The position numbers and the translations under genes are program-made. A stretch of 64,000 bases of DNA, from contig NC_086097.1 of assembly GCF_963921235.1 (NCBI RefSeq), forward strand, positions 33,048,001-33,112,000. The letters run 5' to 3'. A model generated the notes under the pieces. It was not told the origin of the DNA and ran no database searches. It saw only the letters and a list, made by a program, of their open reading frames with translations. Position 1 is the first letter of the stretch. The number at the start of each line of letters is the position of its first letter. Below are positions 1 to 64,000 of the stretch, piece by piece. The stretch is from Mobula hypostoma (lineage: Eukaryota).

Positions 1-668
1 CTGTCATGTGCTGGTTGGGAGCCAAGCATCAGATGGTTTGCTTTGAATGCGAGGCTTCAAATTAACTTGCCTCACATGGAGACAAGCTGACCCACTTATT
101 AAAGACTTAACTAACAACCTCTGGCAGGAGGCATTTCTCAGCTCACTGTGAAGCTTGCTTGCTTTGCTGATTCGAGACTCCCTGTGTCCGCCTTCACCAC
201 CACCCCCGCCCCCCGCTCCCTCAGTGAAAACTAAACCTGGCCCAGGGATTTCTCTCCATTTTCTTTAAGCTGTTGCTTCATTTTATAAATTATTTGTGGA
301 TTTCATTTTTAAGTATGTCTGTATTTTATTTTTAAGTATGTCTTTATTTTATTTTTTATATTTTGTATATAATTTGTTTTTGTCTATTGCAGTCCAAGTA
401 CAGGCTGTACCCTTTTACCTCCCACTGCTGCCACCAACCTTTGCGCCATCCACTGTCATTATGAAACAGAGCATTCGATCTTTTCTGTTGCTTGTGGCAT
501 TGCTTTTCTCACTCCCTTGCTCCATTGTAGCTGTAAGTTGTTTAGCCATTCATTTCTCGTTTTGGCTCTTATCAGAAGTATTGTTAACCCTAAAATCGAA
601 TGGATTGGCCTCATCAATTGCTAGATAGCTAGCACCAAATATTAAAAGTATGCTGATTCACAGTTACA

Positions 669-889
669 CAGAGATTCTGCAGATGCTGGAAATCCAGAGC
701 AACCTACATAAAATGTTGGAGGAACTCAGCAAGTCAGGTAGCATCTATAGAGGAAAATAAACAGTCGACATTTCAAGCCAGACTCTTCATCAGGACTGGA
801 AAAGAAAGGAGCAGAAACCAGAAACAGAAGGTGGTGGAGGTGAAGTTACAAGCTGGCAGGTGGTAGATGAGATAAGGTGAGAAGGAAGG
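669..889 (-). mobile_element. Short PLE pseudo-LTR insertion carrying a hammerhead
   Basis: The reverse complement of 762-798 is cagtc-CTGATGA-agagtctggctt-GAAA-tGTC-gactg. The TSD gattca(c/g)agttaca is at 655-668 and 890-903. Confidence 0.85.
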
Positions 890-3849
890 GATTCAGAGTT
901 ACAAAGTACAGAAGCAGACTCTTTGACCCAACTGGCCCATGCCAACCAAGCTGCCCATTGTCCCATTTGTCTGTCTGACCTATATCTAAGTCTTGTCTAA
1001 GTCTTTCCTTTCCATGTTCCTATCCAAATGTCTTAAAATTATTTTAATGTATCTGCTTCAATAAAATTTAAACAGAAAATGCAGTAAACACTCAGCAAGT
1101 CAGGCAGCGTCTATGGAAAGAGAAGTGGAGAAAGAAATAGTGTCCATGTCTCAGATTGAAGATACTGCATCAGAACTGGAAAGAGCAGAAATGCAGGTTG
1201 GAAATTGCAGAGAAGATAGTGAAAGGGGTGGATAGGGCTAAGGGAACATTCGTGACAGGATGAGGTCTAAGTTGCTGTGGGATAAGTTGTAAATTTCCTC
1301 CAGCCAATGGATCATGTTGTCAGTTAAAAGTGATACCACAAAGAAGCAATATGTTGCAAAATGCAGAGTAGTCAGTCTGTGCTAATGAATAAAGCCATAG
1401 AGAGTCAAAGGGCAATGCAGCACAGTTACAGATCCTTCAGCCTAACCAGTCAATGCTGACCACATTGTCTACCCAGGTATTCCCAATTTCTTCCCTCAAC
1501 CTGCCTTACTACAGGGCAGCATTGATTCAATACACCTTTTCCTCATAATACATCCTTTGGCTGGGCAGCACTCCCTCAGTTCTGCCCTCTGACAAAGGGA
1601 CATCCCTGGTCAACCCTTTTCTCATTCATTTTCTCTTTCATGTACTTTCTAATTTTTGTATGATTTATTTTCAGATTGTGATGTGTTTGTTGCCCGCCCT
1701 TAATCTGAATTTGAGAAGGTAACGTTGACCCACTTTGCTGTGGTTCAGTAGTCCTTGTGCTGATGATGAGCATATAGTACTGTTTCAGGTAGGGAGTTTC
1801 TGTATCTAGACCAAGTGACAGAGGGAATAGATTACTTCCCTATTTATCCTCTGGAGCAAGTTTAGCTGCCAATGCCCATGACTTGAATGGTGAGTGCCCC
1901 CTCCCTACCAAGAGGAGATATTTTCAGCAAGGGAATTAGTTTAAACATAGTTCATTTATTTTTAGTGATACATCTTTAAATTTAGATAAAATCTTAAAAC
2001 ACATTTAAAGCTCAAAGGTTTTCTATCTCATAAAAGGCTTCCAAATTCCAAAATGATTTCTAAAACACGAAGGATTTTGAAAACACAGGTACAATTCCTA
2101 TAAGCTAAAAAGACATACCAATGAGTTGTAGACAATCAAGTCGTCCATCGCAGAAATTGAAGGCAGAGGAATTAACCCCATCTTTCTGTCATTCTTCTTA
2201 ATGTTCCTTGATCATTCGTAACAAACCCAACTGCTCTCTTACTTTTATACTGTTTTTCTGCCACTTGGGTAACTTCACACACATGATATTTTTTCAGATA
2301 CCTTTTCACACAGATGGTCGAAACGTTTCTGAGTGCAGAGTTCTCAAACATCAAAAATTCATGCTGTGAATGCTGACTCTTTGAGTACACAAATCTTCCA
2401 ACTATTGATAGATTAGCTATTTGATGTGCTAAGTGATAGTATCAATCTGGTCTGCAAGATTCCTTGAACTAAGTAACTTAACCAGTGTTGTCTGGGTTGA
2501 TACAGACCAAATAACATAACCCATTGTCTTACATTGCATTTCTTGAGCAACCAGCTCCGTGCTATGGGCCAGCAATCTGTGCTCTATAGACTGTGCTGTT
2601 TGTTTGCAAAGCTGTCCTTATAACTTAAGACTTTTTTGCTTGCCAGTTAAATTAATAACTGAAGACTATCTGCCGTTTGCAACAAGAAGCTGAACAAAGA
2701 ATATTGGTTGGAAGTTTAACTTGCTCAAAAACAACTCTTTAATCTTTAGAAGTATCAGCTGTTATGTTAGAAAGCTGAGCTTAGCAAAAAGATCCCTTGG
2801 TCCTGGCAGTGAATATCCATCACAACATATTTCAAGATGCAATGAAAAGCTTGTCTTGCATACTGTTCCTACAGATCAAATCATTACACCGTGCATTGAC
2901 CTGGAATAAGATAAAACAATAACATGCAGAATAAAGTGTAAAAGCTACCAAAAGAGTACAGTGCAGGTAAGCAATAAATTTCACAAGCATAACAAGGTAG
3001 ATTGTGAGGCTGAGAGTCTCAAAAGAAGTGAGTAGGGGCAGTGAGAACATACTGAGTACCACAGGTTGTGGGGTAATTAGCCACTTAGCAAGGGGCAATG
3101 AAAAAGAGGTTCAACTTAAGCAGAGCAACTATTGTGGGAGCGGCCTTTGTTTAAGGGGCCTGAGTAGAGTCAGATATGAGGCCTAGGTGAGAAGGGGCAA
3201 AGACTGTAGATTTGGAGTTCCCAACCTAGGTCGATGGAACCCTTGGTTAATGGTAAGGCTGCATGGCTAAAAAAAGGTTGGGAACCCCTTATGTAGATAG
3301 ATTTTGGGCAATTTACTTATGTAAGAATCTCTTAAATGTCCCTCATGTATCTGCCCCTACTTCCACCATGGCAGTACATTCCACGCACCCACCACTCTGT
3401 GTAAAGAAAAAAAAAATCCACCACAGACATTCCCTTACTTTCCTCTAATCACCTTAAAGTTATGACCCTTCTGTTAGCCATTTCTGCCCTGGAGACATTT
3501 TCCAAGGTATCCAAGCTATGCTGTATCATTATTAAATTTTGAGTATAGTTATAGCTCAGTAACTCACAGCAGTTTGGAGCTTCAAGCAATACCCAGTCAG
3601 AGGTATTGGAAACCAGAGGAGATGTAGTTCACTCAGGTTTGCCGACTGAGTAGAAAAGTCAGCGATTCATAGCTGTTTGGAGCTTTGAGCAGTGGCCAAT
3701 CAGCATTCAGAATTAATTGGCATGAACACATTAAAGTAAGGCAGGTGAAAACAGAGCAGCCATTGTCAAAGTGGCTGTTATTAGAGTGGACAGAGTTAGT
3801 GGGGATATTTGGGCTTTAGTTTTTTGATGCTTCAGTTAGAGAAGGCAAA

Positions 3850-5830
3850 AAACTGTAGGTATAGTTACCCTCTCTCCCCCCCCACCCCAGTTTATTGTTC
3901 TTTCTTCTTTATATTTGGTCAGCTAGAACAGTAGAGATCCAGGCAGGATAGTGGGATGCTCCTGTTGTGGGAGGTGGGAAGACAGGGAGACCCAGTGTCC
4001 CCGATGACGACATCTGCATGAAGTGTATCCAACTGCAGCTTCTTACAATCTGTTAAGGAATTGGAGCTGGAACTGGATGGACTCTGGATCATTCAGGAGT
4101 CTGAGTGGTTGAATATCAAGCAATACAGGGGACACTGATTACTGGGAGACAATCAGGAAGAGGAAAGGGCATGGGCAGCCTGTGCAGGATCCCCTCAATT
4201 ACTGCTTTGGATGCTGTTGGGAGGGGAGGTATCTTAGCAGTGAAAAGCCACAGTAGTCAGGTCTTAGCACTGTCTGGTTCTGGCTCAGAAGGATAAGCAG
4301 TACGTGAGGCGAGCTGTAGTGATGGGGACTCAGTGGTTAGGGGAACAGACAGGAGGTTCTGTGAATGAGATGAGATTCCCAGATGGTGTGTTACCTTCCT
4401 GGTGCCAGGATCAGGGATGTCTTGGATTGAGTCCATAGCATTCTTAAGTGGAAAGATGAGCAGCAAGAGGTTGTAGTCCACCTCGTTACCAATGATATGG
4501 GTAGAAAGGATCACAAGGTCCTACAAAGTTCAGCAAGTTGAGTGCAAAGTTAAAGGACAGGATCTCCAGAGTTGGGATCTTGGGATTACTAGCCATACTA
4601 TGTGCTAGTAAGGCCAGAAATAGGAAGATAATACTGTTTAACATGTGTCTAAGGCAATGGTGCAGGAAGGAGGTCTTCAGATTTTTGGATCCTTGGGCTT
4701 TCCTCCAGGGAAGGTGGGACCTATACAGGTGGGATGGCTTTCACCTGAACTGGAGGGGGACTAATATCACTGTTAGGAATATTTGCTGGTGCTGCATAGG
4801 GGTGAGGGGTGGATTAAACTGGAATTGCAGGGGGATGAAAGCAGAGCGTAGAGCAGATAGTGGAGTGGTATTGGGAAAAGATGTGGTTAAGCCTGCATAC
4901 AAAGACAGGAGTCTAGAGGTTGAGCTTGGTGTGATTAATATTCTAAGGTGCACCTATTTCAATGCGAGGAAATTAATAAGAAGGGCGGTTGAGATTAGAA
5001 CATGGATCAGCACGTGGAATTAGGACATTGAAGCCATTAATGAGATGGTTGCGTGTGGGCAAGACTGGCAGCTGAATGTTCCGGGCTTCAGTTGTTTTAG
5101 ATGTGATAGAGTAAAAGGAATTAAAGGGGGAGGGGTGATGTCATTAGTCAGGGAAAATGTCACAGCAGTGCTCAGACAAGAAAGGTTGGAGAGTTTGTCC
5201 ACTGAGGCTATATGGGTGGAGCTGCAGAATAAGAAAAGGATGACCACTAAATAGGATTATATTATAGACTACCGAACAGTCTGCGGGATTTAGAGAAACA
5301 AATTTGTAAGGAGATTGCAAGCAGTTGCAAGAAATATAAGGTTGTGATAGTGGCTCTATGACTATGACACAAAATTTGGCAGAGTTATGGATAGTGAGGG
5401 AGGTTATCAAAGTAGGGTATAGACCAGTTGGAAATGTGGGCAGAAAAATAACAGATGGAATTTAATCTGGACAAGTGTGAGGTGTTGCACTTTGGAAGGT
5501 CAAATGTAAGAGGAAGGCAGAGGGTAAATGGCAGGACCCTGAAGAAACATAGATAAGGTGGATAGTCAGAATTTCTTTTTCCATGGTATGAATATCAAAA
5601 CCATGAGGGCCAAAGTTTAAGGTGAAAGGAAGGAGTTTTAAAAGCAATCTGAGGGTAAGTTTATCTTTACACAGAGAGTGGTTGATATCTAGAACATGTT
5701 ACCAATACTTAGAATAGGCAAGACAAGAACAGATACGGATTATGCAATTAAATGGAATTAGTGTGGAGGGGTATAAAGTTTGTTGCGGAATTGGGTGAGA
5801 TGTAAAAATCAGTACTGTATTATTCCATGA
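3850..5830 (+). mobile_element. CR1 LINE: ORF1 (Cys motif plus SGNH esterase) and ORF2 APE start, internally deleted to the 3' end
   Basis: GCSCCGRW..ICMKCIQLQLL near 3955-4045, VVMGDSVVRG at about 4316, DGFHLN, YFNAR and RCDR..GGGV. Boundaries are approximate. Confidence 0.85.
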
Positions 5831-8739
5831 CTGCTGTTGTGGAGTAAATATATGATAGAAATAAAACTTTACTCAAGATGGTGAACCTTGGAGGGCTATG
5901 AAGGCCAATTCACTGGATACATTTGGCAGATTGTTAGATCCAAAAACATAGTGGGGAGGGAGTGAGACGTATTGAGATAGAGCATGAGCCATGACCACAT
6001 TAAATGTGCAAGTAGACACGATTGGCCAAATGCACTTTTATTTTCCTATTGGTTCTGCTTCAAGGACAGCCTAGGTTGAGGACTTAAATGTATGAAGAAA
6101 GATGGGGGAAGTGGTAGAGAAGATGATTGATGCTGAGACTGCAGTATTAAAGAGAGAGGATAAAATGAGGGGAAACCCCAATAGAGACCTGGGAGTAGAA
6201 TTAAGCAATAGAAAAGTATCTAAGATGGGTGGAAGTTCAGTATTTGCCTCCTGGTAATATCTGTGAATGGACAGAAGACACAGCTGAAGAGATAAGACCA
6301 GCAAAAGCAGGGTAGTTTCAACAGGGGATTTTAACTTCTACATGAAAAGACTGAGATGAGATGAGATGTCCTCACTCAGCAGATGGTGAAACTGTGGAAT
6401 TCTCTATCACAAGTTACTGAATGAATTTAAGGAGATGGATAAATTTCTAGGCACAACAAGCGTCAAGGGTTATGAGACAATTTGTAAGAGGAAACCGATT
6501 TGTATTGGTTTGTTAAGTGGCTACAAGTAAATAAGCCCTGGTGTAGATGGGTGGAAAGACAGTTGAAAACATTAATATACATGGACAAGAGAATTAACTA
6601 CGGAGGAATAAATAGGGCATGGAACTATGGTAACCTGCTAGGTGATGGCAGGTATGCTAGCAATTTTTATGAAGCATTTAAACAGGCGCAAGAATGGACA
6701 GGGAATGGAGGGACATACAGTAAACCATACACAGGCAGATGGGATTAGTTTAGATTGACATCATGGTTGGCAGAGACATGGACCATAGAATCTGTTCTTG
6801 AGCTGTACTGTTCTGTGAATATTTTGAAAGACTCAATGGGTCAAATGTCCTTTCCTTTTAAAAATATACTATATTAAATTGTTAGAACATCTGGTATGTA
6901 AGATAATCATGTAATTAATCCTTGAAAGATGTTGAATTTTTGAAGTGTGTTCAGGACAATTTTTTGTATTGATATATCGTGGAGCCAATAATCATCAGGT
7001 CATACTAGATTTAGTAATAAGTAACAAGACAGATTTGTTTAATAGCTCTGCCATCCTTGAAGTTTATCTAAGAGCAGTCACGGTGTGATTGACCTCACTG
7101 TGGTGTTTGAAAAGAGGAGATGTGAAACATTTACTCAGGTTCATAATCTTGTTATGCTGAATTTTAGTTGATGACAGAGATCTTGCACACTAAACTTGAT
7201 AGATTGTTTAATGGGAAAAGTGAAAGAAGATAAGTGGGAGTTCAAAAAATACCATGGTACAGAAACAATTTATATCTCAAGAGGAAAATCACCTGAACTG
7301 GAGTTGAGCAAGCTGTCACTAAGCCCAAGCTGACTCACAAACCCACTATGGCAGGCTGTGAAAGTGAATTTATTGCATCTGCTGATTTATAGCTGGCACC
7401 AGAAGTAATGGTGAAAACTGCCAGATTGTAATAAAAGGTCAAAGGGGTTGTCTGTCCTTCTGGGAAGGCAGCCTATCATTCTCATCTGGCCTGGTCTTCA
7501 AGTGAGTCTAGTCCCATACTGTGTAGCATACTTTGATAGTCTCTGACAAAGAAGGCCTTTGCGATGTGGTCTTGCCATAGACATCCACGCCCTGAGAACA
7601 AATTAAAGAGATGCTTTGGGGAGTAATGAAAGAGAAGGGCTAGGTCTAAGCTGTAAGTGGAATTGCATGCTGTTTAACGAGTGTTAAACAGAACTACAAC
7701 AGGCATCCTCCCAAAGCCAATAAACCCACTGCTCAGCAAAGGGTGATTATGACTAAGGCAAAACGTTCTGGTCGACAAGGGATGGGTGGATCTATCAGAG
7801 ATTGTATCAGATACAATCCTTATTCTTATCTTGAAGTGGAGGGAAACCAGGCAGTATAGAAATACCTGAAGGTGACCGAGTGATGGCATGTACATGCATG
7901 CCTGCGTATTTGTGCTGAACAATCCAAACCATATTTTTCATGAAAGCATTGCAGCACAGGAGCCAATTCTATGTGATTTATACTACCAGGAGAATGTAGC
8001 CAGCTCGAGCTGTTTTCAGCTTGTGATCTCAGTAAGTTGTGAGATCATACCTACTTTCCCAGTACAAAGGCTATCAGGGCTACTCCAGTTATTGTGTTCC
8101 CCATTCCACTGCAGCAGAGAAGCTGAGCTGTGCCAGCAAGAACAAAAGTTATAAGGGAACTGCATGCCTTGCTGTAGAAAGCACAGGTTATTATGTGTTT
8201 TCAGCACCAGAGCTGGCTGTTTTGCTTTCATGTCTGCTCAGAAATTTAATTTTAAGAATAATCTGCAAAATTTATCTAAGCTCCTTATCTTTTGAACACA
8301 AGATTCAAAAGATTTGCTCCTCTAAACAAATTCTGCTCCTATATCTTATGGCCGTTTGTCTTATGGACATAGGAGCAGAATTAGGCCATTCGGCCCATTG
8401 AGTCTGCTTTGCCATAGCTAATTTATTATCCCTCTCAACCCTGTATTCCTGCCTTCTCCACGTAACCTTTGACATCCTTACTAGTCAAGAACCTATCAAC
8501 ATGTGCTTTAAACATACGCCATCTGAGGCAATGAATTCCACAGATTCATCACCCTCTGGTTAAAGAAATTCCTCGATCTCTGTTCTAAAGGGACATCCTT
8601 CTTTTCTGAGACTGTGCCTTTTGGTCTGTGACTCTCAATTGTGGTATCCTTGCTAGACAAGAATTAATTGGCGATAATAAAAAAAAACCTGCAGATGCAG
8701 AAAATCTGACATTAAAAACCATAAGATATATGCAAAGGG

Positions 8740-9645
8740 ATTGCAAGGGACAAAATTGGTCTTCTGGAAGACCAGAATGGTAATCTATGTGTGAAGCCAA
8801 AGCACATAGAAGAGACCTTAAATGCATTATTTGCACCTGTATTTACTTGCAAGACAGATACAGAGTCTATAGAAGTGAAGCAAAGCAGCATTAACTTTAT
8901 GGACCCTGTACGGTTTGCAGAGAAGGAGGTGTTTGCTACCCTGAAGCAAATCAGGGTGGATAAATCCACAGGGCCTGACAAGGTATTCCCTCAGACCCGA
9001 TGGGAGGCAAGTGCAGAAATTGCTGGGGCTCTAGAGAGATATTAAAAACATCCTTAGTAACAGGAGAGGTACCAGAGAATTGGAGGATAGCCAATGTTGT
9101 TTCGCTGTTTTAAAAAAGCCCTAAACAGAAACCAGGATGGTGAGTCTGACATCAGTTGTAAGAAAGTTATTGGAAGATATTGTAAGGGACCAGATATATA
9201 TGTATTTGAGTGGACATGTAATTCATTAGGGATCCTCAGCATGGCTTTGTGTGGAGCACGTCATGTCTAACCAATCTTAGAGAGTTTTTTGAGGAAGTTA
9301 CCAGGAAAGTTAATGATAGCAAGGCAGTAGACATTATCTACATGGACTTTAGCAAGACATTTGACCAGGCCCTGTGTGGGAGGCTGGTCAAGAAGGTTCA
9401 GTTGCTTGGCATTCAGGATGAGGTAATAAATTGGATTAGACATTGGCCTTGTGGGAGAAGCCAGAGAGTGGTAGTAGATGGTTGCCTCTCTGACTGGAGG
9501 CCTGTGTGTTAGTGGTGTGCTGTGTGGATCAGTGTTGGGTCCTTTGTTGTTTGTCATCTGTATCAATGATCTGGATGATAATGTGGTTAACTGGATCAGC
9601 AAATTTGTGGATGACACCAATATTGGGGGTGCAGTGGACAGTGGG
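8740..9645 (+). mobile_element. CR1 ORF2 RT fragment
   Basis: KSTGPD, SCLTNLREFFEEVT, YMDFSKTFD, GSVLGP and FVDDT motifs, with frameshifts. Confidence 0.88.
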
Positions 9646-9678
9646 TGAAGAGAGATGGTAAATATTTCTTATGGTCTT

Positions 9679-9775
9679 ACAGTCCAAATGAAGAGTCTTA
9701 GTCTGAAATGTTGACTGTGTACTCTTTTCCATAGCCTGGCCTGCTGAGTTCCTCCAGCATTTTGTGTCTGTTGAT
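9679..9775 (+). mobile_element. Short decayed HHR-only PLE derivative
   Basis: cagtccaaatgaagagtcttagtctgaaatgttgactg...ctgctgagttcctccagcattttgtgt. The ribozyme core is mutated. Confidence 0.75.
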
Positions 9776-10159
9776 TGAAGGGAAAACAGTAATGTAACAC
9801 TGGCAATTTGTGATGAATAGATGAAGGGAGAGTACAACACCAAAGAGGGATGCCCAAGTGGATTGGGAGAAAGAGTAATCAGTTTGGAAATGAGAATTCC
9901 TGGCCACAAAAAATGGCCATGGGGGCAGAGGCAAAAGAAGAGTTCAACATCGTTTCAGGCCAGGTCCTCATTAAGCTGCAGGTGTAGTGGTACACAGCTG
10001 AAGCTTCTACTGAGCACAGTCAGAAATGGTGAAAGGTTAGCAAGGGATTTGTGCTGGAAGTGGATGTGTGGTCCGAGAAACGTGAATGGGGAGGAGGCCC
10101 AGGAAAGGTACTGGAACTTGAGAGCTGGGTGTGTTTGTGGACTTTTATGTAAGAAACTC

Positions 10160-10530
10160 AAAGTTCAAAGTAAATTTATTATTTAAATACACATATGTTC
10201 AGCCCTGAGATTCTTTTACTTGCGGGCATACACAGGAAATCTAAGAAATGCAATAGAATCAATTAAAGACTGCACCTAACAGGGCAGACAAATAACTAAT
10301 GGGCAAAGGGCAACAAACTGTGCAAATATGAAAGACAAAAAAAAACAATGAATGTCAAGAATGTAAGTTGACGAGTTCTTGAAATTGAGTCCATAGGTTG
10401 TGGGAACAGTTCAGTGATGGGGTGAGTGAAGTTATCCCCTCTGGTTCAAGAGCCTGATCTTTGAGAGGTAGTAACTGTCCCTGAATCTGGTGGTGTGGGT
10501 CCTGAGGCTCCTGTGCCTTCTTCCTGATAG
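10160..10530 (-). mobile_element. Rex1/Babar 3' tail fragment; similar pieces at about 15685-16145 and 61915-62060
   Basis: The aagttcaaagtaaatttatt tail and cctgaatctggtggtgtgggtcctgaggctcc are shared with the other Rex copies. Confidence 0.7.
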
Positions 10531-11374
10531 CAAATTGGTGAAAGTGTGCAGGTCCCCTGCAAGTTCAAACCATCCAGAGGGAGGTGTAGTGCATAATATT
10601 GAATACAGAGCTCTTTATGTTGTCTGGCCAAGACTCTGCGTGACTGAAGCATGACTTCATCCTCACAGGAGTTCAACCCTCCCTGAGATAAGAGCCACAT
10701 GTAGTGTGCCTTTTGATTGCTTTTTGTGCTGTGGAATGTTGTGTACGGGGACAAATATCACCTTTTTCCTCAAGAGTTCACAGCTTCTCACCAGTACTTA
10801 CGTAGCTTCAAAGTAGATAACCTCACACTTCCTTTTGCAGAACTCCATCTGTCACCATTTGGCCCTTTGGCCAATCTGTGTTTTGATAAGATTCCTGCTT
10901 CCATCTGCATAAACTGCTGAGAGGATAAGATATGATTAGCTTTATTTGTTAAATGTACAGTAAATTGAAACACTGATGTGTCAGTAAACAACACAATCCA
11001 AGGATGTGTGGTGGAGACAGAGTACAAGTGTAGCCATGCTTCCAGTGCCAACATAATATGCCCACAACTTACTCGCCCTAACCTATATGTCTTTGGAATG
11101 TGGGAGGAAACCAGAGCACTCAGAGGAAATCCACAGAGCTACAGAGAGAACATACAAACTCCTTACAGACAGTGAAGCGTATTCAAGTTCAAGTTTATTA
11201 TCATTCAGCCGTACACATGTGTACCACCAAATGAGACAATGTTCCTCTGGGCCAAGGTGCACAACTCAGTACGTATAACTCACACATATAACGCATTAAG
11301 TAGTATTACTGCAAATAAATTTACAAATAATAAAGTGCATATATAATACAAGTTTAAAAAGTAAACAGTATAAC

Positions 11375-12672
11375 ACAAACAAGAGAAAATCTGCAGATTC
11401 TGGAAATCTGAGCAACACACACAAAATGCTGGAGGTACAGTCGATACTTTGGGCCAAAACCCTTTGGCAGGACTGGAGAAAAAAAGCTGAGGAGTAGATT
11501 TAAAAGGTTGGGGGAGGAGAGGGAGAACCTGGAGGGGAGGGATGAAGTAAAGATCTGGGATGTTGATTGGTAAGATGAGGTAAGAGAGGGAAAAGGGGAT
11601 GGGAAATGGAGAAGGAGGGGGAAGTGGCATTACTGGAAGTTTGAGAAATCAATGTTCATGCCATCAGGTTAGAGGCTACCCAAACGGAATATAATGTGGT
11701 GTTACTCCAACCTAAGTGTGGCCTCATCATGACATTGGAGGAGGCCGTGGATGGACATATCGGCATGGGAATGGGAAGAGGAATTAAAATGGGTGGTCAC
11801 TGGGAGATCCCGCTTGTTCTGGCGGATGGAGCATAGATGCTTGACGAAGCAGTCTCCCAATCTACGTCGGGTCTTGCTGATATACAGGAGGCCTCACCGG
11901 GAGCACCAAATACAGTAAATGACCTAACAGGCTCACAGGTGAAGTGTTGCCTCACCTGGAAGGACTGTTTAGGGCCCTGGATGGTAGTGAGGGAGGAGGT
12001 CTAGGAGCAGGTGTAGCACTTGTTCTGCTTGCAAAGATAAGTGCCAGGAGGGAGATCATTGGGGAGGGACGAATGGACAAGGGAGTTGGGTAGGAAGCAA
12101 TCCCTGCAGAAAGCAGAAAGCGGGTGGAGGGAAAGATGAGCTTGCTAGTGGGATCCTGCTGGAGATGGCAGAAGTTGCGGAGAATTATGTGCTGGGCGCG
12201 GAGGCTGGTGGGGTGGTAGGTGAGGACAAGAGGAATCCTATCCCTGGTAGGGTGGCGGGAGGATGGGGTGAGAGCAGACGTGCATGAAATGGAAGAGATG
12301 CAGATTTGATGATGGAAAAAGGGAAGTCCCTTTCTTTAAAAAACGGAGGCATCTCCATTGTTCTAGAATGGGAGGTCTCATCCTAAGAGCAGATGCAGCA
12401 GAGATGGAGGAATTGAGAAAGGGGGTGGTGTTTTTACAAGTAGTAGGGTGGGACAAAGTATAGTCTAGGTATCTGTGAGAGTCCATGGGTTTGTAATAGA
12501 TATCAGTGGATAAGCTGTGTCTGGAGATAGAGACGGTATGATCGAGAAAGGGAAGGGAGGTGTTGGAAATGGACCAGGTGAATTTGAGGGCAGGGTGGAA
12601 GTTGGAGACAAAGTGGGTGAAGTCGACGAGTTCAGCACGGGTGCAAAAAGCAGCACCAATGCAGTCGTTGAT
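11375..12672 (-). mobile_element. Older, degraded Penelope-like element (RT C-terminus, GIY-YIG, pseudo-LTR)
   Basis: Minus-strand ORF 12238-12741 contains INDCIGAAFCTRAELVDF...LKFTWSIS...YYKPMDSH, homologous to copies 1 and 2. A variant HHR lies at 11438-11476. Confidence 0.9.
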
Positions 12673-14279
12673 GACACTACTGGTGCTTCTTATGTGATGA
12701 GACCTGGGTAGTGGCCATTGTTTTATGTAGCAGCATGACATGTCTGATTTTGTATTTTATGCCCCTTTATGAATCTTATGTTTTCGTATACTTTTATAAT
12801 CTCCATTTAGTCTATATTGTCTCCACTTTCTGCCACAGCTTATCACTGCTCATTTTACTGTATGAAATTTCATCTGCAACTGGTCTGCTCATTTAGCCAG
12901 TTTCCCCTGACATCCTGGGCTTTGTGTTATCTGCAAATTTGGAAAATTAGCCCTGTACACTCATGTCCAAGTAAAGATATGATTGTGAGGAACATCACTA
13001 TCCACCATAGTCTTTCTCAAAAGCAGCCATTTCTGAAAAGAAACCTTCTCTGCTTTCTACCTTTTTGGCTTACTGCTTCTGCCCCTTTATTTTCTTGAGC
13101 CTCAGTTTTGCTGAACAGCCTTTCGTGGTGGACTTCAAACTCATGTGGAAGATACCTTTAGCATACCCTTTACCAAGCTTCTCTCTTCTGAAGCTTGCCC
13201 ACGTTATTCGTTGACCTCATTGACCTGTAGTTCCTGGTATGTGCATGCACCCGTTTTGAACAGAGTGGTACATCTAAAGTTGAACTTCCACATGATTCTA
13301 TAAATTAGCAAAGGCCAACTTCAGTCTATGGGAAGTGATCTATCCATGAGGATGTGTAGTTAATTAATGTCAGGTAATGGATGGGTGAGTGACTTTTAAT
13401 GCTTCAGGTATAGACAGATAAGGACTTCTCCAGAAAAATGCAGTACCACCCCTTCAACAAACTCCATCCCAGCTCCCCTCAACAAACCAAGATACATTCC
13501 ATCCAAGGTTATTTGTTTAAGCATAGCCAACCTTCTTAGTAACTCCTCCTTATTTAGAATCATAGTACAGAAACAGGCCCTTTGGCCCATCAAGTCCGCG
13601 CTGAACTATTATTCCGCAAATTTATGTTCACACTGCCTATTATGTCCCTTTTAACTTTCACAGGGTCCTGCGAAGACCTTCACAAAATGCTGAGTTATGC
13701 CTTCTGACTTATGTGTTGATCACCTTTATTTTTAATTGAACCCACTTATTCTCTTGTTTACTTGGCTACAGAAGATTCTTGAATTCTACTATTGTGTTAT
13801 CACATTCATTCCTTATTCACATTCACATCACATTCTATTTGCCTTCTCCTTTCCTCCTAGAATATAATATTCAGCTTGATTCTGACAACTTGTTCATGCA
13901 GCATGTCTAAAACATTGCTTTTTTCTTCCTTACCTCCTCTCCCATTCAGGGAGCTTTTACCCTCATTCCCTTATCTTTCCCATGCTCCTCTGTACCTGAA
14001 AGGTTGTTCAATGTTCAAGACTTGCTTTGACAGAAGCATTTTGACTTTAGAATCCTCTGCGACAATCTGGCAATTATTTATTTAATGGAGCCTTTTTTTA
14101 ATCATACAAAAGTAACTTGTCTTTTATCTCTCCCCCACCACCACATATCATCAAGCTTAAATTCCAGCTCCTGCATTTACAAGTTCCACCCTTTTGCTCT
14201 GTTAGCCAAAATAATATGTATTTATTACTCCCAAATTCCCAAGTTGTGAGTCAGCCTTAGTTGACAGTAATTATCAGAT

Positions 14280-14880
14280 CAGATGTATGGTGGAGAGTAT
14301 ATTGACTGGTTGCATCATGGCCAGATATGGAAACACCAATGCCCTTGAACAGAAAATCCTATAAAAAATAGTAGATATGGCCCAGTCCATCGAGGGTAAT
14401 GCCTTTCCCACCATTGAGCACAACTACACAGAGCACTGTTGCAGCAAAATCAGTATCCATCATCAGGGAACCCTGCCACTCAGGCCTTGCTCTCTTCTCA
14501 CTGCTGCCATCGGGAAGAAGGCACAGGAGCCTCAGGACCCACACCATCAGGTTCTGGAACAGTTATTATCCCTTAACTATCAGGCTGTTGAACCAGTGGG
14601 GATAACTTCACTTATCTTCACTGAACTGTTGCCACAACCTTGGGACTCATTTTCAAGGACTCTTCATCTCATGTTCTCGATGTTTATTGCTTATTTATTC
14701 ATTTATTTATTTATTTTGTATTTACACAGACAATTGTCTTTTGCACATTGGTTGCTTGTCCATCATGTTGGGTGCAGCTTTTCACTGATTCTATTATGTT
14801 TCTTGAATTTACTGAGTATTCCAACAAGAAAACAAATCTTAAGGTTGTGTATATACTTTGATAATAAATTTGCTTCGAAC
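14280..14880 (+). mobile_element. Rex1/Babar 3' fragment
   Basis: VESILTGCI and LFSLLPSGRRHRSLRTHTIRFWNSYYP, followed by the tail tactttgataataaattt. Confidence 0.82.
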
Positions 14881-15179
14881 ATTAAACAGGTTTAGGGTAG
14901 ATCACCACCTTAACCTTGAACCTGCTGCTGCCAGACACTATGCTTGCTATCATTAAACATCATAAAAGATTTGACAGACTACTGTTATAGTTAATTAAAG
15001 TTCTAAATGGAAAATTGTAATGGAATTTTAATAAGTTTTAACTCCACCTAAAAACCACACACTTATTAAATTTTTGCTGAGGTTCCACCCAGTGTGCTCC
15101 ATTGGAGCTGGTTTTGGATGGCAGCTGGAGAGAGCAAGCCTCTGTCGAAGGTGATGAGCTGTTATTGTAGCCCAAGTAT

Positions 15180-15590
15180 CCTCCAAGATGATAACAAGCT
15201 TGTGGTTATTTGGAGGCTTGTGTGCCTCAATGATCCAGAGAGCTACGCTGGCTGGAGTTAGGGCCTTATGTTTTGGCTCTTGGTAGGGTCACGCATGCCA
15301 AACAGGTCAAAGGGTAGAGGCCAGACTAAGAGTGGTTTACTGGGCCTCCAGGTTGGGTGGGGGTGGTTCAGCTCAGGATTAACAACCCTGACTGGTAAAA
15401 CAAAATTGTTATGGAAACAGCAATGAAGAATCCTACATCTGAGTGTGACAATATTCCTGAGTCTCCACCCAGGACTTGTAGTGAAAACCGAGGTACTGAC
15501 CTGATGAAGGAAGCCCTGAGCACCTCCAGAGATGGGGGAACTTCATTGTGGCCCTAAATGCCAGCAGTGTAATGGCAGTAAGTAAGTAGC
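15180..15590 (+). mobile_element. Short non-autonomous RTE-like retroelement (5' UTR fused to 3' end)
   Basis: ggcttgtgtgcctcaatga...ggtagggtcacgcatgcc...aagggtagaggccagactaagag resembles recalled RTE-clade 5' UTRs. It ends in a (gtaa)n tail and has no coding remnant. Confidence 0.55.
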
Positions 15591-16589
15591 CATGTATGTA
15601 AAATAATTCCAGTTATCTACTCTCCAACTATGTGAAAATCCTGATGGTTCACCAGGTTTAGAAACCTGGAAAGGTTAGGAAAGGTCAAAATACATTTATT
15701 ATCAAAGTAAATGTATGTTACCATATCCTTGAGATTCATTTTCTTACAGGCATTTACTAGAAAATAAAGAAATACACGTGAATTTATGAAAAACTAGACA
15801 GAAACAAAGACTAACAAACAATCAAGGTGCAAAAGAAGACAAATTGTGCAAATACTGAGAACATGAGTTGTAAAGAGTCTTTGAAAGTGAGTGTGAGGTC
15901 ATGTAATCAGTTCAAAGTTGAGGTATCCATACCCATTCAGGAACCTAATGGTTGTAGGGCAATAACTATGCTTAACTCTGGTTTTGTGGGACCTAAGGCT
16001 TCTGTACCTTTGTCCGTTAGGATAGCAAGACAAGAGCACAGCCTGGATGTGGAGATCTTTGATGATGGATACTGTTTTCTTTTGAATGCACTTTATGTAA
16101 GTGGGCTCAGCGGTGGGGAGAGCTTTGTCTATGATGGTCTGTAGGCCAAACACGAGCAATGGGACTAACTTGGATGGGCATGGATGATTCGGGCTGAAGG
16201 GCCTGTTTCTATGCTGTATAACTATATATTTGGATCGACAGGGCTCCCTTCCACTCACTAATTACCCAGATCCCACATTCCCTTTGAACTCACTGCGTTA
16301 GCTAGAAATTTGTTATTCTACTGTGTAATAACCCTTCAAAAAAAAAAGTAAATTAATGGAATGATATCCAATACACCAGATGCTCATCCAGTAGCAAAGT
16401 TCCAAATGTGCTCGATTAACTGAGTTATACTGCAGCTAAGGATGGTGCGTGCTTGTGGACTCAAATTCAGGGAGCTTCTGTTGGGAGATATCAGAGCTGA
16501 TCGATTTGGTGCAGGTCACTTTGTTAAAATGCTGAGAATTGGAATCCTCTGTGATAATCTCAGCACTTATTTAATAGTGTTTTTTCAGT

Positions 16590-17450
16590 ACGCCTTTGAC
16601 AAGGTGCCGTACATGAGGATGCTAAGAAAGATAAGAGCCCATTGTACTACAGGAAAGATAGTAGCATCAGAGGAAAGAGGGAGGATCTCATTGTAATCTA
16701 TCAAATATTGAAAGGCCTAGATAGAGTTGGTTTGGTGTTCCTATTGAGGGGTGTTTAGGAACAGAGGGCACAGCCTCAAAATAAGGGGATGTCCCTTTAG
16801 AACAGAGATGAAGAGGAATTTCTTTAGCCAGAGTGTGGTGAATCTGTGAGATTCATTGCACAGGTGGCTAAGGCAGGCCAAGCCATTGTGGATATTTAAA
16901 TCAGAGGTTGATAGGTTCTTGATTAGAAAGGGCATCAAAGCTTATGGGAAGAAGGCATGAGAATGGGTTGAGAGGAAGAATAAATCAGCCATGATGGAAT
17001 TGCAGAGCAGATTCGATGGACCAAATGACCTAATCTGCTCCTTTGTCATATTGTTTTAAATGTACTAAAATAATTTCTTTTTTATCCCTCCATATCACTA
17101 AATTATTTGAGGCATAGATCAAGTGAATAGCCAGTGCCTTTTTTCCAGGGAGGAAATGGCTAATACGAAGAGGCATAATTTTCATGTGATTGAAGGAAAG
17201 TATGGGGGGAGGCAATGTCAGAGGTAGGTTTTTTACACAGAAAATAGTGGATATGTGGAATATGTTGCCAGGGTTGGTGGTAGAGACAAATACATTTGGG
17301 ACACCTTAGATACTCAGATAGGCACATGGATAATAGAAAAATGGAGAGCTATGTAGGAAGGGAGGGTTAGATTGTTCTTAGAGTAGGTTATAAGGTCAGC
17401 ATCTCATTGTGGACTGAAGGATCTGTACTGTGCTATAGTATTCTATGTGC
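16590..17450 (+). mobile_element. Two adjacent CR1 3' fragments
   Basis: gcctttgacaaggtgcc, gaggaatttctttagccagag and typical 3' tails. Similar fragments at about 27720-28130, 30780-31310 (-), 53075-53810 (-), 58405-58690 and 62480-62925. Confidence 0.75.
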
Positions 17451-18357
17451 TTGTTTTGAATAGTACTTGTTCTGGGATTTGGTTCACTTGTAAGATGTAC
17501 TGAATCTACACATACTCTAGTTCTACTGTGGCATTTGAAAATGCAGTGTGGTAGTTACTGTCTATAAATCTTTAATTGGACCCTTGTGTTATTATAATTT
17601 TCTATCTGCTGGTGTACTGGCTTGTGGTTGTGAAACTCTTCTGAGCGTTGTCTATTAAAGTAACTCTGGTTGATCATTATCAGCAGCGACACTCTAGCGT
17701 CCTGCTATGTCAGGTTTAGAATTGCTCCCTTCTCGATTTAAGTAATTAATATCTTTTGTTTCTTTTTTGGTAGTCTTTGACCAGTTAAATTCAATCTGTA
17801 GTGTCATGTAGAAAACATTTCCATTTATCCCCATAAACAATTGCTGGTTGTGTTGTTTTCCAACTGTGCTTCTGGTCCTGTCTGTGAGGATGTTTTGGCT
17901 TTTTATTTGTTCATTTTATTTAGTGCACTGAATTTGTATGATGCATAATCAGTGTTCTTGGCCTGAAAAACCTACCTCAATGCCAGACTGTAATTCTATG
18001 TTTTGTGGGTAACATGTAGCTCACCAGACCCTTGAATGTAGAATCCATTCAAGTTTGAATACAATATTGAACACAAAGCACATGAGAATTTGGTACAGGA
18101 AGGGGTCATTTGGTTCCCGTCAAACCTGCTCCAGATCACAAGATGAGTGCAGGCAGGTATTTAAATGGTCTCCTGGAATGCCGTTGTGTGAAAGGCAATG
18201 GGCCAAGTCTGTAAAATAGGATTACTATATAGGTGGCTGACATGGACAAGATGGACTTAAGGGCCTGTTTCCACATTGTAAGATTGTGACTGTATGACCC
18301 CAGGAAGCTAGAAGGGCCATACTAGAGGTATTTAAAATGAAGAAGATGTTCTTAGGT

Positions 18358-18612
18358 ATGGGCAACACTGTTGCGTAATGCCTTTACAGAGCCACCGACC
18401 CAGGCCCATGTCCGCCGCTGTCTGTAATGAGTTTGTGCATTTTCCCTGTGACTGTGTGTGTTTCTTCCAGGTGCTCTGGTTTCCTCCCATATTGCAAAGA
18501 TGTACAGGTTAGTAGATTAATTGGTCACATGGGTGTAAATGGGTAGCATGGGCTCATTGGGCTGGAAGTGTCTGTCACTGTGCTTTAGCTCCAAATGAGA
18601 TAAAATAAAAAA
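18358..18612 (+). mobile_element. tRNA-derived V-SINE (HE1-like); further copies at about 56500-56795 (+) and 11080-11175 (-)
   Basis: V-domain-like ggtgctctggtttcctcccatattgcaaagatgtacaggtt...ttaattggtca, with an A-rich tail. Confidence 0.75.
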
Positions 18613-20329
18613 GATTTCATATAGAGCAGGTGGAAAGAAACTGTTCCCTTTGGAGCGAGTATTAAGAACGGGAGGATCTGAAGTTGTATAGCGTGAAAAT
18701 ATGCATTCAACCCGCCACATCCAAATTATCCATATAAATCCCATCTCCCACCACTTGACTCTGTAGCTTTCAATGCCAAGCCAATCCAATGCTCATTTAG
18801 ATACTTAAGTACTGTTAGTGCCTGTTTCCACCACTCTCTCAAGCCGAGAGTTCTAGGTACCCACCACTCTGGGTAAAAAAAAAGTCCTCAGATCCTTTTT
18901 AAGTATTTTGCCACTTAGCCTAAATTTATGTCATCTTGTTTTATCTACCTCTGATACGTGGGAAAGTTTCTTGCAATATGCTCTATCTATACCCATCATA
19001 ATTTTATATATGTCAATCGTGTCTCCTGTTAACCACCTCTGTTACAGGGAGGACAGACTCAGTCTCTTATGGTAACTGAATTGTTCGATCCCAAGAAACA
19101 TTTTGGTGGATCTCCTCTGCCAAAGGTGAAATGACGAAACAATATTTTATGCAGCAAATGGATCCAGCATGGTGATCAGAACTGTATATTTTGCTCCAGC
19201 TGAAATTTGACCAGCAGGGTCAGGAAATGACCTCCCCATCTTGTATTCAATGCCCCAACCAATGAAAGCTAATGTCCTATGTGCCTACATTATCTGCATC
19301 AACTGCCACCTTCAGGGTTCAGAGTAAGTTATTATCAAAGTACATTTATGTTACCATATACATCCTTGAGATTTGTTTACTTGCAGGCATTCTTAGTAGA
19401 ACAAAGAAATACAATAGGATCAATAAAAAACTACACCGAAACAATGAGTGACGAACAACCATCTAAGGACTTGTGCTTCTGCTCCTCAAACTCCTTGAGA
19501 GCATTACCATTCATGGTGTATGTCCTGGTGTCCTAAAATGCATTACCTCGCCTTTATCAGGATTGCACACCATCGGTGATTTCTCAGCCTACTTCACCAA
19601 CATATTGATATCACCCTGTATCCTAAACTACCCACACACTGTCAACAACTTCCACCAATCGTTGTGTCATTTGTGAACCTGCTGGTCATTCCTCCTACAT
19701 CCACAATGTACAGGTATGTTGCTCGTAAAATCCAGAATCACCAAAGGTGACATGAGGAAAAATTATTTTATGCAGTAAGTGATCAGGTTCTGAATCTCAC
19801 TGCCGGGGTAGTATTAGACGAAGACTCATTCATTCATGATATGTGGAAAGAAGTGGATAAATACTTGAAAAGAAATTAAAACTGCGGGGTACTAGGGAGT
19901 AGGCAGGGGGATGACAGTAGCCAGATAGCATTTGTACAGCATCACCATAGATTTGAAGGGCCAAATAACTTTTCTTTCTGTAATATTACAGTAAGTTTTT
20001 CATAAAGAGATGTAAGTTCTCTCCGTGTCCAGATCAATATGTCCCCCACAGCTTTTGGTCACCTTTCAGGAGTGTGTGCGCCATGCGAGGCAGCAGCATG
20101 TAACAGTAGCTCCAAGTGTTTGTCTTAACATTATTTAGCATGTTTCTTTTGTTTGTCTTTGTACTGGCTAGCAATACTGTGAAATAACAAAGGACATTAA
20201 TCTATTTGAGGATATTTTCATCATCCTTCTGGCTCTCAGGCTACTTTATTCCATTGGCATAACTACTGTAGTGGAGGCAATATTGTATATACAAGGGTAC
20301 AGCTACTAGCAGCCAGGAAGCAGCCTTTG

Positions 20330-20920
20330 TTTGCTCAGCAGAACCTTGAAATGCCAGATAAATTGAGACGGAGACATTGAGTTTGCAGATCGGGTAAAAA
20401 GTGGTGCAACAAGAAATGAAGAAATAAATCCTATCTTCCATCTATCATTATCACTGGCAAGTAAAATAGAGGAACTACCAATACTTGCGCGAACACTGAA
20501 TGAATACCGGAAATGCATTGTAATGTGTTTCACAAAGACATGGCTACACGAGCAAATCCCCGGATTCCAAAGCTACTGAATGGATTTCCAATACTACGAG
20601 CAGACAGAGTTAATATACAGTGCAGTAAGAGGAAGGGAGGTGGGCTTGCTGTGCTTGTGAACAACAGATGATGTAATCCCAGTCACATTTCTGTGAAAGA
20701 ACGAATCTGCAGTTCGGACATCGAACTGCATGCTGTAAGCTTGCATCCATATTGTCTGTCGTGTGAGTTCAGCCACGCCTTATTGATCATTGTTTACATT
20801 CCACCTTCCCAACACAGTCACGATGTTGCCTGTGACATCATACACACTACCACCCTGAGACTCCAGACTCAACAGCCCAATGTGTTTATTGCAGTATCGT
20901 GGGACTTCAACCATGTTTCT
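20330..20920 (+). mobile_element. Rex1/Babar-type LINE AP-endonuclease fragment
   Basis: CFTKTWL, GRGGGL, CSSDIELHAVSLHPYCLSCEF, VYIPP and DFNH motifs. Confidence 0.75.
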
Positions 20921-20922
20921 CT

Positions 20923-23430
20923 TGTGGTTTGAGTTAAGAAACTGCAAGGATAGAAGGACCCTGATGGCAGTTATATACCGGCCTCCCAACAGTAGCTGAG
21001 ATGTGGATCACAGATTGCAAAAGAAAATAGAAAAAGCTTGTCAAAAAGGTAATGTTATGATAGTCATGGCAGATTTTAACATGCAAGTTGATTGGGGAAA
21101 ATCAGGTTGGAAATGGATCTCAACAGAGTGAATTTGTTGGATATCTACGAGGTGGCTTTTTAGAGCAGTTTACCATTGAGTCTTGTAGGGGATCAGCTAT
21201 ATTGGATTGGGTGTTATGTAATGAACCAGATGTGATTAGGGAGCTTAAGGTAAAAGAACCCTTCGGAGCCAGTGATTACAATGTGATTGAGTTCAACTTT
21301 AAATTTGATAGAGAGAAAGTAAAGTCTGACGTAGCAGTATTTCAATGGAGTAAAGGAAATTACAGTGGTATGAGAGAACAGTTGGCCGAAATAAATTGGA
21401 AAGAGCTGCTGGCTGGGATGACAACAGAGCAGCAATGGTGTGAGTTTCTAGGAAAAATGATGAAGGTGCAGGACAAATATGTATTCCAAAAAAGGAGAAA
21501 TACTCATGGCAAAATAGTACAACCATGACTGACAAGGGAAGTCAAATCTAATGTAAAAACAAAAGAGACGCATACAACAAAGCAGAAATTAGCAGGAAGG
21601 TAGAGGACTGGCAAGCTTTTAAAACCTACAGAAAGCAACTAAAAGAATCATTAGGAGGGAAAAGATGAAATATGAAAGCAAGCTGGCAAACAATATCAAA
21701 GTGGATAGTAAAAGCTTTTTCAAGAATGTAAAAAAAAAGAAATGAGAGTGGATATAGGACTGCTAGAAAATGAGGCCAGATAAATAATAACGGGGGACAA
21801 GGAGGTGGATGATGAACTAAATTAGTATTTTGCATCAATCTTCACTGTGGAAGACACTAGCAGTGTACCAGATGTTGTTGTGTGTGAAGGAAGAGAAGTG
21901 AGTGCAGTTACTATTACAAGGAAGAAGGTGCTCAAAAAGCTGAAATACCTGAGGGTACATTAGTCACCCGGATCAGATGAACTGCACCCTAGGGTTTTGA
22001 AGGAGGTAGCGTTAGAGATTGTGGAGGCGTTGGTAATGATCTTTCAAAAATCATTGGACTGCGGCTTGGTGACAGAGGACTGGAAAATTGCAAATGTCAT
22101 GTCACTCTTTAAGAAAGGAGGAATGCAGTAGTAAGGAAATTATAGACAAGTTAGCCTGACCTCAGTGGTTGGGAAGATGTTGGAGTCAATTGTCAAGGAT
22201 GAGGTTATGGAATACTTGATGACGCAGGATAGGATAGGACAGTCAGCATGGTTTCCTAAAGGGAAAATCTTGCCTGACAAACCTGTTGGAATTCATTGAG
22301 GAGATTACAAGTAGGATAGATAAAGGGAAAGCAGTGTATATTTGGACTTTCAGAAGGCCTTTGAGAAGGTGCCACACATAATGTTGCTTACCAAGTTAAG
22401 AGCCCATGGTATTACAGGCAAATTACTAACATGGTTAAAGCATTTGCTCATTAGTAAGAGGCAGCAAGTGGGAATAAAAGGATCCTTGTCTGGTGTGGTG
22501 GTTCCGCAGGGTTGGTGTTGAGACCACTTCTTTCTATGTTTTATGTTAATGATTTAGATGATGGAATAGATGGCTTTGTTGCCAAGTTTGCAGATGGTAC
22601 AAAGATGGGGGCAGGTAGTGTTGAGTAAACAAATTGCAGAAGGACTTACGACAGATTAGGAGAATGGGCAAGAAAGTGGCAAATGAAATACAATGTTGGA
22701 AAATACATGGTTTTGCATTTTGGTGGTAGAAATAAATGTAGAGATTATTTTCTGAATGGGGAGAACATCCAAAAATCTGAGATGCAAATGGATTTGCGAG
22801 TCCTTGTGCAGAGCATCCTAAAGGTTAACTTGTAGGTTGTGTCAGTGGTGAGGAAAGCAAATGCAATGTTTGCATTCATTTCGAGGAGTCTTGAAAACAA
22901 GAGCAGGGATGTGATGCTGAGGCTTTAAAAGCCACTGGTGAGGCCTCACCTTGAGTATTGTGAGTAGTATTGGGTTCCTCACCTAAGACAAGATATGCTG
23001 ACATTGGAGAGGGTCCAGAGCCGGTTCACAAGGATGTTTCTGGGAATGAAAGGGTTATCATACAAGTAATGTTTGATGGCTGTGGGTCTGTACTCGCTGG
23101 AATTTAGAAGGATGAGAGGGGATCTCATTGAAACTTTTTGAACGTTGAAAGGCCTAGACAGAGTAGATGTGGAAAGGATGTTTCCTATGGTTGGGGAGTC
23201 TAGGACAAGAGGGCACAGCCTCTGGATAGAGGGGCATCCATTTTAAACAGATGCAGAGAAATTTCTTTAGTCAGAGGGTGGTGAATTTGTGGAATTTGTT
23301 ATCGCATGCAGCTGTGGAGGACAGGTCATTAGGTGTATCTAAGACAGAGTTCATTTGAACACAGCATCAAAGGTTATGGGGAGAAAGCTGGGGAGTGGGA
23401 TTGAGGATGGGAAAGAAGGATCAGCCATGA
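20923..23430 (+). mobile_element. CR1 LINE, 5'-truncated ORF2 (decayed)
   Basis: AILDWVLCNEP and SDYNVIEF, followed by RT motifs and the CR1 3' end. Same subfamily as 42014-45124. Confidence 0.92.
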
Positions 23431-24530
23431 TCTTTTACAGAGAGTGGTGTGCCTGGAATGCACTGCCCAAGGTGTTGGTAGACACTGACACATTAGGGGC
23501 ATTCGAGGCTGATAAATAAGCACATGGATAAAACAAAATATGGAGGGTTATGGGGTGTTTAGGAGGGAAGGGTTGATTGATCACGGAGTAGGTTAAAAGA
23601 TCAGTACAAGATCGTGGACCAAAGGATCTGTCTTCTTCATCCTTGTGATTATGGAGAACAGTTGGCAAGCCACACCTGTGGTTGTGTTGAAAATTTGCTT
23701 TGAATTTTAAACACTACCACTTCATATCAGTTCATGCTGTTGGGTGATACAGTTATATACTATTAATGCCATTAAAGGGGGAGTATTTGTACTCCCACCC
23801 ACCTCTGCACTACCTCTCTTCATATGCAGTGCACTGGTCCCACTATTCTGGTCTTACCCTGTACCCATAACAGAACTTGCCTTCCAGATATCCAGGTACT
23901 TACCACATTGAATAAGCAAAAGCTGTTTCTGCCTATTTTGGGTTTGGTCCTTTTCTCATATGAATATTTGGTCCTCTTTTCCTTGCAGCTCCCACAAGTG
24001 TGAACAGTTTTCAGCTACCTACTCCATACAGATCCTCCACCATCTTAGCCTCTCTGCTCTGGGGATAAAACAGGTCAAAGGGAATGTAGACTGGGGTTGC
24101 TAAACTCGATTACTGAGGTCCTGGTAATCTTGGTTCTGGAATGTCATTGCCATGAGTTTCCCAATAGTCCTGAAGTTTAACTGTAATCCCACATGAAGAT
24201 TATTTCAGGTGATGTGCAGCATTGGGGAAAAATCATCGAGGCAAAGGCACAATTTTGTTTGATGCTAGTCTTCATCGAGATTGACTCTGTTGTAACTCCA
24301 GCTCCTTTGCACACTGCTACTAAGTAATTTTCTTTCCCCTCCATCCTGAGTTACCATATCACTATTGATATTCTGTTATGAAGTAACCTTCATCCTGTGT
24401 TATTGACAATATCTTTACTGATGTGAGTTCAACTCCCTCACGCTGACTCTCAGGACCATTTGCAGCTTGTCTAAGCCCTCACTATTTTCATTTTCTTTGA
24501 GAGTTAAAATCAAATGTTATATTCTCTCTT

Positions 24531-26993
24531 TCCAGCAACGACCATGGACACATTCACAGCGATCGCGCAACCACCAACTGCGACTCCAGCCTTGAACTCC
24601 AGGCCGGGTCTTTATGTGCTGCTGTTGTGACTCCCGTCTCCCCTTCCCCCACCACCACTCCGCAGCCCCGTCTTCCTCAGATCCCACCGTCAACTCCTGG
24701 GCCCTCAGAGGCTCCATCTTCCTCTCACCCCAACCCTCCCCTCTCCATTGACACCCCCAGCCTCCCCCCTCCCCCCTCTGATCCCAGCTCTTATCCGTGC
24801 CGGGTCTTTACCATCCCCTCCGACCTTCAACTGTCGGAGGCAGAGCGCTCTGTTCTCAGTAAGGGCCTCACCTTTGTCCCCCTTCGCCCACACCTCAGCG
24901 AGTTCCGTGTTCGCCATGATGCGGAACTTTTCTTCCGCCGTCTCCGTCTCCGAGCCTACTTCTTCGGCAAGGACTCTTCCACCCCCACCGATGACCCCTT
25001 CTCCCGTCTTCATCCCTCCTCTTCTTCATGGACACCCCGCTCTGGTCTTCTGCCTGCTCTGGATCTCTTTATTGCCAACTGCCGACGGGACATCAACCGT
25101 CTCGACTTCACCGCACCTTGTCCCCATTCCAACCTCACTCCTTCGGAACGCTCTGCTCTCCACTCCCTCCGCACTAATCCTAACATTATTATTAAACCCG
25201 CTGATAAAGGGGGTGCTGTTGTAGTCTGGCGTACTGACCTCTACCTTGCCGAGGCACAGCGACAACTCGCGGATACCTCCTCTTATTTACCCCTCGATCG
25301 TGACCCCACTAAGGAGCACCAGGCCATTGTCTCCCACACTATCAACGACTTTATCCGCTCAGGGGATCTCCCATCCACTGCTACCAACCTTCTAGTTCCC
25401 ACACCCCGCACTTCCCGTTTCTACCTCCTACCCAAGATCCACAAACCTGCCTGTCCTGGCCGACCTATTGTCTCAGCTTGCTCCTGCCCCACCGAACTCG
25501 TTTCTGCATACCTCGACACTGTTTTATCACCCCTTGTTCAATCCCTTCCGACCTATGTTTGTGACACTTCTCACGCTCTTAAACTTTTCGATGATTTTAA
25601 GTTCCCTGGCCCCCACCGCTTTATTTTCACCTTGGATGTCCAGTCCCTATATACTTCCATCCCCCATCAGGAAGGTCTCAAAGCTCTACGCTTCTTTTTG
25701 GATTCCAGACCTAATCAGTTCCCCTCTACCACCACTCTGCTCCGTCTAGCAGAATTAGTCCTTACTCTTAATAATTTCTGCTTTTGCTCCTCCCATTTCC
25801 TCCAAACTAAAGGTGTAGCTATGGGCACCCGTATGGGTCCTAGCTATGCCTGCCTTTTTGTTGGGTTTGTGGAACAATCTATGTTCCGTGCCTATTCTGG
25901 TATCTGTCCCCCACTTTTCCTTCGCTACATCGACGACTGCATTGGCGCTGCTTCCTGCACGCATGCAGAACTCATTGACTTTATTAACTTTGCCTCCAAC
26001 TTTCACCCTGCCCTCAAGTTTACCTGGTCCATTTCTGACACCTCCCTCCCCTTTCTAGATCTTTCTGTCTCTGTCTCTGGAGACAGCTTATCCACTGATG
26101 TCTACTATAAGCCTACTGACTCTCACAACTATCTGGACTATTCCTCTTCTCACCCTGTCTCTTGCAAAAACGCCATCCCCTTCTCGCAATTCCTCCGTCT
26201 CCGCTGCATCTGCTCTCAGGATGAGGCTTTTCATTCTAGGACGAGGGAGATGTCTTCATTTTTTAAAGAAAGGGGCTTCCCTTCCTCCACTATCAACTCT
26301 GCTCTTAAACGCATCTCCCCCATTTCACGTACATCTGCTCTCACTCCATCCTCCCACCACCCCACTAGGAATAGGGTTCCCCTGGTCCTCACCTACTACC
26401 CCACCAGCCTCCGGGTCCAACATATTATTCTCCGTAACTTCCGCCACCTCCAATGGGATCCCACCACTAAGCATATCTTTCCCTCCCCGCCTCTCTCTGC
26501 ATTCCGCAGGGATCGCTCCCTACACAACTCCCTTGTCCATTCGTCCCCCCCATCCCTCCCCACTGATCTCCCTCCTGGCACTTATCCGTGTAAGCGGAAC
26601 AAGTGCTACACATGCCCTTACACTTCCTCCCTTACCACCATTCAGGGCCCCAAACAGTCCTTCCAGGTGAGGCATCACTTCACCTGTGAGTCGACTGGGG
26701 TGATATACTGCGTCCGGTGCTCCCGATGTGGCCTTTTATATATTGGTGAGACCCGACGCAGACTGGGAGACCGCTTTGCTGAACATCTACGCTCTGTCCG
26801 CCAGAGAAAGCAGGATCTCCCAGTGGCCACACATTTTAATTCCACATCCCATTCCCATTCTGACATTTCTATCCACGGCCTCCTCTACTGTAAAGATGAA
26901 GCCACACTCAGGTTGGAGGAACAACACCTTATATTCCGTCTGGGTAGCCTCCAACCTGATGGCATGAACATTGACTTCTCTAACTTCCGCTAG
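24531..26993 (+). CDS. PLE reverse transcriptase + GIY-YIG endonuclease; open frame, N-terminus lost by truncation
   Basis: Motifs: LSKGLTF, KPADKGGAVV, LLPKIHK, GRPIVS, DVQSLYTSIP, GVAMGTRMGPSYA, LRYIDD, FLDL, Cys linker CKRNKCYTC, and VIYCVRCSRCGLLYIGETRRRLGDRFAEH. The frame is open from the insertion junction; the track ORF is 24627-26993. Confidence 0.95.
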   Translation, partial: SSNDHGHIHSDRATTNCDSSLELQAGSLCAAVVTPVSPSPTTTPQPRLPQIPPSTPGPSEAPSSSHPNPPLSIDTPSLPPPPSDPSSYPCRVFTIPSDLQLSEAERSVLSKGLTFVPLRPHLSEFRVRHDAELFFRRLRLRAYFFGKDSSTPTDDPFSRLHPSSSSWTPRSGLLPALDLFIANCRRDINRLDFTAPCPHSNLTPSERSALHSLRTNPNIIIKPADKGGAVVVWRTDLYLAEAQRQLADTSSYLPLDRDPTKEHQAIVSHTINDFIRSGDLPSTATNLLVPTPRTSRFYLLPKIHKPACPGRPIVSACSCPTELVSAYLDTVLSPLVQSLPTYVCDTSHALKLFDDFKFPGPHRFIFTLDVQSLYTSIPHQEGLKALRFFLDSRPNQFPSTTTLLRLAELVLTLNNFCFCSSHFLQTKGVAMGTRMGPSYACLFVGFVEQSMFRAYSGICPPLFLRYIDDCIGAASCTHAELIDFINFASNFHPALKFTWSISDTSLPFLDLSVSVSGDSLSTDVYYKPTDSHNYLDYSSSHPVSCKNAIPFSQFLRLRCICSQDEAFHSRTREMSSFFKERGFPSSTINSALKRISPISRTSALTPSSHHPTRNRVPLVLTYYPTSLRVQHIILRNFRHLQWDPTTKHIFPSPPLSAFRRDRSLHNSLVHSSPPSLPTDLPPGTYPCKRNKCYTCPYTSSLTTIQGPKQSFQVRHHFTCESTGVIYCVRCSRCGLLYIGETRRRLGDRFAEHLRSVRQRKQDLPVATHFNSTSHSHSDISIHGLLYCKDEATLRLEEQHLIFRLGSLQPDGMNIDFSNFR

Positions 26994-27284
26994 GCCCCAC
27001 CTCCCCCTCGTACCCCATCTGTTACTCTTTTTAATGCACACATTCTTTCTCTCACTCTCCTTTTTCTCCCTCTGTCCCTCTGAATATACCTCTTGCCCAT
27101 CCTCTGGGTCACCCCCCCCCGTCTTTCTTCCCGGACCTCCTGTCCCATGATCCTCTCGTATCCCCTTCTGCCTATCACCTGTCCAGCTCTCGGCTCCATC
27201 CCTCCCCCTCCTGTCTTCTCCTATCATTTTGCATCTCCCCCTCCCCCTCCAGCTTTCAAATCCCTTACTCACTCTTCCTTCAGT

Positions 27285-27322
27285 TAGTCCTGACGAAGGG
27301 TCTCGGCCTGAAACGTCGACTG
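27285..27322 (+). ncRNA. Minimal type I hammerhead ribozyme in the PLE pseudo-LTR
   Basis: tagtc-CTGACGA-agggtctcggcct-GAAA-cGTC-gactg. Stem I is tagtc/gactg and stem II is agg/cct. Stem III is reduced to the ACGT palindrome. Predicted cleavage is after C27317. Confidence 0.85.
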
Positions 27323-28989
27323 CACCTCTTCCTATAGATGCTGCCTGGCCTGCTGCGTTCACCAGCAACTTTGATGTATGTTGCTTGAATTTCCAGCATC
27401 TGCAGAATTCCTGTTGTTTATATTCTCTCTTCTAGTAATCTTTAGCAATGGAGTTACAGAGTTAAACAGTATGGAAGCAGGCCCTTTGGCCTGACTCATA
27501 TGTGTTGACTGAGGTGCATGCCTACACTAAATCTCATTTACCTGTACTTGGCTCTTGTCCTTCTGTTTCTTTCCTGCCCATTGTACCTGTCTAAATGCTT
27601 TTTAAACATTGTAATTGTACCTGCCTTTAGCTTCTCATTCCATGTACCCACCACAGAGACATACCACCCAAGTATGTAATTTCCTGACACAGGCAGAGTA
27701 GTAACGGGTTGCCTTTATCAGTCAGGGCATTCAGTACAGGAGTTAGGGAATCATGTTGCAATTGGGGAGACCATGCTGAGTATTATGTATGCCACTGGTT
27801 GCATAGCTGTAGGAGGGATGTCATTAAACTGGAAAGAATGCAGAAAAGATTCACAAGGATGTTCCCAGGACTGGAGGGCTTGAGTTAGAAAGAGAGACTG
27901 AATAGGCTGGGACTTTCCTCCTAGGAGCACAAGAGGCTGAGGAGGACTTTATAGAGGTTTATAAAATCATGAAGGTCTTAGTTAAGATGGATGGTCACAG
28001 TTTTTCACCAGGGGAGGGAGAATCTAAAACAAAAGGGCCTAGAGTTAAAGTGAGGCATAGATTTAAAATAGACCTGAGGGGCAACTTTTTCCACACACAG
28101 ATGAAGGATATATGGAACAAGCTTCCAAATTAAATCTTTCCCCTGTATCTTCTAGTCTTAGACCCCACCCTTGGAAAAACATAAAACACAGGAAGTACAA
28201 CACAGTACAGGACCTTTAGCCAAGTTGTCATGCCAATCTATTAACCTACTCCACGATCAATCTAATCTTTCCCTCCTATGTAGCCCAAAACCCTTCTGAC
28301 TATAGTGGACATAAGTAGTGTAGACTGACCATCTGCACTATCTATGCCCTCACAGCATGAAAAACTTCAGTGAGGTCACCCCTCAGCCACCTTCACTCAA
28401 GCAGGACAGATGTAGTACATATATTGGTAATTCCTGTCCCTCAGACTCTGCTTGACCCACCGTGTGCCTCCAGCAGATTGTTACTCCAGATTCCAGCAGC
28501 TGCAATCTCTGGTGCCTCCAACATCCTGCTGAATCTGTGTTGCACTTTCTAGTGGTACTATAGCTTTCGCATAGTGTGGTGACTAGAACTGTAAAGGATA
28601 TTTTAAGTGTGGCATAACTGATGCCTTGTACCATGGAGAGCATTCTAACACACTGCAACACCATCTGGTATGGGGTGGTGGCGGCACGGCACAATTCTTC
28701 TCTTCCTTCCTCCGTCCAACCTAGCACTTGAAATTTTTTCTGTCTCTTTGTGTCTTGTATTTTTGACTTTAGATATGTCATTTTTGAAAATTGTGCAAGG
28801 TATTTGTTTTAATTAATTTTCAGGATCTGGGGATTACTGGCAAAGCTACCATTTCTTGTACATGCCTTACAGCCCTTAAAAACACAGTGCTGGTTCACTG
28901 TCATCACAACAATCCCTCTGGTGAAGATGTTCCCACATTGCTTTTTGGGTGACCTTAATATTGGAATGTGGCTGATAATATCCTCACTT

Positions 28990-29097
28990 GGTTCAGAATC
29001 AGGTTTAATATCACTGACATATGTCGTGAAATTTGTTGTCTTCAAGGCAGCGGTACAATTCAATACATAATAGCGAAAGAAACTGTGAATGACTGTA

Positions 29098-29150
<53 letters not shown>

Positions 29151-30760
29151 TAGTTAAATTAAAAAGTAGTACAAAATAAAAAAAATTAAAAGTAGTAAGG
29201 TAGGGTTCTTGGGTTCATTCGGAAATCAGATGGCAGAGTGGAAGAAGCTGATCCTGGATCATTGAGTATATGGCTCCTATACCTCCTTCCTAGTGGTAGG
29301 AATGAAAACAGGGCATGACCTGGATGATGGGGGTCCTTAATGATGGACGCCTCCTTTTTGAGGCATCATTCTTTGAAGATGTCCTGGGTACTACGGAGGC
29401 TAGTGCCCATGATGGAGCCGACTAAGTTTACAACTCTCTGCAGCTTGTTTTCATCCTGTGCAGTGCCTCCACCACCCCATACCAGACGGTGTTGTAGTGT
29501 GTTAAAATGCTCTCTGTGGTACATCTGTAGAAAATTGTAAGCGTCTTTGGTGATATACTATATCTTCTCAAATTCCTATACAGCCTTCTTTGAAGCTGCA
29601 TTGATATGTTTGGCCCAGAATTGATCCTCAGAGATGTTGACACCCAGGAACTTGAAATTGCTCACTGTTTCCACTTCTAATCCCTCTTTGAGGACTGGTG
29701 TGTGCTCCCTCAACTTACCCTTTCTGAAGTCCACAATCAGTTCTTTGGTCTTGCTGACATTGAGTACAAAGTTGTTGCTGTGACACCACTCAAATAGCTG
29801 ATATATCTTGCTCCTATATGCTCTCCTGCCACCATCTGAAATTCTGCCAATGATAATTGTGTCATCAGCAAATTTATAGATGGCATTTGAGCTGTGCCTA
29901 GTCTCACAGTCATGAGTACAGAGAGGGGAGAGCAGTGGGCTAAGCACATATCCCTGAAGTGCACCGGTATTCATTGCGAGTGAGGCGGAGATGTTGTTTC
30001 CAATCCATACAGTTTGTGGTCTTCTAGTTAGGAAGTCGAGGATCCAGGTGTAGAGGGAGGTACAGTGACCCTGGTTTTGGAGCTTTTTGATCAGAACTGT
30101 AGGAATGCTTGTTGTAAACGCTTAGCATCCTGACATAGATATTGCCCAGGTGGTCCAAGGTCGCTGAAAAGCCAATGAACTTTTTACTGTTGGACTTCGG
30201 CCATGTTCCACCGAGATACAACACTGGGCGGCACGGGAGGTTGTTCCTGCCTGTGGCCATCGAACTTGCAGCTCCTCCTGTGGAGGGTCAGACACCCTGA
30301 GCCAATAGGCTAGTCCTGGACGTATTTTCCATCTGACATAGTTTGCATTTTGTTGTTTGATTGTTTGTGGTTTTTGTATTGCTATATTTATGCTCTATTC
30401 TTGGTGGTGCGGCTGTAATGAAACCCAATTTCCCTCGGGATCAATAAGGTATATCTATCTATCTATCTATGAGATTACATTCGCTGTAGTTCTATTGTGG
30501 CGCTAGTCCCTGCTGAGACAGGAGTTGATTCTAGCCATAACCAATCTCTCAAAGCACTTCATAACTGTAGGTGATGAGTGCTACTGGACGATAGTCATTA
30601 GGCAGCTCACCCTGCTCTTCTTGGGCACTGATATGATTGTTGCCCTCTTGAAGCAGGTGGGAACTTTCGACAGTAGCAATGACAGATTGAAAATGTTTTT
30701 GAACACACCCACCAGTTGGTTGGTACAGGTTTGCAGAGCTCTACCGGGTACTCCATTGGG
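28990..30760 (-). mobile_element. Rex1/Babar LINE RT and 3' region, with a nested plus-strand Rex-type 3' end (about 30190-30470) and a (TA)n tract
   Basis: TGALQGYVLSPLL, IYKFADDT, NVSKTKELIVDFRK and FKRATIISVPKK. The nested tail ends gggatcaataaggta(tcta)n. Confidence 0.88.
29106..29146. repeat. (TA)n microsatellite, about 20 units
   Basis: Directly visible in the sequence. Confidence 0.97.
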
Positions 30761-32944
30761 GTCTTTTCCCATTTATCACAATAGTCACAAAATCGTACAG
30801 CAGAGAAATAGGCCCTTTGGCCAACCACGACTTTGTGGACCGACAGACACCACTTCCTCTGGCAGTTCGTTGTAGGCACCTACCACTGTTTTTTTTAAAC
30901 CTTGCTTTGTAAATCTCCCTAAACATTTCCCTACTCATCTTAAAGCTGTGCTGTCTAGTTTTTGACATTTCCAGCCTGGGGAAAACACCCTTATCTATTT
31001 GATTTATGTCCCTCGTAATTTAATCTATTAACTTCTATCAGATCACCCCTCAGCTTCCAGTGTTCCAGATTAACTCTCCTTACAGCTAATAACCCTCTAA
31101 TCCAGACAACATTCAGGTGATCTTTTTCTGCACCTTCTCCAAAGTCTCCACATCCGTCATGTAATCAGCTGACCAGAACTGCACACAATACTGCAAGTGA
31201 GGCCTGCTTGTCGTTTTATAAATCTATATGACTTCCTGACTTTAATTCTCAACATCCCGACCAATGCATTTATCTGCTTGTATTGCTACTTTCAGGGAAC
31301 TATAGATTCTCAACCCAAAGCATTCAAACTCCCCACAGACAACACCTGAGGTGAGGTTCAAGGGAGAAGCAACAGGATTAACCACTGTGCCATCACAGTT
31401 TTCTTCTCTGGGCTCTGTAGTTGGGCACGGTACGGGAGCTAAGGCAGGGTTACACCATAGTCTCAGAGCATCATTGTTACTGTGGTACTATAGTGTGGCT
31501 TCTAGCTGGTCTGCTTGTTCTCCATAGTGAAATGTGCACCCCAACCCTGCTGTCGTCATAGCACTGCATTACTTTGTCCAGTATGCCATTTCTCCCAGTA
31601 TTCCACCCACACTCTGCTCAGTGTGAACTAACATGGTGCAGTTGTTTTACAAGGGCATTATGAAAGACCCCAGTGGAACACCAATGCTTCTTTAATAAGT
31701 TAATTGTAAGCAGTAAGCCTTTGGGGAAATGGAAGGGAGAATCAGGGCATTCAAATTCACGGCTTTAGGTTACTGCTAATTTAGTTTATTCATGAAGTGC
31801 AAATTATTACAATCTGACTTTAATGAACAAACTATGTAGAGACCCCCAGCCTGAAGAAAAAGGCCCACAGGTACCTCACCAGGCTAGAATGTTTTATCTG
31901 CTGACACTGTCTATGTAGAGTGGTTGCCTGCCTGGCTCCTAAGGGAGCAGGCAACAGTGCTTTGTTCGCCCCTGCATTGCTTCTCAGCACGACCTTTTAC
32001 AGTGTCTTTAGCCAGGCTCCCTGAAGCCGCCTCTTACAGCAAACAGCTCCCTTCTCACTGCCAGCTCAGCCAGCTGAAAGCCTTTTTTTTGGAAAGCTTC
32101 CTTCTTCAACTTGAGTTTGGCGCCAGAGAGGCCCAGACCACACTGAGCTGGATCCAGGCTTGGGAAGAGGCGGAACAATAACCCTCTTATCCTGACCCAT
32201 TTCCTAAAAACAAACACAATCACGCTTTCTCTCTCTTTCCTCATCATTAAACAGCTCACCCTCCTCTGCTACTTAACTACTGGCCTTAAGTGTACCAGTG
32301 CCACCACATGCAAACCTTTACAGATGCACATTAACCCCTTCACACCAAATCTAGTGAAGCTCCTTTTTATGTTCACTCTTTAGCTGTGGGCATCACTGGC
32401 AATAATCTCTTGTGGCTTTGATATAACCAAAAGGCTTTGCTGGGCCATGTCAGAGGGTAATTACGGGTCGGCCTTGAGTGTGAGACATATCACACTGGCC
32501 CAGACCAGGGAAGGCAATGTGATAAAGAAGGCTAAACTTTATCTTACGTACATCAAAACATCTAGTGAAATGTGTTGTTAGCATCAAATAAGATCGGTGA
32601 GGATGTGCTGAGGGCAGTCCGTAGGTATCACCTTGCTTCTGGCACCAACATAACATACCCCACAAACAGTAACCCTAACCAACTGTAGAACTTTGAATAT
32701 AAGCACACTTGATGGGTTTTTACAGTTCAATAACTAAACTTTTACTGATGCTGTTTGTTTCCAAACATGTTATAAAATCTGAATTCATATGGTTGGATCT
32801 GAACTCAGATTCCCTTGTTTACAACTACAATATCAAAGGCACTCTTCTACCAAATCTATCAAACACACAACCAACCTTGAAGCATTCCCTGCACTGTCTA
32901 TTCCTCAATGGGAGTATTGCCACTGCTGGGAAAGGAGGTGGAGT

Positions 32945-33505
32945 GAAGATTTCCTGGTGGCCACCCATTTTATTCAACTTTTAAATCCCATTCCAACATG
33001 TTGGTCCATGGCCTCCTCTGCTGCTGTAACGAGGCCACTCTCAGACTGGAGGAGCAACATCTCATATTCTGACTGGGTAGGTTCCATCCTGACGGCATGA
33101 ACATTGACTACCAACTTCCATAATTTCTCCCCCCCCCCCCCCGCCATCTCCTTCTCTCTTTTCCCATTCCCTATTCTGGGTCCCCTTTTACCCCTTCTCT
33201 TCTCACCAGCTCATCACCTCTTTTAGTTCCCATTCTCCCTCCCTTTCTTCCATGGTCCATTGTCCTCTCCGATCAGATTCTTCCTTCTTCAGCCCTTGAC
33301 CTCTTCCACGTACCAGGTCCTTCACCTGGTCTCATCTGCCCAATGCCAGCTTGTATTCCTTCTCATCCCTCTACCTTCTTGATCTGGCATCTACCCCCTT
33401 CCCTGCTAGTCCTGATGAAGGATCCCAGCTCAAAATTTTGACTTCTTCGATCTGTCGATGCTACCTAACCTCCTGAGTTCTTCCAGCATTTTTAGTATGT
33501 TGCTT
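32945..33505 (+). mobile_element. Degraded PLE 3' fragment (end of GIY-YIG, 3' region, decayed HHR)
   Basis: Contains gtggccacccattt...gaggagcaacatctcatattc...ggcatgaacattgac, homologous to the PLE ORF end. tagtcctgatgaagg is near 33407. Confidence 0.85.
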
Positions 33506-33529
33506 TGGGATAAGAATGCAGGTTCAAGA

Positions 33530-33616
33530 GTCCTGCTGAAGGGTTTTGGCCCAAAACATTGATTGTACTCTTTTCCATAGATGCTGCCTGAGTTCCTCCA
33601 GCACTTTGTGTGTGTT
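33530..33616 (+). mobile_element. 87-bp HHR-only PLE derivative
   Basis: Starts at gtcctgctgaaggg. Flanked by ga(a/g)tgc(a/g)ggttcaaga direct repeats at 33514-33529 and 33617-33632. Confidence 0.8.
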
Positions 33617-34693
33617 GAGTGCGGGTTCAAGACACTTCACCACACAATCCAGATACTGTGGTGCAGTGTTGAGTGTCATCCTGTGTTGACAAAGGTGTCA
33701 AAGATCAGGTGACTGTTAAAGGCATCACTCAAGTATCTGGGATTTGCTGTTGTTTATCCTTTGACCAAAGCAGATCATTGCTCATTTATCTAAGCATTAT
33801 CTATGGGATTGTTGGCAGTGGGGATAAGCCAAGTAATTCCAAGCCTGTGTATCCAATGTCAGTGGTAGGGAAGAAATTCTGAGGAAGAAGATTAATCTTA
33901 ATGGAAAAGTAAGGATTAATCAGATGGTTAGAGTGGCGTTGTTGAAGGGAAATCCTTTTTGAGCAAATTGATTGAATATTTCAGTGAGGTGACAAAGTGG
34001 AGAGGGTGCAGAGGTGATTAATCAACAAGCTGCTCCGCATGAAACTTCTCTGTTATAAGGAGAAACCGGATTAACTGGATTTGTTTTCCTTGGAGTAGAG
34101 GAGGCTGAGGGTGGACCTGATGGAGATTTCGGAAACTTTCTGCCGTAGTGGAGGTCATAAAAATCATGTCATAGGTATCTAAAGCTAGCAGACATAATGA
34201 TAGGGCAAGGATTAGGTGGTTTAGAAATGAGGTGCAGAAGTATTCTTTCTCCCAGAAAGTAGCTGGAATCTAAGAAGTATCTAGGTGAGCATGTGAAATG
34301 ACAAGGCAGAGAAGGCAGCAGGCGAAGTGCTGGTAAATGGGATTAATATAAGTAGCTGTTGGATGGTGGGTTGAAAGACCTGTTTCCATTCTCTGTGACT
34401 CGATCGTGTACGTAGATGGCTGGCATTAGAAGATTCGTATTTTATGAAGTAGCTATGAAGCCCAAGATCCTAAATGTTTTATTGACCATGTTCCCTCAAC
34501 ATTCGACAGCTTCAAAGATTTATGTAGGTTTGCACCCTCTGGCAGCATATTCTATGCACCTAGCACTCTCTGTGTAAAACAAAACCTACCTCTGACGTCC
34601 GTCCTATAATATTCTCCAATCACTTTAAAATTATGCCCGCTGCTATTAGCCATTTCCACTCTTGGAAAAAAGTCTCTGCCTCTACTCAGTCTA

Positions 34694-36296
34694 TAGAGCC
34701 TATGAAAAATATTCACCCCTTTGGAAGTTTTCATGTTTTATTGTTTTACAATATTGAATAACAGTGGATTTAATTTGGCTTTTTTGATTGTTCAACAGAA
34801 AAAGACTTTTGTGTCAAAGTGAAAACAGATCTCTATAAAGTTATCTAAATTAATGACAAATATAAAACAAAAAGTAATCGATTACTTAAGTATTCACCCC
34901 CCCCCCCCTTTAATATGACACACCAAGTCATCACTGGTACAGCCAATTGGTTTTAGAAGTCACATAATTAGTTAACTGGAGATCTATTTTTGGAGACCCG
35001 TGTGCAGTTAAGGTGCTTCAAATGATTGTAGTAAAAATACACCTGTATCTGGAAGGTCCAACTGCTGGTGAGTCAGTATCCTGGCAAAAACTACACCATG
35101 AAGACAAAAAAAGACTCCAAGCAACTCCGCAAAAAGTTTGTTGAAAAGCACGTCAGGAGATGGATACAAGGAAATTTGCAAGTCACTGAATATCCCTTGG
35201 AGAACAGTTAAGTCAATCATTAAGAAATGGAGAGAATATGGTACAGCTGTAAATCTGCCTAGTGCAGGCCGTCCTCAAAAACTGAATGACTGTGTAAGAA
35301 GGTGACTAGTGAGGGAGGCCACCGAAAGACCTATGACAACTCTGGAAGAGTTGCAAGCTTCAGTGGCTGAGATGAGAGAGACTGCGCATACAGCAACGAT
35401 TGACTAGGTGCTTCACCAGTCGTAACTTTATGGGAGACTAGCAAAGAGAAAGCCACTGTTGAAAATGAAATCTCAGCTAGAGTTTGCTAGAAGGCATGTG
35501 GGAGACTCTGAAGTCAGCTGGAAGAAGGTTCCATAGTCTGATGAAACCAAAATTGAGCTTTTTGGCCATCAGACTAAATACTATATTTGGCATAAGACAA
35601 ACAGTTCACATAATCTCAAACGTACCTTCCCTACCATGAAGCATGGTAGTGGCTGTATCATTTTGTGGGGATGCTTCACTGCAGTTGGCCCTGGAAGGCT
35701 TGTGAAGGTAGAGGGTAAAGTGAATGCAGCAAAATACAGAAAAATCCTGGAGGAAAACCTGATGCAGTCCGCAAGAGATTTTGGAGATTTGTTTTCCATA
35801 AGGATAATGACTCTAAGGTTAAAGCCAAATGTACAGGGATGGCTTAAAAACAACAAAGTTAATGTCCTGGAGTGGCCAAGTCAGAGTTCAGACCTCAATC
35901 CAATTGAGAATTTGTGGCTGGACTTGAAAGGGGCTGTTCACTCAGGATCCCCATGCAATCTGACAGAGCTTGAGCTGTTTTGTAAAGAAGAATAGGGAAA
36001 AATTGCAGTGTCCGGATGTGCAAAGCTGATGGAGGCATATCCATACAGACTCAAGGCTGTAATTGCTACTAAAGGTATATCTAGTAAGTACTAACTTGAA
36101 GTGGGTGAATACTTATGCAATCAATAATTTTGTGTTTATATTTGTAATTAATTTAGATCAGTTTGTAGAGATTTGTATTCACTTTGACAGATCAGAGACT
36201 TTTCCTGTTGATCTGTGTCAAAAAAGCCAAATTAAATCCACCGATTCAATGTTGTAAAACATAAAGGGTGGGGCTGAATACTTTTTATAGGCACTG
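34694..36296 (+). mobile_element. Tc1-family DNA transposon, Passport-like, IR/DR-type ends, decayed transposase
   Basis: TA at 34692-34693 and 36297-36298. The left end tagagcctatgaaaaatattcacccc is the inverse of the right end ggggctgaatactttttataggcactg. Inner repeats aagtattcacccc (about 34888) and gggtgaatactt (about 36103). Transposase starts MKTK at 35098 and includes SDETKIELFG, KHGSGCIILWGCF and WPSQSSDLNPIENLW, with stops and frameshifts. Confidence 0.92.
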
Positions 36297-38531
36297 TATC
36301 CCTCTTATCATTTTGTACACTTTAATCAAATCACCTTTTATCCTCCTTCACTGAAGAGAAAAGCAAGTTAAAAAGCTCAGTGGATGCTTGGAATGTGCTG
36401 CCTGGGTGGAGGAGGCAAATATGTTATGCATGCTCAAGAGGCTGTTAGGTAGGCATATGAAGATGCAGAAAATGGAAGGATATGGGCATTGCGTGGGCAG
36501 AAAGGATTTGTTTAGTTTGGTGTTTGATTTTATTTGGTTCAGCACAACATTGTGGGCTGAAGGTCCTGATCCTGTTCTGTCCAGCCAGCTTGTCTGTTGT
36601 CTTGTGCATCGTAGTATAAACAGTTCCCAACTACTCAGTGTCATGTAGTCCCCAAGGTGAAAAATCAGGAAAATATAGAGGAAATAAAATCTAAAAATCC
36701 TCTTAGTTGCATTAGTCTGCGAAGCCATATTGAAACTGACTTATTAAAGGATTAAAATTTTAAGATTTTACAATAATACCTGAAGCAACATCCCTAAAGA
36801 CCTAGTTAAAATGTTTTTATCTTATATATTTTATGAGAACTATTTGTTTTCCTTCAAGAATGTATCTTTTTGAAAAGGATATCATGTGTAGGTTCCTAAT
36901 CAATGACCTGTTTGTGGACATGTACTGTAATAGATTACACAAGCCAGTGATAAGACCAGATAACTTAGGGGAGAAATATCTCTGATTAGTAAAACTTAGG
37001 TGGCAATGGATGACTTTGAACTGTAGGTATTATTTATTGTCATTACCAATTTAGCCGTAATTTATTACGGAAAACAAAAGTTGATGGTTTGCCTAAAGCT
37101 TGCTTAATAACCATAAATACACATATTTTGCTAGACAAAGATAATAACTCAAAAATCACCCTGGAACTGAACCAAAAGTGTAAAGAAATACAAAAAAAAA
37201 ATCCAGCTCTACTCATTTTACAGGGTCACTACTTTACAACAGTGACTGCAGTTCAAAAATATTTCATTTTCTGTAAAGAGCTTTAAGGTCATGGAAAGAA
37301 CTGCAGTAACGTGAACTCTTTTTCAACAAGCGTCCTCAGCCATAACACAGCTCATCTCTCCCTTGTAGTTTAAGTGCAGGAGCTGGCAGCTTCCACCAGA
37401 GTTCTGAGCCGGATGATCTCATTCTGGAGACAATGGTGAGGTTGATGCAATTGGTCCCAGCTGGGCTGAAATCTGAGAAATGATTAGCAGGTGTTCCCAT
37501 TGCGTTGTGGCTCTCTGTGCATTGTTGAAAGGTATATCTGCTGGCAAGTTTGAGAATATAATTGAGCTTGATTAAGCTGAGTTACTGAGCCTGACCAGGT
37601 TGGATCATTCCCTTCCAGGCTAATATCCCCTGCATAGAAGCTTGAATCACACTCAGATGTATGCCATAGGTAGGCTCCATCAAAATAGGCATCCAGTTCC
37701 AAATTCCATCACAGCCATTGATTACCGGAGAAAATAAGAGTATTACCAAAGCCTTCATGAAATTATGAACATCCTCACCAATTCATAGGTTTCTCTGATT
37801 CAGATTGATTTATTTATCATGTGTATACTGGATTTATTCAGTTCACCTATACACCTGCTTCTTAATGCCAAAATCTAATCAGTCAATCATGCTGCACAAC
37901 TCAATACATAAAACCATGCAGACATGGTCAAGAGGTTCTGTTTTTTATATCAAACATCAGAATTGGGAAGAAGTATGATCCAAATGACTTTGACCATGAA
38001 ATGGCACAGAGCTTAGGTCAGTGGTGCAGAAGGGAAAGAGAGAGAAGAGGGGAGAGGTAGTGATAAGGGGACTCAGTAGTCAGGGGAACAGACAGGAGAT
38101 TCTGTGGATGTGACCGGGACACCCCAGTAGTATGTTGCCTCCCAGGTACCAAGGTCAGGGATGTCTTGGATCATGTCCACAACATCTTGGAGAGAAAGAG
38201 AGAGGCAGATCATCCAGATGTCTTGGTACATATTGGTACCAATGAGACAGGAAGGAAAAGCAAAGAGATCCTGAAGAGAGAATTTAGAGAGCTAGGCAGA
38301 AAGCTGAGAAGTAGGATCTCCTGGGTAGTAATTTCTGGATTGATGCCTGTGCCAGGCGCTGGTGAGGGTAGAAACAGGATGATTTAGCAAATTAATGCGT
38401 GGCTCAGTAGCTGGTGCAGGGGGCAGGGCTTCAGTTCTTGGATCACTGGGATTTTTTCTGGGGAAGATGTGACCTGTTCAGAATTCCTGTTGTTTGCGTT
38501 TAAATTCACTACTGCGAAGCCTCTTCCGGTG

Positions 38532-41500
38532 ATGCCTACACCGAAGAAGTTTAGATCCTCTCTTCGACGGGAGTTCAGTGAAACCATCTCTCACTGCTCC
38601 CCATCTGTAATTTCTTCGGCTCTTCAACTTTTCGACCACACTTTGACTCAAACTCGCTATCACAGCCATATATCCTTTCTTGGAACGTGCCTCCGTCGCC
38701 AACTTACTCCAGTTGGCTTTAGGATTCGTTTCCAAGCCTTTCAATTTGGACCTTCTGAGGATCCCAGGTACTCACATTTTATTGACTCTGCCTCTCGCCG
38801 CTTCTCCCGTCAAGCTCTGAAGGCGACGCTCTCCACCATGAGGAGGTACTTGGTGTCCCTATCCCAGACCCTTCCACACCTTCGGGACACTTTCTTCGCC
38901 GTCTGTAATGGTCCTACCCATTATTTCATCCTCCGTCGGATTCACGCCTGCAATCGCCGTTTTTTTGACTTTGTCATGTTAGGCAAAGATCGCAAGATCT
39001 TACATCTACGGACTCCAGAGCCTGCCGGCCCCGACGCTAGCAGGCATGAACTTTCAATTGCGGCCTCTGCCATTGATCTCGGCGGCTCCAACACCTCAGG
39101 ACATATTCAAAACACGGACTCCAGCAACGACCATGGACACCTTCACAGCGATTGCGCAACCACCAACTGCAACTCCAGCCTTGAACTCCAGGCCGGGTCT
39201 TTATGTGCTGCTGTTGTGACTCCCGTCTCCCCTTCCCCCACCAATACTCTGCAATCCCATCTCCCTTAGATCCCACCGTCAGCTCCTGGGCCCTCAGAGG
39301 CTCCATCTTCCTCTCACCCCAACCCTCCCCTCTCCATTGACACCCCCAGCCTCCCCCCTCCCACCTCTGATCCCAGCTCTCATACGTGCCGGGTCTTTAC
39401 CATCCCCTCCGACCTTCAACTGTCGGAGGCAGAACGCTCTGTTCTCAGTAAGGGCCTCACCTTTGTCCCCCTTCGCCCACACCTCAGTGAGTTCCGTGTT
39501 CGCCATGATGCGGAACTTTTCTTCCGCCGTCTCCGTCTCCGAGCCTACTTCTTCGGCAAGGACTCTTCCACCCCCACCGATGACCCCTTCTCCCGTCTTC
39601 AACCCTCCTCTTCTTCATGGACACCCCGCTCTGGTCTTCTGCCTGCTGTGGATCTCTTTATTGCCAACTGCCGATGGGACATCAACCGTCTCGACTTCAC
39701 CACACCTTGTCCCCATTCCAACCTCACTCCTTCGGAACGCTCTGCTCTCCACTCCCTCCGCACTAATCCTAACCTTATTATTAAACCCGCTGATAAGGGG
39801 GGTGCTGTTGTAGTCTGGCGTACTGACTTCTACCTTGCCGAGGCACAGCGACAACTCGCGGATACGTCCTCTTATTTACCCCTCGATCGTGACCCCACTA
39901 AGGAGCACCAGGCCATTGTCTCCCACACTATCACCGACTTTATCCGCTCAGGGGATCTCCCATCCACTGCTACCAACCTTATAGTTCCCACACCCCGCAC
40001 TTCCCGTTTCTACCTCCTACCCAAGATCCACAAACCTGCCTGTCCTGGCCGACCTATTGTCTCAGCTTGCTCCTGCCCCACCGAACTCGTTTCTGCATAC
40101 CTCGACACTGTTTTATCACCCCTTGTTCAATCCCTTCCGACCTATGTTCGTGACACTTCTCACGCTCTTAAACTTTTCGATGATTTTAAGTTCCCTGGCC
40201 CCCACCGCTTTATTTTCACCATGGATGTCCAGTCCTTATATACTTCCATCCCCCAACAGGAAGGTCTCAAAGCTCTACGCTTCTTTTTGGATTCCAGACC
40301 TAATCAGTTCTCCTCTACCACCACTCTGCTCCGTCTAGCGGAATTAGTCCTTACTCTTAATAATTTCTCCTTTTGCTCCTCCCATTTCCTCCAAACTAAA
40401 GGTGTAGCTATGGGCACCCGTATGGGTCCTAGCTATGCCTGCCTTTTTGTTGGGTTTGTGGAACAATCTATGTTCCGTGCCTATTCTGGTATCTGTCCCC
40501 CACTTTTCCTTCGCTACATCGACGACTGCATTGGCGCTGCTTCCTGCACACATGCAGAACTCGTTGACTTTATTAACTTTGCCTCCAACTTTCACCCTGC
40601 CCTCAAGTTTACCTGGTCCATTTCCGACACCTCCCTCCCCTTTCTAGATCTTTCTGTCTCTGTCTCTGGAGACAGCTTATCCACTGATGTCTACTATAAG
40701 CCTACTGACTCTCACAACTATCTGGACTATTCCTCTTCTCACCCTGTCTCTTGCAAAAACGCCATCCCCTTCTCGCAATTCCTCCGTCTCCGCCGCATCT
40801 GCTCTCAGGATGAGGCTTTTCATTCTAGGACGAGGGAGATGTCTTCATTTTTTAAAGAAAGGGGCTTCCCTTCCTCCACTATCAACTCTGCTCTTAAACG
40901 CATCTCCCCCATTTCACGTACATCTGCTCTCACTCCATCCTCCCACCACCCCACTAGGAATAGGGTTCCCCTGGTCCTCACCTACCACCTCACCAGCCTC
41001 CGGGTCCAACATATTATTCTCCGTAACTTCCGCCACCTCCAACGGGATCCCACCACTAAGCACATCTTTCCCTCCCCCGCTCTCTCTGCATTCCGCAGGG
41101 ATCGCTCCCTACACAACTCCCTTGTCTATTCGTCCCCCCCATCCCTCCCCACTGATCTCCCTCCTGGCACTTATCTGTGTAAGCGGAACAAGTGCTACAC
41201 ATGCCCTTACACTTCCTCCCTTACCACCATTCAGGGCCCCAAACAGTCCTTCCAGGTGAGGCATCACTTCACCTGTGAGTCGACTGGGGTGATATACTGC
41301 GTCTGGTGCTCCCGATGTGGCCTTTTATATATTGGTGAGACCCGACGCAGACTGGGAGACCGCTTTGCTGAACATCTACGCTCTGTCTGCCAGAGAAAGC
41401 AGGATCTCCCAGTAGCCACACATTTTAATTCCACATCCCATTCCCATTCTGACATGTCTATCCACGGCCTCCTCTACTGTAAAGATGAAGCCACACTCAG

Positions 41501-41582
41501 GTTGGAGGAACAACACCTTATATTCCGTCTGGGTAGCCTCCAACCTGATGGCATGAACATTGACTTCTCTAACTTCCGCTAA
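38532..41582 (+). pseudogene. Full-length PLE ORF (about 1016 codons) with one premature stop
   Basis: Track ORFs 38469-39269 and 39648-41582 are in the same frame. The TAG at 39267-39269 corresponds to CAG (Gln) in copy 1. The N-terminus reads MPTPKKFRSS...HISFLGTCLRRQLTPVGF. Confidence 0.9.
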
Positions 41583-41877
41583 TGCCCCACCTCCCCCTCG
41601 TACCCCATCTGTTACTCATTTTTATGCATACATTCTTTCTCTCACTCTCCTTTTTCTCCCTCTGTCCCTCTGAATATACCTCTTGCCCATCCTCTGGGTC
41701 ACTCCCCCCCCTTGTCTTTCTTCCCGGACCTCCTGTCCCATGATCCTCTTGTATCCCCTTTTGCCTATCACCTGTCCAGCTCTTGGCTCTATCCCTCCCC
41801 CTCCTGTCTTCTCCTATCATTTTGCATCTCCCCCTCCCCCTCCAGCTTTCAAATCCCTTACTCACTCTTCCTTCAGT

Positions 41878-41915
41878 TAGTCCTGACGAAGGGTCTCGGC
41901 CTGAAACGTCGACTG
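41878..41915 (+). ncRNA. Minimal type I hammerhead ribozyme in PLE copy 2
   Basis: Identical to the copy 1 motif: CTGACGA at 41883-41889, GAAA at 41903-41906, GTC ending at 41910. Confidence 0.85.
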
Positions 41916-44900
41916 CACCTCTTCCTATAGATGCTGCTTGGCCTGCTGCGTTCACCAGCAACTTTGATGTATGTTGCTTGAATTTCCAGCATCTGCAGAA
42001 TTCCTGTTTTTTTCCTGTTCAAAAGTGATGGGTTGCACCTGAACCCAAGAGGAACCAATGTTCTCACGAGCTGGTTTGTTAGAGCTTTTGGGGAGGATTT
42101 AAACTAATTTGGTAGGGGGATAGGAAACAGAGTGAAGCGACTCAGGATAGGACAGATAGTGAAAAAGCAAAGCTAGCATGCAGTTAGAGTGTCAGGAGGG
42201 GCAGGCAGATGATAGGACACAATTGCAGCTAGCCAGGTGAGTATCAGTGCATTAGCAATGCAGAATCGAAAAGGGTAGCAAATGTGGCACTCAAAGTGTT
42301 ATCTCAATGAACAGAGTATAAAAAATAACGTGGATGACCTTGTTGCACTATTACAGATTGTCAGGTATGATGTGGTAATCATCACTGAATTGTGACTGAA
42401 GGAAGTTGTAGTTGGGAGCTGAATGTCCAAGGTTACACATTGTATCGGAGGGATAGGAAGGTTGGCAGAGGGGGTGGCGTGGCTCTGCTGGTAAAGAATG
42501 GCATCAAATCGGTAGGAAAAGGTGACATAGGATCAGAAGATGTTGAATCCTTGTGGGTTGAGCTAAGAAACTGCAAGGTAAAAAGGACCCTGATGGCAGT
42601 TATATATACAGGCCTCCCAACAGTAGCTGGGATGTGGACCACAGATTACAACAGGAAATGAAAAAGGTGTGTCAAAAGGGCAATGTTGTGATAGTCATGG
42701 GAGATTTCAACATGCAGGTTGATTGGGAAAATCAGGTTGACGGTGAGTTTATTGAATGCCTACGAGATGGCTCTTGGAGCAGTTTGTCATTGAGCCTACT
42801 TGGGGATCAGCTATACTGAATTGGGTGTTATGTAATGAACTGGAAGTGATTAAGGAGCTTAAGGTAAAAGAACCCTGAGGAGAGAGTGAACACAATATGA
42901 TTGAGCTCAACTTGAAATTTGATAGAGAGAAAGTAAAGTCTGACATAGCAGTATTTCAGTGGAGTAAAGGAAACTACAGTGGTATGAGAAAGTAGTTAGC
43001 CAAAGAAAATTGGAAGGAGAAGCTGACAGGGATGTCAGCAGAGCAGCAGTGGCGTGAGTTTCTAGGGAAAATGAGGGAAGTGCAGGGTAAGTGTATCAAA
43101 AAAATAAAGAAATACTTAAATGGCAGAATAGTATAACGATGGCTGACAAGGGGAGTCAAACTAATGCAAAAGCAAAAGAGAGGACATACTTCAAAGCAAA
43201 AGTTAGTGGGAAGACAGAGGATTGGGAAGCTTTTAAAAACCTACAGAGAGCAACTGAAAGAATCATTAGGAGGGAAAAGATGAAATATGTAATCAAGCTA
43301 GCAAACTATCAAAGTGGATAGTAAAAGCTTTTTCAAGTATGCAAAAAATAAAAGAGAAAAGAGAGTTGATAAAGGACCACTAGAAAATGACCCTGAGAAA
43401 TAATAACAGGGGACAAGTAGATGGCAGATGAACTAAATGAGTATTTTGTATCAGGCTTCACTGTGGAAGACACTCGCAGTGTGCCAGGTGTTGAAGGATG
43501 TAAGTGAAGACAAGTGAGTGCAGTTACTATAACCAGGGAGAAGAATCTCAAAAAACTGAAAGACCTAAGGGTACCTAAGTCACCCAGACCAGATGAACTG
43601 CACCCTAGGGTTCTGAAAGAGGTAGCAGTAGATATTGTGGAGGCATTAGTAATGATCTTTCAAAAATCATTGGACCCTGGCATGGTGCCAGAGGACTGGA
43701 AAATTGCAAATGTTACTCTACTCTTTAAGAAAGGAGGAAGGCAGCAGAAAGGAAATTATAGGCTAGTTAGCCTGACCTCAGTGGTTGGGAAGATGTAAAA
43801 GTCAGTTGTTAAGGATGAGGTGATGGAGTACTTGGTGACACAGGGCAAGATAAGACAAAGTCAGCATGGTTTCCTTAAGGGAAAATCTTGCCTTACAAAC
43901 CTGTTGGAATTCTTTCAGGAAGTTATATGTAGGACAGATAAAGGGGATGCAGTGGATATTGTATATTTGGACTTTCAGAAGGCCTTTAATAAAGTGCCAA
44001 ACATGAGGCTGTTTATCAAGTTAAGACCCCATAGTATTACAGGATACTTAGTGACATGGTTAGAGCACTTGCTGATTGATAGCAGGCGAGTAAGTGGGTA
44101 TAAAAGGATCCTTTTCTGGTTGGCTGCCATTGACTAATGGTGTTCTGCAGGGGTCAGTGTTGGGACTGCTTCTTTTTATGCTGTATATCAATGATTTAGA
44201 TGATGGAACGGGTGGCTTTGTTGCCAAGTTTGTAGATGATACAAAGATTGGTGGTGGAGCAGGTAGGAAACAGGTAGGTTGCGGAAGGACTTGGATCAGG
44301 AGACAGAGGAAGAAAGTGGGAAATGAAATACAATGTTGGAAAATGCACAGTCATGCACTTTGGTTGTAGAAATAAATGTGCAGTCTATTTTCTAAATGGG
44401 GAGAAAATCGAAAAACGTGAGATGCAAAGGGACTTGGGATTCCTTGTGCAAAACACCCTAAAGGTTAACTTACAGGTAGTGTCAGTGGTGAGGAAAGCAA
44501 ATGCAGTGTTGGCATTCATTTCAAGAGAATACAAGAGCAAAAATGTGATGCTGAGGCTTTATAAGGCACTGGTGAAGCCTCACCTTTAGTACTGTGAACA
44601 GTTTTGGGGTCCTCATCTAAGAAAAGATGTCTGGCATTGGAGAGGGTTCAGAGGAGGTTCATAAGGATGATTCCTGGATTGAAAGGGTTATCATACAAGG
44701 AACGTTTGATGGTTCTGGGTCTGTACCTGCTGGAATTTAGAAGGATAGGGGATCTCATTTAAACCTTTCAAAGGTTGAAAGGCCTAGACAGAGTAGATGT
44801 GGATAGGATGTTTCCCCTTGGTGGTGGCGTCTAGGACAAAAGAGCAGAGCCTCAGGATAGAGGGGAGTCCATTTAAAACAGATGCAGAGAAGTTTCTTTA

Positions 44901-45574
44901 GCCAGAGGGTGGTAAATTCATGGAATTTATTATCACAGGCAGCTGTGGAGGCCAGGTCGTTGGGTGCATTTAAGGCAGAGCTTGATAGGTTTTTGATTGG
45001 ACATGGCAACAAAGTTTAGTGGGAGAAGGCTGAAGAGTGCTGCTGAGGAGGGGAGAAAAGGATCATGGCAAAGCAGAGTTGATGGGCCAAATGGCCTAAT
45101 TCTGCGCCTATGTCTTATGGTCTTAAATGTTAGGTCCAGTCAGGGTGGTTTCAGTATCTCAGAAACTGCTGATCTCTTAGTATTTTCATGTACAGCAATC
45201 TCTAGATTACAGAGAATAGTGTTTAAAAAAAACATCCAGTGAACGGCAGTACTGTGGGTGAAATCGCTGTCGGAGGAGAATGGCCAGACTGGTTCAAGCT
45301 GACAGGAAGGCGACTGTAATTGAGAAAACCATGTGTAACAACAGTGATGTGCAGAAGAGCATTTCTAAATGCACAACATGTCGAACAATGTTTCAAAGGT
45401 TCATTTTATTGTCAAAGTATGCATGCACAATACAATTTTGGTATTCACCTTCTCCAGATAGCTTGGAGCTGTTGAAAGAAAAGACATCAACTCCCTCCCC
45501 CCCAGCACAAAAAAGAAATAGAGGCAAAACTCACAAACCCCAAAATGCCCTTCCACTCCCTCAAAGAAAAAAAA

Positions 45575-45941
45575 CAGCAACAATAGCATCAAATCCCCAA
45601 CACCCCCCACTCGCAGAAAAGAACAGCAACAATAGCATCAAATCCCCAATGCCCCCCACTCGCAGAAAAGAACAGCAACAATAGCATCAAATCCCCAACG
45701 CCCCCCACTTGCAGAAAAGAACAGTAACAATAGCATCAAATCCCCAATGCCCCCCACTCGCAGAAAAGAACAGCAACAATAGCATCAAATCCCCAACGCC
45801 CCCCACTTGCAGAAAAGAACAGTAACAATAGCATCAAATCCCCAATGCCCCCCACTTGCAGAAAAGAACAGCAACAATAGCATCAAATCCCCAACGCCCC
45901 CACTCGCAGAAAAGAACAGCGACAATAGCATCAAATCCCCA
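45575..45941. repeat. 49-bp minisatellite, about 7.5 copies
   Basis: The unit cagcaacaatagcatcaaatccccaatgccccccactcgcagaaaagaa starts at 45575, 45624, 45673, 45722, 45771, 45820, 45869 and 45917. Confidence 0.97.
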
Positions 45942-46119
45942 TCCTTCCCCACATAAAAGCTAACAGATTGCTCACCCAGAAAAACACCAAGAAGAAAAGA
46001 CCCCAAATCCCCAACCTGTCCCTCTCACAAAAACAAAAGTATTGCCCACTGACCAATTGGCCACAGGAAAGAAAACACTGAAAAACTGATGGAGACCAAT
46101 GTAAAGTACAGTCCAATGA

Positions 46120-47330
46120 TCATCAGAATCAGGTTTATTATCACCAGCATGTGACATGAAATTTGTTAACTTAGCAGCAACAATTCAATGCAATATATTA
46201 TTTAGCAGAGAAAAAAATAATAATAATAATAAATAAATAAGTCAATTACGTACATTGAATAGATTAAAAAAAGACGTGCAGAAACAGAAATACTGTATAT
46301 TTTTTAAAAAGTGAGGTAGTGTCCAAAGATTCAATGTCCATTTAGGAAACGATTGGCAGAGGGAAAGAAGCTGTTCCTGAATCGCTGAGTGTGTGCCTTC
46401 AGGCTTCTGTACCTCCTACCTGATGGTAACAGTGAGAAAAGGGCATGCCCTGGGTGCTGGAGGTCCTTAATAATGGACGCTGCTTTTCTGAGACACTGCT
46501 CCCTGAAGATGTCCTGGGTACTTTGTATTACCCAAGATGGAGCTGACTAGATTTACAACCTTCAGCAGCTTCTTTCGGTCCTGTGAAGTAGCCCCTCCAT
46601 ACCAGACAGTGATGCAGCCTGTCAGAATGCTCTCCACGGGACAACTATTGAAGTTTTTAAGTGTATTTGTTGACATGCCAAATCTCTTCAAACTCTATTC
46701 TAATAAAGTAAAGCTGCTGTCTTGCCCTCTTTATAACTACATAGTTATGTTGAGACCAGGTTAGATCCTCAGAGATCTTGACACCCAGGAACTTGAAGCT
46801 GCTCACTCTCTCCATTTCTGATCCCTCTATGAGGATTGGTATGTGTTCCTTCATCTTACCTTTCCTGAAGTCCACAATCAGCTCTTTCGTCTTACTGACG
46901 TTGAGTGCCAGGTTGTTGCTGTGGCACCACTCCACTAGTTGGCATATCTCACTCCTGTATACCCTCTCGTCACCACCTGAGATTCTACCAACAATGGTAA
47001 TGTCATCAGCAAATTTATAGATGGCACTTCAGCTATGCCTAGCCACATGGTCATGTGTGTATAGAGAGTAGAGCAATGGGCTAAGCACACACTCCTGAGG
47101 TGCGCCAGTGTTGATCATCAGCGAGGAGGAGATGTTATCACCAATCTGCACAGATTGTGGTCTTCCGCTTAGGGAGTCAAGGATCCAATTGCAGAGGGAG
47201 GTACAGAGGCCCAGGTTCTGCGATTTCTCAATCAGGATTGTGGGAATGATGGTATTAAATGCTGAACTGTAGTCAATGAACAGCATCCTGACATAAGTGT
47301 TTGTGTAGTCCAGATGGTCTTAAGCCGTGT
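46120..47330 (-). mobile_element. Rex1/Babar LINE RT and 3' region
   Basis: [49 protein letters not shown] and FKFLGV. Confidence 0.9.
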
Positions 47331-47929
47331 GGTGAGGTGATTGGGCTGCAGCAGCAGAAGACCATGAACATACTCGGTATGGTCACTTTATTAGGTATAA
47401 GAGGTAGCCACTGAGTGTACATTGAAATACATCATTTAATTTAACAAGCAATGCAACCTAAGGATATGTGGGGCAGCCTGCAACTGTTGACACATATTCC
47501 AGCACCAACATAGCATGCCCATCATATTCAGCAGAACAACACAAACAACAAAACAAAACAAGACAGCAGCCTTGCTGACTACTTGATTAACTACTCTACA
47601 TTCATTTCCAAACTCTCTTATCTCTTTTCCATACTGAGTTGATTTGAATATATAAAGTCATGAAGCATAGAAACAAGTGTTTTGGCCCACCATATCAATG
47701 CCAACCCTCATGCCCATCTACTACTTTATTGTTGTTACTGTGCCTGCCTGCCTCTGGCAGCTCATTCTAGGGACCAACACTTAGTGTGAAGAAGTTGCCC
47801 CTTATATCCCTTTTGAACTTTCTCCCTCTCACCATAAACCTATGCCCTCTGATTTAGGCAAATATACCTTGGGAAAACAAAATTGGTTATCTGCCTTTCA
47901 CGTCAACTGTCAGCCAATTTGGGAAAAAA

Positions 47930-50900
47930 GACCATAAGTCTGTAAAATGTAGGAATGGGAATAGGGCATTTGGCCCATCGAGTGTGCACTGCCGTTCAAT
48001 ATGGCTGATCCTTTTTTCCCCTCTTCAGCACACCTTTTCTAAGATGAGGAGCCAAAACTGTTCACAGTACTCAAGGAGATGTCTCACCAGTGCCGTTTAA
48101 AGCCTCAGCATCACATCCCTGTTCTTGTATTCTAGACCTCTTGAAATAAATGCTGACATTGCATTTGCCTTCCTCACAACCTGCAAATTAACCTTTAGAT
48201 TGTTCTGCACAAGGACTCACAAGTCCCTTTGCTTCACAGAATGTTGTATTTTCTCCCCATTTAAAAAAGACTGCACATTTATTTCTACTACCAAAATGTG
48301 TGACCATGTATTTTCCAACATCGTATTTCATTTGCTGCTTTCTCACTCTGTCACCTGATCTAAGTCCTTTTTCAGCCTACCTGTTTCCTCAACATTATCT
48401 GCCCCCTGTCCCTCCACCAATCTTTGTATCATCTGCAAACTTGACAACAAAGCCATCTGTTCCATCATCTAAATCATTGATATACAGCATAAAAAGCAGC
48501 GGTCCCAACACCAACTCCTGTGTAGTCACTGGCAGCCAACCAGAAAAGGATCCTTTTTTTCCTGCTCACCCTCTCCTACTAATCAGCAAATGCTCTAACT
48601 ATGCCAGTAACTTTCCTATAATACCATGGGCTCTTAACTTGATAAGCAGCCTTATCAAAGCACTTTATCAAAGGCCTTCTGAAAGTCCAAATATACAACA
48701 TCCACTACATGCCCTTTATCTATCCTACTTGTAATCTCCTCAGAGAATTCCAACAGGTTTGTAAGGCAAGAGTTTCCCTTAAGAAAATCATGCTGACTTT
48801 GTCCTTTCTTGTCCTGTGTCACCAAGTACTCCATAGCCTCATCCCTAACAGTTGACTCCAACATCTTCCCAACCACTGAAGTCAGGCTAATTGGTCTATA
48901 ATTTCCTTTCTGCTGCCTCCTTCCTTTCTTAAAGAGTGGAGTGACATTTGCAACTTTCCAGTCCGCTGGCACCATGCCAATGATTTTTGAAAGATCATTT
49001 CTAGTTCTCCACAGTTTCTACCACTACCTCCTTCAGAACCCTAGGGTGCACTTCTGGTCCGGGTAATTTATGTACCCCTAGGTCTTACAGCTTTTTGAGC
49101 ACCTTCTCCCTTGTTATTGTAATTGCATGCACTTCTCTCCCCTCACACTCTTCAGCATCTGGCACACTGCTAATGTCTTCCACAGTGAAGCCTGATGCAA
49201 AATACTCACTTAGTTCATCTGCCATCTACTTGTCCCCTGTTATTATTTCTCCCAGCCTCATTTTCTAGCGGTCCTATATCCACTCTCATCTCTCTTTCAT
49301 TTTTTTACATACTTGAAAAAGATTTTTCTACCCACTTTGATATTGTTTGCTAGCTTGCTTTCATGTTTCATTTCTTCCCTTCTAATGATTCTTTTAGTTG
49401 CTCTCTCTAGATTTTTAAAAGTTTCCCAATCCTCCATCTTTCCACTAATTTTTGTTTTGTTTTATACCCACTCTTTTATTTTTACATTAGCTTTGACAAC
49501 CCTTGTCAGCCAGGGTTGGACTATTTTGCCCTTTGAGTATTTCTTCATTTTTGGAATACACCTATCTTGTTACTTCCTCATTTTTCCCAGAAGCACATGC
49601 CACTGCTACTCTGCAGTAATCCGTGCCAGCATCTCCTTCCAATTTACTTCGACCAACTCCTCTCTGATACCACAGTAATTTCCTTTACTCTATTGAGATA
49701 CTGCTACGTCAGACTTTTCTTTCTCCCTATCAAATTTCAAGTTCAACTCAATCTTTCAAAAATCATTAGACTCTGGCATGGTGCCAGATGACTGAAAATT
49801 GAAAATGTTACTCCACTTTAAGAAAGAAGGAAGGCAGCAGAAATTAAATTATAGACCAGTTAGCCGGACCTCAGTGGTTGGGAAGATGTTAGAGTCAATT
49901 GTTAAGGGTGAGGTGATGGAGTACTTGATGACACAGGACAAGATAGTACAAAGTCAGCATGGTTTCCTTCAGGGAAAATCCTGCCAGATGAACCTGGTGA
50001 AATTCTTTGAGGAGATTACAAGTAGGATAGATAAAGGGCATGTAGTGGATGTTGTATATTTGGACTTCCAGAAGGCCTTTGATAAGGTGCCAAACAAGAG
50101 GCTGCTTATCAAGTTAAGACCCCAGGGTATTACAGGAAAATTACTAACGTGGTTAGAGCAACAGCTGATTGGTAGGAGGCAGCGAGTGGGAATAAATGAA
50201 TCCTTTTCTGGTCGGCTGCCAGTGACTAGTCGTGTTCCGCAGGGGATGGTGTTGGGACCACTTCTTTTTATGCTGTATATAAATGATTTAGATGATGGAA
50301 CAGATGGCTTTGTTTCCAGATTTGCAGATGATACGAAGATTGATGGAGGGGCAGGTAGTGTATAGGAAACAGGTAGGATGCAGAAGGACTTAGACAGATT
50401 AGGAGAATGGGCAAGAAAGTGGCAAATGAAATACAATGGTGGAAAATGCATGGTTATGCACTTTGGTAGTGGAAATAAATGTGCGAAAATATAGGTATCT
50501 GAGATGCAGGGGGACTTGGGAGTCCTTGTGCAGAACACCCTGAAGGTTAATTTGAAGGTTGGGTCGGTGGTGAGGAAGGCAAATGCCATGTTAGCATTCA
50601 TTTCAAGAGGTCTTGAATATAAGAGCAAGGATGTGACGCTGAGGCTTTATAAGACACTGGTGAGGCCTCACCTTGAGTATTGTAAACAGTTTTGGGCCCA
50701 TCATCTTAGAAAAGATGTGCTGGCGTTGGGGAGGGTCCAGAGGTGGCTCACAAGGATGATTCCAGGAATGCCAGGGTTATCATAGAGGAACGTCGGATGG
50801 CTGTGAGTCTGAACTCACTGGAATTTAGAAGGATGGCGGGGGGGGGGGTGTTCTCATTGAAACCTTTTGAATGTTGAAAGGCTTAGACACAGTAGATGTG

Positions 50901-51700
50901 GAAAGGATGTCTTCCATGGTGGGAGAGTCTAGGACAGGAGGACATAGCCTCAGGATAGAGGGACGCCCTTTCAAAACAGAGATGAGAAGAAATTTCTTTA
51001 GCCAAAGGGTGGTGAATTTGTGGAATTTGATGCCACATGAAGCAGTGGAGGCCAGGTCATTGGGTGCACTTAAGGCAGAGATTGATAGGTTCTTGATTGG
51101 AAAGTTATGGGGAGAAGGCCGGGAACTGGGGTTGTGGAGGAGATAGGAAAAAAGGATGAGCCATGATTGAATGGCGAAGCAGACTCAATGGGCCAGATGG
51201 CCTAATTCTGCTCCTATGTCTCATGGTCTTATATTGTGGTCACTGCCTCCTAAATGTTCTCTTACCTCCCTAATCACCTCTGGTCATTACTTAACACCCA
51301 TTTCAGTGTAGCTGATCCTCTAGTAGGCTCAATGACAAACTGCTCTAATAAGCCACCTCATAAGCATTCAACAAACTCTCTCTCTTGAGATTCATTGCCA
51401 ACCTGATTTTCCCAATCAACCTGCATGTTGAAATCTTCCATGATTATCATAACATTGCGCTTTTGACACGCCTTTTCTATTTCCTGTTGAAATCTTTTGG
51501 GAGGCCTGTATATAACTGCCGTCAGGGTCCTATTCAACCCACAATTATTCAACATCTTCCAATCCTGTGTCACATCTTTCTACTGATTTGATGCCATTCT
51601 TTACCAGCAGAGCCACGCCACCCCTTCTGCCTACCGTCCTATCCCTCTGATACAATGTGTAACTTTGGACGTTCAGCTCCCAGCTGCAACCATCCTTCAG
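47930..51700 (-). mobile_element. CR1 LINE (minus strand, decayed), interrupted by another CR1
   Basis: Minus ORF 48655-48975 reads WKVANVTPLFKKG..NYRPISLTSVVGK. The sequence ...ttcaactcaatc (about 49753) resumes as atattgtggtcact at 51231. Confidence 0.9.
49751..51230 (+). mobile_element. 5'-truncated CR1 inserted antisense inside the minus-strand CR1
   Basis: ORFs 49799-50365 (QHGF, YLDFQKAFD, VPQGMVLGP, FADDTK), 50504-50785 and 50871-51146. The tail is ctcctatgtctcatggtctt. Confidence 0.9.
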
Positions 51701-52837
51701 GAAAAGTACCTAGTCTATCCATTCTTTCCTGATAAATCAAGCCCTCCATTCTAGACAGTATTCTTGTGAATTGTGCCTGTACCCACTCTACCTTAATCAC
51801 ATCCTTACTATAGTGTGATAACCAGAATTGTGTACAATATTCCAAGTGCAGTGGAGCCAATGATTTGTACAGCTGTAGAATGACATCTCAACTGTTGTAT
51901 TCAGTACCTCAGCTAATGAAGGTAAGCAGGCTCTGTTTAACAACACTTCCCAGTATCTTGCCATTATGTATGTCCTGTGCCTTGTCTTAATTTCCCAAAA
52001 TGCATCTTTTCGTTTGAATCACTGATATAAATTCTTTCAAATTTTGAAGATTAAGTCATAATCTGATTAGAGTGATTAAAATGCTTAAGTGATTTACAGA
52101 GAAACTCTTTCTGTTGGTGTGTGAAAACAGAACAAGCAGTCACAATCTCAATATTAAAAATATGCAGATAAAAAGAGAAATCTGGAAGGACTCTTACCAC
52201 ACAGAGTTCAGTCAGAATTTGAAGCTGTTCCAAAAAATCCCTCTTTCCCCAAAATGCTGAGGATGTTGGGGCTTGATTAAAATATTAAAACTGAGCCTTT
52301 GGGATGAAAGTTGCTGTACAGTTGCTGACACAGAGTAGGAACAATTGTATTGGCTGTCCATTGAATTCCCCTTCTGATACTTGGTTCCATTAGTTTCAGT
52401 GGGCAGTGCCTGTCATGCAACTACTGATAAATTTATTCTGTGTAGAGTCTTGTTATTAACCAAAGGAAAATTGAGATGAGTGATAAAGCAGTCAAAATTT
52501 ACTTTAATCTTGGAACAAGCTCAAGGTCTTGTTCCTATTCCTGAATATGCACTTCATAATCCAGCCCACTGAGTCCTATTCTGAATGTTGGCACAATTAA
52601 TTTAGGGAAGTTAGTTTGTAATACGGTTTTCAAAAAAAAAAGTAATAAAGGCTGTGTGTTCACATTTTACTGGTCAAGCTGGATTAGAAATCTTATACTA
52701 TGTAGGTGATACTGGATTTTGTTAAGGTGAATGATGGATGGTGGTTTTGTGGGAGCAGTCTCGAATAGGAGTGAACTCCTGTTACACATCGGGCAGTGGT
52801 AGTGTCCAGTTCGAGCTCCAGTGTCATGTGATTCTGA

Positions 52838-52972
<135 letters not shown>

Positions 52973-54054
52973 TAAGTAAGCAATGAGTTCTGCCTTTGTT
53001 CATTAATGTTTCTGCTGGGAAACACTGGTGATTCAGGAGTTAAGACAGTGACCCTTTTCTGGGGTCTTGCTCGAACAGTACAACACAGTACAGGGATTTT
53101 GGCCCACAAAGTTATGCCAACCTTATGTGAAACTACAATCTAACCCTCTCCTAACCCCCCCCCCACCACATAGCTCAGACCCTCCATTTTTCTTTCATCC
53201 ACGTGCATATCTAAGAGTATTTGAAATGGCCCTAATGAATCTGCCTCAGCCACCATCACTGACAATGCATTCCAGACACCCACCTGGTATTACTTTCTGC
53301 AGCCCTGGGAGAAAAAGGTGCTGGCTGTCCATTCTATCTATACCTCTCATAATCTTATACACCTTGAACAAGTCATTTCTCATCTTTCTTTGCTACAAAG
53401 AGAAAAGCGCTAGCTTGCTGAACGTTTACTTGTAGGACATGCTCTCTAATTCAAGCAGTAAATCTCTTCTGCACCCTCTCTAAAGCTTCCACATTCTTCC
53501 TATAATGAGGTACCAGCACTGAACACAATACTAAAAATGTAGCCTAACCAGAGTTTTATAGAGTTGCAACATTACTACACAGCTTTTGAACTCAATCCTC
53601 CAACTAAAGGCCAGCACAGCATACAGCTTCTTAACCACCCTATCAACTTTGAGGGATCAATATAAGTGGACCCAAGAACTCTCTGTCCTCTACACTTCTA
53701 AGAACCATGCTATTAACATGCTCCACCTTCAGATTCAATCTTCCAAAGTTTAAAACTTTCCATTTTTCTGGATTGAACTTCACCTGCTAATTCTCTGCAT
53801 CCTGTCTGTATCATCAGAGCCATGTAATTACAGACCATGAGCCTTGCCTAGATTATGGAAAGTGAGATTGATGAGGATTGTGGCAATAGTTTTTTGGCAT
53901 GAAAGGGTTTGTTGAAGTTGCAAGTTGTTTCTGATACTTTGAGGATTTGAAGGAATTAGCCAATGGATAAGAATGAGACTGAGGAATTCATGGAATTAAC
54001 TGATGATGTTGTTTATGTTAGTTGTTACAACACAGAGAAGGCTGTGTCCTCCAA

Positions 54055-54910
54055 AGTTTAAACTTCAAAGTAATTTATTATCAAAGTACCTATATATCAC
54101 CATATACAACCTTGAGATTCATTTTCTTGCAGCATTCACAATAGATACTAGAAACACAGTAGAATCAATGAAACACTAAAACCAACAGGACAGATAAAAA
54201 CCCAATGTGCAAAAGACAAATACAAAGCGAAAGAGAAAGAAGAAATAATAATAATAATAATAACAATAATAAATACGGGATAAGTATCAAGAACATGAGA
54301 TGAAGAGTCCTTGAGAGTCCATAGGTTGTAGGAACATTTCAGTGATGGGGTAAGTGAAATTATGCCCTCTGGTTCAAAAGCCTGATGGTTGAGAGGTAAT
54401 AACTGTTCCTGAACCTGGTGGTGTGGGTCTAGAGGCTCCTGTAACTCCTTCCTGATAGCAGCAGGAGAAGAGAGCATGGGCTGGATGATGAGGGTCCTTG
54501 ATGATGAATGCTGCTTTCCTGTGACATGGTTGGGAGGGCTTCAGCCATGATGGATTGGGCTGTATTTACTACATTTTGTAGGCAATTCCGTTCAAGAGCA
54601 TTAATGTCTCCATTACCAGGCTGTGATGCAACCAGTAATATACTCTCCACTGCACATCTATAGGTGTTGTCAAAGTTTTGGAACCCATGACAGATCTTCT
54701 CAAACTTCTAGTTTTAACTAGAGGCACTGCTATGCTGTCTTCACAGTGACACTTATGTATTGGATCCTCTGAAATGATAACATTGAGGAATTTAAAGCTG
54801 CTGACCCTCTCCACCTCTGATCTTCTAATGATGACTGGCTTATGGACCTTCAGTTTCCTCCTCCTGAAGTCAATAATCAACTTCTTGGTCTTACTGACAT
54901 TGAATGATAG
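54055..54910 (-). mobile_element. Rex1/Babar 3' fragment
   Basis: NVSKTKKLIIDFRR and VERVSSFKFL, with the tail aacttcaaagtaatttattatcaaagta. Confidence 0.85.
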
Positions 54911-54911
54911 G

Positions 54912-55325
54912 TTACACACGCAAAATGTTGGAGGAACTCAGCAGGCCAGACAGCATCTATGGAAAAAAGTACAGTTGATGTTTCGGGCCAAGACCCTTTG
55001 GCAGGACTGGAGGGAAAAAAGATGAGGAGTAGTTTTAAAAGGTGGGAGGGAGGGGAGGGAGAAACGCAAGGTGATAGGTGAAACCAGGAGGGAGAGAGAT
55101 GAAATAAAGAGTTGGGAAATTATTTGGTGAAAGGGATACAGGGCTGGAGAAGGGGGAGTCTGGTAGGAGAGAACAGAAGGCCATGGAAGAAAGAAAAGGG
55201 GGGAGGAGCACCAGAGGGAGGTGATGAGCAGGCAAAGTGATAAGTTGAAAGAGAGAAAGGGGATGGGGAATGATGAAGGTTGGGAGCATTACATGAAGTT
55301 CAAGAAATTGATGTTCATGCCGTCA
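54912..55325 (-). mobile_element. PLE 3' fragment with variant HHR, inserted in a Rex/Babar element
   Basis: The reverse complement of 54971-55010 is ccagtcctgccaaagggtcttggcccgaaacatcaactgt. The ORF end ggcatgaacatcaatttc is near 55300-55320. Confidence 0.85.
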
Positions 55326-57109
55326 GTAATAAATTGTTATTGTGACACTACTCAGACAAAAGAATGCAGGAGTACAAAATGCATAACGTTGAAAATCTGG
55401 CTATGTTCTTAGATTAACTCAATGACCAGACAACCTGTTTACAAGTTATCCCCATGTTCACCCTAGTGTTACCTAACAGAGACATCCATCTTCCTGTGCC
55501 CATCCCACAGGTTAACAAGCTTCTTTTGTCTGCTTTCCAGTTCTGACCTAAAGTGTTAACTCTGTAACTCCTCCCATTGTTGTGGCTTGAACTGCTGAAT
55601 AATTGCAGCATTTTCTGTTGTTAATTCAGATTTCCAGCATTGTGTTTTATTTCAAAGGTTCATTTATTATCGAAGTATACAACTTGAAATTCTTCTGGGT
55701 AGCCATGAAACCAGGAAAGAAAAGAAAGGCCACAAATCCCCCCTCCCCACACAAAAATTGAACAAAAATTAAACAGGCACATCATTCCCCAAATCCCTCC
55801 TCCCTCACAAAAAAACAAGAAAGATCGGGCAAAAAACACAGAATATAAAAAACTATAAGACAAAAGAAAGTCTACAGTCCAAATTTTACTTTCATCGCAG
55901 AGTACCCACAATGGTTGGCTCCAGATTAGTGCTTCTTATTGTTAAAATTTACTACAAAATGGAGTGATGGAGAAAGAGAACCAAAAATGATGAAGTGGAT
56001 TTTCCCTAGTTCTTCCTGTGCACAGACAACCCGAATGCAAATGTTTGAAAATTACCGTGCAATTATTTGAAGACTTTTGACATAGCTAAGGAAATTGAGC
56101 TACTAATTTGAAAACCAGTTATTGAAGAATTTGTTAAAATAAAATGAGGAAAAATAGGTGCAGTAAATTTGAGACTGAGAAGGCGGTGACCAATTTGGCA
56201 TTTTACATTCGTAGATTCACTTCCCAGGGGAGCAAACTTAAAATAGAATATAGAGGAGTTATCCCAAGGCATGCAGACTTGTGTCATAAGGCACAAAAAG
56301 ACAGCCTGAATTTCGAAAGCTGTTTCAGAGAAAGCTGCTGAGACATTTCAGTGAGGTGTTTAGGAAAAGCAAAAGTAACAAAAAGATGCTTTCAAAAACA
56401 ACTTCCCTTCTTTTACATTGACCTGCATTTGCCCATCTTGCCAACCTATTCAAGTCTTCCTCTATCATCACTACTTGAGATCAATGGTATCATCATGGTT
56501 AACAAGAACCTGTTACAGCTTGGAGCATTCCAGAGTTTGGAGTTCAATTCCTCCACCATTCTGTAAGGAGTCTATGTACTGTATGTACATATTCCCCATG
56601 GATATTCTGCGGGCCCTCTGGTTTCCTCTCACAGTCCGAAGATGTACTGGGTAAGTTAATTGGTCATTATAAACTTTCCCGTGATTAAGTTAGGATTAAT
56701 TAGGTTTGTCCAGGATTGCTGGACAGTGTGGCACGAGGGGCTGTAAGGGCCTTTTCTGAGCTATTTCACTAAGTAAATAAAAATAATATAAAATAAGGTC
56801 AATCTGCTGTACTGGCTAGATTTGGGCCATAGTTTCTTATACTCCAAAGTCCAAATCACTTATTTTAACGGCCCTTTAAGAGTTCCTTGCAGAACTGTTC
56901 CTACTGCACCTCTTTAATTCTTTATCCCTACTCTTTGTTTCCTTATCAGCTGACCATTTCATTCCCTATAGCCTCATTGCCTCTTAATTACATTTTTGGC
57001 AAATCACGTTAATAGAGCATCATTAAATTCTTTTCAAAGTAGTCTTATTTTTCACCCTTCCAATCCACTGTCAGTATAAAGTTGCAAGTAGAAACAATAT
57101 AACCAGGGC

Positions 57110-57440
57110 AAAGTAGCATAGGGGTAATTTTACTGGACCAGTAGAGACCTGGCTTAATTACTTCAGGAACATGAGTTCAAATCTCAACAGTATCCTGGGG
57201 AAATTATGCTAGAGAATTCAGAAATTCAAACAATAAATGGTATTATTAATAGAAACCATAAAAACTGCAGGATTGTAATAAAATCCATCTAGTTTTCTGA
57301 AAAGAAATTTGCTGGTTTCTATATTTAGCTCTGACTGACTAGTGTTGCTGACTCCAAACTATCCCCTGAAATATAAAAGGCCACATGGTTCTATGGATGT
57401 TTGGAGTAGCACAATAGATGCCTTCTTGGCAGGAATGGTA
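57110..57440 (+). mobile_element. Ancient SINE (SacSINE/Deu-like); related piece at about 7330-7610
   Basis: B-box-like catgagttcaaatc, followed by ggattgtaataaaatccatctagtt. Highly decayed and identified from memory of the consensus. Confidence 0.55.
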
Positions 57441-57454
57441 TTAAATATTATTTA

Positions 57455-57588
57455 CACAAGAGATTCTGCAGATGCTGGAAATCCAGAGAAACCCTTAGTC
57501 CTGATGAAAGGTCTCGCCTGAAACTTTATCTGTTTATCCCTCTCCATACATGCTGCCTGACCTGCTGAGTTCCTCCAGCATTTTGTGT
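57455..57588. mobile_element. Short PLE pseudo-LTR insertion with an inverted terminal segment
   Basis: A minus-strand terminus (cacaagagattctgcagatgctggaaatcc) is joined to the plus-strand sequence tagtcctgatgaaaggtctcgcctgaaac...ccagcattttgtgt. Confidence 0.8.
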
Positions 57589-59499
57589 ATATTAATTTAT
57601 TAATGTCACATGTACTTAATCAGAAGATACAAAAGCTTGAAAACACATGGCAACAGTCTCAAGGACAACTTCCATCCTGGCATTATCAAGAGTCTTGTAC
57701 GAACCTTTCATGCACTAAATTTGAAATGATATCCCAACCTACCTTATTGTGGCCTTTGCACTTTATATTGTTTACCTGCAGTGCACTTACTCGGTACCCA
57801 TAACATTATATTTTGCATTCAGAATTTTTGTTACTACTTCTGCATGTGGATTGATCTGCTTGCATGGCACGGAAACAAGAGCTTTTCACTATCTCAGTTT
57901 GCTGTTTTCATGAGGCAGCATGAAGATTGTACAGAGTTAATGGAGAGAGGCTTGCTTGCATTATGGTCAGGGCTGCATTCACAACACTCCTGTGAACACA
58001 AACAAAAAGAAGTCCTGCATGGGCATAGTGATGCAGTGCTGAAGTTATTTAGGATTTATAGAGGGATCTTTGTCAGCTGGGTAAGTGGACTGAGGAGTGG
58101 CAAATGGAGTTTACGTGGGGTGTGCAGAATGGTTAACAAAGGCCTGCATCCTATGCATAGCATAACAAATTTATTCAGTACTGGTGAAATGGAATTTGCC
58201 AATCTAGTCTTTGCTGCTTTCTAAACTGCATCAGCCCTAATTATCTGCTGTCACCCCCCCCCAGCCGCCATAGCACCGCAGCTTTATCCTCATGTCAATC
58301 CAGTTCCCTCTTGAAAACCCTGAATGCTAATGTCACGAACAATTCTAATGATATCTGCTCCTACTGACATGCTTTCAAAAGATGGTAGTGCAGTGTTCCC
58401 AGAAGTGAGTATGTGGGGGATAATTTTAAGGTGATTGGAGGAAAGTATAGGGGAGATGTCAGAGAAGTGTTTTTTTTTAACACAGAGTGTGGTGGGTGTG
58501 TGGACCACCCTGCCATGGTGGTGGTAGAGGCAGATACATTGGGGACATTTAAGAGACTATGAGATAGGCATATGGGTTATAGAAAAAATGGAGGGCTATG
58601 TGGGAGGGAAAGGTTAGATTGATCTTAGAGTAGGTTAAGAAAAGCACAACATTGTGGGCTGAAGGGCCTGTACTGTACTGTTCTATAATGTATGGGTAGC
58701 CAAGAAATTGACATTAAACCCCATAGCCTCTTGTGTGATCAGCCATAGCACAGAAATCTCAGCTGATTACTAGTGACTACTTTCCCTTAAACTGAAATTT
58801 GGAATTCTCCCATATTTATCAGCAACTGAGGAAGTTCAGAGTGTCAGATGAAGATGATTGCATCTTGGGCCTGCTGCTTCAAGGCTTTGTTAATGGCACA
58901 CATGGTAGCAAGGTGGTTAGCAGTCAAAGTATTGAGCTATTCAACCAGAGATATGAATTTGAATCCCACTGCATTTGGGAGTTTCAATCAAAATAATTAA
59001 ATCAATCTGGAATTTAAATCTTCCAAAATTATACTGATTAGAACATAGAACTGTACATCACAGGAACAGGCCCTTCAGACCACAATGTTATGCTGAACTA
59101 ATTATGTGATTAAATGCTTAACAGAACTAATCCCTTCTGCCTATGCAATGTACATATTCCTCCAATCTCAGATTTTAGAATGGTTCCTGCAGATTGGAGG
59201 GAAGCAAAAAGAAGGCTGTTGACTAAGTGCTGATATATAAGATTAGTGTAAAGTTAATGATCTGTTAGATCATGCTGAACCAAAGGACTTATTCTGTTGT
59301 ATATGATACCACGACTCTAGGATTCAAACTTGACTTCACATTTTAAGAAAGGGTCTTTGTGAGAACACACTTGGAGTACTGTGACTTGAGCCCTAGGGCC
59401 GATTAGTCAGGATCAGATTGAAAGAGAGGACAGGTGTGAGGGGTCTGTTGGCCTAATCTTTTTCCAGCTATCTTTTTGCCTAGATGGATTCAAGGGATA

Positions 59500-60310
59500 A
59501 AAACCAAGAGATTCTGCAGTTGCAGTAAATCCAGAGTATCACACTCAAAATGCTGGAGGTACTCAGCAGGTCAGGCAACATCTATGGAGAAGAATAAAGA
59601 GCCAACATTTTGGGCCAAGACCCTTCATCAGGACTTTTCATTGGGACCGTTAAGGCCATAAGAGGGGCAGAATTAGTCCATTCAGCCCATCTGTGGTGGC
59701 CAGTGCGATCATGTTTGCTGTTGTGTGCTGGGGCAGCAGGCTGAGGGTAACAGACACCAACAGAATCAACAAACTTGTTCATAAGGCCAGTGATGTTGTG
59801 GGGATGGAACTGGACTCTCTCACAGTGGTGTCTGAAAAGAGGATGCTGTCCAAGTTGCATGCCATCTTGGTCAATGTCTCCCATCCACTACATAATGTAC
59901 TGGGTGGCACAGGAGTACATTCAGCCAGACACTCATTCCACCGAGATGCAACACTGAGTGTCATAGGAAGTCATTCCTGCCTGTGGCCATCAAACTTTAT
60001 AACTCCTCCCTTGGAGGGTCAGACACCCTGAGCCAATAGGCTGGCCCTGGACTTACTTCATAATTTACTGGCATAATTTACCTATTACTATTTAACTATT
60101 TATGGTTTTATTACTATTTATTATTTATGGTGCAACTTTAACGAAAACCAATTTCCCCCGGGATCAATAAAGTATGACTGCTACTACTACTACTATTACT
60201 AGCCCATTCTCTTTCTTTAGTCCTGAGGAAGGGTCTTAGCCGAAACATCAGCTCTTTATTCCTGTCATTAAATTCTGCCCAATATGCTGAGTTCCTCCAG
60301 CATTTGTGTT
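59500..60310. mobile_element. Inverted pair of HHR-bearing pseudo-LTRs within a single TSD
   Basis: Minus copy at about 59503-59636 and plus copy at about 60218-60310. A perfect 13-bp TSD gattcaagggata lies at 59487-59499 and 60311-60323. Confidence 0.85.
59690..60200 (+). mobile_element. Rex1/Babar 3' fragment (different subfamily) with (cta)n tail
   Basis: VVASAIMFAVVCWG..RINKLVHKA..SHPLH. Flanked by agcccat direct repeats. Related to 30190-30470. Confidence 0.82.
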
Positions 60311-60851
60311 GATTCAAGGGATATTGTGATAGGGTAGGAAACTGGTGTGGAACAAGGGTCTTTTTAAATGTTGGGGATAGGTGGAAGTATGGATTGGGCT
60401 TCTGTGCCTATTGACTAAGGCAACTGTACTGCTCCAAAGAGCACCATATGAGGTCATTCTTACACTCAACCATTAGGCTCTATAATGAGTCAACCTATGG
60501 CCAGGGTAGTGATGACCGCCCGCCCACCCCCCAGGCTGTTTGTGGAAACTTATTTTTTCATTCTTTCTACTTCTCCTCTAATATTTATATCTGTGCACTA
60601 ATTATGCTACTGTGACACTGTAATTTCCTTTGGGATCAATAAAGTATCTATCTATCTACCTTAAGTTACTGTAGGTTAGATTTTAAAGTAATGACAAACT
60701 ATGGATTCATGGAGTCAGAAATGTACAGCACAGAAACGGGTTGTTTCAGCCCACCTCTTCCATCTACTCTTTGATATTTCTGGATTTAGTTGTATTCATG
60801 GGAACTGCTCTTTAAACCCACTTCAATGAATTTGCCTTTGTATCTCAATAG

Positions 60852-60913
60852 TGATGCACCTTTGGATCTGAAGATTAAAGCAAGCTTACTGACGGATATG
60901 TTTACATTAGTGG
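60852..60913 (+). CDS. TTLL5: TTLL5 next internal coding exon (62 nt)
   Basis: AG at 60850-60851 and GTgagt at 60914. The first T completes the Cys codon TG|T, then the exon reads [20 protein letters not shown](G), continuing TTLL5 (recalled human [22 protein letters not shown]). The intron 52972-60851 is 7880 bp. Confidence 0.95.
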
Positions 60914-63900
60914 GTGAGTGCATGTTTTTTGGGAGGAACAGATTCCCTGCATTGAAAATGCATGATACCTGAGAGAAAGACCCTGTTGGAATATTATGAC
61001 TTTAGAGACCTTGGTTGCTTTCTGTCTAGGTCTGATTTCAGTTTGTGGCGTTAGAGTTGTGTAAATACCAACCCATACTTTTATGTTAAAGCAAGGGTGT
61101 ACATTGGAACACCACTGCCTATGGAAGTCTGTAGAAAATAAAATTCTGTCTTCTAATGGCACCTTACAATTTTATATCACTTAATTTGCACATATCTCCC
61201 ATAATAGTGTTCATATTATTTTGTGGTCGTCATAGAATAACATTACTTCAATTTCAGATTCAAATTTATTTATCATATGTACATCGAAACATACAATGAA
61301 ATGCGTCATTTGTGTTAACAACCAACACCCCCAAGGATGATCTGGGGACACTCTGCAAGTGTTGCCACACGTTTCAGTACTGACATAGCATGTTCCTCAG
61401 AACAACTCAAGTAGCAGCAATAACACAACAAAGCAAAGCAACAACACAAAAATAAGCCCCTTTCCCATCCCTCCCAATCACCCACACACCCAAACAGGCC
61501 TCCAACCCAAGGATAGGCCACCTCCGTACCTCCAGCCCTTTGCCCCCATATTCTCACCCTCCCAGATGCTGGGTCTCCAACTTCAGACTTCACCCCAAGA
61601 CGCCAATGAAGGGTTTGATCTTCGGGCCTCAACTTCCAGACTCGCATGGACCTCAGACAGTTTGCAGATAGAGGGGAGGGGTAATTCAAGCTTGGTCTGT
61701 ATCTCTTGTTTCCCAGTTGATGTCAGATGCTTTATTTTCTCTTAGTTCAGTAAGTATGAGTGCGTAATGTATTTAAACAGTGAATGGCAGGGAAGAGCAA
61801 CCAACACTGTGCTTTACCAGGCTCAGGATACCTCTGGGGAAAGTACTGAGTTGAGGGGGGGGGGGTGGTTTACAGAACAGGCAGTGAACCAGGTGGACTG
61901 AAGGATGAATATATCAAAAGTCAAATTCAAAACAAGTTTATTATCAAAGTATTTATACAGCATGTCACCATATACTACCTTGAGAGTAATGTTCTTGCAG
62001 ATATTTACATAAAATAAGGAAATACATAGAATTTACGAAAAACTATATATAAAGACTGAATAAATGGCATGACTTGGCACTGCACAGGGTTAAATGCAAT
62101 TTGACTGTGATTTGTTAGTGTGACTGAAATAAACAAAACCATCTGAATGTTTATCTACCACGGAAAATGTCCTTTATGAGCTCAGTGTATTGTAGCAATG
62201 TAAATGAGTGTTTTTTTACACACAAACAAATCAGACCCTGATGTAAAAGCTTAAGGGTATCGACGCCTGCGGCACTGGAGTTCATTGTCTCAATCAACAT
62301 ATGGATTTGTAAAAAAGCAAGTAATGTAATGGTTGATAGTGCATGGGGGTGTTTGTGAGGAGGTACGCTATGATGAAAGAATAACTGAACTGCTTGAGCT
62401 GCCTCATACAGAACGGGGTTCAGTAGCTGTGAGAATAAGGGCTGGAAGCCACAAAGAGACAGCTCTTTTGAGAATGAAATCAAGAATGTTGCCGGGTCTT
62501 GAGTTGTAGGGAAAGGTTGAATAGGTTAGGACTTTATTCACTGGAGCATAGGATAATGAGGGGAGACTTGACTGAGGTATACAAAATTATGAGTGGTATA
62601 GATAGAGTAAATGCAAGCAAACTTTTTTCCACTGAGGTTGGGTAAGACTAGCACTAGGTCATGAGTTAACGGTGAAAGGTGAGTATTTAAGACGAAACCT
62701 AATGGGGATCTCCACTCAGAGGGTGATGCACGTGTAGAAGGAGCTGCCAGCGGAAGTGGTGGATGTGGGTTCGATTGCAACATTTAAAAGGAGTTTGGAT
62801 CATTCCATGGATGGAAGGGATATGAAGGGCTATGGTCCAAATGCAGATCAACAGGATTAGGCAGAATAACAGTTTGGCATGATGGGCCGAAGGGCCTGTT
62901 TCTGTGCTGTAGTGCTTTGTGACTCTGGGAAACACTTCTTGAGTAGTGAAGAGTTGGATTTCAATCCTTAGTTTAAACTCCTCCCTCACCACCCCCCACC
63001 TCAAATGAAAAGGTGAAAATGATTGAAGCCAAAACTAATTTTGATAGATTTTCATTGGACAAACTATCATGGGATTTGCTGCAATTGAGTTAAAATACAG
63101 GTCAGCCAACATGAGGAATTTGCTTATGGCCCTGAGTGGCTTTTTCCTACTCCTATAACAAAATATGCACAAAAGAAAAGATTTCTTAATGGAACAAAAT
63201 AGCCAGCCAGAGAAGAATATCAAGTAACAGAGAAACAAGCTATAGCATAGATACTGTAGCTAAAGAGTTAGTACACAGAAATACCCAGAAGGGCTGTGCT
63301 GGTAATAGAGAGTCCTACAGAGGTGGTGGTGTCATTCATAAGCTGGTTTCAGGAGCTGCAAAGTGATGCAGAATAATGGATGGAGATGGCAGGGGTCTGT
63401 GTGACGAGGTTGGCGGGCACACACTGATGGGCATGAGTGAAGATGGATCACGCTGAGGTTTACTTTGATTGAACCTTGCAGACTGGTGAAGTATCAAAAT
63501 AGGATGTGACAAAAGGATGGGTAGTTCTTCAGTGATATTTGGATTTGACATGTACTGTTGCATATAAGGACACAAGTGGGCTTGTCATGGATAACGAAGT
63601 AACTTAAAGGGGGCAAACAGCTTCAAGCTGGGGCAGAGCATTGGAGTGGGGGCAGGTTATGATGGCAGCTGAGTACAATAGTATCTAGCTGGAAGCATTT
63701 TGCCCTTGAGCTGTTGTGATATTACATTGGATGGGCAGTCTGTATGTCAACTACCTTAAAGAACACCAATGCCTTGACTGATCAAGTCCCAGTACTCCAT
63801 TGAGGATGATTGTTTCAGAATCTCAGCTGCGATACAAAGGTGGAAGAGATAGCAAAGTAGATTGCAGAACCCAGAAAGTTGGAAGTTGATGACTAAAGTG

Positions 63901-64000
63901 TTGAAGTTTGAGACCCGTTCTGGTCTGTTTTATATAATTCATGCTTCCTCCTCAACCATGACTTCTACTCTTATTTACCATTAACATCGTAAAGCAGCAC

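What the first reader, a model, noticed from the sequence alone, without database searches (positions are those of the whole stretch)
33530..33616. Family of about 90-135 bp 'ribozyme-only' retroposed units starting at hammerhead stem I
Seen: five short copies (9679+, 33530+, 57497+, 59636-, 60218+) begin within a few bases of the agtcCTGA stem I and include nothing of the upstream pyrimidine tract. The 33530 copy has its own 16-bp TSD. Random 5' truncation would not be expected to hit the same point repeatedly. Inference: this is either a defined non-autonomous, PLE-mobilised HHR mini-element (retrozyme- or SINE-like), or a strong reverse-transcriptase stop or RNA-processing site just 5' of the ribozyme. 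This is the best candidate here for an under-described system: an autonomous RT/GIY-YIG driver plus ribozyme-sized passengers.
Basis: partly seen in the sequence, partly recalled or inferred. Interest (0 to 1): 0.75.

Follow-up and report, generated by a model that had tools for sequence, protein, structure and literature searches.

The report
Penelope stubs begin at ribozyme edge
These short repeats are cut-short end pieces of a very abundant Penelope-type jumping gene rather than a family of their own, and about a fifth of them begin at the front edge of its small ribozyme motif, likely because the copying enzyme starts inside the element's RNA and runs off an RNA end that lies there.

Summary
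All five window copies start at helix I (A of AGTCC = +1). The 33530 copy has a 16-bp target duplication matching at 14 of 16 bases. In 490 copies from about 1.9 Mb of this genome, 5' ends fall at -2..+7 about 19 times more often per base than further upstream, and 22 times in the young subfamily. A separate mini-element is not supported. Young short and long copies interleave on a tree, only 93 of 490 end at the peak, 94 reach the ORF, there are no arrays, and there is no peak at the predicted cut site. They are stubs of a Neptune-type Penelope element. Their 3' ends sit at two sites (+99, +134), and 65 of 72 head-to-head pairs have one of each, fitting the two internal start sites shown in vitro for an anole element. 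Best reading: run-off from an RNA beginning at +1. New here: +1/+2 is also a conserved splice-acceptor-like site, as in Drosophila Penelope, yet 0 of 326 copies are spliced. The scan noted this peak before on other DNA.

The parts
33529..33617 (+). The finding: 89-bp Penelope stub, +1 to about +99 (tail-less), older 'O' subfamily, with an internal 8-bp deletion
33514..33529 (.). Left copy of the target-site duplication; its last A is shared with +1 and the base before +1 is G
   Evidence: 14 of 16 match
33617..33632 (.). Right copy of the target-site duplication
33529..33564 (+). Decayed minimal hammerhead motif (A6C, GAAA lost, no GTC); predicted inactive
   Evidence: sequence; one search shows no hammerhead fold
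32948..33513 (+). Older long copy of the same element (ORF end, tract, hammerhead, core) just upstream of the finding
9681..9776 (+). Stub starting at +1, tail-less
57497..57588 (+). Stub starting at 0/+1; forward arm of a head-to-head insertion
57454..57488 (-). Inverted tailed arm (+96..+134) of the 57497 insertion
59501..59635 (-). Stub +1..+136, tailed
60219..60311 (+). Stub starting at +1; short pyrimidine run upstream is ambiguous
676..815 (-).
1072..1123 (-).
54914..55321 (-). Long O-subfamily copy reaching back to the ORF end
11374..12756 (-). O-subfamily copy with decayed RT/endonuclease ORF and pLTR; same hammerhead variant class as 33530
24531..27419 (+). Young 'Y' subfamily element 1, 5'-truncated, open RT/GIY-YIG frame, about 12-bp duplication
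38480..42012 (+). Young 'Y' element 2, one full unit from tail to tail, 8-bp duplication; ORF 38532-41582 with one in-frame stop
41879..41914 (+). Intact minimal hammerhead motif of element 2; predicted cut after 41910 (+32)
   Evidence: sequence
41580..41880 (+). Intron-like pLTR segment: ORF stop, pyrimidine tract, branch-like motif at 41859-41865, YAG at 41878-41880
   Evidence: intron end at helix I in D. virilis, PMC4209133

Best explanation
The short units are single-use insertions of a Neptune-type Penelope-like element, likely made when its reverse transcriptase starts internally at +99 or +134 of its own RNA and runs off an RNA 5' end at about +1, which is likely a transcription start. 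Shown: two fixed 3' ends, a 5' boundary at helix I, 10-15-bp target duplications, shared subfamily variants with long copies, and head-to-head pairs with one arm from each 3' site. Inferred: the endonuclease cuts both target strands and each cut end can prime. One primed strand gives a solo stub with a duplication; two give a head-to-head double stub. Long copies would come from read-through or tandem transcripts that carry upstream sequence. Hammerhead cleavage is not used to define the template.
For: The 5'-end rate at -2..+7 is 0.032 per base against about 0.0017 upstream and 5 times the rate at +16..+45 (93 of 490 copies). In 296 copies with no inversion called it is 16 times the upstream rate. 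Of copies that include +3 and lack the tract, strict starts are spread over 0, +1, +2, +3 (10, 14, 18, 14) and thin out upstream, so the edge is near +1 rather than +3. The sequence at +1 fits the initiator pattern YYANWYY in both subfamilies (pattern recalled). All 4 young non-inverted copies starting exactly at +1 have G before it (flank G frequency 0.18); extra G marks capped RNA in L1 and SVA (PMC4859970, passages). 3' ends cluster near +99 and +134, and 65 of 72 classifiable pairs have one of each, p 3e-13. Arms share variants at 195 of 219 sites against 64% for random pairs. Duplications were found in 24 of 53 young non-inverted copies against 0 of 53 controls. In vitro, anole PAc starts at two internal sites, extends both strands, shortens its product when the template is 5'-truncated and does not need hammerhead cleavage (PMC11167929).
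Against: No RNA 5' end was observed. The peak is a plateau of about 10 bases, with a raised shoulder to -27 (0.011-0.015 per base), not a single base. The G signal rests on 4 copies, was noticed before it was counted, and 2 of the 4 G lie inside the duplication; of 2 old non-inverted +1 starters 1 has G. In D. virilis the transcription start is 46 bp upstream of the intron (PMC2377424), not at helix I. The 3' extension past the tail does not differ between peak (8 of 16) and long (15 of 28) copies, so it cannot place short copies in the 5' pLTR. PAc is a Poseidon-clade element and this one is Neptune-type.
Confidence: 0.5

Rival explanations
1. The boundary is the 3' splice site of a pLTR intron. 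Reverse transcription on unspliced or half-spliced RNA would stall where splicing factors sit (AG, tract, branch point), so only RNA that escapes splicing gives long, intron-retaining copies.
For: YAG at 0..+2 in 114 of 118 long copies. A donor-like GT overlaps the ORF stop in 21 of 26 old copies. Branch-like motifs lie at about -14. The zone of raised ending rate (+7 to -27) matches that footprint. The D. virilis intron ends at the 5' end of helix I (PMC4209133). None of 326 copies carries a spliced joint.
Against: The young subfamily has lost the donor (CT in 54 of 60) yet keeps the peak at 22 times background. Many ends include the AG itself, whereas a roadblock should stop 3' of it. The AG is also held by helix I pairing. 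The cluster at -13/-14 is only 5-6 ends.
Confidence: 0.2
2. The template is a processed, uncapped RNA trimmed by a 5'-to-3' exonuclease back to the first protected structure, helix I or the bound protein; the enzyme then runs off that end.
For: The edge coincides with the first paired base of helix I; +1..+36 folds with +1..+4 paired. It would hold in all subfamilies regardless of donor.
Against: Helix I is only 4 bp and the fold is not more stable than shuffles (z -0.6). It does not explain the G before +1.
Confidence: 0.15
3. RNA or cDNA hairpins around the hammerhead make the enzyme stop or let two cDNA ends anneal there, with no special RNA end.
For: 150 of 281 short copies have an inverted neighbour. 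An alternative hairpin spans -14..+16 in the young subfamily. Junctions often show microhomology.
Against: The peak is as strong in non-inverted young copies (16 ends, 25 times background). Stalls are expected on the 3' side of a stem (established RT behaviour, recalled). About half of the pairs have a tail-less arm reaching further 5' than the tailed arm, which excludes simple fold-back copying.
Confidence: 0.1
4. The stubs are an independent non-autonomous element (retrozyme- or SINE-like) with its own master copies, mobilised by the Penelope protein.
For: Very high copy number (about 115,000 extrapolated), fixed ends, target duplications. Old short copies cluster slightly on a tree (31 changes against 37.2; 2 of 200 shuffles as low).
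Against: Young short copies interleave with long ones (38 of 200 shuffles as low). There is no pile-up at the cut site (6 of 433 at +33..+35) and no arrays (11 of 490 same-strand neighbours, all at different spacings). 6 of 16 young tailed peak copies run 4-12 bases on into the element's own 5' UTR. Only 18 of 159 old copies keep a strict core.
Confidence: 0.05

Closest known systems
Insertions of endonuclease-positive Penelope-like elements, Neptune/Nematis type (PMC8557442, passages)
   Same: RT plus C-terminal GIY-YIG with a Cys linker, heavy 5' truncation, inverted 5'-truncated neighbour, optional 30-40-bp tail on one end, hammerhead in the pLTR.
   Different: The passages read do not report a fixed 5' boundary at helix I or count the one-tail-per-pair rule.
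Minimal hammerheads of metazoan PLE pLTRs (PMC4209133, parts 1-2 of 4)
   Same: Same minimal motif with an extra base before stem II and palindromic helix III; mostly single motifs 'probably related to truncated PLEs'; opposite-strand pairs 100-700 bp apart; intron end at helix I in D. virilis.
   Different: That paper proposes self-cleavage and circular templates; here copies do not begin at the cut site.
Poseidon element PAc of Anolis carolinensis (PMC11167929, parts 1-2 of 4)
   Same: Two internal RT start sites that bound the tail, both strands extended, hammerhead cleavage dispensable, no RNA reads ending at the cut site.
   Different: Different clade; its ORF starts inside the hammerhead (here 170 bases after +1). 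The text read does not map genomic 5' ends; its supplementary figures could not be seen.
Non-LTR retrozymes of animals (PMC7229834, passages; bioRxiv 10.64898/2026.07.22.740005, part 1 of 5 and passages)
   Same: Hammerhead-bearing, protein-less, related to PLE pLTRs, with large duplications.
   Different: Retrozymes are tandem arrays of about 300-bp units cut at the ribozyme into circular RNA. These stubs are 90-135 bp, solo or head-to-head, and start 32 bases before the cut site.

Membership tests
EN+ Penelope-like element | Single ORF with RT and C-terminal GIY-YIG endonuclease | tested here: met
   Pfam RVT_1 E 9e-5 and 2e-4, below its curated cut-off; DKG, YIDD, YIGET and RFAEH motifs read directly. 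Pfam gave no GIY-YIG hit at 0.001.
EN+ Penelope-like element | pLTR with hammerhead motif, optional tail, inverted truncated neighbour | tested here: met
Neptune clade | CX2-5CxxC linker between RT and endonuclease | tested here: met
   CKRNKCYTC at residue 637; definition in PMC8557442. Nematis shares a Zn-finger-like linker.
Neptune clade | RT phylogeny groups with Neptune, not Nematis | not tested
   no protein tree was built
Non-LTR retrozyme | Head-to-tail tandem units each with a hammerhead | tested here: not met
   11 of 490 same-strand neighbours within 400 bp, no constant period
Non-LTR retrozyme | Unit boundaries at the ribozyme cut site | tested here: not met
   6 of 433 ends at +33..+35, at local background
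Non-LTR retrozyme | Abundant circular RNA monomer | not testable with these tools
   only assembled contigs were available
SINE-like non-autonomous family | Own master lineage distinct from the partner element | tested here: not met
   young subfamily tree, 33 short and 84 long copies; weak clustering in old copies fits subfamily mix
Active hammerhead ribozyme | Intact CUGANGA / GAAA / NUH core | tested here: not met
   33530 copy is mutated at all three; strict core in 109 of 163 young and 18 of 159 old copies
Spliceosomal intron in the pLTR | Donor, branch point, tract, acceptor, and a spliced RNA | tested here: inconclusive
   signals conserved in old subfamilies, donor lost in the young one; no clean spliced joint among the joints shown

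The most novel reading that the evidence does not exclude
The stub boundary is the footprint of splicing on the Penelope template. Reverse transcription aborts at the 3' splice site fused to helix I, so RNA engaged in splicing yields only ribozyme-sized stubs and only unspliced read-through RNA yields long copies. That would explain why Penelope elements keep their introns, and it would account for about 100,000 stubs in one vertebrate genome.
Probability: 0.2. Interest if true: 0.7.

Novelty: new member of a known kind. Interest (0 to 1): 0.38.

Why it matters
How Penelope-like elements copy themselves in vivo is still open. The fixed 5' edge, the two 3' ends and the one-tail-per-pair rule give genome-scale support for the internal, two-site priming seen so far in vitro for one element. 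They argue against hammerhead-cut or circular templates for this family, and they name one base where an RNA end or a splice block should be found by a single experiment. For annotation, such stubs should be filed as truncated Penelope copies, not as a new SINE or retrozyme.

Tried and rejected
Rfam at gathering thresholds: 0 matches in the window. DNA search of the own genome with the pLTR returned nothing because common words are skipped. Sequencing runs: no RNA holder listed on record, all 22 are assembled contigs. Laying 4 runs on a young copy and 4 on an old copy showed no start sites and no clean GT..AG joint among the 15 joints shown in each call (31 and 219 more were not shown). One contig joint, 41569 to 41879 in X5, has unknown letters between and was not counted. 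Cut-site run-off: rejected. Spliced-template copies: 0 of 326, best scores at chance level. A second boundary at -3 in the young subfamily: the cluster was inflated by a permissive rule at that position, and one search leaves it inconclusive. A second peak at +10..+12 in old copies: likely alignment breakage over decayed CpGs, not pursued. A peak at a D. virilis-like start near -345: 8 ends between -294 and -341 in the young subfamily, not sharp. Extension past the tail as a marker of 5'-pLTR origin: no difference, p 0.47. Dfam and Repbase could not be consulted.

Full report
Setting. The window lies in a 3.48-Gb genome. The repeat landscape looks like a shark or ray; that label is recalled and comes from no call. 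Two young elements (24531-27419, 38480-42012) encode an RT with a Cys linker and a GIY-YIG-type endonuclease and end in a pyrimidine tract, a minimal hammerhead motif, a core and a 34-bp tail. I number from the A of AGTCC (+1; 41879 in element 2). The predicted cut is after +32.

The observation. The five copies start at +1 or 0. The 33530 unit is 33529-33617 with a 16-bp duplication matching at 14 positions. The other four have no duplication above control. 57497 has an inverted tailed arm upstream, and 60219 has an ambiguous pyrimidine run. The 33530 hammerhead core is mutated. Its subfamily has long, ORF-linked members: 9 of its 15 best matches extend past -120. The window holds 12 copies in all, of which 5 are long.

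Sample. Exact 26- and 33-base motifs of the old (O) and young (Y) subfamilies occur 31,885 and 33,777 times in the genome. I examined the window, 115 position-chosen 10-kb stretches of contigs C1 and C2 (20 of them next to the window), 60 motif-anchored loci and 60 stretches around listed motif sites, about 1.9 Mb in all. A profile of the 3' core, which is independent of the 5' end, found 514 copies. I dropped 24 (17 whose alignment missed the anchor, among them the 33530 copy itself, and 7 at locus edges), leaving 490. A reversed-sequence control on the position-chosen set gave 0 hits. The 207 copies from the position-chosen set extrapolate to about 590,000 copies, about 115,000 of them at the peak (two contigs only).

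5' ends. 93 of 490 end at -2..+7, and 62 of 310 at risk end at 0..+3. The rate per base there is 19 times the rate at -28..-290 and 5 times the rate at +16..+45. It is 22 times in Y (207 copies, mostly above 90% identical to references), 25 times in non-inverted Y, and 16 times in all 296 copies with no inversion called. The two arms of a pair were counted separately; collapsed to 414 events, 85 have an end at the peak. A shoulder runs to -27. Beyond -50 the ends of Y copies spread smoothly to -3400. 94 copies reach the ORF. At the predicted cut site there is no excess (6 of 433).

Not a separate family. On a tree of the +1..+100 region, 33 short and 84 long Y copies need 27 label changes against 28.95 for shuffles. 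In O, 48 short and 68 long copies need 31 against 37.2, a weak clustering that fits a mix of subfamilies. No arrays were found. 6 of 16 tailed Y peak copies continue 4-12 bases into the element's own 5' UTR, which a solo master would not supply.

3' ends and pairs. 3' ends cluster near +99 and +134. 150 of 281 short copies have an inverted neighbour. Of 76 head-to-head pairs, 72 could be classed and 65 have one tailed and one tail-less arm. Arms agree at 195 of 219 variable sites against 64% for random pairs, so both come from the same source element, unless later conversion made them alike. In about half of the pairs the tail-less arm reaches further 5' than the tailed one, so neither arm is a fold-back copy of the other. 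This matches PAc of the anole, which in vitro starts at two internal sites that bound the tail, extends both strands and does not need hammerhead cleavage (PMC11167929, parts 1-2 of 4 read; its supplementary figures were not visible, and may show genomic 5' ends). Duplications of 10-15 bp flank 24 of 53 non-inverted Y copies against 0 controls, and 7 of 142 O copies against 0. Short filler sequence often lies between the duplication and +1.

What makes the edge. Two signals overlap at +1/+2. One is an initiator-like YYANWYY (pattern recalled). Starts are spread over 0..+3 rather than fixed at +3, and 4 of 4 young non-inverted +1 starters have a preceding G, the mark of a copied cap in L1 and SVA (PMC4859970, passages); that count is small and post hoc. 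The other is a splice acceptor: YAG in 114 of 118 long copies behind a tract and branch-like motif, with a donor-like GT on the ORF stop in 21 of 26 O copies but CT in 54 of 60 Y copies. In D. virilis the intron ends at the 5' end of helix I (PMC4209133, parts 1-2 of 4) and the start site is 46 bp before the intron (PMC2377424, passages and Discussion). No copy of 326 carries a spliced joint. I put run-off from a transcription start at 0.5, a splice-site block at 0.2, a trimmed RNA end at 0.15, structure alone at 0.1 and an independent element at 0.05. That the stubs are by-products of the Penelope element and not their own family I hold at about 0.9. Contigs of public runs could not show RNA ends or splicing.

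Known and new. Truncation, inverted neighbours, one-sided tails and dispersed minimal hammerheads are described (PMC8557442, passages; PMC4209133; PMC3846280, passages and Discussion). Retrozymes differ in being tandem and cut-defined (PMC7229834, passages; bioRxiv 10.64898/2026.07.22.740005, part 1 of 5 and passages). In eight library searches I saw no paper reporting a 5' pile-up at helix I. Subscription papers, Dfam and Repbase were out of reach. Earlier notes of this scan describe the same pile-up and the run-off idea on other DNA, in this genome and in others; these are unchecked AI notes, not independent support. A search of them for the splice-acceptor link found none.

Verdict. Real, but a by-product of a known kind of element. 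The value lies in the testable mechanism. Interest 0.38.

Noticed in passing
window 38480-42012: Element 2 is exactly one unit long, from within the tail to the end of the tail, with an 8-bp duplication inside a decayed CR1-like repeat (label recalled). L052 has a 5' junction at the same base.
   Followed up: partly
L188 and L217: Two independent head-to-head insertions have the same junction: tailed arm ending at +24, one extra base, tail-less arm starting at +3. Unexplained.
   Followed up: no
window 33529-33540, 11374-11480, 54914-55010: One old subfamily spread with a core change (A6C) predicted to kill hammerhead cleavage: 29 of 159 old copies, 0 of 163 young.
   Followed up: partly
window 41864-41894: In the young subfamily a predicted hairpin from -14 to +16 would block the hammerhead fold when upstream RNA is present; its energy is not beyond shuffles.
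   Followed up: partly
window 33617-33850: The target of the 33530 insertion has a tRNA B-box-like motif and resembles an old tRNA-derived SINE (recalled, not tested).
   Followed up: no
L029:1424-1556: Contigs of runs X5 and X6 join the tail back to -12, a tandem or circular junction of about 133 bases. It may be a genomic partial tandem.
   Followed up: no
window 35537-35995: ORF fragment resembling a Tc1/mariner transposase (recalled); several CR1/L2-type RT fragments lie elsewhere in the window.
   Followed up: no
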